DNA of 64,000 bases, from the NCBI GenBank assembly GCA_964019425.1, contig OZ025806.1:682001-746000 (forward strand), given 5' to 3'. The notes under the pieces are model-generated. The model worked only from the letters and a program-made list of their open reading frames with translations, did not search any database and was not told the DNA's origin. How positions within the stretch are numbered: position 1 is the stretch's first letter; every line of letters begins with the position of its first letter. Made by a program: the position numbers and the translations under genes. Positions 1 through 64,000 of this stretch are shown here, one piece after another. The stretch is from Flectonema sp. DT1601. Taxonomy: Eukaryota.

Positions 1-1
1 C

Positions 2-304
2 AGATCGCAATCATGTTCTGATCATAATGGTCCTCGTTGGCATATGTATTCTTATACCACATGTTACGTTTGGGATAATTGCTCAAAGGTTGATTTTTAT
101 TCACCAACATATCATCTGGTGTTGGCAATCGTGTTAATGTCTATTGGAGGATGTAGTTGTCTGTTTCCATGTTGTCTTTTTATTGTTTATGAGGGTGTTT
201 GTATCGGTAATTGTATTCGGGGAATACGAAACATGTCTTTTGGGATGTCAGGATATTCAACTGTGAATGCTACTCACTCAGAGAAGTTTAATTCGTATGA
301 TTGA
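2..304 (+). CDS. 3' end of a Cys-rich membrane protein (partial, runs off window start)
   Basis: Frame is open from position 2 to the TGA at 302-304; hydrophobic segment LVLAIVLMSIGG followed by a Cys-rich stretch; same strand as all other genes. Confidence 0.5.
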   Translation, partial: RSQSCSDHNGPRWHMYSYTTCYVWDNCSKVDFYSPTYHLVLAIVLMSIGGCSCLFPCCLFIVYEGVCIGNCIRGIRNMSFGMSGYSTVNATHSEKFNSYD

Positions 305-785
305 AATATACGAAATTAAACTTTTTTTTTTTTTTTTGTTTTTAAAATCTTTGGTGACTTAGCTGTCACGACTGAGACTCTTCGTTTGTTAAATGATTGT
401 GGAGTATCTTTAACCGACCAAAAGGGATAACGAAATTCGAGTTGTATGTTTACTGTTTTTTTCTCTCTTCTCTCTTCTTTTTTTTTTTTTTTTGTCGGTT
501 TAGTTCCCTGATTGATGCTTAGCTGTGTTTTATTATTTCTTTTTTTTTTTTGCACAGCTAACGCCAACCGGAATTCGTGCTAACTAAAAAAAAAAAAGAA
601 AAAAAAAAAAAAACTTATAATTCTAACTATCGAGTATTTTTCTTCGTGACGTAGTTTGTCATATTTCCTTTTCTGCTTCGGTAGTCAATAGACATGTTGA
701 GCTTCAGCCATGTGTACTTAATAATACTTAAAGTTCGTTACTGATTTTACATTGTCAAAAAGGTTTCAAAAAAAATAAAAAAAAT

Positions 786-3635
786 ATGAATTTCCTAAAA
801 AACAAGGAATGTACAACGAGAATAGCAACCGGACTATTCAAAAGTGGAATGGAAAATTCAAAGAAAGAAGAGTTGACAGGGAAGAAGAGAAAAGAACGAA
901 TTGAAAGAATTAAAAAAGAAGTTCTTAAGAGATGGGGTGAGAAAGCGTTGATCCTTTCATTCGCTTCTGTATTTAGTGAAGGTGAAATATTTACTGTATT
1001 AGAATACAGCGTCAATACACATTTTGAAGATATACCAACTCTACTACAAATCTGTAAACTAATGATAACTTGGAGAGAAGCAGAAGAAGATAATGTAGTT
1101 CTGATTCACGGAGCACCATCGGAATACGTCTCTATGTTGACAGCTTGTTATTTAAGTTTTGTGTGTTGTCAGGAAACAAGTCCTAATGAAGTATTTAAAA
1201 TGTATCACAAGTCATCAATGAATTTCAGAACAGCACCGTCTGTTCTTCGATTCACAAACTGGTTTAGTAAATTAGTGAAAGCAACTCGAAGCTTTGAACC
1301 TCCTCCGAGAAGAATAGGAATCCGTTTGGTTTCTATAAAGCTGTCGGGTGAAATCGACTCAGACCTTCGTGACTACTCAATGATGCTTCATGTTTCTCAA
1401 GGGGCTTCAATTGTACAAACCATTTCTGGTGAGCGCTCTGCAGATTCCAAAAGCGTTGTTTTTCATTCAAATCCGTCTCAAGGAGGATTCATCGCCGATC
1501 TTGTTGGAGATTTCACCCTAACTTGCTTTTACGTTCTCAGATCGTCAACACCTCACGCGTTCCGTATTGCGTACAATAGTTACTTTGTAAAACAATCAAA
1601 GATAGAGTTTTCTGGTAATGAACTTGATTATGTGTGTTGTAAAAAGACTGCATCTGATGTTACTGTGGATGTCAATGTTCAACTACCGACCCAAAGCCAC
1701 TACTCAGGTAAGGAACAGCGTTATTGCTTGCTTCCAGAAAACTTGAAAAAGAAAGAAGAAGAATACATTGCGATGGTAGGCAACACGGTAAATCAATGTG
1801 CTAATAACATAAAGGGTAATATGGCTGGATGGTATCCGGAACTTAAACAGAAAAGTAAGAGTCGCAGTAGAACAGTTGGAGCTCGTCGATCCAACCGTCA
1901 GGCTCGTACGAGATCAGCGGGAGCTCCTTTGGTAGCGTCGACTGAGTTCTCATTTGCGAAGAGAATATCTCCTCCCAGATCACCAACTGCCAGACCACAG
2001 GTGGCTATTGAATTGAGAGAAGGTATTAGTACTGATCCTATTCTAAGGATGCCTGTTCTCTCTTGTTCTCCAGCTCGTTCTGACATTATACCACCTCCAC
2101 AGTTACCGAAGAAGCCTATTAGAGACTTAGAAGGATGTATTGTTCCAGTCAACAGGACTAGAGAGACATCTTTGATAAGAGATCTTGAAGGATCGTTAGT
2201 CACTAATGTGGTAGCTCCACCGCCACCACCACCTCCAGCTGCTCCTACTAGGGAGGAGTTGGGTGGTGTTGTTCCACCACCGCCACCACCACCGCCATCA
2301 CAGGTGTCTGGGAATAAAAATCTTCCGCCACCACCACCTCCGGGTTTAAAATTGACGAGAGGTGCTCCCCCACCTCCTCCTCCACCACCACCTTCTGGTT
2401 TGGGAAAACCTTCTGCGGTGACAGTAGTGAAGTCGGTTACGAAAGCTCTTCACTGGCAGCCTCTTTCATCAGCAGCAACTGCAAACACAGTTTGGTGTGA
2501 TGACAATGACGACATGGAGAGAAGTATCAATCTTCAACAACTTGTTGATGAGTACGGAAACAAACCATCCAAGAAATCAGATCTTTCTAAGGAAGCAAAA
2601 CCAAAAACTATTGAAGCCTTCGTCGGAAATAAACGAGCGACTAATATTGAAATTGCCTGTTCAAAGATAAGGAAAGCACTCGATTTGAAAAAGATTCAAC
2701 CGCAAGACATTAAGAGAGTCATCCTACTACAAGAGGGTGTTGAATCATCAGAGTTATTATCATTGTTACCGACGTTGTCACCAACAGAAGAAGAATTAAA
2801 GATGTTGAGAATGAAGAGTGAGGATAAACTTGTAACATTTCCTGATAAAGTTCTGTTTGAGATTTCAACAATTCCGAGATGCTTACAAAAATTAAAAGCG
2901 ATTGAAGTAATGTTGTCGATTAAAGAAAACGTAACTGACCTACTCAACCAATCAAAGATTGTTACGGAAGCGGCTGACTGCGCTGTTCAATCATCAGTTT
3001 TTAAAAAACAATTGAAATGGATATTATCAATCGGTAATGAGATGAATAAAGGAAAACGAACTGGCAACGCATCCGGTTTCAAAATTGATAATTTATGCGG
3101 CATGTTGGATACCAAAGACACAACCAACAGTAAGACATTGATATCATTCTTAGTAAGGACCATTGCTGAGTCAGAGCCTGATTGCTTAAGTACTGAACAG
3201 CTATCGAGAGTCAGTCAAGAATCATACAAATGTGTTGTGTCAGGTCTCAATGATGATTATAACAGAGTTGTATCTTCAGCTGATTGTATTGATCGTGAGT
3301 TATCTGAAAGTAAGTCATCTAACCCAAATGATTCTTTATTCTTATCATCAGCACAAAAGTTTATGACCACTCTTCGTCCTATTCTCTCTCAACTCTCAGA
3401 GTGTAATAAGACGAGAGAGATATCCGTTTCACAATTGTGTCTTTATTTTGGATCAGCGAAAGCTGAAGACATTCTTTGTGAAATTCATACTTTTAAACGG
3501 AGATTTGATGCTGCTGTTGTTAGTTTTAAGTCGGCTAGCAATAGTACCAGAGCACCTTTAACTCCGCTTCAGGATTTGGTTAGAGATAAATTAGCTAAAA
3601 GATTTCACTCAGTTAACGATGATGACGATGAGTAA
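786..3635 (+). CDS. Formin with N-terminal PTEN-like/C2 region, FH1 polyproline tracts and FH2 domain
   Basis: Several PPPPPPP tracts (2215-2395); FH2 motifs KALHWQ, KRATNIEI, LSIGNEMNKG..NASGFKI; N-terminal degenerate phosphatase (NVVLIHG, PSVLRF) then a C2-like region (LVGDFTL, FRIAYNS.FV). The true start may include a short upstream exon. Confidence 0.88.
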   Translation: MNFLKNKECTTRIATGLFKSGMENSKKEELTGKKRKERIERIKKEVLKRWGEKALILSFASVFSEGEIFTVLEYSVNTHFEDIPTLLQICKLMITWREAEEDNVVLIHGAPSEYVSMLTACYLSFVCCQETSPNEVFKMYHKSSMNFRTAPSVLRFTNWFSKLVKATRSFEPPPRRIGIRLVSIKLSGEIDSDLRDYSMMLHVSQGASIVQTISGERSADSKSVVFHSNPSQGGFIADLVGDFTLTCFYVLRSSTPHAFRIAYNSYFVKQSKIEFSGNELDYVCCKKTASDVTVDVNVQLPTQSHYSGKEQRYCLLPENLKKKEEEYIAMVGNTVNQCANNIKGNMAGWYPELKQKSKSRSRTVGARRSNRQARTRSAGAPLVASTEFSFAKRISPPRSPTARPQVAIELREGISTDPILRMPVLSCSPARSDIIPPPQLPKKPIRDLEGCIVPVNRTRETSLIRDLEGSLVTNVVAPPPPPPPAAPTREELGGVVPPPPPPPPSQVSGNKNLPPPPPPGLKLTRGAPPPPPPPPPSGLGKPSAVTVVKSVTKALHWQPLSSAATANTVWCDDNDDMERSINLQQLVDEYGNKPSKKSDLSKEAKPKTIEAFVGNKRATNIEIACSKIRKALDLKKIQPQDIKRVILLQEGVESSELLSLLPTLSPTEEELKMLRMKSEDKLVTFPDKVLFEISTIPRCLQKLKAIEVMLSIKENVTDLLNQSKIVTEAADCAVQSSVFKKQLKWILSIGNEMNKGKRTGNASGFKIDNLCGMLDTKDTTNSKTLISFLVRTIAESEPDCLSTEQLSRVSQESYKCVVSGLNDDYNRVVSSADCIDRELSESKSSNPNDSLFLSSAQKFMTTLRPILSQLSECNKTREISVSQLCLYFGSAKAEDILCEIHTFKRRFDAAVVSFKSASNSTRAPLTPLQDLVRDKLAKRFHSVNDDDDE

Positions 3636-3668
3636 GAGTTGATTATTTTTATTTTTTTTAGCTAAAAT

Positions 3669-3699
<31 letters not shown>

Positions 3700-4267
3700 G
3701 TAATTATTTTGATTTAACAAAAAAAAAAAAAAAAAGAAATAAAACTAAAAAAAAAAAAACTTTTGTTTGTTACAAAAGGTTTGTCAAAATAAAATTTGTC
3801 TTTTAATTATTTTTTTCCTTTCTCCCTCCCTCTTCTGCATCGTGCTTAAGCTCTTTGCTTGTACCTTTTATGTACCTAGATTATCTTAAAGAAAAAGAAA
3901 ACCGTTGTATTGTTCTATTAATCTAATTGTTTATTAACCCTTTCTTTTGTAGCGTTCTTCCTTTTATGTTTTCCCAAATCTCATAGAGCTTTTTATTTTT
4001 TTTAAATTTTTTTTATTGTTTGATCCCAGAGAGTGAAAATTCTTTCTTTCTTCCGATTGGACTCAGGGGCGTCCTTTTTTAAAAAAAAAAAAAAAAAAAT
4101 GTTAAAAGTAGTTGATTAATGAAGAGAGAGAAAGGAAATGTATTTCCTTTCTCTCTCTAACAGGTGGAATATCTGCTTTGTTTTCATTTTATTTATTTCG
4201 AATTTCAAATTTCTAATCTTCATTTTTATTTTTTTACCCCCCGACTCAGTTTGTATTAGCTGCGGAG

Positions 4268-6827
4268 ATGCTCTCCGACACTACCACCAACTTTCTATGC
4301 CTGTTGTTCCCCACTTTGGGGTTTCTGTGGGCATGGCACAACAAAAATAAAATTTCGAAAATTAAAATTTTCCACGATACTCGTGGTGAAAGCAGCCAAT
4401 TAGTTGGGATGAAGCCTGAACACATGAATGCCGTGTTCACTGTCTCGAATAGAATTGCCGAGGGAAGTAGAGAATTTTTAAAGCAAGAATTTAAGGTTAT
4501 GATCATCTTCATGATTGCTGCGAGTTGTATTATTTACTGGCTTATTGGAATGAGTGGAGGAAAGAACAGTTGGGTTAACGCATACTACAGTTGTGTGGCC
4601 TTCATTGTTGGTGCTTTTGCATCTTGTCTTTCCGGAGGTATTGGAATGGCTATCGCTGTCTACACCAACTCTCGTACCGCACACGAAGCCTGCGTCGGGT
4701 CCTCAGCTCATGGAAGCAGAGAAAAGTACGTCCGCGCTTTCTGTGTTGCGTTCCGTGGAGGAATTGTCATGGGATTCTGTCTGACTTCTGTTGGATTAAT
4801 TTCCCTCTTTGCGTTGATTTCTTACTTTAAAATGCAACTCGGAGGAGATGACAAGATCCGTCTTTACGAATGTATTGCAGCATACGGTCTTGGTGGTTCA
4901 TCTATCGCGTGCTTTGGTCGTGTCGGAGGAGGTATCTTTACTAAAGCAGCAGATGTTGGTTCTGATCTTTGTGGTAAGGTTGTATCTAACTTACCTGAAG
5001 ATGATCCAAGAAACCCTGGAGTCATTGCTGATTGTATTGGTGACAATGTTGGTGATATCGCTGGTATGGGATCTGATTTGTTTGGATCATTTGGAGAAGC
5101 AACTTGCGCTGCTCTCGTTGTTTCAGCATACGCATCACCAACTCTCACTGACTCATGGTCTGGAATGATGTTTCCACTTCTCATTACTGGTGTTGGTACT
5201 TTTGTTTCTCTTCTCACCTCGATGTGTGTTACTGAAGGATGGCCAACACCTGTTACTTCTGCTGACAGAATCGAACCAGTTTTGAAGTTACAATTAGTAA
5301 TCTCAACCGTCTTAAACACCATCGCTATGTACATCACTGCTGTTATGGCTCTTCCAGAGACCTTCTCTGTAGCAAAACTTATTAAAGATCCTTCAACTGG
5401 AGCATTCCAACAAGTTGAGGTTCACTCCTGGGAAGCAGCGTTCTGTGTTATTATGGGATTGTGGTCAGGTCTTGTTATTGGGTTTGTTACTGAATACTAC
5501 ACATCGAACAGAAAGCCTCCAGTCGGTGAGATTGCTCGTGCTTGCACTATGGGAGGAGCTGCTACCAACGTCATCTCGGGTCTGGCTGTTGGATATTTAA
5601 GTACTATCATTCCTTCATTTGTGATGGCTGCGTGTTTGTACGTATCATTCAACTTGTGCCTCATGTACGGTATCGCTCTGTCTGCTCTTGGAATCTTATC
5701 GACCATGTCAATTGGGTTTGTGTTTTTTATTTTTTGAAGAAGTGCGTCATCTTACAGTACAAAGTACACCATAATAACATTAAAATAAAACTTACAGTCT
5801 TACCATCGACGCCTACGGACCTATCGCTGACAACGCTGGAGGTATTGTTGAGATGTGTGTAGGAGACCCGTATGTAGTTTTTTTTATTTTATTTTACATT
5901 CGTCTGAAAGTGAGAGGATTTTTAAAAAAAAAAAAAAAAAAAATCAGTACCATCCGTGAAGTTACCGACTGCTTAGACGCTGCAGGTAACACCACCGCTG
6001 CCATTGGAAAGGGTTTTGCGATCGCATCTGCGGCGTTTGTTGCTATTGCATTGTATGGAGCTTTTATAACACATGCGGAAGTACCAATTGTAAATATCGT
6101 AGACAGTCGAGTGTATCCTGGACTGTTAGTAGGTGCTATGCTTCCATATTGGTTTTCAGGATGGACTATGAAGAGTGTTAACAAGGCGGCAATGGAAATG
6201 GTCTTTGAAATCCAACGTCAGTTCGAAGATGGTGAGATCCTTGCATACAAGAGAGAACCTGACTACAACAGATGTGTTGCTGTTGCTACCAAGGCATCTC
6301 TTTCAGAAATGACTCACTCAGCTTGTTTAGTTATGTTGTCGCCAATCATTTGTGGAATCTTCTTTGGTAAGGAAGCTCTTTGTGGTCTTCTTCCTGGATC
6401 TTTAACATCTGGTGTGCAAATGGCCATCTCTATGTCTAACACTGGAGGTGCCTGGGACAATGCAAAGAAGTACGTTGAGTGTGGAATGATGACAACCGAC
6501 GCTAAGGGATGCCTTGAAGGAACCGTAGGGTTTGACAGATCTACTGCTCACACTGTTAAAAAGACTTGGAAAGTAGGTGAGAAGGGTTATGATATTTATG
6601 CCGCAAAGGATAAGGACATTCATTCTGCTGCAGTCATCGGTGACACTGTTGGTGATCCAATGAAAGACACTTCTGGACCAGCTCTTAATATTCTGGTGAA
6701 GCTGATGGCCATCATATCAGTCGTCTTTGTTCCTGTTGTAAACGGCTACATGGGAGGAATTGTCTTTGATCAATGGTGGAAAGATTTCACTCAGTGTGCC
6801 TCCGTAAGCGGCACATCTTGTGCATAG
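4268..6827 (+). CDS. VP1: Vacuolar-type H+-translocating pyrophosphatase (K+-dependent type); exons 4268-5715, 5798-5869, 5948-6827
   Basis: Motifs [45 protein letters not shown] and [14 protein letters not shown]. Removing GT-AG introns 5716-5797 and 5870-5947 restores [18 protein letters not shown] and [26 protein letters not shown] (Ala rather than Lys) marks the K+-dependent class. Confidence 0.95.
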
Positions 6828-8338
6828 GGAGAGCACCATCATTACGCAAGCTCTGTACTAAAACCAAAAAAAAAAACTTCTCTTCCCTCACATATCCCAT
6901 CTTTTCTTTTTTTCGTTAACCGTAAATAGCGGAATTAGAGAATATTTCTCGCGCTATATTATCCGTTTTTATTTTTTAATTTTTTGTTTTTTTTGTTTTT
7001 TAATGGTGCGAGTGGGGTGATGTAATTGTTTTATTTTTTTTTTAAAAAAAAAAAAATCAATAATTAAAAAAAGAAGAAAAAGAAAAGAACATTTTTGTTC
7101 TTGACCTGGGAGGCTGTCACCTCGACCTTGCTTCCTGATACTGGGTTATGAAAAAAAAGTCCTTAAAGACGAAACCATTCTCAGTGAGAAGGTTTTTTCT
7201 TGAATACTTTGAAGGACAGTTTTTTATAATCTCAACAAACAAAAAAAAAAAAAAAAAAAACGAAAACGAAAACGAAGCTGGATATTTAATTTTTTGCTTC
7301 TTTTTTTCTGGTTTGCGACGACGAGTTCATCACTTATGAGGACCTACATGCAGATTGGATTATCATTGGCAACATAATACATATCAATACACATATAAAA
7401 TTTAAAGGGAAGAAAGAAAGAAAAAAAAAAAAAAAAAAAAAAAAAATCAACTACGGCAAGCACAAGAAGAAAATCTCCTATTTTCGAAAACAGGTGCTGA
7501 AACGATGCGAGCCAGTTTTCTCTTATCAATAATAATAATTGCACTTAACTAGTCTTTTTTATAGTTCGGAATTAGTTGTGCCTGGGGAAAAAGAAAGCAG
7601 ATTTGGGGAAAGAAAAAAAAAAAAAAAAAAAAATGAACCCTTTTCATTTATGTCTCTATTTTTGGGTTTCTTTCGATCGCAGCATTTTATTGCCGTTTAA
7701 TTCACTTTTCTTTTGTTGTGAAAAATGAGTTAAACGACGATTGCTGTACAAAAGAAAAATCTGAAAGAGAGACATTAGATAATTAGGGAAAAAACAAACG
7801 AAAAGAAATCAGAACAGACTTTAAAAAAAAAAAAAAAAACTTCGCACTGCCGTAATTGTATCGGGCATGGCGAGAATCTTTGCAAAGAGATCAAGGCCGA
7901 TAGTAAATAGTGGAAGGAAACCTTTGGGAATAGGGAGAGAAAATTTAAAAAAATAATAATAGTAATAATAACAATGGAGATACTGTAGAAAGCTGCAAGC
8001 CGTAAATAATATTAATTTTTTTTTTCCTTTTTCCCTCTATTCCCCAATCGTCCCTCTTATCTCTTCCCTTATTAATAAAAAAAAATAAAAAAAAAATGAT
8101 GATAATTTTTTTTTGTTTGTTTGTTTGTTTGTTAGTTTTTTCTAACGTTGAATTCATTAGCAAACAGCACGAGGAAGGGATCAAAATCCTGTCTGAAATT
8201 GACAAAAAAAAAAAAAGTTTAATTTTTTGATTTTTTTACAGATAAATTCGATGATATCCCACGTGAGCAGAATCTACCTTCGTTTAACAAAAAAAAAAAA
8301 AAAAGTGAAATTATTATTATCTCTTTCAATAGTAAACA

Positions 8339-10393
8339 ATGAATATTCCCCACACTAATATATGCACACACTGGCTTAAGGGTGGTTGCAGATATGGAGA
8401 AAAATGTCAATTTGCACATCCAATCAATGAAATAGGAACCATCGAGAAGAGAGGAGCCTCGAATAATGCAGGAAAGGATGGTCGTCATACAGCTGTACGC
8501 AGATTGATAATGGGAGAGTATAATTTTATAGAAGGTGATTCAATTGTGGAAGTCGCTGGGGGAAAGGGAGACCTCAGCATTGAATTACAAAACCTTGAAG
8601 GAATACATTGCACGTTGATTGAACCAAGGAATAACTTGAAAGACGGTGTTAGTAGTTTCACACGAAAACTAACTAGAAACATGTATCACAGATCTCCTGT
8701 TTTGGGAGCACCTCAAATTTCACTTTCAGAGTGTCTGTCAAAAGGTGTAGAAAACCCTACTCACTGCAGGGTGTTCTTCACTGAGGATTTACTAGGAAAG
8801 AATAACATATCAGAACAACAACTTTCTTTATTTAAAAAATATTCTGGTCCCTCAAAAACTACTGACGACACAGTTGAAGAAAACTCTCATGCTGGAATGC
8901 ATCTCTGCAGTTCAGATGTTCCGACTTCTACACAAATTGACATGGAGGTCATTACAGCTCGCAGTAGTTTACAGAAATGCTCTCTGCTAGTTGGTCTTCA
9001 TCCAGATGGTCCCACTGAGGACATGATTAATTATGCATTAAAAAATAAAAAGAATTTTGTTGTTATTCCTTGTTGTGTTTTTGCTGAATCAAATCCGCAC
9101 AGAAAGTTAATAAACGGAAAAGTTGTCAGAAGTTATGAAGATTTCTTGTTATATCTTTGTGAGAAGGATTCACGCATCCGGAGGATGACTCTTCCTATAG
9201 CTGGGAGGAATATCGCTTTGGTATTTGATCATTCACTAGAAACTACTAATCTGTTACGTAACATCACTGCAGATGATTACAGCTGGTTGCCATCTTGTAT
9301 AAAGTCATGTGTGTGTGCGGTGGCTATTCGATATTTGGGAGGTCATCTCGGACTTAAAGTTGTCAACAAAAACTGGGTTGGATTACTGGCATGTACTGTC
9401 GCGTCATTGTCATTTAGTAAACAGCAATCAGATAATAATTTAAAATCTAAAGTTACAACTGGATGTGGTCTACTATTGATTTCTACTTCTCTAGGATTGT
9501 CAAATACACTTAAAGTTATCACTTGTTCTTTTGGAGGTTTTTCACTTTTTCGTCTTGCTGAGATGTACACTAATCACGTTGCTTTAAAAAGTAAGAAAGC
9601 ACCACCTCCGAAATCAACCACTAAGGGACCTCCTGATAATATTAAAAAAGGACTTCTACTCCCAGACGAATCCCTCTATGGAGAGTTATCAGTTCCAGAA
9701 CCCGCTTTAGCCGGGATCGAAGTAAACCAACTTCTGCTTGATGAACTTCATAAGAGTACACCAGATGTGTGGAGTCTCATAACTGGTTCTAAGAACCCTT
9801 GCAGATACAATGAACGTCGTCCTCAAAAGAGAATAATTTTCACGGAAGGAGAGAATGAAAAAATTGATCCAAATTCTGAAAATAATTTACAACAATTCAT
9901 AAAACTATCAAGGGAGTATGAAGAAAAACACGATGGAGTGAAAACTATAAAATCCTTAGTTGTTGGAAATCACGGTAAAGGCACTAAGGGAATAGTTCTT
10001 CAACCTCTGTTAGCAACCTACTTGAAGCAACTTTCCGAAGGTGGCGATGAACACATACTAGCACAGCGATTTGATCACTGGATGCATTGTAATTCAGGAA
10101 AAAAATCTACTTATGCTGCTTTGTTAGATTTCCATTGTAGAATAACAGGAAATTCATCCAGGTCTTTGTATCCGGGTACAGACATACAACTTTTCTTTAG
10201 GCTTAAAATTCCTGCAAGACCATCACTACTGTTTATGACTGTAGTTCTGTATCCACATGGGAAGTGTCCTATCTCATCATATTCGGATGTGGATGAATTC
10301 GTTCGCCATGAAGCTGCTCTCAGTGGATACAATGCAACGTTACTGCACCACACTGATGGAAGAAGTTGCAAACTAATTTATAATATTGAGTGA
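8339..10393 (+). CDS. CCCH zinc finger + SAM-dependent methyltransferase-like domain, fused to a hydrophobic region and an unknown C-terminal domain
   Basis: C-x7-C-x5-C-x3-H (CTHWLKGGCRYGEKCQFAH); motif I VEVAGGKGDLS; LVGLHPD and FVVIPCCVF, typical of RNA methyltransferase-like families. Confidence 0.7.
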   Translation: MNIPHTNICTHWLKGGCRYGEKCQFAHPINEIGTIEKRGASNNAGKDGRHTAVRRLIMGEYNFIEGDSIVEVAGGKGDLSIELQNLEGIHCTLIEPRNNLKDGVSSFTRKLTRNMYHRSPVLGAPQISLSECLSKGVENPTHCRVFFTEDLLGKNNISEQQLSLFKKYSGPSKTTDDTVEENSHAGMHLCSSDVPTSTQIDMEVITARSSLQKCSLLVGLHPDGPTEDMINYALKNKKNFVVIPCCVFAESNPHRKLINGKVVRSYEDFLLYLCEKDSRIRRMTLPIAGRNIALVFDHSLETTNLLRNITADDYSWLPSCIKSCVCAVAIRYLGGHLGLKVVNKNWVGLLACTVASLSFSKQQSDNNLKSKVTTGCGLLLISTSLGLSNTLKVITCSFGGFSLFRLAEMYTNHVALKSKKAPPPKSTTKGPPDNIKKGLLLPDESLYGELSVPEPALAGIEVNQLLLDELHKSTPDVWSLITGSKNPCRYNERRPQKRIIFTEGENEKIDPNSENNLQQFIKLSREYEEKHDGVKTIKSLVVGNHGKGTKGIVLQPLLATYLKQLSEGGDEHILAQRFDHWMHCNSGKKSTYAALLDFHCRITGNSSRSLYPGTDIQLFFRLKIPARPSLLFMTVVLYPHGKCPISSYSDVDEFVRHEAALSGYNATLLHHTDGRSCKLIYNIE

Positions 10394-10653
10394 GTTTAAT
10401 TACCCTTTACGAAATCAACCATGCCACTTTTCTTTTTTTTTTTGGCAATTGGTATTATTGCTTTCCTTTTTTTTATTTAGGCTCTGCGCTCACTCCCGTA
10501 CACTTTTTGAGACAGGACGGATATGGCGGTGTTACAACTAAAGTCTTAGTAGACAATTCTTGTAGAAGTTGCTCATGGCTATAATCTTTGGGTAGTCCTC
10601 AATTCAACTTTTTCGTATTGCAGTAAAAAAAAAAAAAAACGACATCACAAAAA

Positions 10654-12051
10654 ATGAAGAAACCAGCACGCTGCTTTGAGGCAGCCGTTGAACTATTGAA
10701 CTCTTTCATTCCGAAGGCAGCAGCACCACAGAAATCGGGACCATCAGCAGCTCAGACAACGAATGTCGATGGAATGACTGAAGGATTACAGAAGTTAGGA
10801 ATAACACAACATGATTTAAAGAAGTTAAATGTTATTCATGTAGCAGGAACAAAGGGAAAGGGTTCCACATCGTCGATGTGTGAACAAATCTTAAGAGAAC
10901 ACGGTTACCGTACTGCTATGTTTACGTCACCTCATTTAGTATCAATCACTGAGAGAATTCAAATAGCCGGGAAGCCGATCTCAAACGAAGATTTCGCGGA
11001 AACATTTTTTGATGTTTGGGAGGCGTTGGGTGGGTCTGCTGCCACTGATGATGAGCAGAGTGGATCTAGTCCTCCGAAAACTACTTTTTTTAGATTTCTG
11101 ACTCTGGTTGCTTTGAAGTGTTTCATCACATCAAACGTCGACGTTGCTATCTTAGAAGTTGGACTTGGAGGTCGCCTTGACTCCACGAACTCTGTAGATG
11201 AACCAGTGGTTACTGGTGTTACACATATTGGTTATGACCATGTGATGGTGTTGGGTAATACTCTTACTCTTATTGCATCTGAAAAGGCTGGAATTGCAAA
11301 ACCAAACATCCCGTTTTTAATATGTCCTAGTCAAGAATCGGAAGCATTAGCATCCCTTATCAAAACTGCTACTGATCGAAAAGGAATAGTTAGTCAGTGT
11401 GAACTTCTCTCGTCTGATATCCGTCTCGGCTTACAAGGAGACCACCAACGTGTTAACGCATCGTTAGCTGTGTCGCTGTGTGATATTTGGTTGTCGAAAC
11501 TTCACAATAAATCTGTGTATGCTTCCGAACAGAAATTATCAGATACAACGTTGTCAGCACTTTCTAATGTAAAATGGCAGGGTAGGTGTCAGGTGTTAGA
11601 GCTTACAAAGTCTGTCAGATTACTTATTGATGGCGCGCACACTGATCACTCAATAGAAGCAGCTCTAAAATGGTATAATTCTTCTCAAGACAAGAAGTCT
11701 CTTCGTTATCTGTTGTTCTTCTGCCACGAGGGTCGCGAACCTCAAAATCTCTTGGCACCTCTGGCGGCTTGTCACTGGGATCGTGTTGTATTTTCACCTC
11801 TCATTTCATCAAAGTCTTCTCTTAAATGGGGAAGCACACCACCTGCTGACTTGGAAATCGAATGGGTTGTGTCACAACAGAATACCTGGGCATCGCTGTC
11901 TTCAATTCCTTCGGAAGTTTCAAAAAGTCTTCCCGAAGTGATGAGCGATCTTTTAAAGTCTGAAACTCCGGTAGATATCCTTGCCACTGGTAGTTTGTAC
12001 CTCGCTGGTGACATAATTAGATACTGCAAGGAAGAATCAATTGTTGTTTAG
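10654..12051 (+). CDS. FPGS: Folylpolyglutamate synthase
   Basis: IHVAGTKGKGST P-loop, FTSPHL..ITERI, ILEVGLGGRLDSTN, IASEKAGI, DGAHT, TGSLYLAG. Confidence 0.95.
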   Translation: MKKPARCFEAAVELLNSFIPKAAAPQKSGPSAAQTTNVDGMTEGLQKLGITQHDLKKLNVIHVAGTKGKGSTSSMCEQILREHGYRTAMFTSPHLVSITERIQIAGKPISNEDFAETFFDVWEALGGSAATDDEQSGSSPPKTTFFRFLTLVALKCFITSNVDVAILEVGLGGRLDSTNSVDEPVVTGVTHIGYDHVMVLGNTLTLIASEKAGIAKPNIPFLICPSQESEALASLIKTATDRKGIVSQCELLSSDIRLGLQGDHQRVNASLAVSLCDIWLSKLHNKSVYASEQKLSDTTLSALSNVKWQGRCQVLELTKSVRLLIDGAHTDHSIEAALKWYNSSQDKKSLRYLLFFCHEGREPQNLLAPLAACHWDRVVFSPLISSKSSLKWGSTPPADLEIEWVVSQQNTWASLSSIPSEVSKSLPEVMSDLLKSETPVDILATGSLYLAGDIIRYCKEESIVV

Positions 12052-12404
12052 ATTAGTACTAACTTGTCTGTGATGAACACCGAAGAAACCAACTCGCTTT
12101 TTGAGTGTAGTTGTGTTCGTTGTTCAGTTCATTTCCCTCTTTTTTTTTTTTTTTTTTTTGTTTTTGTTTTTGTTTCTTCAGAATATCAACTTACTTGTCT
12201 TCGAATTGACTTCTACTGTTGTGTTATAACGTTTTTCAAGAGGTCTGCTGGTTAATGCCTGGCAGTTCTTTTATTATTATTATTACTATTTTTTTTTTTT
12301 ATTTTTTTAAAACGGATCCTTCTGTAGATTATAATTGTAGTATTGCGATTGTTTTTAAAAAAAAAAAAAAGAAAACAAACAGTACACATGATAAACTAAT
12401 AAAC

Positions 12405-13277
12405 ATGTGTACACCTCACCCAAGGAGTGACCCTTGCTTGGGGGTGTGCAACAATGATGAATGTTGTGTTCCGATGGATTGGCGATGTTCCTTCGAATGT
12501 ATCAACGATTGGAGTTTTAGATGCATTGCAGGAAGTACGATTGTTAGTGATAACGATGACGGGATCGTGCGAGTTGTGTATTTTCCAATCGCATGTGCGG
12601 TGTTTGGAATTGGTATAGCAGTTGTGTTATTCTTCGCTTGTTGTCAAAGAGTACATCCGGCTGGTAGACCAGCTTACCCTCCCAGAGAAATAAAAGAAAC
12701 AATAATACACAGAGTTGAACAGCCTTCTCCAACTCGATCACAAGAAGTCAGAAATTTCAATAACAGTGAACCCGACAAGAATGATAATGACCTGCCAAGG
12801 GTTTCTGTGCTTACTCCGCAAATAGAAAGAACTGCACCGACTGAGGATGATTTAAGTATGCGACCTGTTGAATTATCCTACAGTGATGTTGACATTACTG
12901 AAGTTGCATCACCTTGTAGATTATTACCTTCAACTGAATCATGTGGCTTTAAGATAACACTAACTGATCAATCTCTTGTTTCTTTGTATGGTGTTAAGCG
13001 TACCTCTTCAAAGTTTACTTGTTATTGTCATCACTTTCTGTCATCAGGATCTCATTGTACATCAGGTGATAAATCATCTCTCAAGACTTGTAATGGTATA
13101 ATGTATGCGGAAACCTCTTCTGCTGCTCTCAGTTTCTTTGGTCTCAGTAATCTTACTCTTGTCTGTCGTCCGAGGCAGACTGGTCATCGAATGTGCCGTG
13201 ACTCGTTCTGTCCGTATCTCATGGCTGGTAGGGACTGTCCTTATTCAGTAGATACTGATCCTCCTGGGTTCACTTAA
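12405..13277 (+). CDS. Hypothetical single-pass membrane protein with Cys-rich N- and C-terminal regions
   Basis: Long ORF; first ATG after the poly(A) spacer is at 12405; TM segment VVYFPIACAVFGIGIAVVLFFACC; C-terminal Cys/His clusters. Confidence 0.6.
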   Translation: MCTPHPRSDPCLGVCNNDECCVPMDWRCSFECINDWSFRCIAGSTIVSDNDDGIVRVVYFPIACAVFGIGIAVVLFFACCQRVHPAGRPAYPPREIKETIIHRVEQPSPTRSQEVRNFNNSEPDKNDNDLPRVSVLTPQIERTAPTEDDLSMRPVELSYSDVDITEVASPCRLLPSTESCGFKITLTDQSLVSLYGVKRTSSKFTCYCHHFLSSGSHCTSGDKSSLKTCNGIMYAETSSAALSFFGLSNLTLVCRPRQTGHRMCRDSFCPYLMAGRDCPYSVDTDPPGFT

Positions 13278-13344
13278 ACAATCAGTTTCTTATTGTAAAA
13301 ACTAACCTTTGATTTGATTTGATTATTTGATGTGTTTCACAAGG

Positions 13345-13403
13345 TTTTTGTTTGTACACGAAACCGTGAAACCGACAAAGCTAAAAGAGGCTTATGTGTA
13401 CTG
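13345..13403. repeat. Short structured dispersed repeat, copy 1 (pair at 13820-13890)
   Basis: Shares tttttgtttgt..cacgaaaccgtgaa.ccgac..aaagctaaa..agg.tta.gtgt.ctg with 13820-13890. Confidence 0.7.
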
Positions 13404-13819
13404 GGAAAAAAAAAAAACAAGAAAAAACAAAACTGACTTCCTATTCATTCTTGTGTGGTAGCTGTTCTTGTTGTCGTTAAAGATAATAAAATAAAAAGGA
13501 AAAAGCACTTCAATTGCATCAATCATGGAAGACAAGATTATTTCTTTGTTTTTGTTTTGTTTTGTTTTTTCTTTTTTTGTCAAGGAAAACCACAAAAAAA
13601 AAAAAAAACGACCAGACGATTTGTTATAAACTTTTGTCTCTTAAAGTATTTCTGTTTTTAAAAAAAAAAAAAAAAATCCGCCAGTAAAATACCATAGGTC
13701 TGAATGGATTTAGGTTTTCTATTTTTGTGATGAATAATGTATTGATTATTTAATGAAGCAAAAAAAAAGAATTGGCTTTATCTTCAACTATACAGAAAAT
13801 AATGATATAGCAACTGTGA

Positions 13820-13890
13820 TTTTTTGTTTGTGCACACGAAACCGTGAACCGACTTAAACTGATAAAGCTAAAGGAGGTTTACGTGTGCTG
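13820..13890. repeat. Short structured dispersed repeat, copy 2
   Basis: Aligns to 13345-13403; terminal stem gcacacg/cgtgtgc. Confidence 0.7.
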
Positions 13891-13996
13891 CCAACATTCT
13901 TTTTCGTTCTTACAATACTTGTTAATTGCAAGAAAAAAAAAAAAAAACCTGATTCTTTCATCTTTCAGTACCCCTCTCCAAAAAACAAAAAAAAAT

Positions 13997-15685
13997 ATGA
14001 ATGAGGACACATCAATACACTGCGCCATCAGAGAAGGGACTGAACGAAAAAACTATACATTATCTTTTTCATCGTCTCCAACTGTAATCATTCTCATGGA
14101 GAAAATAAAAAATGTATTGGGAGTAGAGGGAACACGCTTACTGATCTACGACAGTGAGCTTCTTGAATGGAAAATACCAAAAACTAAATATATAAAAGAT
14201 GGATGTCAAACCCTAATTGAAACAAACGCAGACGTATTTCAACGGATCGCACTGTCACGGGAATCGTTGTTGCGGTATTCGATAAATAAGGGAGTTCCCT
14301 TATCGAGAGATGAAATAAGTCAAATGTGGAATCGCTGCGAGAATTCAAAATCATCGACACCCATCACATTACTAAAATTATATCCGCTATGCGCTGCTGC
14401 TTTTATCGGTCGAATTGATTTACCAGATTACAAAACAATAGAGCAATACGACGATGACTTGGAATATCAAAAACAGAAACTTGAAAATTTAAAATCCGCA
14501 GCAACAACTGCGGCAAAACAACGTTCAGAGTCTCGATATGAAATACAACTACTGACTAATAGGATATCATGTAGGGGTGATTCTATCGAGCTCCTCGAAT
14601 CAAAATATAAAAAACGAGACCTGTCTCACCAACAGTCAGAAGACGATACCTACAGCACATCGTTAGCAGTTGTTAGGCTTAGAAGTGAGTATGAATTGCG
14701 TTTAAAGAAACAATCAGTTTTGTATGATGAGAATTTGAGATGTGCTTCCTTATGTAGAGACGCGGAGGACATAAAATATCGATTATCAGACCAATTGAAA
14801 AAAAGCATTATGAGATTAGCACATGCGGAAGCTGATTGCCATCATTTTCATAAAGTTGCTGCTGATACAAGTGATAGGTTTATTAGGGCTTCTGAGTACG
14901 TTAGGAAACTTCAAAATACACCTGTTGTTGTGATGGATAATAAAAATACTATAATCACACCTCAAAACTCATTTATAAGCCCGATTGTTACTCCAATACG
15001 ATGCACTCAGACACCTGAATCACTGACATTAGATAGCAGCTGTGGACTTGTTAATAAAAACACATCACCAATCAAATATAATCCAGTATCAGCATCTGAG
15101 GAGAATATATGTGAAAGCTTTCAACAGACGAAACCGATTGTCGCGGCATCAGAAGAAATAACAAAGGAAGAACCTTCCACATCACTTGACGACTCTGTGG
15201 AAGTACAATCTGAAATTATTAATTCTAATAAAGGAACGAGTTCTACGGGTACGTCAACTGATGACTGTTGGGGGCTTCGGACATCACATTTTGACAGGAC
15301 TGTAAGTTATTCACCAGCCTTGAGAAATCATTTTCCAACCAGCCTCAGTCCTCCGCTACGTTCAGCAACCGCAACTGAAATATCCGGATACAGAGAGAGA
15401 TGGAAACAACGAAAGAAAACTTCTCGATTTAAAGAAATGACGAGTAGCTTGGCTGGTGGTGCTCCGCTTACTCCACCAACACCTGTTGTTAATAATATTA
15501 GATGGTGTAATCACGTTCCGTCTGTACCTTCTCTTAGCCCAGTTAGTTTAAGTTCAGAAAATGATTCTAAAATACAACACAACGGATCTGAAGTGGAATC
15601 TATTATAAAAGAACAACTGCTTCCATCGAATAGAGTTCCGGCAGGTGCTCATCGTTCGAGAAGAACACACGTCAAGATGCCTTAG
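13997..15685 (+). CDS. Hypothetical coiled-coil protein with Ser/Pro-rich C-terminus
   Basis: Long ORF; first plausible ATG after the poly(A) run is at 13997; heptad-like central region; no recognisable family. Confidence 0.65.
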   Translation: MNEDTSIHCAIREGTERKNYTLSFSSSPTVIILMEKIKNVLGVEGTRLLIYDSELLEWKIPKTKYIKDGCQTLIETNADVFQRIALSRESLLRYSINKGVPLSRDEISQMWNRCENSKSSTPITLLKLYPLCAAAFIGRIDLPDYKTIEQYDDDLEYQKQKLENLKSAATTAAKQRSESRYEIQLLTNRISCRGDSIELLESKYKKRDLSHQQSEDDTYSTSLAVVRLRSEYELRLKKQSVLYDENLRCASLCRDAEDIKYRLSDQLKKSIMRLAHAEADCHHFHKVAADTSDRFIRASEYVRKLQNTPVVVMDNKNTIITPQNSFISPIVTPIRCTQTPESLTLDSSCGLVNKNTSPIKYNPVSASEENICESFQQTKPIVAASEEITKEEPSTSLDDSVEVQSEIINSNKGTSSTGTSTDDCWGLRTSHFDRTVSYSPALRNHFPTSLSPPLRSATATEISGYRERWKQRKKTSRFKEMTSSLAGGAPLTPPTPVVNNIRWCNHVPSVPSLSPVSLSSENDSKIQHNGSEVESIIKEQLLPSNRVPAGAHRSRRTHVKMP

Positions 15686-16039
15686 AGAGAGTTGCAGTTC
15701 TGTCTTGCGCTCTGTCATTTGTACACACTTAGGATCTGTTTGTTGATCTTTTGTTCCGATGAGTAATCGCGAGGAAGACAACAAAATCCAAAAAAAAAAA
15801 AAAAAACATAATTTACAAAAACTAAAAATAGATTAATAGAATCGAAGCAAACCACTTTTTGTATTAGATATTATAGCACAAAAAAAAAAAAAAAAAAAAA
15901 AAAAATAGTTTTTTATTGTTAACGAAATGTTACTCTGATTTATATATCTTAACAGGAGGGAAGAAACGAATGTATCCGAAGTTGGTGTTTGCTTTGAATA
16001 ATAAACTTTACTTCACAGGACTTCAGCAAGAGTAATGAT

Positions 16040-16432
16040 ATGGGAGCTTGTCTAGCTAAGGAAGGAAAAGAAAATGAGGAAGTTCCACAACTAAATCGTC
16101 AGTGTGAACAAGATACAAATTTAAAAGTATTTGATAGAAATCGTTTTCAAAATCAACAACAGCAACAAATGTGTGTGATGACTGCATTATCAAACAGATA
16201 CTCGGCTAAATTAACTCCCTCAAAGGTCCGATCCATTACAGGACCGAGCGCTTCACCACCTGGTGGCGCAATTATACAACAAAACCCTCATCAAGCTGTT
16301 GAATATAAAACAATTTGTTTCTCACCTGAAAAAGAAAATTCACACTGCCTCGTGTACCCACCTAATAAAAGTGGTAGAGGCACTGCGAGGAGTAGACGGC
16401 ATATTAAAGACCCATCGGATCATCGACAGTAA
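16040..16432 (+). CDS. Small hypothetical protein with an N-terminal MGxC acylation motif
   Basis: 130 aa, starts MGACLAK (myristoylation/palmitoylation-type motif); lies on the coding strand. Confidence 0.55.
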   Translation: MGACLAKEGKENEEVPQLNRQCEQDTNLKVFDRNRFQNQQQQQMCVMTALSNRYSAKLTPSKVRSITGPSASPPGGAIIQQNPHQAVEYKTICFSPEKENSHCLVYPPNKSGRGTARSRRHIKDPSDHRQ

Positions 16433-16599
16433 ATTAATCTTATAACCGTCTTCGACCTTTATTGTGACTTAATAATAACAAAGGAGAGAATAGAGAAAAA
16501 GATTGTTCCCCGTTAATGTGTTTGTTAACTTTGTATTAATTTTGGTTAATACATTTTTATATTAGTATCCTTCTCCATTCCCCTCCCCGCTGTCTTCTC

Positions 16600-16638
16600 G
16601 TTGCGTGTTAACCTTGACTTGATTTATTTATCTAAGTC
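16600..16638. repeat. Short dispersed repeat (pair at 38251-38284)
   Basis: gttgcgtgttaaccttga...tttatttatc.aagtc is present at both loci. Confidence 0.65.
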
Positions 16639-17655
16639 TCTACTGTCTTCTCATCTCAAATTCAGATTTATTCGGTTTACCTTTATTGGTTGTCGTTTTT
16701 TTTTTTTTTTTTTTTTTTTTTTTTCACACAACAACAACACACACACGGAATGATCTATTGTGTGTGTGTATGTTGTGTGTTATGTTTAACGGCATAGAAA
16801 CAAAAGGCTTATCGAGTTGGTGTGTCCCCTAAATCTTGTATTACTTTGTACTGAGAATACTCTCCAGTAGTTTTCACACGTAATCTTTTAGTGGGGTATT
16901 ACTATTACTGATTCCTTTTAAAAATAACTGTCGTATCATTTGTAATTGTTTTGAATATTATTATCGTTTTGTATCTTGGAAGACAAGAGTCACACAAGAC
17001 CCTGTCAACAAGTGCTATAATGTCATGTAGTGTTCCTAAGGTACATTGCAATGACAGTGGCTCTCTTCGTTAGCAATTCGAGTGGTTTGTTTCAATTTTT
17101 CTTTCTTAATAATCTCATAGTTCTACACTACATAAATGCAAGGGGTTTTCCCGCCTGGTCCGCCTGCGTTTGCACCTGCGAATCCGTCACTTCCTGTTGG
17201 TTACGCGGCAGTTCCACAATCGACGTGCATAACAGAAAAAAAACATCAAGTGTTATTTTCTAAGGACGCAGCCTTCAATGCTGCAGATGGGTCGCCGTTG
17301 GTTGCAAGATTTCAAATTTTAAAGCCGCTGCAAGCACCAGTAGCGCCATCTCCGCCTCTGTTGTCGTAGTCTTCAGTAATACTAGTGTGTGTTATTAAAA
17401 AGCTATCAACTTGGGAATAGGGATTTTAAATTACACATCGCGATGTCCTCATGTTGTGTTAAATAGCAATAAGGTGCCAACAACAAGATCCTAATAATAA
17501 TTTCGTAAGGAAGAGCAGTCTCAGATAACTTTAAGTAATTTCTTTTTCCCCTCCTAAAAAATGGGAGATATTTACACCGTGTTTGGAAACATTATTTGAT
17601 CAAGTGACGTAGTTTATAATTATTATTTCTCATTTATCTAACAAAGTGTTACAAT

Positions 17656-19917
17656 ATGCCTCCACCAGCTAAAGAAGCAGTGGTTGTGATATGGGATGTG
17701 GGTGAAGATATGTCCAAACGCAGTAGCACTTCGTTTGATGAATGCAAAGCTTGTATAGCAGAGTTCTGCTTGAAGAAAATTCAATTTTCAAGACAAGATG
17801 AAGTGGGAGTTTTGTTGATGGGGAGTAGAGAAACTCACAATAAACTTGCTTTGACTTGTTCTGGAAAATATAATAACTTAGCGGTGTTGTCGGAGATAGG
17901 AAAACCAACAACCGACGTGATAAAACAAATTGGTAACGTCCAACGACAAACTGATGGCGGCGTCTCAGCAGATCTTATGGATGCTCTTGTTGTTGCTGGT
18001 GATATGATTCAAACAAGATGTAAAAAACTTCGATTTTCAAAAAGAATATTTTTATTCACATCTGCTGGTGATGAGGTTCGTAACAAAGATGATTTAGACA
18101 CGATTCTTACGTCTTTTGAAGCACTTGACCTATCCCTCGTAGTCGTTGCCATCGACTTTGATTATAAAACAGAAGAGATAGCTGACCTCCACGAAGACTG
18201 GCAATCAATGTCACTTAAACAACAAAATGAAAAAGTACTCTATCACATGGTATCTACCTTAGGTGGCAATTCAATATGTACGCCATCAGACACAGCCTTG
18301 CAGCGACTAACAGACTTAAGTGTTAAGGGAGTACTACAGAGAACATCAACGAGAGCTTGTCTTGAGTTTGGTGAAGATCTTAAAATACCTTTATTCATGT
18401 ATACAAAAACAAAAAAGGCATCGGTACCGACATTACAAAGAAGAAGTATACCTGCAAGAGACTTAGACTCTGATTCGAAAGGTAAAGTTGATATAGAAAG
18501 ACTGTACTACAGATCTGATGATCCAGAAGTGAGTGTTGACGAAGAGAATAAAGCTCGGGCTTATCATTATGGAGCTACTGTAGTCCCGTTTAATGAGTTG
18601 GATGTTCAGATGCTAAATTTCGATGGTGGAATACGGAGTCTAAAAGTACTCGCATTCGTTCCTTCATCATCCATACGACGTCATCACTTTCTATCAGGAA
18701 CCTATTGCATTGCAACACCACCTGGTGATATGGAAGCTCACAATGCGTTCACTCCATTATTACAAGCAATGTACGAAACTAATAACAGTGTTATTGTAAG
18801 GTTGGTAAGACATAATTACCGGGAACCAGTGATTGCGATGGCGTGGCCACACATTACAGCAAACAAAAAATGTTTATTTTTAAATGATTTACCATTCACA
18901 GAGGACCTTCGTAAGTATGATTATAAGGAATTGTCTGATGTGGTGTCACCAGAACTACTTCAGACGGTAGATGATTTAATTATGAAAATGGATTTGGAAA
19001 CTGCATTACATGAGGGAGAGGAGGCTCTTCGACCTCGAGATGTTTACAATCCGCTCATTCAGTATTTTCAGCAAGCTGTTCGACTTCGGTTGTTAAAACC
19101 CGACTTGGAACTTCCTCCAATTGATCCAAAAATCTCAACCACATGTTGTAATTGGAACTCAGACACTAACATGCTATCAAAATTCTTCGCATCAGCGAAC
19201 ACTACAATTGATCGATTGAAGGCTGTCTCAGGTGTTCGTATATCTGCTGGTGCTGGTGAAGCGAAAAAGAGAAATTTTTGGTTTGCTGATGGAAGTGGAC
19301 CAGTAACAACAACTAACAATATATTTAATGCTGAGCATGCGATGAAAAAACAAAAAACGTATTTCTCAGGAGACGGTTCTGGATCACAGAGTGACACAAA
19401 CCCAAGAAGTAGCATCGACAAGTCTCTTGGTCTCGGATCTGACCTTCTGAGAGACGGCAGGGTCATCGCTGACAAAGTAACAACAATTGCACCGACTGCA
19501 GACTTTCAGGATTTACTTCATCGTAAGGACGGTGATTTTGTCCAAACTGCTATCTCTGGAATGATGAAAGTTATTAAAGAACTACTTCAAGAATCTATCG
19601 CTACCTCTCTCCATCAAAAAGCCTTAAACTGCCTCTCAGTTCTTCGATCTGGATGTGTCACTGAGAGTGAACCCGTTGAGTTTAATCTTTTTCTTCGAGA
19701 TTTGAAATCAATGTGCTCCAACAACCGAAAATCAGGATTTTGGAAACGTGTTCAGGATAGCAAGCTGACCCTAATAACGTGTGAGGAATGCTCTGATTCT
19801 GACATAAGTAAACAAAATGCGTTGGACTTTCTTCTTGAGGGAGATGAACAAGTTGCCGTACAAGCTAAGCAGACTCCTCAGCAAGAAGAGGACGATTTGT
19901 TTGACGCCCTGGATTAG
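17656..19917 (+). CDS. KU80: Ku80 DNA end-binding protein
   Basis: N-terminal vWA domain (KEAVVVIWDVG, DEVGVLLMGS.ETHN), beta-barrel (AYHYGATVVPF, LPFTEDLRKY, NPLIQYF), C-terminal KALNCL..LRSGCV and terminal EDDLFDALD. Confidence 0.93.
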   Translation: MPPPAKEAVVVIWDVGEDMSKRSSTSFDECKACIAEFCLKKIQFSRQDEVGVLLMGSRETHNKLALTCSGKYNNLAVLSEIGKPTTDVIKQIGNVQRQTDGGVSADLMDALVVAGDMIQTRCKKLRFSKRIFLFTSAGDEVRNKDDLDTILTSFEALDLSLVVVAIDFDYKTEEIADLHEDWQSMSLKQQNEKVLYHMVSTLGGNSICTPSDTALQRLTDLSVKGVLQRTSTRACLEFGEDLKIPLFMYTKTKKASVPTLQRRSIPARDLDSDSKGKVDIERLYYRSDDPEVSVDEENKARAYHYGATVVPFNELDVQMLNFDGGIRSLKVLAFVPSSSIRRHHFLSGTYCIATPPGDMEAHNAFTPLLQAMYETNNSVIVRLVRHNYREPVIAMAWPHITANKKCLFLNDLPFTEDLRKYDYKELSDVVSPELLQTVDDLIMKMDLETALHEGEEALRPRDVYNPLIQYFQQAVRLRLLKPDLELPPIDPKISTTCCNWNSDTNMLSKFFASANTTIDRLKAVSGVRISAGAGEAKKRNFWFADGSGPVTTTNNIFNAEHAMKKQKTYFSGDGSGSQSDTNPRSSIDKSLGLGSDLLRDGRVIADKVTTIAPTADFQDLLHRKDGDFVQTAISGMMKVIKELLQESIATSLHQKALNCLSVLRSGCVTESEPVEFNLFLRDLKSMCSNNRKSGFWKRVQDSKLTLITCEECSDSDISKQNALDFLLEGDEQVAVQAKQTPQQEEDDLFDALD

Positions 19918-19951
19918 ATTACTGTGATTGAATAAGAAGAAAAAAATCGGG

Positions 19952-19982
<31 letters not shown>

Positions 19983-20322
19983 CATTGAAGTCTGAAATAC
20001 TGCTTTATCTCATTCTTTTGAAAGTATTTTATACTGCACTGTGGGATCTTTTATTATTTTTTTAAAAAAAAAAAAAAAAAAACAAAAAAAAAAAAAAAAC
20101 TTTTTTTTTTATCTGTAGTTTTTCCCTAACTAAAAAGTACTTTGTACGAGTATTTCTTTGACCAAACTATTACTGGTTTTTTTTTTTTTACCGAGTGAAA
20201 AAAAAAAAAAATAAACCAAACAAACAAAAGAACATAAATAAATGAGGTAATTTGTTATGAATAACTTTATATATACCTTAACCCAGTAATCGGAATTATC
20301 TACAAACAGAAGAACAAATAAA

Positions 20323-21156
20323 ATGACGTCTGTGTATGTGACAGACTTCCCTTCTTCGTGGAAGACGAAAGACATTTCTGACATGTTCTGCAAGATAGGA
20401 GCCGTTGATAGAGTTGACATGAAGGATGACTACTGCTTTGTGATTTACGATGATAAAAATGATGCGAGTGATGCTGTTAAAGAATTTAATAACTACGACA
20501 CGGGTAGAACTACACTCAAAGTTGAATTAGCCAGAGGAGGTGCGGGTAAATTCAAAACTCCAGACTCGAGTGAATCAAATGTTCTTTTTGTTGTAAACTT
20601 TGATAAGGATGATACTGAAGAAGAAGACATCAGTAATTTCTTCCGTGGCTTCACTCCATCAAGAATTGAGATGTGGAGGGGAGGAAAGGGAATTCGTAAC
20701 AAAAACTTTTGCTTCGTCGAGTTCAACGATGTCAGGACCGCTGCTGATGCTAAGGAGGCGATGGACGGTAAATTCTTAAGAGATCGTCAGATAACTGTTG
20801 AGTTTAAAACTGGTGAAAAAAAACCATCCCGTGGTGGTGGTGGAGGTGGTGGTGGTAGAGGAGGTCGCGACAGAGACAGACAAGACCGCGACAGATACGA
20901 CCGACCAGCTGGAGGAGGTCGTGATAGAGACAGAGATGAAAGACCAAATAGAAGGATTTCACGTGACAGAGGTGATAGAGACTTCGTAAATGATAGAAGC
21001 AGAGACTACGATCGCGGAGACAGATACGATCGCGGTGGTAGAAACGACCGTGACCGCTTCAACAACGACCGTGATAACTACAGCAGACCAAGTGGTGATC
21101 GCAACCGCCGCTACCGCTCCCGTTCAAACGACCGTCCTGCTCGTCGCTCTTACTAA
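20323..21156 (+). CDS. Two-RRM, RD/RS-rich RNA-binding (SR-like) protein
   Basis: RNP motifs SVYVTDF/DYCFVIY and VLFVVNF/NFCFVEF; Gly run then an RD/RS-rich tail. Confidence 0.88.
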   Translation: MTSVYVTDFPSSWKTKDISDMFCKIGAVDRVDMKDDYCFVIYDDKNDASDAVKEFNNYDTGRTTLKVELARGGAGKFKTPDSSESNVLFVVNFDKDDTEEEDISNFFRGFTPSRIEMWRGGKGIRNKNFCFVEFNDVRTAADAKEAMDGKFLRDRQITVEFKTGEKKPSRGGGGGGGGRGGRDRDRQDRDRYDRPAGGGRDRDRDERPNRRISRDRGDRDFVNDRSRDYDRGDRYDRGGRNDRDRFNNDRDNYSRPSGDRNRRYRSRSNDRPARRSY

Positions 21157-21431
21157 GTTGTAAGTTTACCAGTTTCAGCAAACAGATTTATCTTGGGCTC
21201 AACCAAAAGAACAAATAGCTGCAGTTCTCTTGTCAATTTGTTAGCACGTAGCCATTGGAAAAATCTACTTATGTAATAAATAAAAGATCAAGATATCTAA
21301 TTACGTCATAATACTGGAGGCACAGGTCAGGTCTCAGGGATATCTACAGCTTGTCAAAGCTTTGTTCTGTTTGCTGAAAGGTTGAGTTCCTTGTTTGGTG
21401 GGAAAGATGGGAAAAATAACAATGTAAGGGG

Positions 21432-21472
<41 letters not shown>

Positions 21473-21681
21473 AAAACAAAAGACAAGTAATAAAAGAAAG
21501 AAAACATAAAGATGTTGTTGTGGACGAAAGTACACGTACCTGTAAGTGTTGAGTGTCAGCAGATGCCCCGTTTTAAGTTTTTTTAGAAGAATTTTTTTTT
21601 TTCCTTTTTTTTTTTTTCGAGTCTTATTTTTAATCGTATTTTTGTTTTTCTAACCTAACCAGCAATAATAATAAGAAAAAA

Positions 21682-22383
21682 ATGAGAGCAGCCGCGATTA
21701 AATCTATAGTGCAGCCGGGAGCAACAGTAAACAACGTCTTAGCACAAGTGTCGGATCAACTTCCATCACTTGGAAATGGTATTTGGGAAAAATCCGACTA
21801 CAGGAGAGACGATAAGAGAAATGATGAAATATTTTATAAGAAAGCAAGATTCGAACATCACATGCAAGAAGACGGACTTCGTCACCTGTGTGAATACTAC
21901 TCAGCGAATATACCAAATGGGTTAAAACATATTGATGTTTGTTCTTCATTTGATTCTCATTTTAACACATATAAACCAAAATATTGCGTTGGAATCGGTC
22001 TTAACGGAGAAGAACTCGCTAAAAACACTGCGTTGGACTCCTTCACAGTACAAGATTTTAATGCTAACGAAGTAATCCCTTTTAAAGATGATTCTTTTGA
22101 TGTTGCTACTCACGTTGCGTCCATAGAGTATATTGTTAACCCGTTAGTTCATATGGAGCAAGTTCGTAGAGTTCTTGCTCCGTCGTCTACTTGTGTTATT
22201 GCTTTTACTACGAGAGCTTTTTGGACGAAAGCAACTCGGATTTGGAAGCAGTTAGATCACAATCAGCGTGTTGTTTTAGTAGCGTCGTATCTATCTCATG
22301 CTGGTTTTCACGATATAACAGCAGAGGAAATCACACCACCTGGTGTTGATGAGCCAATCGCTGTGGTGTGTGGAAAAGCATAG
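21682..22383 (+). CDS. SAM-dependent methyltransferase (type 11-like)
   Basis: R.D.RNDEIFY..ARF..H, IDVCSSFDSH, GIGLNGEELAKN, PFKDDSFDVATHVASIEY, RRVLAP, RAFWTKA. Confidence 0.88.
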   Translation: MRAAAIKSIVQPGATVNNVLAQVSDQLPSLGNGIWEKSDYRRDDKRNDEIFYKKARFEHHMQEDGLRHLCEYYSANIPNGLKHIDVCSSFDSHFNTYKPKYCVGIGLNGEELAKNTALDSFTVQDFNANEVIPFKDDSFDVATHVASIEYIVNPLVHMEQVRRVLAPSSTCVIAFTTRAFWTKATRIWKQLDHNQRVVLVASYLSHAGFHDITAEEITPPGVDEPIAVVCGKA

Positions 22384-22403
22384 AAACCCCCCCCTAAAAA
22401 AGG

Positions 22404-22558
22404 GTGATGAAGAGAATAGAGGTAGGAGGCATATCGATTGCTCTTGATTTATTATTCTAAGTTGCGCCATCATCCTTAGTCACTGTATCTGAAACTAATG
22501 TTAAATTATCTTTATGTTTTTTTATGATACAACGCGGTTGTAATTTTTACAAAAATTG
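22404..22558 (+). mobile_element. Diverged short 3'-end derivative of the Penelope-like element
   Basis: Aligns to the element's last ~170 nt (tgatga..gagaatagaggta..ctaagttgcg..cttagtcactgtat..aaactaatgttaaattatc). Flanked by near-identical direct repeats aacccccccc(t)aaaaaagg at 22385-22403 and 22559-22576. Confidence 0.85.
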
Positions 22559-22576
22559 AACCCCCCCCAAAAAAGG

Positions 22577-24185
22577 CACCTACAATGGCCCCACCTGCAA
22601 TCCCAACGTTGATGCCAGCAACGATCTCAAAGGTATCACAATTGGAACCTCCGACTGTACATCAAAGTGTGATTCAATCTATGAAAACGATACAATTACC
22701 GATTGTATCACCATTGGATCTGGATCATAATGATGTGGATATGATCGATATGCCGTCACCAGCAACAGTACAACTGGATACGGACACTGACATGGTAATG
22801 GAAACTATGTCACCAGAGACGCAGGAATCACCGGAGCATAGATATGCTGGCTTAATGACTCCATCCAAAGACAGGATGGAGTCACCACCAATAACTCCGA
22901 TTAAGATTAAGACTCCACTGAAAATAAAGACGCCTCTGAAGATCGAAACTCCGACTAAAATAATTCCACAAACCCAACAAGCATGTTGGGATGGAAAGAA
23001 CCTCGAATTAATACGAAGTTTGTCAAAAGAAAGACAGTTGGAGAAAATAGTCACCACATACAGACTAAGATCAACTACACCACAAACAGTAGCCAGGAAG
23101 ATGGAAACACCACCTACTGTAAGCAGTAAAGCCACGAATTCCGGAACAACAATACCGATTACACCACAAAAGGTATCAAGAGTACTAACATACACAGATA
23201 CAGAGAATATCGGTAAAACTTGCAAATATTGCAATAAATCCTGGAAGTCATTTATTGACCATATCAATAAATGTGGAATATTCAGAGCATCAAAAGAATA
23301 TCCAACATATGTTGATGAAGATGATAACACTTCATTTACGGTCACTGAATACAAAACGGATCCTCGAAATAGTATTGTAACTGTTACAAAAGATGAGACA
23401 GAAACTCATATGTTATCTATCAAAAAGAATGGCAAGTTGGCAACACAAACGGTCGCCGATGAACCAGAGAGAAGCAGTAACAAGAGACTGAACTCACAGA
23501 GTCCAATGCGAATTGTGAGAATCAAAAAATACCTGAGCAACCGGAAAAGGCTTAAAAATGAGTGTACTGAACATAAGTTGGCACAGAAAATGAAACTTAA
23601 AGAAGTACAAAAACAGAAATTAGCAAAGGGAAAGGAAAAGAAGAAACTGAAATTGGTAAAAAGACTCAACTCGCAGAGTCCAATGAGACCGATGCTCAGA
23701 AGAAATACTCGAAAGAAAAGAAGCAAACAAGATGAACATGATTCTTCAGATGATATGAGTATTTCACAGAGATCTTCAACTCCAGATATCCCTGATGCTA
23801 AGGAACAATTATCAGACTTTGATAATTAAAAACACTTTCTACATTTATTGTAGAAAAGTGCTCCACTAGTAGTGAGCTACGAACTAGTAACAGCAAAAAA
23901 TATGTTTTTTTATTTATGAACATGAAACACAAAGTAACTACATTCCAGTCCTGCAAACTGGAATGACTCAGTCACAACATTTGACTGACTTACTTCTACA
24001 CCATACTGATGAGAGAGAATAGAGGTAAGAGGTATATGGATTACTCTCGAAACCTATAGTTACTTTAATATGCTAAGTTGCGCATCACCCTTAGTCACTG
24101 TATTTAAAACTAATGTTAAATTATCTTTATGTTTTTATGATACAACACAGTTGTAATTTTTACAAAATCGAACATACATCCCCCC
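22577..24185 (+). repeat. Upstream pseudo-LTR (5'-truncated tandem copy of the element's 3' end)
   Basis: Nearly identical to 30670-32280: about five substitutions and one 1-nt T-run indel seen by eye. Contains ORF 22585-23829, which equals the last 414 aa of the element protein. Confidence 0.95.
24001..24066 (+). ncRNA. Putative hammerhead ribozyme, non-canonical topology (copy 1)
   Basis: CCAUA-CUGAUGA-GAGAG...AGGUA^UAUGG..CUCUC-GAAA-CCU: all core nucleotides are present and stems I, II and III can be paired. Confidence 0.7.
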
Positions 24186-25274
24186 ATCACTCTATGCCCA
24201 GATTTTAGCTTGACTAAAATCCGTTGTGAGTAGAGTACAGTGGTAAGTAACGCAAGAAGACTTACTACAAGTGCAATGCACTTAGGACGTGTATCCATAT
24301 TACGGCATCGTCAATGATGGTTACTATACGTCCAGATGCACAAACTTTTTTGGCAACTTAGCAGCAACAACAGCAGATTAAGTACTATTTATTATAATAA
24401 TATTCCTATTCTTCTTCACTTTAAAATCGGGTGAGTCGCACCACCGTGCTCAGCAGGAGAGGGAGCGAGGGCCCACCAGGGGCTAGTGCCGAAGAGAATA
24501 GGATATATTATTATTTATAAATACACTTACGAATGTATAATCAAATCCGAAAATTGAAAAGGAAAGGAAATGTAGAAATATTTAAGAAAGTGTTTAGTGT
24601 ATGCAGCCCCCTTTTACTTACAATCACAGAGGGTACCGTACAAATTCGATTTTATAATCCAAATCGATAGCTTTAGAATATACCAACCAACAAGGTAGAC
24701 TGCATTAGCTTGGATTCTTTAGTAGGTGCTGAGGCCACGTGATGAACAATCAACCAATTTTATTATACGATAAACCAAAATAAAATAAAATAATGTTAAT
24801 GGAGAAGTCATAAAAAATGAAGCCTATACATCAGTCGATTGATGTAAGTACGTTAAAAAGTCATTGAAAAACAAGGTTCGTAATAGCAATAACACGCACG
24901 CAGACTGACCACTTAATGTACACTCCAAAACCAAATTAATGCGGTGTATGCAACTAGCCAGCAGTAAGATCTTCACCAACAAGCATTGAAAAAACGGGGT
25001 AATGAAATAAGCTGGACATTACGTATATATTTGTATACCGTTAATCTTAGGTAGTATGCTTAATGTAATTAGGTATCATTCTTAGACGCCCAACAAATAG
25101 AAAGCCTCCGAACAACTCGGTAGTTGTAACAAATCTCAAATTAAAACTAAGAAGGATTATAAAGGCTCCCTCTCTTCCCTCCAAAACAACTCAAATAACG
25201 AAAAAACCAAAACACCGGACTGGATCAAGACAAAGGATTTAGATTATACATATAGACCGAAGAGTAGAGTACCA

Positions 25275-28200
25275 ATGTGGTTTGCACAATGGCTAGAAAC
25301 TATTCCAAGGTTTCGAAAAAATTCGAAAAAAGAAGAAAAAAGCAATGGAACTAAAAAGAATGTACCGCAAAGAGTCTCCCAAGGAGCAAAAAGGCACAAA
25401 AAACCGAATCAAAAGGCCCATGATCAAAAGAAATCATACGCGGATATTCTTAAAGGCAAACAAACACATGTAGTTCCGCATGGAAACAGGCAACATGTAA
25501 ACAAACAAGTAGCAAGTAAGCCACGCATTGTTCCGAATAAGATAAAGGAAAAGCAAGTGACACATCAGAAGGTTATCACAGCACCAATTGTCAAAAGTAA
25601 ACCGAAGAGTAAAACTGATAACAATATGATGGTCAGGGCAAAAAATATAAAACCCGGATACGAAAAAAACACAATTAAACGGGGCCGGTCGAACAGACCA
25701 GTTAAAGCTACAGAGAGACAGAAGACGAAGGAACAACCGAAGCCTAAACAAAGGAAAGCTTCGAGTAGAAGTAGATCTAAACCTAAGAATATACAGGTAA
25801 AACTGCAACCTAATACAAAAGGGAGATTGGATCAAACGAACAAAAATTCTAAAAAGAAGAAAAAGGCAAACGAGTTTCAAATAGTACCCGAAAAGGGGAA
25901 GAAAAACAGAAAACCAGTAGTTCATCGCAACAATACTGGCTTCCACAGTGCTGTGTTCAATAGATATGAGATCATTGAACGTGGTGCACGTCGATCAAAA
26001 GATCACGAAGAACAAAGGAGAGAAGCTCTACAAATTTTCAATATAACCCATAAAAAAACATTGGAAGTAGGGCGAAGACATCGACGTATCAGGGAACCTG
26101 TCGACCTTGATTCGGACGAAACAGGAGTAATCTATGCACTCATAGATGAAAAAGGTTCCGCAAGATATGTCGGACAAACCTCCAACACCGCATCACACAG
26201 AGAACGTGGGCATTGGTACTCCCGTCACTCAAAGGGAACAACCATCTCCAAGTTCATTAGAAAAAGAGGAAGTCCTCTATTCGCAGCAACACTGGAAAAA
26301 GTGAACATCTGCAGCAGTTTAATGAAAACTGCATTTCGTACAGCAGCAAATCCGGCAGAATCGTTTTGGATACAGCATCTAAATCCACAAACGAATATGT
26401 TCAGAATGCCAAATAAGGCATATGTCGGAAAGCCACTAAAGACGGGAAGTGAAGTACAAAACCGGAGAATACCGGAAAAACGAGAACCGTCAATCCCAAA
26501 AAAGTGGTATCATTTGGAAGGAGACACTCTGATAGTAGATACTGAACCAGGTAAATACGTTGGTATCAGAAAACAAATACAGAGCCTGATCGACTTACCA
26601 AAGATCAATGAGGATGCTATAGCCAAGTGGTCAATTAATAGAACTCAAAGGTTGCTAGCATGGATCATCGACCATATCCAAGCGTCTCATCAAGAAATTG
26701 ATATCATCAGTCAGATAATCTTAGCACTTAAAGATAGATTATCAGACAAGAAAAAAGATACAGAGACGAAAAGGATATCAAAACTCGGATCAACATGGCT
26801 TAAAATTCGGTTTGTACACCCTTTGATTGAGAAATTGGATCTCAAAAGGGTATTCACATGCAAACAGGCGTTACTCCTCGCCAAAGAACGAGCAGAAATA
26901 CTTCCGACAATGAAAGTGTCAAGATACTTGACAACTAAGTTGGAGGATGTGCTATGTGACCGTGCCAATGATAGTTCAACAGACAACGCACAAGAAGAAC
27001 TATGTGATCCTGAGACATGTAAATGTCATGTATTCATAAAGAAAGAATACAGAGAAGAAGAAAAACATGTGATCACACACTCATCAAAGCTGAATATATC
27101 CAACAGACTTAAGATGTTATTATCGAGAGGTGCTAGATATAGACTCTTTGAGGATCCGAAAACTGTCACGGAAGAAGTAATGTACGCTATAGATGAATAC
27201 ATCATGCATTACTTCCCAGATGAGAAATACGAACCTCTATGTATTTTTTTAAAAAAGGCGGCAAAAAATCAAATCGGAAAGCTACCGCAGATGGATGTTA
27301 TTGATGAATTCAAACAAGTACAGAAGGAACTGAAGGAAATTAAAAAACATTTGATTTTTACCAGAATCGACAAAACGACACACGATCTGGCAGTATGTTG
27401 TAAGAAATACTACAACACAAAACTAAACGAGCACATCGGTAACAGAATTGTGTACGCAGAGGTTCCGAAAGATCAGATAAATCCAACGATGAAAAGGATC
27501 GAAGACATCAACAAGAAACATGGTTTCAGAAATACGGAAAATTTGCCATATTTATATGGAAATCCGAAGATGCATAAAGACCCTCCGAAGTTTAGATTCA
27601 TAGCTGGAACTTCGAACAAAACACTGGATGTCAAATACATCAACTCTAAGGTAATGCCTGCGCCCTTCACAGCCACAACAGACATGTCAAAGGAAATGTC
27701 TGGGATACTTAAGACTTTCATGGAAATAGTTAAAAAAGCTGAAAAAGTGGAATACGAAACAACGAATATAAGAAAGTATTTTATAATTCAGAATGTAGAT
27801 GAAGTTGCACAGTACATCAAAAGCAACTACTCAACTCTCCAACAAATGAAGGTAAAGACATATGATTTCTCAGATATGTACACGAACCTCCCCCATGATA
27901 AGATTAAAAAAGTTATCAACGAATTAATCAGCAAGTACATGGACGGGCAGATAATGGTTAGAGACAAAAGAAGTGGAATTGGTAAAGACTTTTACCTTGA
28001 CAAAAGCTACGATAAAGATGTTCAAGTAGGATACGAAGAGAGCAAAGTTAAAGAATTACTCAGCACGATTCTATCTAATGCTTACATTAAGAATGGAGAA
28101 CTTATGCTCAAACAAAGCCATGGAATACCGATGGGTTCTCAATGCTCACCACATATTGCGAACTTATACTGCTTTGGCATTGAAAAACAATGGGTGGAAA

Positions 28201-31200
28201 ACGTCATTTCACAGAAAGGTATTGGGGCAGCGATAAATAACAAAATCATATTCAGATACATTGATGATTTTTTAATTTTCAGCCACAATGACCCAAGCCC
28301 ACCACCGAGTGAGATGTATAAAATGTCATATACAGATACATCAATGGGCAACAACGATGTAGTATTCCTTGGGATGAGAATCCGGTTGGAAGAAAGGCCG
28401 AGAGGACACCCGTTCGTACGACTTTCAATATGGGATAAAGAAAATCTGTTTAATTTCCAACCCATTAAGTATACCAGTTCGGAATCCAACGCACCGAAAA
28501 GCCTAGGACCAGGTATTCTAAAAGGTGCCATGTACAGAGCCGCTACTAATATCAATAACGATTTCGACTTATACCTTGAAATTGAGAAAGTGCTATACCG
28601 TCTGAGAAGTCGCGGATACTCGAAAAACAGTCTGTTCCCCCAATACAAAGACTTTGTACTGGGTACATACTGGGATTTCCCAAAACAAAGGGAAAGTCTT
28701 CATCATCATTTCTTTGAAATCAATCGGAAATATGACAACGGAAGACCAGTATCGAAAGAAAAACAGACAATCCAACAACATTATAAAGTCAATGGAAGGG
28801 ATGACATTTATAATATGTTGTTGGACAAGAGAATTGGATATGCGAAATTAAGGAGGAATGACAATACATTGGTGACATCATTTAAAATTGCCAGTCAAGC
28901 GATTATTAAAAACAAGAAGGAATGTCAGCAATGCAAAGCTATAATCTCTGACGACACTGAATCACTGGTCAATGATATCAACATTAAATATCACACTGGA
29001 ATATTCAAAACAGCAAAATTCTACAAGGAATTTAAAGAGATATTGCCTATCAATGTCAGTATCCTTTCATACAAAAAGGGTATAACAACTCGAGTAGTAG
29101 TCAACAAAGATAACAATCACGAATGTCACATGTTGATCGGATGTACGGAAGGTGGATTTTTCTTTCCAATTACAGCAAGATACACGGAAAAGGAAATTCA
29201 AAGTCAGCTACTCGAAAAGAAGGATCCAGAAAAATCCGATATCGCTGACAACACGTCGAAAGACTTGAAAGTAGTACAAAAGGAGCAGAAGTCAGAAGAG
29301 TCTGGAAAAACTGAAGTACCAAACGAAGATTATTGGTCCACCTTCATTGATAATAAATTCCCTATTACGATGCACACGCAACCAGCAGAAGGACTTCGTA
29401 GTGGGGAATGTGGCTGGGCAACTGTTAACTTCATAGCAGATCACCTCAAAACTGAAAGAATCAGAATATCAAAGATGTTTAAGATTCAATTCCGACTCGC
29501 AGAGCAAGAGCTTAAGTTAATTGGAGAGAACTTGATGTTCTCATTTAACCCAGATGGTTGGTTTCATCAGATAGTTATTTATGAAACAATAAGAATATAT
29601 CTGGGACTAGAAGTAACACATGTGACAACCCATGAACAGCTGAAAACAATCACAGTAGGTCCAACAGAACAAGAAACTATTGTCATTCCATACATCATAG
29701 TGTCACGTAGAGCAGCCTACACACATTACATCGTCTTTATTGATATAAATTCTAAATACAAGGGATTTGATATAATCAATCCAACTCCAGATTGTAATGG
29801 GATAGAAGATATCATGACGAAGTATCCGTTGAAGGAATACGAATACCACGTTGTAATGAAAACAACGAAAGATATTCCTCCAATAGACTTGTCTGCACTG
29901 GCAATAACAGAGTCACCAGCAAAGGATAATTCCACAACAAAAACTACAGAAGTGGAAATTAAAAAATTCACGGACGAGGAGGATGTAACAGATCTTGAGA
30001 CAATGATTTCGGCAATCGAAAAAGCGGACAAAATGAAGCCCAAATCGACACCGGGAAAAGTCAATAAGATAGAGATAAGGGCCGTATCACCACCAAAGAT
30101 ATGCCAGGATAATATACCGACCCTGTACATATCGCCGATGGTGAAGATACCACCATTACCAGTACTACTATCACCAGTGTTACCAAGACCATCAATAATT
30201 CCAATGACAATACCAATAACGATACCGAAGATAATAAAAATGGAACCTTCGGTAATGCAAAAAATTATATCGCTACCATCAAATAGTTTTCAGAAGACGC
30301 TAGTCACTGTAAATAATGCACTTACGGTAGCCCCACCAGCAATCCCGACATTGATGCCAGCAACGATTTCAAAGGTATCACAATTGGCACCGCCGACTGT
30401 ACTTCAAAAGAAGACACAAGTCATTGCAAATGATGAACTCACACAGGTCCCGCCGATAATTCCAACAATGATACCAACACCAATTACAAATTTATCACAA
30501 TCGACACCGTCAATTGTACTTCAAAAGAATACACAAGTCAGTGCGAGTGATGCACTTACACAGGCCCCGCCGATAATTCCAACGCTGATGCCAGCAAGGA
30601 TTTCAAAAATATCACAATTAGCACCGCCGACTGTAATTCAGAAGAAGACACAAGTTATTGCAAATGAGACACCTACAATGGCCCCACCTGCAATCCCAAC
30701 GTTGATGCCAGCAACGATCTCAAAGGTATCACAATTGGAACCTCCAACTGTACATCAAAGTGTGATTCAATCTATGAAAACGATACAATTACCGATTGTA
30801 TCACCATTGGATCTGGATCATAATGATGTGGATATGATCGATATGCCGTCACCAGCAACAGTACAACTGGATACGGACACTGACATGGTAATGGAAACTA
30901 TGTCACCAGAGACGCAGGAATCACCGGAGCATAGATATGCTGGCGTAATGACTCCATCCAAAGACAGGATGGAGTCACCACCAATAACTCCGATTAAGAT
31001 TAAGACTCCACTGAAAATAAAGACGCCTCTGAAGATCGAAACTCCGACTAAAATAATTCCACAAACCCAACAAGCATGTTGGGATGGAAAGAACCTCGAA
31101 TTAATACGAAGTTTGTCAAAAGAAAGACAGTTGGAGAAAATAGTCACCACATACAGACTAAGATCAACTACACCACAAACAGTAGCCAGGAAGATGGAAA

Positions 31201-31922
31201 CACCACCTACTGTAAGCAGTAAAGCCACGAATTCCGGAACAACAATACCGATTACACCACAAAAGGTATCAAGAGTACTAACATACACAGATACAGAGAA
31301 TATCGGTAAAACTTGCAAATATTGCAATAAATCCTGGAAGTCATTTATTGACCATATCAATAAATGTGGAATATTCAGAGCATCAAAAGAATATCCAACA
31401 TATGTTGATGAAGATGATAACACTTCATTTACGGTCACTGAATACAAAACGGATCCTCGAAATAGTATTGTAACTGTTACAAAAGATGAGACAGAAACTC
31501 ATATGTTATCTATCAAAAAGAATGGCAAGTTGGCAACACAAACGGTCGCTGATGAACCAGAGAGAAGCAGTAACAAGAGACTGAACTCACAGAGTCCAAT
31601 GCGAATTGTGAGAATCAAAAAATACCTGAGCAACCGGAAAAGGCTTAAAAATGAGTGTACTGAACATAAGTTGGCACAGAAAATGAAACTTAAAGAAGTA
31701 CAAAAACAGAAATTAGCAAAGGGAAAGGAAAAGAAGAAACTGAAATTGGTAAAAAGACTCAACTCGCAGAGTCCAATGAGACCGATGCTCAGAAGAAATA
31801 CTCGAAAGAAAAGAAGCAAACAAGATGAACATGATTCTTCAGATGATATGAGTATTTCACAGAGATCTTCAACTCCAGATATCCCTGATGCTAAGGAACA
31901 ATTATCAGACTTTGATAATTAA
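25275..31922 (+). CDS. PLE polyprotein: basic N-terminus, GIY-YIG endonuclease, CxC linker, reverse transcriptase, OTU-like remnant, Josephin-like protease, 39-aa repeats, C2HC zinc finger
   Basis: GVIYALID..ARYVGQT..HRERGH..AESFWIQHL..N (26124-26397); TCKCH (~27015-27029); RT motifs PYLYGNPKMHK..FRFI, TYDFSDMYTNLPH, GIPMGSQCSPHIANLY, FRYIDD (YIDD at 28257-28268), VFLGM; CKYCNKSWKSFIDHINKC. Confidence 0.93.
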   Translation: MWFAQWLETIPRFRKNSKKEEKSNGTKKNVPQRVSQGAKRHKKPNQKAHDQKKSYADILKGKQTHVVPHGNRQHVNKQVASKPRIVPNKIKEKQVTHQKVITAPIVKSKPKSKTDNNMMVRAKNIKPGYEKNTIKRGRSNRPVKATERQKTKEQPKPKQRKASSRSRSKPKNIQVKLQPNTKGRLDQTNKNSKKKKKANEFQIVPEKGKKNRKPVVHRNNTGFHSAVFNRYEIIERGARRSKDHEEQRREALQIFNITHKKTLEVGRRHRRIREPVDLDSDETGVIYALIDEKGSARYVGQTSNTASHRERGHWYSRHSKGTTISKFIRKRGSPLFAATLEKVNICSSLMKTAFRTAANPAESFWIQHLNPQTNMFRMPNKAYVGKPLKTGSEVQNRRIPEKREPSIPKKWYHLEGDTLIVDTEPGKYVGIRKQIQSLIDLPKINEDAIAKWSINRTQRLLAWIIDHIQASHQEIDIISQIILALKDRLSDKKKDTETKRISKLGSTWLKIRFVHPLIEKLDLKRVFTCKQALLLAKERAEILPTMKVSRYLTTKLEDVLCDRANDSSTDNAQEELCDPETCKCHVFIKKEYREEEKHVITHSSKLNISNRLKMLLSRGARYRLFEDPKTVTEEVMYAIDEYIMHYFPDEKYEPLCIFLKKAAKNQIGKLPQMDVIDEFKQVQKELKEIKKHLIFTRIDKTTHDLAVCCKKYYNTKLNEHIGNRIVYAEVPKDQINPTMKRIEDINKKHGFRNTENLPYLYGNPKMHKDPPKFRFIAGTSNKTLDVKYINSKVMPAPFTATTDMSKEMSGILKTFMEIVKKAEKVEYETTNIRKYFIIQNVDEVAQYIKSNYSTLQQMKVKTYDFSDMYTNLPHDKIKKVINELISKYMDGQIMVRDKRSGIGKDFYLDKSYDKDVQVGYEESKVKELLSTILSNAYIKNGELMLKQSHGIPMGSQCSPHIANLYCFGIEKQWVENVISQKGIGAAINNKIIFRYIDDFLIFSHNDPSPPPSEMYKMSYTDTSMGNNDVVFLGMRIRLEERPRGHPFVRLSIWDKENLFNFQPIKYTSSESNAPKSLGPGILKGAMYRAATNINNDFDLYLEIEKVLYRLRSRGYSKNSLFPQYKDFVLGTYWDFPKQRESLHHHFFEINRKYDNGRPVSKEKQTIQQHYKVNGRDDIYNMLLDKRIGYAKLRRNDNTLVTSFKIASQAIIKNKKECQQCKAIISDDTESLVNDINIKYHTGIFKTAKFYKEFKEILPINVSILSYKKGITTRVVVNKDNNHECHMLIGCTEGGFFFPITARYTEKEIQSQLLEKKDPEKSDIADNTSKDLKVVQKEQKSEESGKTEVPNEDYWSTFIDNKFPITMHTQPAEGLRSGECGWATVNFIADHLKTERIRISKMFKIQFRLAEQELKLIGENLMFSFNPDGWFHQIVIYETIRIYLGLEVTHVTTHEQLKTITVGPTEQETIVIPYIIVSRRAAYTHYIVFIDINSKYKGFDIINPTPDCNGIEDIMTKYPLKEYEYHVVMKTTKDIPPIDLSALAITESPAKDNSTTKTTEVEIKKFTDEEDVTDLETMISAIEKADKMKPKSTPGKVNKIEIRAVSPPKICQDNIPTLYISPMVKIPPLPVLLSPVLPRPSIIPMTIPITIPKIIKMEPSVMQKIISLPSNSFQKTLVTVNNALTVAPPAIPTLMPATISKVSQLAPPTVLQKKTQVIANDELTQVPPIIPTMIPTPITNLSQSTPSIVLQKNTQVSASDALTQAPPIIPTLMPARISKISQLAPPTVIQKKTQVIANETPTMAPPAIPTLMPATISKVSQLEPPTVHQSVIQSMKTIQLPIVSPLDLDHNDVDMIDMPSPATVQLDTDTDMVMETMSPETQESPEHRYAGVMTPSKDRMESPPITPIKIKTPLKIKTPLKIETPTKIIPQTQQACWDGKNLELIRSLSKERQLEKIVTTYRLRSTTPQTVARKMETPPTVSSKATNSGTTIPITPQKVSRVLTYTDTENIGKTCKYCNKSWKSFIDHINKCGIFRASKEYPTYVDEDDNTSFTVTEYKTDPRNSIVTVTKDETETHMLSIKKNGKLATQTVADEPERSSNKRLNSQSPMRIVRIKKYLSNRKRLKNECTEHKLAQKMKLKEVQKQKLAKGKEKKKLKLVKRLNSQSPMRPMLRRNTRKKRSKQDEHDSSDDMSISQRSSTPDIPDAKEQLSDFDN
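30315..30760 (+). repeat. About four tandem ~117-nt (39-aa) Pro/Thr-rich repeats inside the PLE ORF
   Basis: Repeated APP(A/I)IPTLMPA(T/R)ISK(V/I)SQL(A/E)PPTV.QK.TQV.A.D/E units. Confidence 0.85.
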
Positions 31923-32280
31923 AAACACTTTCTACATTTATTGTAGAAAAGTGCTCCACTAGTAGTGAGCTACGAACTAGTAACAGCAAAAAATATGTTT
32001 TTTTTATTTATGAACATGAAACACAAAGTAACTACATTCCAGTCCTGCAAACTGGAATGACTCAGTCTCAACATTTGACTGACTTACTTCTACACCATAC
32101 TGATGAGAGAGAATAGAGGTAAGAGGTATATGGATTACTCTCGAAACCTATAGTTACTTTAATATGCTAAGTTGCGCATCACCCTTAGTCACTGTATTTA
32201 AAACTAATGTTAAATTATCTTTATGTTTTTATGATACAACACAGTTGTAATTTTTACAAAATCGAACATACAACCCCCCC
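30670..32280 (+). repeat. Downstream pseudo-LTR / 3' end of the full-length PLE
   Basis: Matches 22577-24185; ends ...atcgaacatacaaccccccc. Confidence 0.95.
32095..32160 (+). ncRNA. Putative hammerhead ribozyme, non-canonical topology (copy 2)
   Basis: Identical to 24001-24066; CUGAUGA at 32100-32106, GAAAC at 32143-32147, predicted cut after A32128. Confidence 0.7.
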
Positions 32281-32374
32281 GAGTGAACTTACTTTTATTT
32301 ATTATCTGCTGGTTTACTTCACTTCGTTCCATACTTTCCGATAGCGATGTCTGTTTAGTTTTTTTTGGTAAGAA

Positions 32375-32574
32375 NNNNNNNNNNNNNNNNNNNNNNNNNN
32401 NNNNNNNNNNNNNNNNNNNNNNNNNNNNNNNNNNNNNNNNNNNNNNNNNNNNNNNNNNNNNNNNNNNNNNNNNNNNNNNNNNNNNNNNNNNNNNNNNNNN
32501 NNNNNNNNNNNNNNNNNNNNNNNNNNNNNNNNNNNNNNNNNNNNNNNNNNNNNNNNNNNNNNNNNNNNNNNNNN
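32375..32574. other. Assembly gap (200 N)
   Basis: Run of N. Confidence 0.99.
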
Positions 32575-34305
32575 CTGCTGCATAAAATCCGGAGCCCAAG
32601 CAGCCAACTCTGTCTAGATCAGCAAAGGAATGTACATCAACTGGAGATGAGTTGTGTGTTAATGTGAGGTGTCCAGTAGATCCGGTCTGCTCAGCTGATT
32701 ACGCAGTAGCTTTGAAGTTTATGCGGAACAAAATATAAAAGACACAATTGAATTATGTCAATGTCTCGGTTCTGAATTTGTTGTTGTGAGAGCCGTTCTC
32801 GCATCTACTACTGCGTTCACAGTACTCAATATAGGAAATGGGAACTCATTTGAAATTAACGGTGATCCTACTACTCGTACTTACCCATACGTCACTTGTG
32901 AGCAACTCGCTAGATGCGAACCACCTTCGGCACTAGACGATGTTTATTATTATAAAACTGTACCACCTAGTTGTACTGCTACTATCGACTGTGCTAAGGG
33001 AAGAGAAGGCCAGGAAGCACTGCTATGTAAACAAACAACATTCATTGATAAAAAAGGGATCACAATGTACACTTGATCAGAGAGATCACTTTTGTGATGC
33101 CGAATTCAGAGCACACACCTGTGCAAGAATGTGATGGCGGCCTTAAACGCGACGATGAAAGTCTGCGCAACAGGGGCAGGTGCGTCGCAGGATTGGAAAA
33201 AAGTGATTGCCAGGGAGGTTACTACTGTCCTGATATTTACGCTGAGCTATCAGATTTGGGTATCCCCGCTCATGAGTCTTGTCTCGTGTGTGAAAAAAAC
33301 AACCCAAATGCATTATGTTGCACAAGAGACGGAAAATCCTTTCCGGTAGTTTCACGTGAAGAGTGCAACGGTCATGGATCACTTCTTTGTTCAGATGTTT
33401 CTTGTGTTACAGAAAGCACCCCAACGGAATGCTCTATCGAAAGTAGTGAGGCAGCAGCACTTCACCTTCAACATCAACAAAGTGTTTGTGGATGTCTAGG
33501 TCTCGGTTATTCTGTCATATATGATCAAGGAACTCCTTACTGCTATGATGACTCAACACTAAAAAAATGGGACGACTACTCAGAAAGAGAACTCGGTAAC
33601 AGAACCTACTCTGTCAGCTGTGAACAGTTAGTTGAGTGTGAGACTCTTTCTGCTCTCGATAAGGCTGAGGTGACGATGTCATTCACTGAACCAATATGCT
33701 CCCCTTATACTGCTTGTAGAATTCGTAGAGCAAGAGAAAAAAAGCTTGCGACCAAGCTCTCAAACGTCTTTGGTGGTTCCAAACAATGCAGCAGCGCTCA
33801 ACGTGACAGCTATGCCGGTCTTGAAACCAACGCTCTTAAGTGTCTATCATGTCCAGGAACTCATAATTTAACGAGTAAGGTTTGTGTATCGAAAACTACT
33901 TGGCCAGCAAGCTGCGAAGAAGCCGCAACAGAAGCAGAGTGTGGGGACTCAGGTTACTTTTGTGCGACATTGTATAAAGACAAGTTTGATAGTTTATCCC
34001 TCTGCACAGCATGCCCAGGAGGTTTAAACCCGGAAACAAACACTTGTGCCACACCAGATGGTCGTTGTATTGTAGGATCTGATGAGGGTAGCTGTTCGGG
34101 AGTCTTCTGCAGAGCAATTTTCGGTGCTGCTTCTAACTATAACGGATTAGATCATGTGCTTGTGGGTGATTCACCTTCTCAGAATATCGGTCCATTCGTC
34201 CTTCTGGCATTCGCTATTATTGTTGTCGCAGTGTTAGTTTATGCAATTTTGACGAAGAGGAAGCAGATTGAAAAAGAAGAGGCACTTGCTCAACAGAATC
34301 AGTAA
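32575..34305 (+). pseudogene. Cys-rich repeat surface/membrane protein, frameshifted (pseudogene or sequence errors), 5' end lost in the gap
   Basis: Internally repeated units (RTYPYVTCEQLARCE..SALD / RTYSVSCEQLVECE..SALD; QCTLDQRD / QCSSAQRD) fall in different frames, implying shifts near 32720, 33030-33060 and 33120. C-terminal TM segment FVLLAFAIIVVAVLVYAIL. Confidence 0.6.
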
Positions 34306-35723
34306 TCGTACGCCGACTTATTTAATTCAGGAATCCATGTGCGCGGTACTCTATCGCACTGCATTGAATCATGTGCCTCACTATTAGGTCACCAACCTGT
34401 TGTCAGAACAATAACAGCATCACGTTGCAAGAGTCGACGTCGATAAATGATGTGATAGTAGTTGTAGTAGTATTTTTTTTTTTTTTTTTTTTTGTACAGT
34501 AAGGCACATACACCCCACCCTGAAAAAAAACAAAAAAAACAAAACAAAAAACAAAATCATCGTTTAGTCATGTGGTTCGAATACACACTATGTCTACCTA
34601 AGTATTAACCCACCCCGTCACTGGATGGCAAATTTATTTTTCCCTTACCAGGAAGATTTTTCTGTGAATTGTGAAAAAAGAAGAGCACAATACTACCGTC
34701 CGGCACAGTTATGACCATAAACTGACTGTCATCTTACCTGATCCTTTTGTTTTCATTTCTTGCTGAGTGACGTGGCTATGTGCTGCCCAATTTTTGTAAT
34801 ACTTTTATAAAGCTTTTCGGTAATCCCACAGTACAATTATAATGCTTTGGGCAACTGGGTGAACGGTCCTCGGTACTGTTCCGGGGGGTTTCTATTTTCT
34901 TTCGTGGTATGTGGGCATCTGGCACATATGGTCGTATTGTAAAGAGAGATATTGTATATGGAATAAAAAAGATTTTTTTTTTGTTTTTTCCACCTTCCAC
35001 CACTCCCAGATCATTTCCATTTTATTTTTTTTAGTTGTTTTCAACCTGTTAGCCTCTGGGCAAAGTGGGAGCTGGGAGTCGATCACTTCCAGCCGAAGCT
35101 ATAAAACTACAATCGTCGTGATTGGGTTCTTACTGATGCGGGATACCCAGACCCCTCGTAGTCATCAGTTCTGTATTTTGCGAACTAACAAACTAACTAA
35201 CAATACAATTAAAAAAAAAAAAGTAAAAAAATAAAAACCCCCGCTAGTAAAAATAATAGTTTGAATAAAAGACGTGGATTACGAAATTAGTTTAGCCATG
35301 TGGTGTGTACGAAATCAACGTGAAAAAAAAAAAAAAATTGAAGAACTTGTCTACTGTTGTTTCCTCCACTGCGATATATAGATATTTATTTGTCCACATG
35401 CCCCGCATACCGTAGGGAAAAAAAGAACCAACGCAGTATAGAAAAGAAAGAAACAATATGTGAAAAGTGTAAAGTGAAGCACCACATCTTTTATTCATTT
35501 GGTCTGACTCCCGTTATCTTGTTTCCCTGCCTTCCACCAAACCCGTAAGTTTTGATTCGATTTGCATGAGTAAATTTTATTTATGTTATTAATGATGGGT
35601 AATTCATTGTTTTATTTATACAGATGAAAAAAGATAATTTTATTTACGAACAGTAATTAAAAAAAAAGAGGTAAGCCACGCGCCTTCTACACTATGAAAT
35701 CATTCTCCCCCTTCAGTTTAATA

Positions 35724-35888
35724 GAGGTAAGAGGTATATGGATTGACTCTCGAAACCTAAATAGTTACTTTAAAAGGCTAAGTTACGCATCACACCTAGT
35801 CACTGTATCTAAAACTAATGTTAAATTATCGTTGATGTTGTTTATGATGCAATACATTTGTATTTTACGTACAAAATCAAACAGTTAA
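35724..35888 (+). mobile_element. Short 3'-end derivative of the PLE with an 18-bp target-site duplication
   Basis: Aligns to the PLE 3' end (gaggtaagaggtatatggatt..ctctcgaaacct..ctagtcactgtat.taaaactaatgttaaattatc). Exact direct repeat tcccccttcagtttaata at 35706-35723 and 35889-35906. Confidence 0.92.
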
Positions 35889-35948
35889 TCCCCCTTCAGT
35901 TTAATATGAAATAATTAATTAGATAGGGAAAGTAATTTGTACTGCACG

Positions 35949-37106
35949 ATGACTGAAACTCTGACAATAACAGAATCGCTGTCGAAGTCGATATCAGAGT
36001 CAGCGTTGGTTAGCCTTTCAGAGACTTTACCAACTGCGAGCTTATCAGAGACGCTACGAACATTAACGTCAACACCGACATCCTCAAAAACAAATACGTT
36101 TTCTTTATCATCAAGTCAGTCTTTATCAGAAACTATTGCACAAGAAGACCTTCGATGGTGTGATTTCTACTTAGGAGACACGCTAATTAGCTGTACGCTG
36201 TTATCATTGTTGGTTGCTGCCGGAGGACTTATTTTAATATTGTGTTGTATCTGTTGCTGTGCTTTGTTTTGTTATAAAAGGAAAAAAGTAACTAAAGATG
36301 GTTCCTATGATGAGATGCTCTTATCAAGTGATAAGGGAAGTAATTCAACGGAAAAGCAAAGAGAAGTTGCTCAAAAACCTCCAGTTCCTCAAGAAGTTGG
36401 TACCAAATCACCAGAGGCGGTTGGTGCGTTTACTAATAATTATCATCCTGTTCAGCAACCTCCTCAGCAAAAGATACCCGGGATCGTAAGAGTTTATGAA
36501 AAAGGAGGAGCAAATGAGGGTGACTACGTTATAAGTTCACTCTCAGTTAACTCCCTTCCAACATGGAAACGGACAGTTCCAACAGAACGGTGGGTTTACA
36601 GTTCACCAGATGGCTTTTGGAGGATAACTGATACTGCGAAAGACTTTGAAACTGGAAAAGGATTTGTCACATCATCGCATCCCCACGGAGGTGAACCACC
36701 AAGCCGCTCTGAGGGTTGGTTTAGTGCAAACGGTCAACCATTAAATATTAATATGACACCTGAGGAATATAAGCAAACCCCCGCAAAACAGTATCACTCT
36801 CCATTTCCTGTTTCAGCTCAACCAGCAGTTACTCCTCCTGTTGTATCTCCCATGCCAGTTATTGCTCCACCTGAAGAGCAATATCAACACTTGTCTCCGT
36901 ATCAACAATATGCTGGTAACAAGTCTTTGACACCTATTCAAAGTAATAATCCAATACTGCCTCCAATTATCCCGTATGAGGCTCCAAAACCATTGTCACC
37001 AGTTGATCATACAACACTTTATAATTTATCGAATTATGATAATGATATCTATCTTCATGACGACAGTGATAGTGAAGAGCCTGATGGGTTCAGAAGAAGG
37101 GCGTAG
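35949..37106 (+). CDS. Single-pass membrane protein: Ser/Thr-rich N-terminus, TM segment with Cys cluster, one W/H-rich beta-type domain, Pro-rich tail
   Basis: TM LLSLLVAAGGLILILCCICCCALFC followed by KRKK; the domain GDY...NSLPTWK..RWVYS.PDGFW.ITD...HGGEPP also recurs in 59045-62638. Confidence 0.7.
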   Translation: MTETLTITESLSKSISESALVSLSETLPTASLSETLRTLTSTPTSSKTNTFSLSSSQSLSETIAQEDLRWCDFYLGDTLISCTLLSLLVAAGGLILILCCICCCALFCYKRKKVTKDGSYDEMLLSSDKGSNSTEKQREVAQKPPVPQEVGTKSPEAVGAFTNNYHPVQQPPQQKIPGIVRVYEKGGANEGDYVISSLSVNSLPTWKRTVPTERWVYSSPDGFWRITDTAKDFETGKGFVTSSHPHGGEPPSRSEGWFSANGQPLNINMTPEEYKQTPAKQYHSPFPVSAQPAVTPPVVSPMPVIAPPEEQYQHLSPYQQYAGNKSLTPIQSNNPILPPIIPYEAPKPLSPVDHTTLYNLSNYDNDIYLHDDSDSEEPDGFRRRA

Positions 37107-38250
37107 TTTTTGAACTGTCTGTCAAAAAATAATAATAGTTGGCGAGCTTAATGGAAATCCCCAGCAGGTAAACTACTTTTTATTGTGATAAAAAGGTATT
37201 TTTAGGTTAATAACATGTTTGAAGTAAAAAAATACTTCTGAGTGCATTATCGTATTGCGTACTCTCTCTTTCTTGATTGTTTTATGAGAGTTATATTCGC
37301 CTTCACAACGGCGCTCGAAGGTGCTTGACTGCACTGTCGATTTGTGAGGGAGAAAAGTTGCTTGGCGTTCTGTTTAACATACGTCGTAAAGAGTTGTTTT
37401 TTGAATTTTTTTTTCCCCCTTTCTTTTTTTATTCAGTTTCATGACCGCTTACTAATTGTTGTCCTTTCAGAGAACGAAGAAAAAAGAAAAGAGAAAGAAA
37501 AAGATTTCCAGCAATTCTTCTCAGGTTGTTCAAGAAAATCAGTTCTTTATGTGTTGTGTCCGTCCCCTCACTCCCCTTTTTTAAAAAAAAAAAAAAATAA
37601 ATAAAAAGCTATTTGATTGACCTTATAAATGAGTTCTGGTGGCTTGGTTAATATTGTCTTAGTCGGCAAAGGAAAAAAATTATTTTGTTTCTTGTGGACC
37701 GGTCGAACGGTCTACTTGATTTTTTATGTGTCTGAAAAATTTGTTTGAATTTGTTATTTGCGGTTAGCATTGTTAAAGATAACGACCGTAGCGTTTTTTA
37801 CTTCATCATACTGTGACAGCTATGCTGGCTAAGCTTCGTCTCGGTGCGGAGCCCCTGAAGAACCTCAGGGAACTTTTAGGGCAGCCACGCTATGCTGAGG
37901 ACAGTCACGGTAGTGGTCTGAAGACTACTCATCGTGCATGGTTTCGTTACACCCGGCCTTTCTATTGTGAGATGTAAAATAATAATTTATTCTAACAAAG
38001 CAACCAAAATAAATAAATAATAAACGACTCCCATTTGGAGCTCTTCTTTTCTTGTTTTTTTTTTTTTTTTTTTTAATCAATCAATTTTAGAATACAAATA
38101 CATCACACATAATCGTGTCGTGTTCCCTAATTTTTAGGTTAAAAGTTTGTTAGTTTGTTAGTACCTCTTAACAACTTCATTACAAACAGAACGTCAATGG
38201 TCAAGGAGTTCAATTTTATTTCTCCCGATATGTGAAGCACGTCTAATTTT

Positions 38251-38284
38251 GTTGCGTGTTAACCTTGATTTATTTATCCAAGTC
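38251..38284. repeat. Short dispersed repeat (pair at 16600-16638)
   Basis: gttgcgtgttaaccttgatttatttatccaagtc. Confidence 0.65.
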
Positions 38285-38585
38285 CCCACCCTTCTTTTTT
38301 TATTTATGTACTCATCTTTTCTTCTGAGGTTGGGTTAAGTTGCTAGAGCTTGTTTCGAGGAATGATAACAGAGAGTTGATTATTTGTTAAGGTTTTAGTT
38401 TTCTCTTCACGGTCTTCGAGAAAGTGTGTTTTTTTTTTTTTGTTGGATGTTATTATTTTTTTCTTTTTTCATGTCTGTTTTCTGAAACTAAAACTCATAT
38501 TTCTTAACCAAAATAATTTCGCTGTAGAGTTTTGTTGGGATCGTATTTAAAAATTATTTTTCCAACAGCTACACACAACCCAACC

Positions 38586-39578
38586 ATGGCAGACTGGTCT
38601 CCGTTTCCCCGCCTTACTGGCAATGAAAAGAAAATTGTACTAGCAGGTGATAGCGTATTGGATAATTTTATTTGGCTGAAAGACCCGTCGGTAAATCTCC
38701 GAGTTGTCATGGAGAGGATGCTGCAGAGGGAAGCAAGCGATACGATTTGTTTGAATTTCGCAGTTGATCAAACCATGACGTTTGACTTTATTAGAAGAAC
38801 AAGAAAAAGTAACTCCTGGATGGGATATCAACATGAGCGTGAACGAATGTGTAAAGCACTTCACAATGATTCTCTGGACAGAGATGGGTACAAACATTTA
38901 TGTTCTGCTGATGGGTCAATCAAATCGGTCGACAATATCGCTCGTCTTAAAAACGTAAAACACATTTTCTTAAGTGTCGGAGGTAACGATGTTTACCTTC
39001 GCGCAGATGTTCAAAAGAAATTAGCCAGTTCACTAATGGGTTGTAATGGAAGACATGAAGTTGGTAAAGAATTTAAGGAAAGATTAAATACTATTGTAGT
39101 CGAATTAAAAAAAGTAATTTCATCAGATACACTAATCACACCAGTCATTGTGTATCATCCTCACTACGATCAATCACTGTCAGGATTGAGTCCTAACACT
39201 TGTCTAGGGTCAGTAAGTATTAGTATTCAGAAAATGTTTTTATCGTGGTTGGTAACCCCGATGGTTCGATCTGTACTTGAGGTTTGTTCTCAACATTCCT
39301 TATCAGCAATTGACTTGTCTCAAACATTTGATCCAACAAACATTCGACATTACGGTAATATGAAACACCCAGAAGCACCTTGGAATTGGAGTGGTGCAGA
39401 ACCGAGTGACGTGAGTCAAATTTTTATCGCAAAACTGATGATGCATGTTGTCAACCACCCACCAACAGCACCGACAATATTTCATGGAAAGACTAAAGGA
39501 GATGATTTTGTTTCTGTTGTTCCGACTCTCATTACGGAGAGCGTTTTGAAAAACTATAAATTTCGCACCGGCGTTTAA
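38586..39578 (+). CDS. SGNH/GDSL-like hydrolase
   Basis: Block I IVLAGDSVLDN, block III FLSVGGND; EPS appears in place of the canonical DxxH; ATG at 38586. Confidence 0.75.
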   Translation: MADWSPFPRLTGNEKKIVLAGDSVLDNFIWLKDPSVNLRVVMERMLQREASDTICLNFAVDQTMTFDFIRRTRKSNSWMGYQHERERMCKALHNDSLDRDGYKHLCSADGSIKSVDNIARLKNVKHIFLSVGGNDVYLRADVQKKLASSLMGCNGRHEVGKEFKERLNTIVVELKKVISSDTLITPVIVYHPHYDQSLSGLSPNTCLGSVSISIQKMFLSWLVTPMVRSVLEVCSQHSLSAIDLSQTFDPTNIRHYGNMKHPEAPWNWSGAEPSDVSQIFIAKLMMHVVNHPPTAPTIFHGKTKGDDFVSVVPTLITESVLKNYKFRTGV

Positions 39579-40262
39579 CCGTCTCAACTGCGAAAATATT
39601 TCCTTTTTTTTTTTTTTCATTTTTCTTTTCAAAAGAAACTTGTACCTACAAAACCATATTGAGACTGGCAGCTAGTGCGGATTCCAAAAATTAAAAAAAA
39701 AAAAAAAGAGCGAAAAGAACAAACCTAATTCCTCCCTAACTCGTTGTGATTACTTCAACACATGCTGGTATAATTATTTTTGCTTTTCTTTGTAAGTTGG
39801 AATTCTATCTGAGAAAACTGGTAGTCCTTAAAAGTATTGGCCATGTACAGGTTGCTTCCTGTTGTGGTTCTGCTCCAAACTTTCACACACGTCAGGTATA
39901 ATGGTTTTCTACAGTTGCATTTCTTTCCTACGTTTCTGTGATTTGTCTTCGTGGTATCAGTTTCTATCTCCCTGAATGACGAGTTTCAAATAATAAAAAA
40001 AGAACAAGCCGACAACGTGATAACATAGTTATTGCGTTCTATTTCTCTCGGTGATTAGTACACAATTTCCAGATTGCGATTTGTATTTCGGAAGAGTTAA
40101 GTTAAAAAAAAGCAATGTTCCCTATCCTTTTTGTTGATATTCTTTTTTTTTTTTTTTTTTTTTGGTTTTATGTTAACCTAACCAACGAACCAAAAAATAA
40201 CAACAAAACTGTTTAGTTTAGAACGTACGTTATCATCTTACCAGTAACCAACATAAATAAAT

Positions 40263-41535
40263 ATGATCCGCTCTGCATTGCGGATAGGACGGCGATGTTG
40301 TAGCAACAAAGGACTGGATTGGAGTGATGAAGTAGCGGCTGCTCACATTCAAACAGTTATACTCCCACAACTGAATCAGAAAAAGCTACCAGCTGACGAG
40401 GCAGTTGAATTTTTAAAAACTGAGTTGGCAAATTTGAAGAATCTAGGCTGCTTTGTATGGAATAAATCATGGGCTACCGCAATGAAACACTTTACGAAAC
40501 CTCAGAAGGGAAGATCCGCAAGAGAAGCATCACAAAATGCCGCTCAGAGAATGTTTGATTCATGTATCCTCAGTGGTGTTGATCCTACAAGTGAGATATA
40601 CTGTAAAGCCATTGAAGCTCAGATAGGTTATAAAGAATGTCGAGTTCTGTTTGATTTTATGGTTCTTGATGGAACCAAACCAGACGAAGACACCATCGCA
40701 GCAATCCTCCGAGTTTGCTGTAAATGCAACGTGACTGGAAGACACAAAGCTGAATCACTAATGTCTTTCCTAGAACATGAAGGGATTGTGTGTACAGTTT
40801 TTATTTGGAATATCGTTCTTAAGATTCACGCTGATAAAGGCGATCTAGCAGGTTGTGCTGATGTCTTTTTAAGAATACAGAAATCAAATCTACTACCAGA
40901 CTCTAAGTCATACGAGTATTTATTACAGGCGTGTGCTGACTCAACTTCTGTCAGAGAAAACTTAGAAATTTCAGAGAACGCTGCGTATCAAGCACACACA
41001 GATGAAACATCTATGACTCCAATGTCATACGGTCACCTCATGAAAGTTTATAGAAAAACGAATAACCCACGTAGAGCTCACGCATTATATGGTAACGTAA
41101 AGGATAAATCCTTAACAACAAAACTACTCATAGAGTACTCAAAAGTACTCAAGGGGATCTTTTCCGATAAGTCAGCAAAAAAACTCAGCAAACAACTCAT
41201 GAGGCAAGCTCGTAGACGCTACACATCATCAATAAAAAGTAAACACCCAAAAGTATTTGCTGCCCTGCAGAAAGCACGGACTACAAAAAAGACTCACAAA
41301 AAGAAGACGAAAAAATCCGACGTTGATGTCATTGGTGACGCTATCAAAAGACACCTTCAACGGCAAAAAGAGTCAAAGGTTTGTGTCTTATCCCTTCTCT
41401 GTTTGAATACCAGTAAAGTTATAATCAATAAAACACCCACAGGTTAAAGCTAAAATCCAACCAATAGCTTCCACTCATGCGACAGAGAATGCGGTCAGAC
41501 CTGTAGAGAAGTTAAAAACAGTGAGAATTGTATAA
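40263..41535 (+). CDS. Pentatricopeptide-repeat-like protein, probably mitochondrial; exons 40263-41378, 41443-41535
   Basis: PPR-like units (GVDPTSEIYCKAI, GTKPDEDTIAAILR, VFIWNIVLKIHA, LLPDSKSYEYLLQAC); N-terminal MIRSALRIGRR transit-like peptide; GT-AG intron 41379-41442. Confidence 0.75.
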
Positions 41536-41884
41536 TGCTCATTTCTCTGTATTCAGACGGATTTAGTTCATCAGCGCTATAACAGCTAATGCTGTCTTCG
41601 GTTCGATTCCTGGTCGCAGTACACCAGTTGAGAGGACTATCCCACATATGACTCTGCGGTACAGGATTCGCCCCCGTAGGGGACCATATCCAAAAAATTG
41701 TAACAAAGTATTCCATTAGAGTATTTTGGTTATAAGCTGTCTTCTGTTTTTCTTTCATGTGATCGAATTTAATCAATCATCTCTCAGTGATACCAAATAC
41801 TATTAACATGAGCAGCTGTGATGGATATTTAATTGACTTTATCTTCTTTGATTTCATTTTGTTAATTTAATTTTTCAACAGGAT

Positions 41885-43210
41885 ATGAAGCACAGTATTT
41901 GTATTGTTTCAGACTTCTTCTATCCTGGTTTCGGGGGCGTTGAAATTCATATTTTTAATGTAAGCCAATGCTTAGTGAAATTAGGACATAAAGTAGTAAT
42001 TGTCACGAGATCCTATGACAGTGGAAGACAAGGGATTCGATGGTTAACAAGGGGAGTAAAAGTATACTACCTCCCACTGCTGTCGGTTAGACTCCCACCT
42101 GGAACTGTAACTCTGCCAACCGTGTTAGGACTACTTCCGTATATACGAAGTATCCTTGTAAGAGAAAAGATAACCCTCGTTCACGGTCATCAAACAACAA
42201 GTAATATGTGCCATGAGACAATGTTTCACGCGGGTACGATGGGAATTCCAACAGTTTTTACTGACCACTCTTTGTTTGGGTTTGCGGACATGGCTTCAAT
42301 TCATATTAATAAAGTTCTTGAGTGGAGTCTACTAACTGTTGCTCATATTATCTGCGTATCACACACTTGTAGAGAAAATACTGTGCTGAGGGCCAGGATA
42401 TCACCAAATAAAGTGTCTGTTATCCCAAATGCTACTGATCCTGTCAGATTCGTACCCTCATCTGAGATTGAAGAAACAGCCACGTGGGGAGACATCTTAA
42501 AAAAAGATCCTCAGATAACGATCGTAGCAATCACCAGATTAGTTTACAGAAAAGGAGCTGATCTTCTAGCTGATGTAGTACCAGCAGTTTGTAAGAAATA
42601 TCCTTCAATAAAATGGATTATTGGAGGTGATGGTCCTCGAAAACTTCAAATGGATCAAATGGTCGAGCGAAACAATCTTCACGACAGAGTAGAACTCTTA
42701 GGTGAGGTTCATGATGTAGCATCTGTATTGAAAAGAGGTCAAATATTTGTGAATACTTCCTTGACTGAGGCTTTTTGTATTGCTATAATTGAAGCAGCAT
42801 CATGTGGTCACTTAGTAGTATCGACAAGAGTTGGAGGTGTTCCGGAAGTAATGCCTCCAGACATGTTGATTCTTGCTGATCCAGAACCAAGTTCAATCAT
42901 TTCTGGTGTTGATGAGGCTGTTGGTAGAGTTAGAGCAGTACGTCCCTGGAATCACCATACTCGAATATCAAATATGTACAGTTGGGATGATGTTACTCTT
43001 CGGACTATCAAAGTTTATAATAAAGCAATTAAAACACCTCTACTTCCTGTCTCTGTTCGTATTCAGAGAGCTCTGTCTTTAGGAATCTGTTATGGAATTA
43101 TTACTGCTGGTTTGATTGCACTGGATCACTTCTTTTGGTTGTTTCTGAGATTTTTTAGACCGGCTTCTAGCATGCAACCCGCCAGAGATTATAAGTACTC
43201 TACTTCGTGA
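41885..43210 (+). CDS. PIGA: GPI-GlcNAc transferase catalytic subunit PIG-A/GPI3
   Basis: CIVSDFFYP.FGGVE.HI, VFTDHSLFGFAD, ICVSHTCRENTVLR, RLVYRKG.DLL, NTSLTEAFCIAIIEAASCG..VVSTRVGGVPEV. Confidence 0.97.
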   Translation: MKHSICIVSDFFYPGFGGVEIHIFNVSQCLVKLGHKVVIVTRSYDSGRQGIRWLTRGVKVYYLPLLSVRLPPGTVTLPTVLGLLPYIRSILVREKITLVHGHQTTSNMCHETMFHAGTMGIPTVFTDHSLFGFADMASIHINKVLEWSLLTVAHIICVSHTCRENTVLRARISPNKVSVIPNATDPVRFVPSSEIEETATWGDILKKDPQITIVAITRLVYRKGADLLADVVPAVCKKYPSIKWIIGGDGPRKLQMDQMVERNNLHDRVELLGEVHDVASVLKRGQIFVNTSLTEAFCIAIIEAASCGHLVVSTRVGGVPEVMPPDMLILADPEPSSIISGVDEAVGRVRAVRPWNHHTRISNMYSWDDVTLRTIKVYNKAIKTPLLPVSVRIQRALSLGICYGIITAGLIALDHFFWLFLRFFRPASSMQPARDYKYSTS

Positions 43211-43476
43211 CGATCTTGACACAAATTTATTTCTTCTCCCTGTTTTTATTGACTGTTAACGAGTTCTTGGCGTAACGCTTTATATTAATAAAAAGAAATT
43301 CTTTTATTCTTGCATCTTAAAAAAAGAGGTAAATCGCACATCTTTAAACACTTTTATACCTAATAACAGAAAGTCTATGAATGCTTTACAAAAAGGAACA
43401 GCGGAACCCAACAAACTTACGATTTCCATAATTAAATATGATATTTGTTTTCATTCAGTCCCTTCAAACTATATAG

Positions 43477-44295
43477 ATGCTTTCTAAATTGCGGACGACC
43501 CTTCCAAAGGGTCCCTTGACATTTCAGAACACAGCAAAAAAGGCCAGTGTTGCCTGCATACTTCGTGGGAGTGAAAACTTAGAAATGTTGTTTATAAAAA
43601 GAGCAAGTAATGACGGAGATAAGTGGTCAGGACAGATTGCTTTTCCTGGAGGACGGAAAGATGCTGAAGATGATAATGTAAGAGACACTGCTGAAAGAGA
43701 AGTACTTGAAGAAATAGGATTAGACTTAAGTGTCGGATTTGAGTATATCGGAAGAGCAAAGGATTTCAAAGCTCAAACAGACTTTGCTGTTGCAGTTTGT
43801 TTGTACCGACAGACTTGCGATCTAACACCTAAAATGACTCTGCAAGACACTGAAGTAGCTCTGACAGGATGGATTCCGACTACCTGTTTTCTAGATCCGA
43901 GTAATAAGACGCATGTTAGTTTTCCTGAATTGTCTCCCAGTATGGAATTTAGCGCAATCAACATCCCCTTGAATGACATAACCTTGGCAGGTAATCAGAG
44001 TGACATCCCACCGCCTCCATACGTATTGTGGGGACTTACACTTCGAATGACTACTGATATTTTATCACATATGATTGATGATTACTCTGCTGCTCCGCAA
44101 TTCAGATTCACGGGTCGTTTTGGTACTGCTAAACAAGCAGTTTTTATAGGTGTTATGTCTACTTTCGATACTTTAGGATATCATCCAACTTATAAGTTAA
44201 TTTTAACATTGCAATATTTACTAATGTTCGGAGGTGTCGCAGCTGCGAGTGCATCCGGAGCGATTTTGTTCAACAGCTATAGAGCAAAGTTATAA
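43477..44295 (+). CDS. Nudix hydrolase, CoA pyrophosphatase (NUDT7/8-like), with C-terminal PTS1 -AKL
   Basis: LFIKRA...WSGQIAFPGGRKD...DTAEREVLEEIGL Nudix box; VLWGLT; ends RAKL. Confidence 0.88.
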   Translation: MLSKLRTTLPKGPLTFQNTAKKASVACILRGSENLEMLFIKRASNDGDKWSGQIAFPGGRKDAEDDNVRDTAEREVLEEIGLDLSVGFEYIGRAKDFKAQTDFAVAVCLYRQTCDLTPKMTLQDTEVALTGWIPTTCFLDPSNKTHVSFPELSPSMEFSAINIPLNDITLAGNQSDIPPPPYVLWGLTLRMTTDILSHMIDDYSAAPQFRFTGRFGTAKQAVFIGVMSTFDTLGYHPTYKLILTLQYLLMFGGVAAASASGAILFNSYRAKL

Positions 44296-44907
44296 TTTTT
44301 TCTGTTGAAAATCTCCTTCCTATGGAGTCTTACGGCTTGTGGTGATCGAATGCCTAGTAATTAATAAAAGAATTTTTCTCTGTAACATTTCGCTAATCGC
44401 TGCACCTTAGTTGTTAGTATTACGTCTCTATTTACCTTTTTAGGACTTTGTCTCTTTGTTGATTCGCCTTTCTAACTTTTGTGCGTTTCCTTATTTGCTC
44501 TTTAAAAAAAAAAAAATTGAACTATTTTTGTGGAATTAGGAGTTTTTCCCAAAAGAAGCAAAAAAAGTTGCCTTGGGGAATACACTAATGTGAATTTCAA
44601 AGGTATTATTTGTTTCATTGTCAACTTTTTTAAAGATGGGTCAAATTAAAAAAAAAAAAAAAAAAAAAAAAGAAGCAACAACAACAACAACAACACCGAT
44701 TCCTTTCCCTCTACTGGTTACATTAGCTGTTTTCATATGAGTGCGGAATGAAAGTTTCTCTCTCAATATTTTGGGTTCCAAAAAAAAAAAAAAAAAACAC
44801 AAGAACCTCCAGCGAATTACCAGTCGTAGAGATGCTATTTATGTTTACGTCCTTACGATTTATCACTTTACTCGTTTTAAAGAGAATATCATTACAATAA
44901 ATGAGTA

Positions 44908-46089
44908 ATGAATAGTTTACTACGTAAGAAATCCAATGCTGTGTCTAATATTACCCAAATACTTTGCAACAAACCTAAACAAATAATTTCGTTTGAACCA
45001 ACAAAATGTGTAACTGAGGATTGGGTTAACTCCCTTGAATTAGAAAAAATAAGAAGAAGAAAACAAACGGATTCCGTCATTCAGATGAAGCACACGATTG
45101 ATAGTATGATTTCCAAAGGAGCTTATGTAGGCCCTCATTGTAAAATAGTACTTCTTCAGCAGTATGTTAGTCAACGTTCTGGACCAGCTCTGTTGGAAGA
45201 AACAATTGATGAGATAATTAATATGGGCTCAGCTATCCCAGAAGATTTATTCTCTGCTATCTTAATTCGAATCAGCGGAACAGAAAATTATAAAAAATAC
45301 GCTTTGCAGTATATAGCCTCTGGTTGCAACATAGAAAACCGAGACTTCAGGAATGCAGCAGCACTACACTTCTGTAAACATCATAAAAACCCGCGATATG
45401 CAGCTGAAATGCTTGGAAATTCGATTCCCGCAGCGGGTACTCTACGTGCTATCGCTTCTTGCTTTAATTCATATGATTGTGCGTCTAAATTCATTTATGA
45501 AACTATTGAAAGTAGAGATTGGGGATTATCCCGTACTGACTTTCGAGTAATATCTTCGTTGTTGGGAAAAGTTGATTCTTTTCAAGAAATATCCAATCTA
45601 ATCTCTCAAGGAAAGGATTTGTCAATCAACGATAAGATAATAATAACTACGACTGCGATCGATTCTTGTCGAAGACTAACACTATACGATGAGGCAATCG
45701 AGATAATTAAATCCGTCGATCATTCAAAATATATTACCTTGGAGTACCTAACAGCTGTCAGCAAGTTATGTCATCAAGCTTGTGAGAGGGTTTCAGATGT
45801 GTTTTGGCTAACAGCATGGACCCTTATCTCGTTATTGCAGGTGGTTTGTAAAAATGCACCTCCTTTCGTGTGTGTCATGCATCTGGTTATGTTGTGTATT
45901 AAATTTAAAAATGTTGAAAACATGGAAACTATATTTAATCTATTTACTGACCTCCGAATGAGAATATCATCCAATCTCAAAACACACATCAATGAAGCAT
46001 ACAAAGCATGTGGCAGACCCGTACCAGAGTTTGAAGGAAGGGCAACGGTCTCACCGAGAGCATTCCCTGCTTTATATAAAAGTTCTTGA
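44908..46089 (+). CDS. Hypothetical alpha-helical protein
   Basis: 393-aa ORF on the coding strand; no recognisable motif. Confidence 0.6.
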   Translation: MNSLLRKKSNAVSNITQILCNKPKQIISFEPTKCVTEDWVNSLELEKIRRRKQTDSVIQMKHTIDSMISKGAYVGPHCKIVLLQQYVSQRSGPALLEETIDEIINMGSAIPEDLFSAILIRISGTENYKKYALQYIASGCNIENRDFRNAAALHFCKHHKNPRYAAEMLGNSIPAAGTLRAIASCFNSYDCASKFIYETIESRDWGLSRTDFRVISSLLGKVDSFQEISNLISQGKDLSINDKIIITTTAIDSCRRLTLYDEAIEIIKSVDHSKYITLEYLTAVSKLCHQACERVSDVFWLTAWTLISLLQVVCKNAPPFVCVMHLVMLCIKFKNVENMETIFNLFTDLRMRISSNLKTHINEAYKACGRPVPEFEGRATVSPRAFPALYKSS

Positions 46090-46202
46090 ACTAAGCTTAA
46101 GATTTGAAGCTAATTTGCCAAAAAAGAAAAACAGCAACATATCCTTATTAATGTTACGGTTTTATTCCTTTTTCAGAAAACCTCACAGTAATAAAAAGAA
46201 CA

Positions 46203-47156
46203 ATGAACTCAGTTAGAATTATTGTTTCGCTTGTGTTGTGCAGCATCGGGTTGGCAGATGTAGAAACAGTAACTGTCGGAGTTGGATGTTTTTTTAAAGG
46301 AAAGCAAAGTTTTGAAGAAAGTGGCGTAGCATTAACTAAAATTACAATGGGCTACTCTGGTGGGTTCGTTAAGAGTCCTTCATTTGAGAAGGTAATGAGA
46401 GGGAGAACTGGACATGCCGAGGCATTGCAAATTCAATTCAATCCTACAGAAACCCCACTAAAGAAAGTTCTTGACGTCTTCTGGGAAAGCCATGATCCGA
46501 CTTCCCTAAATAAGCAGGTATGAGTGCATTTGATTTTTTATAGGTAATTTTCATTCGGTAGAAAAAAAAAAAAAAAAATTCCACCACAGGGTGACGACAT
46601 TGGCTCTCAATATCGATCCGTGTTATTCTTTAACAGCCCTGAGCAAAATGAGACCATGCACGAGTCAAAGTCGAAGTATGACCTGTCTGGGGTATCAAAA
46701 AAGAGAGCCGTCACAGAGGTATGTAGTTGTATTGTTTACCCGATGCAAAACAAATCAATAATTAAAGAAAAAAAAAAAAAAAAAAAAAACCCGCAGATCG
46801 TTTCCTTTGAGGCTTTCTTTGAAGCGGAAGAAAACATTTCGCAAATAGCAACAATTGTGGGACAGAAGATTAAACAAGAACACGAGGCATTCTTAAACAA
46901 AATTAAGGAACAGCAAGACCCGAGTGTTTTAGAACAAAAATTAATTGAACAAAAGCTTATGGAAGTCACAGAGCAGAAGTCTGGGATGACTACTGAAGTT
47001 CCGTTAGTGTCATCGTCATCGTCATCATCATCTTCTTCATCATCCTCTTCTTCTTCGTCTTCTTCTTCTTCTTCTTCTAGCGACAGTGGAAGTGAGTCCA
47101 GCGGAGGATCAGCCAGCGACAGTGGGACGTCTGAAGCTGAAAAGGAAACAAATTGA
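46203..47156 (+). CDS. Divergent, signal-peptide-bearing MsrA-like protein with poly-Ser tail; exons 46203-46517, 46590-46718, 46797-47156
   Basis: GCFF, GYSGG, PSFEKV..GRTGHAEA, FWESHDPT.LNKQ|GDDIGSQYRS (restored by splicing), TE|IV....FFEAEE. Confidence 0.82.
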
Positions 47157-47607
47157 GGTTTTCTGATATTTGGTGTAACACTGGGATCACTGAGTCCACT
47201 CAGAGGGTGAGAACAAAAAAAAAAAAAAAAATAAGATAAAATAACACAAACACCTTGTCCCACATTAATGATTAACAAGATTTGTCCAGCAGCCAAAAAA
47301 AAAAAAAAAAAAGTGCCATCTTAACCACATTCTTTCACTCTTTCACGATCCAGCATACTAAAGGGCACTCTCCGTTGTGTAATATATTTTATTTGCAATT
47401 TAAGCTTGGATGGGAGTTAGTAGTTTTTCCAGACCTTTTTAAGATTCTAACTATTATGTTGAGATAACTAAGACATCTCTTTTCCCCTTTTCAACATTGT
47501 TAATGTTATTTTTTTGCAACAGACTGCCGTAATTCTTGTTTCGCTTTGTTTCATCGTATTCTTTAGACGGATGTTTATTAATCACCCTTCTCAGTTGTAG
47601 TTCAGTG

Positions 47608-50600
47608 ATGTATTCCAGGACTGCATTGTTGGTAGCACTCGTGATAGTTGAAGTTATCGGCAATCATGTGAATAGCTCACTTCTCTTGAATAGTACAGCA
47701 GCTTTAGGTGTAACAAAATCTGGGGAATTTACGTTCAACGTTTCTGGTGTAGTTGGGAACGTTACGTCAAGTAGGGTGATTAATAATACTGTTGTCGGGT
47801 CGCTAAACATTACATCCGTAGCTGATAATGGTACAGCAGCTCCTTTGGGCTTTACGGGATCGTCTTGGAATGGAGCTGGTGGTGCTCTTTTAAACTTCAC
47901 TTCGGCGCTCAATAACACAGCGGGTGACATCGTCGTAGGTACTGCATCATCGAATTCAACAGCAGGTTTCAACCGTACGAATTTGTTGTCGAACTTTACT
48001 GCCGCACCTTCGAATTTCACACCTTGGAACTTCATGGGAACGCCTTGGAACCTCACAGCCGCATCTTCGAATTTCACAGCACCTTGGAACTTCACGGCAC
48101 CACCTAACAATTTCACAGCGCCTTGGAACTTCACAGCACCGCCTTCCAATTTCACAGCGCCTTGGAACTTCACAGCACCGCCTTCCAATTTCACAGCGCC
48201 TTGGAACTTCACAGCACCGCCTTCCAATTTCACAGCGCCTTGGAACTTCACTTCCAACTTCACGGCAGCACTTTGGAACTTCACGGCACCACCTAACAAT
48301 TTCACAGCGCCTTGGAACTTCACTTCCAATTTCACAGCATCGCCTTCCAACTTCACAGCAACACCTTGGAACTTCACAGCATCGCCTTCCAACTTCACAG
48401 CAGCACCTTCCAACTTCACAGCATCGCCTTCCAACTTCACAGCAACACCTTGGAACTTCACAGCATCGCCTTCCAACTTCACAGCAGCACCTTCCAACTT
48501 CACAGCATCGCCTTCCAACTTCACAGCAACACCTTGGAACTTCACAGCATCGCCTTCCACAGAGGCACCTGTTAGTGCTACTGCTGCACCAATCAACGTT
48601 ACTGGTTCACCAATCCCTATGACTAGTGTTCCAACAAGTAACCCCACGGCGTCACCTTTTAAAGGCACAGCTGTTCCTTCTGATAGTTTTACAAGCAGTC
48701 CTACATCAGTTCCTTTAGACGTTACAAGATCGCCGTCCAGTATACCGTCAGCAGCTCCTTCTGGCGTTACAGATTCCTGTGATAAGTGTTCATCTATTCA
48801 AAGATGTGTTGTTCTTGTTGATGGACAAGTTACTTGTCACAATCTTGATGAGTGTTCAATTAAGAGAAGGTTATCCAACCTGATTGATTGTACTTCACCA
48901 GACATCTGTAAGATGCTACCTATTGGACTACCGTCGTGTACTCGACCACTTGATGATAACGATTGCAACAAGAGATGTATTTCAAAAGGGTTGGTCTGTA
49001 ATAGTGACATGAAATGTGTTGTCGATAAGTGTATTGATTTTGTGTGGCCTCCAGAAGGAATTGAGTTTTGTGATGCTTTAGGAAAATGTTCATCTGGTAA
49101 AAAGTGTACAGGATGTACATCATCAGTTACTTGTGACAGTACCGGATCCTTTGTACAAAGTAATGACTGTAGACCAACTTGTGAAAGTATTTCATTTGAG
49201 TGTGTTCCTAACCAGATGAAACATCGGACTTCAGAAGAAATATCAACCTGCTGCACGTCATCAGGTATCGGATGTGTTTCCTTTGATTGCTACAACTCCG
49301 AAACAACAGAAAACTGGTCAAGTGATCAACTATCCTATTGCTGTAATTCTACTGGAAGAGGATGTCTATCAAGTGATGTGTTTAACTGTTTTGATAGCGA
49401 TCCTCGTAGTTGGTCGTTCTTAAAAAGTAGCTGGTGCTGCAAATATAAATCAATTGCCTGTCCATCAGTTGGAACCCATTGCAATACAACACGGAATGAA
49501 TTAACTAAAGATCAATCTGATTATTGTTGTAAAACATCTGGGAAGGGTTGTACTACTGACAACGGGTACGACTGTACTTGGGACAGCACTACAACATCAC
49601 CTTGGGACAGTAAACACAGAAGATGGTGTTGTGCGAGAAAAGGTATTCGATGTCCGGCGTCTGATCCATTTGAGTGCCATATCAACACTTCAACATACAG
49701 TGATAACCAAAGAGCATGGTGTTGTTCAAATAAGAACATTGGTTGCGAGTATCAGTGTCAGCTAACTACCAAAGAAATAAATAAATTACCAGACAGTCAT
49801 AAATCGTATTGCTGTTTACATTTTGATGTCGGGTGTAAGTCGAATAAAGAACAAATAAACTGCTACGATTCATCACATGAATGGGATACAAAACAAAAAG
49901 AATATTGTTGTTTAACAAACAACATTGGATGTTCGACTAACTGCAATGTTGCAAAAGGATTACTATCGCAAAGTCAATTAAAGGAATGCTGTGACACCAA
50001 AGGCATTCATTGCCAATCATCGAAAACTACATTCAAGACTGATGGTGTCGAACAACGAATATTGTTTAAATCATCTTGGGATCAGCTTTCTAAAAATCCG
50101 TTACGGTTTGTTCAACTGTGTCGTTCAGCGATGATCTTATCTTCAAAAGTTTTACAAAGAAACCCATCACTTCTAACTGTTACATATGCAGGAATGCTGA
50201 AATCACATTTTGAAATCCCAACTAAAGACATGACAGACAATTGGGGATACCTCGCTCAATCAAATTGGAATGTCGATACTCCCTCGTTAATAACATTCTT
50301 ACAGAGTGGTGTACTGCAATCGAGTCATACTGTCAACAGGTTGTCACGGATTGGAAAATTTAAAAACCATGATGACGAGTACGTCATGGTAAGTTACTAC
50401 GTTGAAGGATCAAACAGCGAAATCGCATCCATCACAGCCGATCTTGAGAATGGAAAGGAAACTATTTTCCTTTCAAACAATGAGGGGTACACGATGATTC
50501 TGGCAGATGCCAAGATCGAAGTTATTGTTTCCGATCCTCCAAAAACACCGAAAAAGTCATCAAAATTTCGATTGTGGTTTATCGCGATGCCATTATTAAG

Positions 50601-50796
50601 TATCTTTACAATTGGAAGTTTAATCGGAGCTTACATCGTACGGAGAAGGCAAAAACAAGAACGACCAAAACGAAACGACAAACATAAAGAGCTACAAGAC
50701 GCTACTGATATGGAGCTGGAGTTCGAAATGGAAGATGATGATGATGATGATGACACCTTAAGGTCTGTTGAAGTTATAATGATTGGCAATATATGA
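47608..50796 (+). CDS. Type I membrane glycoprotein with N-F-T sequon repeats and Cys-rich (W..CC...GxGC) repeats
   Basis: Signal peptide MYSRTALLVALVIVEVIG; NFT repeat block; about eight to nine CC-x3/4-GxGC-type units; TM LWFIAMPLLSIFTIGSLIGAYIV followed by RRR. Confidence 0.8.
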   Translation: MYSRTALLVALVIVEVIGNHVNSSLLLNSTAALGVTKSGEFTFNVSGVVGNVTSSRVINNTVVGSLNITSVADNGTAAPLGFTGSSWNGAGGALLNFTSALNNTAGDIVVGTASSNSTAGFNRTNLLSNFTAAPSNFTPWNFMGTPWNLTAASSNFTAPWNFTAPPNNFTAPWNFTAPPSNFTAPWNFTAPPSNFTAPWNFTAPPSNFTAPWNFTSNFTAALWNFTAPPNNFTAPWNFTSNFTASPSNFTATPWNFTASPSNFTAAPSNFTASPSNFTATPWNFTASPSNFTAAPSNFTASPSNFTATPWNFTASPSTEAPVSATAAPINVTGSPIPMTSVPTSNPTASPFKGTAVPSDSFTSSPTSVPLDVTRSPSSIPSAAPSGVTDSCDKCSSIQRCVVLVDGQVTCHNLDECSIKRRLSNLIDCTSPDICKMLPIGLPSCTRPLDDNDCNKRCISKGLVCNSDMKCVVDKCIDFVWPPEGIEFCDALGKCSSGKKCTGCTSSVTCDSTGSFVQSNDCRPTCESISFECVPNQMKHRTSEEISTCCTSSGIGCVSFDCYNSETTENWSSDQLSYCCNSTGRGCLSSDVFNCFDSDPRSWSFLKSSWCCKYKSIACPSVGTHCNTTRNELTKDQSDYCCKTSGKGCTTDNGYDCTWDSTTTSPWDSKHRRWCCARKGIRCPASDPFECHINTSTYSDNQRAWCCSNKNIGCEYQCQLTTKEINKLPDSHKSYCCLHFDVGCKSNKEQINCYDSSHEWDTKQKEYCCLTNNIGCSTNCNVAKGLLSQSQLKECCDTKGIHCQSSKTTFKTDGVEQRILFKSSWDQLSKNPLRFVQLCRSAMILSSKVLQRNPSLLTVTYAGMLKSHFEIPTKDMTDNWGYLAQSNWNVDTPSLITFLQSGVLQSSHTVNRLSRIGKFKNHDDEYVMVSYYVEGSNSEIASITADLENGKETIFLSNNEGYTMILADAKIEVIVSDPPKTPKKSSKFRLWFIAMPLLSIFTIGSLIGAYIVRRRQKQERPKRNDKHKELQDATDMELEFEMEDDDDDDDTLRSVEVIMIGNI
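47990..48560 (+). repeat. Coding minisatellite (18-21 nt units, aa(c/t)ttcacagc...)
   Basis: Tandem ccttggaacttcacagca / ccttccaa(c/t)ttcacagca units encoding PWNFTA and PSNFTA. Confidence 0.92.
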
Positions 50797-51428
50797 GTCC
50801 CTGCATTAGGTAGGGTTTCACTTTATTCTTGTGAGTAGACTGCAATCTGATCACGAATCGCAATAATACATAGTTGACGAACAATCAAATATTTTTTTGT
50901 TTTTTTTTTAAAAGAACAACAATATAATAAAAAAGAGATGATATTCCCAAAAAAAAGATAAAATGAATCCACTTCTTTTTTTTTATAGATTTTTTTACTG
51001 TCTGTTTTACTTCCGTTTTTAATATTCTCTCTCTTTTTTTTTTGTTTTTGCATTGTGAACAATCGACTAATATCGGTTATTGAACACGTGAGTGTTTCAA
51101 CACCACTGATGACCTTTTTAAAAATTTAGTTTTGTAGTTTTGTTTATATCCGTGTTGTCTCTTGGGGCATGCAATCTTTGCCGTGTCCATCTGCCTTGAA
51201 TGGAAAAAAAAAAAAACTAATACAGTACGTAGCCTCTCTTCTTACAAAAGAAGACAGCTGTGTAATATTTCCCCCCTTTTTTTTTTTCTACTTACATTCG
51301 GTAGAAGAGAGAATTGTAGCAGCGTAACTAGCCTGTTCCTTTATTACGATTTTTGTACCGGTTGCGCACAAACGAAGGTGTGAGTAAGAAAGTAAAAAAA
51401 TGAAGTTTTCCGATTCTTTTCTTTTTTT

Positions 51429-51551
51429 GCACCGACGAAGTCGGAGAAGAAACTATTCTGATTAATAGCCGTTTACTTATTAAGTCAAATGTTATCTATT
51501 TCCCCGCGTCAGTAGTAATATTTTGTGCGAATATAAGGCTTATCTGCATGG
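51429..51551. repeat. T-tract-embedded dispersed repeat family, copy A
   Basis: ccgacgaagtcggagaagaaactattctgatt...taaggcttatctgcatgg, flanked by T runs. Confidence 0.8.
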
Positions 51552-51791
51552 TTTTTTTTTTGTTGTTGTTTGTTCAGGTAATAATTACACGGTACTAACA
51601 AAAAAAGAACTGAAAAGTCGCAATGTAAACGCCACTCTGTAATGGCATGTTTTACAACAGGATGAACTATTGTCCGTTTTTTTCTTTTTTTAAACGGCGC
51701 CAAACCTTCCTCTCTACAATAGAAATGAATTATCGGCGGGGCATTTCAATCTAAATCAGGACACATACTGCTGTTCTTTTTTTTTTTTTTT

Positions 51792-51910
51792 TTTCTTCTC
51801 CGACGTAGTCGGAGAAGAAACTATTCAGATTATGGCCGACAGTTATTTGTTTTCACCTGTGCGACAGGGAGCTGTCTGCGTTCAACGAAAAGTAAGGCTA
51901 ATCTGAATGG
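51792..51910. repeat. T-tract-embedded dispersed repeat family, copy B
   Basis: ccgacgtagtcggagaagaaactattcagatt...taaggctaatctgaatgg, flanked by T runs. Confidence 0.8.
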
Positions 51911-52087
51911 TTTTTTTTTTTTTTTTTTTGATTGTCATATATTGCATGATCGGTCTTTGATACGTTAGAGACACACATCAATTACAAGAGTTCACAATAC
52001 CATCTGTTACGTTATTTATATTATTTCAACCCCCCCTTTCCCTTATTCAGAACGGAGAAAAGCTCTACAGGGGAGCCTCTGTTAACA

Positions 52088-53196
52088 ATGTCAAAATCCT
52101 TCTCCAGACCGGATAATCCAAAGAGAATAATAAATCAAGTAGCTTTAACCTCTCGGCTGTCATTTAAAAGATCTACAGATTATGTACCGAAAATAGATTA
52201 CCATCTTGGAACGAGACAGGAGAAGGCTTTCTTAAGAAGAAACAAAGCAAAGAAAAGACCAACCGCGATAGAATTCTGGGAGTCCAACGAAGAATTTCGA
52301 ATTCAGAAACTAAACAATCCTTGGGCTAGGGCATTTCAGAGAAAAGGATTAAGTTCATCATCGGCTGAGGTCACGATAAATCCAAATAATAAATTTAAAC
52401 CGATGGTTGCATGGCCAACGTTAACAGGAGATGATGAAAAGATTACATCATTTCATGAAAAGTACGAATACCCTCTGATTGGAGTTAATCCTTTAATTTT
52501 ATGGACTGAAAGACACGCTCGGCCAACATCAACTCTGTGGAGACAACCCAACTCACGAACTTGGATAGAAAGAGGGTTTGAGCATCCCCACGATCCCCAT
52601 GAATATTTCGAAGGATTGACGTACTGCATTTTGAGAGTTCCAATTGAGGATTTGGGAGCCAAGGGCGACATCGTTGCTGTTCACCCAGATCAATTTCGTA
52701 ACGATCTTCACCCAAACCGACTTGCTGTAGTAGCAACTCGGGAGAACTGTACTCTTCTAGGGGTAGCTTATGATACTCTGTACCAAGATCATGAAACACG
52801 TATTCAACATGGTAAGCTAATGGAAAGACAACCGTGGGTATGGGATCAATTACAGGGGATACCTTGGGAAGACTTTACTAAAAAACCACTCACTGAGCAA
52901 TCATCTAAAAGAGACGACCCATGGGATGGTGAAGTTGATCGTCCGATCTTTGCTGCGGAAACGGTTGCCAAAAACAAGGCGTTGGCTTCAGACAGGCGTC
53001 AGGAAAAGTATGATTTTTCTTTAATTTCTTTGTGTTACTTTATCCATCATGGTAGTTATAGCTCTGGCCCCCCCTTCCATTGCAAACAAACTCCTACAAC
53101 AACAACAAAACAACAACAAACAGACAAGCAAAGAGCGACAAAATGGCGGCGAGAAAAGCTGGTGCCGGCGTACAGTTGTTCGATCTTGATAATTAG
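52088..53196 (+). CDS. Mitochondrial ribosomal protein bL9-like (extended); exons 52088-53007, 53124-53196
   Basis: L9 N-terminal-domain motif CILRVPIEDLGAKGDIVAVHPDQFRNDLHPNRLAVVATREN; GT-AG intron 53008-53123 gives the ending KQAKSDKMAARKAGAGVQLFDLDN*. Confidence 0.75.
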
Positions 53197-53466
53197 TCTT
53201 TCTGTGAGAATGTTAAGGCGAATTACCGATAACGACATCAGGGAATTCTTCATTAAGATGTCACCCAGCAGTGTATTAAAAAGGTTTCTTCTATTCTACT
53301 ATTGCATTGCGCACTTGAGTCAAAAATCTGTTTTTTTTTTATTATAGTTCATTTTTTAAATTCAATCATCCCATAATTCATCATAACCACAGGTAACCTA
53401 TACTTCACTTATATGCTATTTTAAAACAACAACACAATCCAAAAAATTGTTTTATATTAAACAGAC

Positions 53467-55116
53467 ATGCAAGATGCCTATGGTAATGTGCAGACTGCAC
53501 CATCAATGTCAGCTGGATGGGGAAGATCTAAGCCTGAACAGGGCAGTGAAGTAGATAGGCTGCTATCGCAGTTGTGGAAAGATCCATCCCCAGAAAATAG
53601 AAGCAGATCAGTCTCAGTAGTAGAAGATGCTGATAAAGAGAATAGAACATCCGCAGTTCAGCAATACGAAGCAATGCTAAAACAGAGACTCTACGGTGCT
53701 GACGATACACCCTCAGTACCCAAATCGAATTCTCCATCAGCACATGTTCAATATGATACCGGGTCTAGTAGTAAACCTAAGGGTGACTCAAAAGTTTTCG
53801 ATCGCACTGAGCTCTGGAAACAGGGAAAGGAAAGTCAACTATCCCATTTGCGTAAACGGCGTGAAGAAGAGGAAGCCGCGGCTTGCACGTTTAATCCGAA
53901 AATAAATGGATCATATCCAAATAAGAGTATGGGAGGCAACGTTATTGACCGATTATACCAAAGTAAGAAACTCACCAACACTACTATAAATCAACAGCGA
54001 AAACAGCGGCTTGAACAGGAAACACAAGAATGTACATTTCAACCTACACTTAACAGAAATATGTGGACTGAAGCAGTAGAGCCCCGTTACTTAAATCCGA
54101 CTGAGAGTTCTCAGTCAAGTAGAATGATGACTATTCCTGATGAAGAGGAATGTACCTTTAAACCTAATATTACTCGATATCAACCTGTTGCTGCACAGCC
54201 ATACTTAGAAACCAACGCATTTGAGAGGTTGTCAATGAGCGCTAATCATATATTAGATGATAAAGCTGTTCGTCAATCACAACGTTGGAGGACTCAACTG
54301 ACAAAGGAACCTCGAAGAAGAGCAAATAGCGCTTCAACAAGAGGACGTCAGCAAGATTCGATGCAAAACTTTTTTGAAAGATTAAAAAAAAAAGAAGAGA
54401 GGCGATTAGAAAATTTAGAAATAATTAGATGCAATGAACCAGGGAGTATTCAGAAATTCACTCCAGAGATTAATACAAAGAGTAGGCAGCTGACGCAGGG
54501 CAGGTCAGGTGATTTCTTTGAGCGACTTAACACCGACTTACGAAGACGAGAGTGCCGAGAGAATCAAACACGAGTCGCTCATGAAATAAAAGATGACCTT
54601 GATGAGTGTTCCTTCAGGCCTACTATTACCCCAGTTGCTCAGTCTTTGCGAGGGCGAACATGCGACGAGCTTTCAAAAGGCGACTTGGATCGCCAACAGG
54701 AAAAACTTCGCCGCCAAGCTCTTGAACGCCACACCCGAGAATTAGAAGGCTGCCCATTTCAACCTCAACTCAATTCAACCGCTTATAATATCCGTAGTAA
54801 GGTTTCTGTGAAAACAGATCCGTCGGCTTACATCGCGTGGGCAAAGCATCGTGCTGAACAGAGACAGCATTATCTGTCATCTGAAAAACAAAAACGTGAT
54901 GAAGAAGATCTCAAGAAGTGTACATTCAAACCTCAAATACACACCGCTCCTGGATACGTTAGTGCCATTGCTGCTTCAGTATGCCATTGCTTAAATATTC
55001 TCCTTATTGGAAATACAAAAATAAATACAAACCAATAAAAAAAAAAAAAACAGGTCAATTTAGCTAAGCCTCCACCGGAACCGGAAATGCCTCGGCATAC
55101 CTTTGGATACGATTAA
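53467..55116 (+). CDS. Coiled-coil protein with repeated (E)C(T/S/P)FxPxI motifs (cytoskeletal/flagellar-type); exons 53467-54978, 55054-55116
   Basis: CTFNPKIN, CTFQPTLN, CTFKPNIT, FTPEIN, CSFRPTIT, CPFQPQLN, CTFKPQIH; GT-AG intron 54979-55053. Confidence 0.75.
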
Positions 55117-55167
55117 AGTAATCTATGTTGATGACCTTTTTTTTTTTTTTTTTTTTGGTTTTTTTTG

Positions 55168-55240
55168 TACCGACGCAGTCGAAGAAGAAACTATTCAGAT
55201 TGAAAGCCGTTGTTTCGTATTGGTCATTATCTGAAATGGG
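55168..55240. repeat. T-tract-embedded dispersed repeat family, copy C (in a 3' UTR)
   Basis: ccgacgcagtcgaagaagaaactattcagatt...ttatctgaaatggg. Confidence 0.75.
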
Positions 55241-55593
55241 TTTTTCTCGTTGTATTTTTTTTAGATTCACATTAGAGTAGTTATATATAAAAAAGGGGTG
55301 TTCTTTTTGTTTTTATCGTTCCCCAATATCTCCTCTCCTACTCGCTGTTGGTCAAAAAAAACTTTAGATCGATTCCTTGAATAGAGGCTAGTCTGGCCTA
55401 TTTGGTAGAAATCCTATGGAAGAATAAAATAAAATAAAAATAATCGTCGTTTGAATCTCTTTATAACTTTTTCTTATGTTTTTTCATAGGATAATAATGG
55501 TGATTTGATTTGGATTCTTGGTTGTGGATTTTATTATTGTGAGATTGAAAATTTTTTCAAAAAAAAAAAAATTATAGCATACAACAAAAAACA

Positions 55594-56487
55594 ATGGTAG
55601 CTCAGGAACCTCCCCATGCTGGGATACCAGAGCAGCATATGGAGATTACTGTACCAATAAAACCTGCCGTTGCGCAGGGATTTAATTATCCGCAACCGAG
55701 TGCTCCCCCACCACCGAGTGCACCACCAGCTCCGGAAGATGACTTGTCGAACGTAACGGACATGGCATTTCCGAGAACTCTTGCAGAGACTTTGGAATGG
55801 GCGAGACTTGCGATCCACGCTGACAGAGTTGATAGAGATGTTGAGAAGGCAATAAAACTTTATGATGGTTCAGTTATTGGATTTCTAAACTACGAATCAA
55901 GTGAATCAAATCCACAACTTAGAATGCAATATCGACCATACGTAAAGCAATATGGAGAGAGGTCTGAGGCAATCAAACTTAACCTAAAGAATATGAGAGC
56001 CAGAGCGAGAGCTGCTGTCATTGAAGCTGAGCGACAAGAACGGAGAGCTGCAAATACTTCTTCTAGTAGCAGTGTTCCAACCAGTGGTCCTACTAGTGTT
56101 ACTCAAACACAGGCTACCCGAGCTACAACTCCGCCACCTCGACAGTACGGATGGGATGGAACTTCCTTCAGTGGAATTCGTAGGGGTCAATATGACTCTG
56201 CGGTAGCAGCTTTTGAAAATGCCAAAGTAGCCGAAGCTCGAGGAGAAATACAAAAAGCTCGAGACCTATACACTGAATCCGCTACTCACTTTAATGAATT
56301 TCAAAAGGTATGTTGTTCTTATATCTTTTGTGGTGTTATTTTTGTCTTGATTTGAAATGACACAAATGATTAAATACAACAGACCGAACCCGATAGAAAC
56401 ATTGTCGTACAGATTTGTAATAAAACTGCTGAGATTCTGACTAAGGCGGAAGCACTTGATGCGAAACTGAGACGGGGAAACACGTAA
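55594..56487 (+). CDS. Tandem MIT-domain protein; exons 55594-56307, 56383-56487
   Basis: ARLAIHADRV..DVEKAIKLY..SV..FL..ESNP..R..Y..RSEAIK and a second unit AVAAFENAKVAEARGE..KARDLY.ESA..F..|TEPD...ILTKAEAL; intron 56308-56382. Confidence 0.72.
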
Positions 56488-56852
56488 TGTTAATCTTTAT
56501 ATAAAAGAAGCTTATCGTGGCTACTTAGCGAATCAGTTTCTTGATTGCTGTCGAGCTTGCATAGTATTGCATTTATTTGATCTCTGCTTCACTCATTAAA
56601 TCAACCATGTTTGCGCATTCTTTCCCTCAATTATTATATTAGTTTTTTCTGGTTTGTTTTTTTCAACTACAAAACATGCTTTGCTCTTGCCGATTGCATT
56701 GTTTTTTTTTTTCCTTCTTCTTTTCTTTTTTTTTTTTTTTTATAAAAAAGAAAAAAATATCGAAGCAATTAAATTTCTTTTTTTTTGTCACAGAAAAAAA
56801 AAAAAAAAAAAAAAGTAATAATTACACATTACAATTTATCGTAAAACGAGCC

Positions 56853-57695
56853 ATGGAAGAAAATGAAAAGCAACCAGTGATAGCAGTTGCTGACGTCAGA
56901 TCTACAGAAATCTTTTCAGAAGGTCAAATACGAAATTACGAAGTACTCTTTCAGCAATGCGACGAAGATGATGTTTCTTACCTCACTCTCGCAGAAGTTG
57001 AAAAACCGTTTCGATTGGCGTACGCTCACAGAAGTCTGGATTTTGATAAAGCACGTCTTAAAAAATTATCAAGCGAAATGGAGAACCACCTTAAAAGAAA
57101 CGGAGATGAAAAATATTATCCAGCTTTATTTACTTGTGAACAATTCATTCAGATGCTCGCAGTTGACGCGGCAAGAGAAGGACTTTCTAAGAAATTATCA
57201 GAAAATGAAATAACAAATGCGAAAATTTCATTCACAAAACACTCAACGGACGATAAAGCTGATCTAAAAACAATATTGCAATGCATGTTGTCAAATGGAC
57301 AGTGGGATATAACTGAAACTGTTCTGCAGGGGAACCTGAATTCTTTATTCGGAGAAGGAACATCCTCAATATCGCAGGAGCAGTACATACAACTTCTGGG
57401 TACTTCATCAACTCAACCAATTGTTATCATAAGTGAAGGTGACTACGGGCCTTCATGGTGTAGTTGGTGTCGATTTGTCAAGACAATTCATTCTCCTGTA
57501 GTCAAAACAATGCCAGTTGGAAGGCAGAGCTATTTTTGTAAACGTTGTCTTCTCCGAACCCTTCGCTGTTTAAAATGTGAATCAGCCATGACTAAAGGTG
57601 GTTCTTGGTGGGACGATCTTTGGTGTTCCGTGTGCAACCAAGAAATAAAATCCTGGGAGGACCCAAGACAGTATCGAGGTTGTCACTGCATGTGA
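56853..57695 (+). CDS. Degenerate EF-hand protein with C-terminal multi-CxxC zinc-binding region
   Basis: LFQQCDEDDVSYLTLAEV; CSWC, CKRC, CLKC, CSVC; first ATG after the low-complexity region is at 56853. Confidence 0.65.
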   Translation: MEENEKQPVIAVADVRSTEIFSEGQIRNYEVLFQQCDEDDVSYLTLAEVEKPFRLAYAHRSLDFDKARLKKLSSEMENHLKRNGDEKYYPALFTCEQFIQMLAVDAAREGLSKKLSENEITNAKISFTKHSTDDKADLKTILQCMLSNGQWDITETVLQGNLNSLFGEGTSSISQEQYIQLLGTSSTQPIVIISEGDYGPSWCSWCRFVKTIHSPVVKTMPVGRQSYFCKRCLLRTLRCLKCESAMTKGGSWWDDLWCSVCNQEIKSWEDPRQYRGCHCM

Positions 57696-58337
57696 TCTTT
57701 TTTTTTTTTTTTTTTTTTAAATATTATTTCCGTATTTATATAATGTAAGAAACCTATAAAGAAAAGAAAAAAGTAGTTTTCTTTCTTTCTTTTTTTTTTC
57801 CATGTTCTCTCGCATTGTTTTTTTTTTTGCTGCAAAGCCATCTCACTGAGGCCGCCTTTTGCGCGTCTTCACGTTTTACACTGCGACAAAACTGTGTGTG
57901 TTTCAATCATACAAAGCTCGCTGAATTAGCCTATGCAGATCGTGTTTAAGGATTTACACTCACGACGTGATGATCACAAAAACACTTATCACGTAACTGC
58001 CACGGGTTAATTCATCGTTTTGGAGACTACCTTTTATTTTCCCCCAAGTGTGCAGTACCTTAAAATCTTTTATATAAAAGAAGGAAAGAAAAGGGGGGGG
58101 AAAAAAAACAGAAAAAAACAAAAGCGAAGATCGTTATTTTTGTATTCTCTGGTCACAAAAGTTTTTTTTTTACACTCAATATTATCTGAACGACTACGTG
58201 GATCGAGTAATTTACATTTAACAAACCTTTTTCTGTATTACAAGTGAGTTGTATACTATTTTATTTTCCTCCTTCTCTTATGTCTCTCTTACAGTCTGAC
58301 TTGTGTAGTCAATTCATTTTCCACAGAGAATCTCAAT

Positions 58338-58916
58338 ATGTCGACTAAGGCAAACATTTTCTCCCTTTGGATAATAAATAAGTCTGGAGGACTGGTATAC
58401 AATAGAGTATGATAATGTCTTTTTTTCTGATTCCAAAAAAAAAAATCACCCCACATATGAAAAAAAAAAAAAAACAGGATTTTGTGGGAGCAAAGGCATT
58501 AGACGTAAATTCATTATTAAAAACTGCTGGAATGTTCCACGGATTACATGCTATAAGCAGACAATTTTCTAGCAATCCAGGTATGTAGGTAAAACATTAA
58601 AAAAAAAAAAAAAACGTAAGAAGCAAAAAAAACCAACAAGAAACCAACAGGTGAATGCAGTGGTATAGAAATTATCGAGGCAGACATGTTCAAATTCTTC
58701 TGTTTTGAAAGTCAAAGTGGTATAAAATTTCTCTGTTCGACAGAGCCTGGATTTCATAGTGCGAATGCTTTTTTAGAAGCAGTATACCGCCTGTATTCAG
58801 ATTACGTTTTGAAAAATCCTTTTTATGTTGTTGACCAGTTTGGTATCGGACAGCCTATAAGAGTGGAGCGTTTTGAACAAAAATTAGATACCTTAGTAAA
58901 AGAGTGGAATCCTTGA
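58338..58916 (+). CDS. TRAPPC4: TRAPP complex subunit 4 (Trs23/sybindin family); exons 58338-58406, 58478-58580, 58651-58916
   Basis: The spliced product reads IFSLWIINKSGGLVYNR|DF...LKTAGMFHGLHAISRQFS..G|..SGIEIIEADMFKFFCFESQSGIKFL...YSDYVLKNPFY....PIR. Confidence 0.9.
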
Positions 58917-59044
58917 TAGGGAGGTACTCTGTTTCCACACACCGTTTGTTGTTTCGGTCCGTTCGATTACTAACCCGCTAAGTAATAATTTGTGGTAATT
59001 ATTTTATATAACTTATATCTTATCCCTCAGAGTAACAACATGCA

Positions 59045-62000
59045 ATGTCAGTTCGTTCAGTAGATCGCATAACCGCATGCGAAAAAGAAAACCGAATCTA
59101 TGTACGATCAGTATGGGGTACGGAGAAATCAACAAAGGACTGCGTAGATGTGTCTCAACTTCAAGGTGTATATGTGAGAGCTGATAAAGTTCTTCATGAA
59201 GGACACCCAGTCTGGGCTGGACCAATTGACCCCAGATTAGGCTATTCCGTAACCAAACCAGGTCCCTGCCGAGTCTATTCCCACCCTGAAGGAAAGAATG
59301 GATTAGTTTGGATGATTTCTGATAACGTAAACATGACTCAAGACATGGGATTACCTGGTTTACTGAAAGGATGTGAAGTTCATAATGGACGTCCTCCATT
59401 CGCATCAAAAGCATGGAAAGTTGCAAATATGAAAATAAAATCTTGGGTTCCAGCTCCTCGAAATCCCATAGCAAAAGTTGAAGGTAAAATTAGATATTTC
59501 GTAAGCTGTCCTATGCGACCACAGATTCAAGGGATGTACGATTTGGTACAAATGATTGACGGTCTACCTTGTTGGGGTCACACAGTCTTTCGACTATCTC
59601 CTGACAAGGAAGGATTCTGGGTCATAACCGAGCTCGTGGGTAAAATTGAAAAAAAACTTGTCAAGAGCGAGGTTCACGACGGTCGACAACCTCACCAAAT
59701 GCGGTTCTGGAAAGCTTCATGTGCTGTAAAGAAAGTATGGCAACCAGCTAGAGTCAGTATTGAAGCAGTTGACGTATCCACATCCATGGGAAATGCATTA
59801 AAGAATTCATCACAAAAATGTTCTGAAATCCAAGCCGCCTTATCATCACAGATGAACGCAAATGCACCTGCTGCAGTTGAGGTTATGTGTCCAGCTGTAT
59901 CAAAGTACAGTGGGCATTATGAATTATCAAAAAGTAGACACAATGAGAGCCCTTACTGGGAAAAGAATGATAAAAGACTCTATTGTGATAATCATGGACA
60001 TTGGCATTTTACTGAACATGCTTCTGGAATGCTTTATGGATTTGCGGGGATTCGGTCTGCAAACCTCCACCAAGGACGGCTCCCTCACCAAATGCCAACC
60101 TGGTCAGTTGCAGAACAAAAGGGAACTCGAACAATCTGGAGAGACGCATCTGAGGTGACGATTTTACCAGCTGGTCCGATGGGTGCAGCAGAAGAAGCCT
60201 TACAGGTAAGAGTTAAGAAACTAATAGAAGAAGTTACTAGACTGCGATCTGTCGGAAGTGGTGAAGTTGAAACTTTTGAAAATCAAAGATACATTATCCT
60301 AAAGGGTTGGGGTCAAATAATGCTCCCACATGACAGACCTCCATGGTCAAATGATAATGGGAAAACTCCTTTAACTAAAGACGATTGTAATCTACCAGCT
60401 GACTGTGAATGGGATGGTGATTGGGTTCTTGATAAGAAAGGAATGCCAAGTAATAATGGTTGGGTGTACGCATCAGACTTTCCGGGAGTAACAATGAAAT
60501 TTCATCCAAAGAGAGGTCTGACAGATGTAATGAGACGTCGTAGGTGGTACCGAAAGTACAAACCAATCATCGAATCAAATATTGAAACTGAAAAAAAGAA
60601 ACCTCCTCCCAGCTCCGTCAGTTCCTCAGAAGGATCTGTTTATGAAGTTGCTGCAGACGATGACGATGCTGAAAGTCTTTCTCGTTCTCAAACTCTCAGT
60701 AATAACCAAAAAAGAGTTTCTCTACTACTTCCAACATCTGTTAATATGGAAGGTAGTTCATCAGTAGTTGAGAATACAATCCCAACAACATCAGCATCAG
60801 AAGATAGTAATTCTGCTCCTTGTTTAAAGGCACAACGAACAGAAGCAGTCTTACGATTAATCGAAACTGAATTAGATTTCAAAGATAACTGTGACGAGAG
60901 AATGGTACTTGAGAAAATCCAACGAGTAACTCACTGGTTAGAGGCACTAGAGACACCAGCATCTCCTGAGACACCATCAAATGATGCTCTCTCTGGGTCA
61001 TTACCATCACCTTCACCATTCCAACTTGAGAGAGAACCTCGCATTGCTGAAGCATTAAAATGTTTAAAAGAAGAAGTATTCGCATTTCGTCAAGAGCCAA
61101 CAAGAGTTGCATTTTCCCCAGCAAGAAGCCTATCAATATACGAAGCTACTAACAAGTTAGCCTGGGAAGTAACTTCAAATAAACGCCTGGGAGCGATTAT
61201 GTGTCTGACAGCAATCGTATTAAACAAATTCATCCCAGAGCCGTTACTTGAGATTGATGTCAATATGAAGACAGTGATGTCTATTTCAGACACATCAAGT
61301 TCTTCAGATTCTTGTAAGAAAGATACATTGCGACCAAGGTCACAGTCACAGTCACAGTCATTACTAAGCAGCACACGTTCTGCAATTGCACGAAGGCTGT
61401 CGGTATTCTCATTTAAAAGCAGTGGAACAAAAGTTAGTAAAACAGCAAAAGAAATTGATCAAGGTGACTGCGCTGTTGCTGTCCATCCTGACAGCATACA
61501 ACTGGACCTTCCGTGTAAATCTTCAGCTGAAGTAGAGCCAGGGATGAAACGCAGGCTTGTTAATCGCATACGGAGAAAGAAAAAAGTTCCATCGAGTCTT
61601 CCACCTACACCACCACCACCAACACCTTTACCGTCTTCCGTACAGCCATCACTGAAGTGTGATGACCTTACTGGGCTTACAAATAAATTAATAAAAAAGT
61701 ATGGATCGAATAGGGGATTCATTGCATACCTCTCTGGTATATCAACTGGTAAACAGTGTGATGAACAACAACTACTACATACCTTTAAAAGAGCAGATAT
61801 TGGTTATGATGATGCAAAGTTATTAATGAATACAATCGACTCACTCTGGTTATCAGATATTCAGTATTGGATTGAGGATTCTAGAAAACCCGTCGCCATA
61901 ACATGCGCCAGTTCAGTTCTGGCGCTGGCTGTTATTGCTGTGGTTGATGCATATCGTCTTAGACGGTTGTCTTCACAGTTTTCTGTTATTTCTTCTCCAT

Positions 62001-62638
62001 ACAGAAGTGTTCGTCGATCATTCTACAGCTCTCCTCCCTCAAGTGGAATAACTGATGTAGTTTGTTTTGTAATGATGTCTGGTGAATGTCCTAATCTATC
62101 TCCTTCTCGATTGTCTGCAGCAGTGAAGTCATTACTTGTCCAGAGACTTGGTATCACTTCAGACAGAATTGTTGACTTGAAAACTTCGATAACAAAAAGA
62201 AACGCAAGTTGTCAATTTCGGGTAACTGCTGGCGGACGGGATGCAGTTCGAACATTATCAAGAGCACCAGGTTGGAGTGTTCGAGGTGTTGCTGGTCGTT
62301 GGATAATCACCAGATCATCACCTTGTATTGAGTCAGATCTTGGTGACTGTCCACTTGGTCATAAAATGACACCCGTAGCAGTCCCTTATCCTGGTGTTCC
62401 TTGTGATGGGAGAAAGTGTGGTGGGGTTGATTGGACTCTTCGATCAGCTGCTGCATTCGGTTGCCTCTTTTGTGAATATTCTATTTGTGATTCTTGCGCT
62501 GGTATACCACAACAGCTTTCACCTAGTCGTTCGTGTGATAATTCACGCAGTAGCTATTCTTCATTCTCTCCCAGTTTAGCAACACGTCTTGCAGCACTAC
62601 AACGCCGCGTTGACAGGTGTGAGTCTGACATGTCGTAG
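59045..62638 (+). CDS. Multidomain protein: three W/H-rich repeats, DysF (dysferlin/peroxin) domain, C-terminal Cys/His zinc finger
   Basis: DysF motifs FENQR..GW...DRPPWS..LP..CEWDGDW....GWVYASDF....VMRRRRWYR; terminal CPLGH..CDGRKC..FGCLFCEYSICDSC. Confidence 0.8.
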   Translation: MSVRSVDRITACEKENRIYVRSVWGTEKSTKDCVDVSQLQGVYVRADKVLHEGHPVWAGPIDPRLGYSVTKPGPCRVYSHPEGKNGLVWMISDNVNMTQDMGLPGLLKGCEVHNGRPPFASKAWKVANMKIKSWVPAPRNPIAKVEGKIRYFVSCPMRPQIQGMYDLVQMIDGLPCWGHTVFRLSPDKEGFWVITELVGKIEKKLVKSEVHDGRQPHQMRFWKASCAVKKVWQPARVSIEAVDVSTSMGNALKNSSQKCSEIQAALSSQMNANAPAAVEVMCPAVSKYSGHYELSKSRHNESPYWEKNDKRLYCDNHGHWHFTEHASGMLYGFAGIRSANLHQGRLPHQMPTWSVAEQKGTRTIWRDASEVTILPAGPMGAAEEALQVRVKKLIEEVTRLRSVGSGEVETFENQRYIILKGWGQIMLPHDRPPWSNDNGKTPLTKDDCNLPADCEWDGDWVLDKKGMPSNNGWVYASDFPGVTMKFHPKRGLTDVMRRRRWYRKYKPIIESNIETEKKKPPPSSVSSSEGSVYEVAADDDDAESLSRSQTLSNNQKRVSLLLPTSVNMEGSSSVVENTIPTTSASEDSNSAPCLKAQRTEAVLRLIETELDFKDNCDERMVLEKIQRVTHWLEALETPASPETPSNDALSGSLPSPSPFQLEREPRIAEALKCLKEEVFAFRQEPTRVAFSPARSLSIYEATNKLAWEVTSNKRLGAIMCLTAIVLNKFIPEPLLEIDVNMKTVMSISDTSSSSDSCKKDTLRPRSQSQSQSLLSSTRSAIARRLSVFSFKSSGTKVSKTAKEIDQGDCAVAVHPDSIQLDLPCKSSAEVEPGMKRRLVNRIRRKKKVPSSLPPTPPPPTPLPSSVQPSLKCDDLTGLTNKLIKKYGSNRGFIAYLSGISTGKQCDEQQLLHTFKRADIGYDDAKLLMNTIDSLWLSDIQYWIEDSRKPVAITCASSVLALAVIAVVDAYRLRRLSSQFSVISSPYRSVRRSFYSSPPSSGITDVVCFVMMSGECPNLSPSRLSAAVKSLLVQRLGITSDRIVDLKTSITKRNASCQFRVTAGGRDAVRTLSRAPGWSVRGVAGRWIITRSSPCIESDLGDCPLGHKMTPVAVPYPGVPCDGRKCGGVDWTLRSAAAFGCLFCEYSICDSCAGIPQQLSPSRSCDNSRSSYSSFSPSLATRLAALQRRVDRCESDMS

Positions 62639-63867
62639 ATAAAAATATTACCCAGCGCCCCCATGGTTGGGATTTATATTCTTTTCTTCATTTTTTTTTT
62701 GATTTATAAACCAAAGTAAAAATAGCACAAAGAAATAATTTTTTGAAACACTTACCTGTAGAAATATTTACCAACCCTCAGTAAGATGTTATTATTTGAT
62801 TAACACAGCCATCAGGGCCACTCACTCCCAAGATTTATTTTCTGCGTTAAGACTTTTGTCTATGTTCCTATACCTACTCTACAATTCATCTAACTTTAAA
62901 AACAAAACAAAAAAAAAAAAATAGTTTTTAGTGGCATCGTACTCTATTTCTTAGGGGGTGTCTTCTTCTTGCGTTTTTGGTTTTTTTTCATCCGCACCGA
63001 AGTCGGCTGTTGTGGCTTAGAAGTTGACTTCATGATAATTAGATTTGTTGTGTTGACAGACGTCAGGCGAGCAAGTAGCCCGACTCCGTCCGTAGTTGTT
63101 TTTGCCCATCGTGTTCTTTGGTTAGTGTTTTTTATTACCATTACTGTGGTTTTAATTATTCGCTCGCCTACCTTGGGAAAATGTTAAAGAAAATTCTGTA
63201 TCAATCTGTTGTGGTGCCATATCTTTGTTTCTTGTACTTATGTGTTGTGTTTGTTTATTAAATTCTGTGTGTGGATCTTGTGAATATTTTCCTTTTTTTT
63301 TTCTTTTCTTTTCTGGTTTGTTTTTCCAGAAAAGGTCGGCGGCAGTAGGGAATATAAAAAAAAGAAACATCCGAATACATGCCGCCAGAACGTCTCTTTT
63401 CATTTCCGAAATCCTTATTGTGTTGATCATGGTCACTCAACGGTCCATTACTTAAACGGCTCTGAACTGAGCCAAGATAAGATTTCTTTTTTTTTCTTTT
63501 TTTTATTTTTTTTTCCAGATAAAAATAGTAATATCGATTGCTTTATCACAACGGGTTCTTTTATTTTAACTAGATCCTCTAAGTCGAACCCAACTGGTTT
63601 TTCATTTTAGCTATTGTTGGTTAATTGTTTTCTTTTCACCTTAACGTCCTAGTCTATCACTCTCTCTTATCAGTTTGTGTAGAAAGGTAAGCTGCATACG
63701 ATTGATTGGGTCAAGCCCAACCTGCATTTTTATCTGTTGTCGTCTAGATGGATGAGTGTTTTTATCGACTACTAGCTATTCTTGGAAACTATCCTCAGCG
63801 TTGATTGAACCTCGTGGAACCCACTTAATTTCTAATAACCTTTTTTTTTTTTTTTTTTTTTTTTTTG

Positions 63868-63960
63868 AGCCAACAAAGTTGAAGAAGAAGCTATTTTGAT
63901 ATATCGTGAATGTCATTCTCCCGTGCGTCAGTATTACTGGTCTTTGATATGTGAATGCTT
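63868..63960. repeat. T-tract-embedded dispersed repeat family, copy D (diverged)
   Basis: ccaacaaagttgaagaagaagctattttgat...cccgtgcgtcagta..., aligning to copy A. Confidence 0.6.
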
Positions 63961-64000
63961 TTTAAGAGGGAGTCTGGCATATTCATATCCACCACGAACA

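Follow-up and report, generated by a model that had tools for sequence, protein, structure and literature searches.

A candidate type-CSG hammerhead ribozyme in the pseudo-LTRs of a Chlamys-like retroelement from a likely diplonemid

Hammerhead ribozymes were reportedly described by Cervera and de la Pena in 2014 in the pseudo-LTRs of canonical Penelope-like elements (PLEs). The locus considered here raises the question of whether a PLE with an N-terminal endonuclease also carries a hammerhead, with its parts in another order, and what self-cleavage would do for such an element. We analysed a window of 64,000 nucleotides of contig OZ025806.1 (Flectonema sp. DT1601), in which a preliminary description had pointed to the words of a hammerhead core in both pseudo-LTRs of one element. 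The motif emerges as a strongly supported candidate for a hammerhead of type CSG, lying in a Chlamys-like element whose host is likely a diplonemid.

The element and its host

The window holds one full unit of the element, 8094 nt long and ending in a C-run (24186-32279, + strand). Upstream of it lies a 5′-truncated copy, the pseudo-LTR (22577-24185, +), which likewise ends in a C-run and matches 30670-32279 with five internal differences; because the copies differ at these positions, we thought it unlikely that the pseudo-LTR is an assembly duplication. The element thus shows a partial tandem, 5′ truncation and C-run targets. A 200-N assembly gap (32375-32574) begins 95 nt past the element's 3′ end and could hide more element sequence.

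The element's open reading frame spans 2273 amino acids from stop to stop (25101-31922, +; first ATG at 25275) and ends 176 nt upstream of the CUGAUGA block. N-terminal to the reverse transcriptase (RT), it contains a GIY-YIG-like motif near 26127-26180 (amino acids 343-360), and the R, H, E and N residues of the endonuclease can be read by eye; there is no CxxC in the first 1250 amino acids, and the CCHH finger is also absent. A CxC motif (CKC at amino acid 640, position 27018) and a DK motif (DKT at amino acid 757, position 27369) both precede the RT, which lies at 27708-28289 (Pfam RVT_1, E 2.3e-7). Between RT motifs A and B, the Insertion-in-fingers region, there are 86 amino acids, as measured in the window's frame alone. 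The C-terminus is long and repetitive; this part of the frame includes a 117-nt coding tandem repeat (30292-30759), within which the upstream truncated copy begins. The likeness to Chlamys features suggests a Chlamys-like PLE with an N-terminal GIY-YIG endonuclease. A Naiad identity was rejected, as the endonuclease is missing both the CxxC linker and the CCHH finger. The comparison of copies and the motifs of the frame agree with the preliminary description in placing the hammerhead words in both pseudo-LTRs of an N-terminal-endonuclease PLE.

The closest named RTs to that of the element are from Diplonema papillatum (35-38% identity) and Lacrimia. For one host gene in the window, the best named matches are diplonemids at 61-63%, ahead of kinetoplastids at 55-58%, and for this reason we take the host to be a euglenozoan, and likely a diplonemid. 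The host frames with Pfam matches all lie uninterrupted on the + strand, the same strand as the element and all four copies of the ribozyme region, and genes of Diplonema papillatum are arranged in likely co-transcribed clusters (PMC10161547). In that species, N-terminal-endonuclease PLE proteins fall into at least two families (P0003-P0012, P0047, P0051), several of its PLE proteins are annotated as fusions to host genes, and the word 'Penelope' is absent from the main text of its genome paper (PMC10161547). A search of the literature, subscription papers and bioRxiv supplements aside, found no description of PLEs in diplonemids. Two further repeats lie in the window. An intergenic motif of ~45 nt follows poly-T tracts on the + strand at ~51430, ~51797, ~55166 and ~63862; its four copies (family D15) share 75-87% identity and may be a short repeat or an RNA-processing signal. 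A 21-nt coding tandem repeat (47840-48600) sits inside a frame at 47533-50796 that has no Pfam match.

Block order and a fourth helix

Our descriptor covered all six orders of three blocks. In block C, CUGANGA follows a strand of stem I and precedes one of stem II; in block G, GAAA follows a strand of stem II and precedes one of stem III; and in block S, UH follows a strand of stem III and precedes one of stem I. On both strands of the window, with stems of at least 4 bp, the only sites it returned are the two pseudo-LTR motifs, and in both copies the blocks run C-S-G from 5′ to 3′. This is type CSG, a non-circular permutation of the hammerhead. Eckert, Friedrich, Weinberg and Weinberg named the six block orders in 2023 and found type CSG in two unique soil-metagenome sequences (PMC10085705). 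The preliminary description was right that the order falls outside types I, II and III; that order had already been published as type CSG (PMC10085705).

The hammerhead core is present at 24001-24055 and at 32095-32149 (+), 8094 nt apart, and the two ribozyme copies are identical. Word positions, the six-order descriptor and folding together define a whole four-helix motif at 23989-24055 in copy 1 and at 32083-32149 in copy 2 (both +). In copy 1, block C (24001-24017, +) consists of the 5′ strand of stem I (24001-05), CUGAUGA (24006-12) and the 5′ strand of stem II (24013-17); block S (24030-24039, +) of a stem III strand (24030-33), A17 (24034) and the 3′ strand of stem I (24035-39); and block G (24044-24055, +) of the 3′ strand of stem II (24044-48), GAAA (24049-52) and the other strand of stem III (24052-55). 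Stems I-III measure 5, 5 and 4 bp, all Watson-Crick, and adjoin the core. The conserved core is complete, with CUGAUGA, G24013-C24048 (G10.1-C11.1), GAAA, A24052-U24033 (A15.1-U16.1) and A24034 (H17). By analogy with other hammerheads we predict a cut 3′ of A17, that is, after A24034 in copy 1 and A32128 in copy 2, at a GUA triplet. Each of the words listed in the preliminary description is where it was said to be, in copy 1 and again 8094 nt downstream, and its stems, triplet and cut-site assignment hold by position.

A fourth helix, P0, is found both by the descriptor and by nested folding. Its strands, 23989-23998 and 24020-24029 (+), form 10 bp with one G-U, and the 3′ strand runs into stem III with no linker. 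P0 is the most stable helix of the motif, with a duplex energy of -10.4 kcal/mol compared with -3.2, -4.9 and -2.5 for stems I-III, and in nested folding at three window sizes its pair probability is 0.92-1.0, with 0.56-0.97 for stem III; stems I and II cross the P0 and stem III helices and are beyond scoring by such a program. The segment that had been read as a linker is therefore a strand of P0, and because its partner is 23989-23998 the motif starts at 23989. A proposed extension of stem III (24025-28 with 24060-63) shares bases with P0 and has a pair probability of 0.00 against 0.92-1.0, and we do not retain it. Stems I (5 bp) and III (4 bp) are weaker than in most other CSG examples. Immediately 5′ of the P0 strand, two strong hairpins of 9 and 7 bp (23941-23988) may insulate the folding of the ribozyme; one of the five differences between copies falls in the loop of the second.

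How often would such an arrangement arise by chance? We made 4,471 dinucleotide shuffles of the window, amounting to 570 Mb over both strands; in them the order CSG appeared three times with stems of 4/4/4 and not once at 5/5/4, where any block order at all appeared four times. Given the core, a 10-bp P0 at any position, with G-U pairs free, occurred in 1,726 of 100,000 random upstream 29-mers (1.7%). A 10-bp P0 ending 5-7 nt before CUGANGA, a positional limit picked after the other examples were known, occurred in 704 of 300,000 random upstream sequences, and with at most one G-U in 43 of 300,000. These P0 counts are upper bounds, because the draws include real sequence. The canonical type I, II or III hammerhead, including the minimal PLE form, was ruled out, as the circular block order that it requires is absent: no circular three-way-junction order was found in the window at stems of 4/4/4, on the minus strand of the whole element at 4/3/3, or in 24186-25400 at 3/3/3. 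Searching 20000-40000 against Rfam with E up to 5 gave nine weak matches, none of them a hammerhead, as expected from the earlier suggestion that standard models miss the motif.

Recurrence in copies and relatives

Two short 3′-end copies lie near the element. The copy at 35720-35894 (+), flanked by 18-nt direct repeats (35706-35723 and 35889-35906), belongs to a sister subfamily and is 87% identical to copy 1. The preliminary description had placed this diverged copy at 35724; the words that it quoted are kept, but the copy is 5′-truncated and does not include the CUGAUGA block, or any of block C. None of its 32 paired or core positions is changed, compared with 19 events at 135 other positions (Fisher p = 0.013), and of its two nearby insertions one falls in a linker and one just past stem III. 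The pattern points to selection for the fold in a sister subfamily. The other copy (22405-22554, +), between C-rich direct repeats (22385-22394 and 22559-22568), is decayed, with block G partly deleted, and has no bias towards paired or core positions (6 of 43 changed, and 10 of 118 elsewhere). Both have their start 13-28 nt upstream of the predicted cut rather than at the cut itself; they were therefore copied from RNA continuous across the cut site, and no genomic scar of cleavage is seen at this locus. The 3′ end of the element itself lies 150 nt beyond the predicted cut.

For the metagenome scan we used a degenerate pattern in which the core, two pairs of stem I and the spacing were kept constant; being biased to one stem I sequence, it samples part of the family only. 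Five of its 64 loci (L079, L086, L087, L105 and L141, comprising three distinct sequences) fold as CSG with a P0 of 11-14 bp, and when the free positions of all 64 matches were shuffled as a control, 7 of 96,000 passed the CSG and P0 fold. The geometry is shared by the window and all five loci, with P0 ending 6-7 nt ahead of CUGANGA and H17 placed 14-16 nt ahead of GAAA. L105, L141 and L079 have an imperfect stem I, in which 3 bp are followed by a mismatch. Four of the five lie 437-863 nt downstream of a Naiad-type PLE frame on the same strand, with a Naiad-type endonuclease in L086 and L141; the fifth, L079, has no PLE protein match and is 97% identical to L141 over 139 nt. The nine PLE proteins tried match none of the remaining 59 loci. 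With the same or a looser pattern, none of 78 viral loci (from scans that gave 76 and 2) and none of 41 prokaryote loci folds as CSG at stems of 3/4/4. Among the 183 pattern loci of all three kinds, the CSG layout thus recurs only behind related frames. Searches seeded with proteins gave 55 and 19 viral pattern matches and 252 in metagenomes, with no confirmed relatives among them. These scans also met ordinary type I hammerheads in two viral loci, L019 and L052 (stems 6/5/6 and 5/5/5), and a candidate in type III order with a long span in L122 (1324-1371, - strand; stems 6/4/6).

In a quick RT tree of 47 rows (SH-aLRT only, midpoint root, rows drawn from outside the named reference families), the window element is placed with diplonemid proteins (a group of 19 rows, support 100), apart from a 15-row Naiad-type group (100) in which L086 and L141 occupy different subgroups; the endonuclease labels come from our own regular expressions, and one of them conflicts with where it sits in the tree.

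The consensus sequences of Craig et al. 2021 (File S5 of PMC8557442) offer a second sample; here the Naiad ends were read by eye and the helices counted manually, independently of any descriptor run. By this reading, all eight nematode Naiad consensuses in the metadata end in C-S-G with four helices. The lengths of P0 and stems I-III come to 11/6/5/12 bp in Naiad_Parc and, with one U-A to U-G change, in the record before it, taken from the order of the table as Naiad_Ppac; 13/5/5/11 in 1_Nbra, 13/5/5/6 in 2_Nbra and 9/5/4/6 in 3_Nbra; 15/6/5/10 in Hcon and 16/5/5/9 in Hpol; and 10/4/5/6 plus 4 bp in Asuum, which has one extra U after CUGACGA. Stem sequences vary among these families, and the triplets, again by eye, are GUC or GUU. 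Four helices are thus kept with differing sequences in the three distinct metagenomic Naiad RNAs and in the eight nematode consensuses, the latter by eye and all of them unaligned: the four distinct CSG RNAs are too distant for MAFFT, and their pairs were tabulated by coordinate.

In Naiads, canonical hammerheads are absent according to Craig et al., who conclude that most Naiad and Chlamys elements lack them and are not hindered by it (PMC8557442). The authors flag eight Naiad families as 'HHR_half_core', with core halves 35-50 nt apart, a label that goes unexplained there (PMC8557442). It covers three of the nematode families that we read as CSG (Parc, 3_Nbra and Hpol), and the spacing of the core halves in the window, 36 nt, is inside the same range. 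In Acropora and other cnidarian Naiad ends in File S5, GAAAC lies upstream of CUGAUGA, an order other than CSG; by eye, no CSG was seen in the Limulus and Parasteatoda Naiad ends, nor among the Chlamys passages listed from 8-letter searches, which line-broken motifs escape. The window is the only Chlamys-type case of CSG found in this analysis. The expectation that N-terminal-endonuclease PLEs use a permuted form thus holds in part: CSG is seen in the Naiad-type metagenome loci and the eight nematode Naiads but not in the cnidarian Naiads or those Chlamys passages.

Cleavage, rival readings and known systems

CSG-1 and CSG-2, the published examples, cleave at the predicted site during transcription in constructs of 77-78 nt, at 0.004 and 0.026 per min, and their alignment includes a further helix, formed by a strand immediately 5′ of stem I and the stretch that separates stem II from block S (PMC10085705). 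Their four-helix identity with the window motif, the chance counts and the recurrence behind PLE frames support a self-cleaving CSG reading. It is very likely that the fold has been selected for self-cleavage in this element family. We consider it likely that the 3′ UTR of the element contains a CSG hammerhead that works as one pseudoknotted molecule and that cuts after A24034 and A32128 likely free an 8,094-nt RNA from a likely read-through transcript; the exact window sequence would probably cleave as a monomer in vitro. P0 and stem III would form first, holding blocks C, S and G, and stems I and II would then close the core within one molecule. A read-through transcript of the host would include both copies, and the two cuts would free 24035-32128, an RNA carrying the entire frame together with the 3′ tail and the 5′ region. 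Because the DNA extends 150 nt past the cut and the short copies span it, the template for reverse transcription must have been uncut or re-joined at the cut site. Retrozyme RNA is ligated into circles (PMC7761336), and the chances seem even that the freed RNA is ligated in the same way and that reverse transcription from the C-run end, continuing for more than one round, gives a truncated copy before a full one. An uncut linear transcript with slow cleavage fits the data equally well as a circle.

Several other readings would account for parts of these observations. The preliminary description held that the core needs either a pseudoknotted monomer or cleavage in trans; the monomer is the form that we favour, and cleavage between copies is unnecessary, because single CSG constructs of 77-78 nt cleave during transcription (PMC10085705). 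A core that works only as a dimer or in trans, with two RNAs or tandem copies exchanging strands, would suit the short stems I and III and the partial tandem, and minimal PLE hammerheads may cleave as dimers (PMC7761336). However, P0 ties blocks C and S together intramolecularly and is kept in every example seen, and the two copies are 8 kb apart; together with the behaviour of the published constructs, this makes such exchange quite improbable. An accidental origin of the motif, from hammerhead words and stretches of complementarity in an A+T-rich UTR, is extremely improbable: the words are short, the two full copies are not independent and Rfam, with E up to 5, reports no hammerhead, but the shuffles, 570 Mb of them, contain no CSG instance at the observed stem lengths, the fourth helix is exactly where the published CSG RNAs carry one, and the layout recurs behind related frames and nowhere else among the 183 pattern loci.

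A further reading accepts the ancestry of the motif and disputes its use: it would descend from a working ribozyme that is now slow or dead, or its cleavage would merely trim or destabilise the 3′ end, unrelated to release of a unit-length template. The short copies that span the predicted cut, the DNA 3′ end 150 nt downstream of it, the low published CSG rates (PMC10085705) and the many Naiads that multiply without the CSG form all point this way. Yet neither young copy has lost a core base or any of the four helices, paired positions are kept in the sister subfamily, and the position after the frame recurs in both halves of the N-terminal-endonuclease tree, and on balance we regard this reading as improbable. 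Self-cleavage by one pseudoknotted molecule remains our preferred reading. A broader proposal, tentative and in our judgement rather unlikely, is that CSG is an old, clade-wide 3′ ribozyme of N-terminal-endonuclease PLEs in a euglenozoan and animals, which would give circles, then rolling-circle reverse transcription and pseudo-LTRs; the soil CSG sequences would be Naiad ends from soil animals, and retroelements the main home of the type.

The CSG order was already known; its place in PLEs of a protist, of nematodes and in other Naiads was not found in print. No link of CSG to PLEs was found in literature since 2021, subscription papers and bioRxiv supplements aside, and in the literature searched the term 'type-CSG' was found only in PMC10085705. 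Eckert et al. graded the biological relevance of CSG as less well supported than that of type SGC, because covariation was modest and there were two similar sequences of unknown origin (PMC10085705). With the window, the three distinct metagenomic RNAs and the eight nematode consensuses, CSG would number about a dozen examples with different stems and gain a genomic home. A hidden permuted ribozyme would overturn the no-hammerhead view of Craig et al. for part of Naiad and Chlamys, and would explain some of the 'half core' labels. CSG RNAs also offer constructs for probing the role of PLE hammerheads, a question left open by reviews, and strongly paired natural ones suit structure work. Taken alone, the ribozyme adds one more case to a rare type already known; within PLEs, it is a fresh form.

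The window motif shares with CSG-1 and CSG-2 the order C-S-G, the conserved core bases, stems I-III, the fourth helix (in the layout given in the Fig. S10 text) and a linker of 4 nt that joins stem I to stem II, and its length is 67 nt compared with 66. The published RNAs come from soil metagenomic DNA, as two unique sequences (five in all) that are assigned to no host or element, whereas the window motif sits in a eukaryotic retroelement, has different sequences in all stems and is predicted from its fold to cleave. It also differs in having GUA instead of GUC, a stem III of 4 bp and a P0 that runs linkerless into stem III. Like the hammerheads of canonical PLEs, it is in the 3′ region and thus in both pseudo-LTRs, one unit apart; those hammerheads are of type I, are often minimal, without helix III, and may cleave as dimers (PMC7761336, PMC8557442, bioRxiv 10.64898/2026.07.22.740005), whereas the window has a full non-circular permutation with a fourth helix. 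The element resembles Chlamys (PMC8557442) in its N-terminal GIY-YIG without CxxC or CCHH, its CxC and DK motifs, its long repeat-bearing frame, its partial tandem and its C-run targets. Reports of Chlamys come from green algae, spike mosses and a slime mould, and most of these elements have no canonical hammerhead (PMC8557442); here the host is a euglenozoan and a candidate CSG hammerhead is present. Finally, the proposed freeing of element RNA from a longer host transcript recalls the self-cleaving ribozymes of R2 and L1Tc (PMC7761336). These are mostly HDV-like and lie at the 5′ end of LINE-type elements, whereas the 3′ hammerhead of the window would act on the 5′ side only by way of a tandem copy.

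Follow-up and report, generated by a model that had tools for sequence, protein, structure and literature searches.

A predicted Josephin-fold cysteine protease domain downstream of the reverse transcriptase in a Chlamys-type Penelope-like element of Flectonema

According to our analysis, the long ORF of a Penelope-like element (PLE) in Flectonema sp. DT1601 carries, downstream of its reverse transcriptase (RT), a cysteine protease domain with an intact Cys-His-Asp triad, which is predicted to adopt the Josephin fold. We propose, with a probability of about 0.6, that this domain is an active deubiquitinase (DUB), which strips ubiquitin from the protein or particle of the element itself and in this way delays its proteasomal destruction. 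The window, that is the whole stretch of DNA analysed, is 64 kb long, and all coordinates below refer to it.

The element and its reading frame

The element and the parts of its ORF, including the protease, are located as follows.

24186..32279, + strand: full-length Chlamys-type PLE unit of about 8.1 kb (5' region, ORF, 3' UTR)
25275..31922, + strand: single uninterrupted ORF of 2215 aa (ORF listing)
26124..26387, + strand: N-terminal GIY-YIG endonuclease, aa 284-371 (Pfam, under the curated cut-off)
27018..27026, + strand: CxC motif, C582-K-C584, a mark of Naiad/Chlamys elements (motif reading)
27708..28289, + strand: reverse transcriptase core, Pfam RVT_1, aa 812-1005 (E 2.4e-7 and motifs)
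28800..29210, + strand: inserted domain, ~aa 1176-1312 (about 135 aa), between RT and protease
29358..29864, + strand: predicted Josephin-fold cysteine protease domain, ~aa 1362-1530 (alignment and predicted fold)
30341..30759, + strand: 117-nt tandem repeat, in frame, 3.6 copies, encoding a Pro/Thr-rich stretch
31314..31367, + strand: putative zinc finger CxxC-x9-H-x3-C near the C-terminus (sequence; no Pfam match of note)

The endonuclease was matched at E 0.089 with the whole ORF and at E 0.0026 with this part alone, both below the Pfam curated cut-off. Only one Cys in total occurs in aa 1-400, so the CX2-5CxxC linker and the CCHH motif are absent from the endonuclease, whereas the Naiad-type controls P0002-P0004 do carry the linker/CCHH Cys motifs, a difference by which Chlamys and Naiad are told apart. 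A DK at aa 699 lies, like CxC, between GIY-YIG and RT, and the RT itself shows the motifs YDFSD 863, PMGS 952 and YIDD 995. An N-terminal GIY-YIG without linker and CCHH, together with CxC and DK before the RT, marks Chlamys PLEs (PMC8557442, partial text), and this combination therefore identifies the element as a Chlamys-type PLE, an assignment which rests on domain marks, likeness to the Chara RT and endonuclease being judged by eye.

The inserted domain between RT and protease is common to the homologue P0049 and missing from the Flectonema relative P0040. A motif recognised by eye and a weak Atlas lead (rank 6, score 0.85, sub-threshold at <0.9, cluster 19% OTU) suggest that it is possibly a degenerate OTU fold. 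Behind the protease, Pro, Glu, Ser and Thr make up 39% of the tail (aa 1541-1990).

The protease domain and its catalytic triad

An earlier note on this DNA had set the domain at 29358..29800, fused downstream of the RT. The domain is indeed there, but its true end is at ~29864, and a cut at 29800 loses the last strand; likewise, it does lie downstream of the RT (384 aa past the YIDD motif), but the ~135 aa of another domain intervene. The motifs quoted in that note are found in the sequence, where the landmarks are H1367, E1378-C1379-G-W-A, N1385, G-W-F 1428-1430, H1484-Y1485 and D1499. The proposed triad of C1379 (TGT, 29409), H1484 (CAT, 29724) and D1499 (GAT, 29769) is in frame in ORF 25275-31922, with the C-H spacing of 105 and the H-D spacing of 15 that had been compared with ataxin-3, whose triad we take to be C14/H119/N134. 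When the ORF was shuffled 2000 times, 4.5% of the products also had a Cys followed by His at +105 and by Asp or Asn a further 15 residues on, so the spacing by itself is weak evidence, and it is the conservation of the triad together with the predicted fold that carries the case beyond chance.

This conservation was followed in alignment A4, which has 12 rows, query included, at 19-55% identity to the query; it omits near-duplicates and the extra cluster members P0034, P0046-P0050 and P0054, and a catalytically dead Diplonema row is trimmed ahead of the His column. Among the rows that cover each position, 9 of 10 have the Cys, the exception being the Diplonema row with Ser; 8 of 8 have the His and 8 of 8 the Asp, which stands at His+15 except in P0044, where it is at His+16. 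All three catalytic positions occur together in every one of the six full-domain rows, down to 19% identity. As N1502 is variable, D1499 is the third triad residue. In alignment A3 the Asp of distant members is three columns off; A4 was picked over it for folding because there His and Asp are in register.

The Josephin oxyanion hole is formed by a Gln ahead of the Cys. No invariant counterpart of it was found in A4: Q1369 is variable, residue 1372 is Glu or Gln in 9 of 10 rows and otherwise Lys, and all nine rows that cover H1367 retain it. The Glu/Gln at 1372 or H1367 might take over this role. An aromatic residue (Tyr or Trp) follows the catalytic His in 8 of 8 A4 rows, and the query has Y1485 after H1484, that is, an aromatic of the 'gatekeeper' type described at this place for conventional DUBs (10.1101/2024.07.24.604956, partial text).

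Predicted fold

A single-sequence fold of the domain was unusable (pLDDT 31); AlphaFold2 with A4 gave a model with pLDDT 87.4 and pTM 0.85 (five models, 67-87), in which the Cys begins a helix, the His begins a strand and the Asp lies just past the next strand. The Foldseek check of such a model, as the earlier note had advised, put ataxin-3/ATXN3L Josephins in the first three places against the PDB (E 2-3e-5, TM 0.55-0.58), followed by the C39 peptidase ComA and JOSD2, each at E 9e-5; against viral models, an Orpheovirus Josephin came second. A search independent of Foldseek, over 48,161 chains, had Josephin-family structures at all of ranks 1-5 and then C39 at Z 8.2, an order that agrees with the one from VIA-align. 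The best matches of the model were ATXN3L (Z 12.3, rmsd 2.9, 145 residues aligned) and JOSD2 (Z 12.2, rmsd 3.1, 132 aligned), and in VIA-align these were followed by ataxin-3 at 11.5-10.1, bacterial Josephins at 9.1-8.7 and C39-type folds at no more than 8.7. The domain is thus predicted to adopt the Josephin fold at 14-16% sequence identity to Josephins, and the reading of it as Josephin-like in the earlier note was right.

Profile methods gave less. The Pfam Josephin family (PF02099), which the note had named as a check, left the domain unmatched at E up to 10, and one of the 12 alignment members matches it at E 0.21. Of the three profile searches against the PDB, the one with A1 reached ATXN3L at E 0.13; A2 and A4 retrieved no Josephin, the best A2 matches being designed TIM-barrel repeats that we judged spurious, and neither did phmmer against the PDB with the domain, P0044 or P0043.

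Two other fold families were considered and rejected. The E-C-G-W-A motif presumably resembles that of C39 peptidases, which also provide the top Atlas leads (0.89, with all Atlas scores <0.9). C39 domains (ComA, PCAT1) share a compact papain-like fold with our model (Foldseek E 9e-5, Z 7.7-8.7), but differ in lower Z (8.2 against 12.3 for Josephin), rmsd of ~4.3 vs 2.9, fewer aligned residues and the bacterial ABC-transporter/leader peptide context, the context here being a retroelement ORF. A VTD deubiquitinase was rejected since its Asp-x-His motif is absent, the conserved Asp being 15 residues after the His; VTD folds gave Z 7.3-8.0.

Compared with Josephin/MJD domains (ataxin-3, ATXN3L, JOSD2; PF02099), the domain has the same Asn six residues after the Cys, G-aromatic-F, His-aromatic and third residue at His+15, and those domains differ in having Asn for Asp, a shorter loop ahead of the Cys and the oxyanion Gln, and in not being part of a retrotransposon ORF. 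The bacterial Josephins and clippases (PcJOS, BpJOS, PaJOS, SnJos; Z 8.7-9.1 in the 48,161-chain search) also have a divergent Josephin fold; they are effectors, with 7-12% identity to the domain. Their rank right behind the eukaryotic Josephins bears on an alternative in which the domain would be an active DUB or ubiquitin-like-modifier protease directed at targets in the host (factors of chromatin, silencing or repair at the insertion site), including a destructive 'clippase' mode. The fold evidence for it is identical to that for a deubiquitinase acting in cis; PaJOS, too, has an Asp in third place (C66/H187/D203), many clippases keep the aromatic too (10.1101/2024.07.24.604956, partial text), and the folds of UFSP and of SUMO proteases are among the matches, at Z 7.3-7.6. 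Conventional eukaryotic Josephins are nevertheless ahead of the bacterial ones by ~3 Z units, and nothing in this analysis indicates a host target, so we regard this alternative as unlikely.

Homologues and fusion to the reverse transcriptase

HMMER, run in full over 1.84 billion representatives, returned 12 matches at E<=0.001, of which 11 carry the shared motifs; P0045 (E 6e-4) was dropped as a repeat-driven false match, and P0053 was added by profile search. A word-seeded homologue search with the domain among proteins of 1218-3877 aa confirmed none of 55 candidates. A source is named for P0038 and P0052 (both Diplonema papillatum) and for P0040 (a transcript of Flectonema neradi); Flectonema itself is a diplonemid.

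The F. neradi protein has an RT, 30% identical to the query RT, running straight into the N-terminal half of the domain, its sequence stopping ahead of the His column. RT sequence is likewise joined to the domain in P0039, and fusion to RT is present in at least one other lineage.

The 770-aa predicted protein P0052 of D. papillatum has no RT match. It has Ser at the Cys column and, in the untrimmed alignment, Gln at the His column; this catalytically dead copy may be a domesticated or decayed derivative. If the query domain were of the same sort, a remnant of a past capture or a module that binds ubiquitin without any enzymatic function, the variable oxyanion Gln would be understandable, as would four distant homologues (P0042, P0043, P0044, P0053) whose RT linkage is not demonstrated. 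With the triad complete in all six full-domain rows of A4, an intact ORF and nearly identical copies of the 3' end of the element, we find this very improbable, the most so of the readings weighed here.

Comparison with known systems

To a Josephin in PLEs, of which the earlier note knew no case, there is a precedent: Craig et al. 2021 reported a Josephin-like motif in three Chlamys families of Chara braunii, Chlamys-1_cBra, -4_cBra and -6_cBra (PMC8557442, partial text), so that the combination of a Josephin with a Chlamys PLE is already published. The claim made there was one of 'weak homology', without a structure. The Chara elements share with ours the N-terminal GIY-YIG without CCHH and linker, CxC, DK and a long single ORF, whose C-terminal extension contains the Josephin-like motif and, behind it, repeats and a Cys/His motif (PMC8557442, partial text). 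By eye, Cys-Gly-x-Ala-x-x-Asn, Gly-Gly-Phe, His-Tyr and an Asn at His+15 can be read after the RT in the consensus of Chlamys-1_cBra, where their order and slot match those of our element. The differences are Asn as the third residue in Chara vs Asp here; the His twelve residues ahead of the Cys and the Glu-Cys-Gly-Trp, found here and not seen by eye in the Chara sequence; the extra domain between RT and protease, present here and not in Chara; element ends at C-runs here vs (TA)n or (CA)n in Chara Chlamys; and a euglenozoan-like host vs a streptophyte. We infer that the Chara and Flectonema fusions share common descent.

Josephin-related cysteine proteases are also known from Dualen/RandI non-LTR elements (Kojima and Fujiwara 2005, via PMC8557442, PMC9977147 and PMC13405545, partial texts). 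The Josephin-type domain is there too a part of a retroelement RT ORF, and its proposed role is against protein degradation; Dualen differs in being a LINE with APE and RLE nucleases, and in the N-terminal position of the domain, which is downstream of the RT here (PMC13405545, partial text). Helitrons carry OTU and VTD domains (PMC6431247, PMC9741609, partial texts), VTD being a family of DUBs of which the members from viruses and transposons are described as cleaving ubiquitin chains (PMC9741609, partial text).

A search with the RT region yielded, from 4303 candidates, three proteins (P0002, P0003, P0004), all Naiad-type with the Cys linker and each representing a cluster of 9-14 members. 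Their ORFs of ~1300 aa consist of GIY-YIG, CxC, RT and then an intact-looking USP/UCH domain. The C-terminal USP is matched in Pfam at E 1e-33 to 3e-24 and has both Cys and His boxes. Judging from these three Naiad-type clusters, the slot after the RT can hold another class of deubiquitinase. We found no literature report of a deubiquitinase in Naiad PLEs. A literature search outside Repbase, Dfam and subscription journals likewise found no report of PLEs in diplonemids, and the word 'Penelope' is absent from the main text of the D. papillatum genome paper.

Proposed function

Between the two functions put forward in the earlier note, deubiquitination and processing of the polyprotein, the former is favoured. 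In the mechanism that we propose, the Josephin-fold domain would remove ubiquitin from the protein of the element itself, which is rich in Lys (11.5%) and has the P/E/S/T-rich tail, proteasomal destruction of the protein or particle would be delayed, and the particle performing target-primed reverse transcription would last longer. Catalytic activity, ubiquitin as the substrate and action in cis are in this way the inferred parts of a proposal whose other parts are the observed architecture, triad and RT fusion and the predicted fold. A comparable role has been proposed, not demonstrated, for the Dualen and Helitron domains (PMC8557442, PMC9741609, partial texts), and Josephins are known as slow enzymes (PMC10643670). 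The domain would be an accessory module, since most Naiad/Chlamys elements are without it.

Cutting in cis of the 2215-aa polyprotein, which would release the endonuclease and RT from the long low-complexity tail, seems quite improbable to us, less likely than action on host targets. The ORF does have an unusual length and several domains, the DUBs of viruses often double as polyprotein processors that act at di-glycine sites (PMC9741609, partial text), the family next in fold is that of the C39 double-glycine peptidases, and the lone Gly-Gly of the ORF (1293-1294) occurs also in the relative P0049. This one Gly-Gly compares, however, with 2.5 expected and lies inside the upstream domain, and P0040 has no Gly-Gly from RT to protease, an argument which presumes Gly-Gly specificity; moreover, most Naiad/Chlamys elements transpose without a protease (PMC8557442, partial text).

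Returning to deubiquitination, we may tentatively suggest, at somewhat less than even odds, that PLEs with an N-terminal endonuclease possess a swappable deubiquitinase slot after the RT, and ubiquitin-dependent destruction of RT particles would then be a general, unrecognised host defence against PLEs, which they have repeatedly countered. In a Chlamys lineage that would span both streptophytes and euglenozoans, the slot would be occupied by a divergent subfamily of Josephins (His-x11-Cys, Glu-Cys-Gly-Trp, Asp triad); some Naiads would have a USP there, and the present element possibly also a dead, OTU-like module that binds ubiquitin.

What is added here is the fold-level support, the intact triad, the diplonemid relatives and the USP Naiads with an equivalent slot. 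A 'weak homology' remark on one alga becomes a domain structurally supported by a predicted model, ready for expression and assay, and the range of Josephin-bearing Chlamys PLEs is likely extended to euglenozoans. Together with the USP Naiads, it suggests that PLEs recruited deubiquitinases repeatedly, as Dualen LINEs and Helitrons did, which points to a control of retrotransposons at the level of the protein, by the proteasome. Unusual chain specificities and clippase tools have, besides, already come from divergent Josephins.

Insertion, copies and genomic surroundings

Three further copies of the 3' end of the element are present in the window.

22568..24185, + strand: pseudo-LTR (pLTR), a 5'-truncated upstream copy of the element 3' end in partial tandem
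22405..22554, + strand: short diverged 3'-end fragment, 82%, flanked by near-perfect TSD-like direct repeats with a C-run
35720..35894, + strand: second short 3'-end fragment, 87%, with a ~16-nt flanking direct repeat starting with a C-run

The pLTR (22568-24185) is 99.4% identical to 30661-32279, with five differences in 1603 core columns, and this partial tandem arrangement at such identity points to a recent insertion. The 5' end of the element (24186) was inferred from where the upstream pLTR copy ends, and its 3' UTR stops at a C-run. Partial tandem pLTR, 5' truncation and an insertion bias towards (C)n or (CA)n are typical of Chlamys, and all three are found here, the bias as C-runs at four ends within the 64-kb window. 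Rfam gave no match at E<=1 in 21500-37000, and the hammerhead ribozyme core pattern occurred at chance level and nowhere within the element, in agreement with Chlamys, which usually go without a canonical hammerhead. A 200-N assembly gap at 32375-32574, ~95 nt past the 3' end, leaves the right flank of the element incomplete.

Elsewhere, none of 47 and none of 480 metagenome pattern matches to the element locus was confirmed, nor any of the viral contigs (0 of 8 and 0 of 1). One sequencing run (share 0.07) had four short near-identical pieces, none of them covering the protease. A sigma-70 promoter scan was set aside as irrelevant to a eukaryote.

Of 26 stop-to-stop ORFs of at least 240 aa in the window, 25 lie on the + strand, with poly-T/poly-A spacers, which fits the unidirectional gene clusters of euglenozoans (PMC10161547, partial text). 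Among the host genes are those for a formin, Ku, methyltransferase proteins and proteins of the RRM and CCCH types. At 51432-51457, 51800-51825 and 55170-55195, T-rich tracts are directly followed by a 26-nt motif that contains a short inverted repeat; against these three copies there were none in 100 shuffles, for a pattern derived from the copies themselves, and it is possibly a small dispersed element or an RNA-processing signal. The ORF at 47533-50796 (1087 aa) contains Cys-rich repeats, 21-nt repeats with many N-glycosylation sequons and, at its C-terminus, a hydrophobic segment, and its product is likely a surface glycoprotein.
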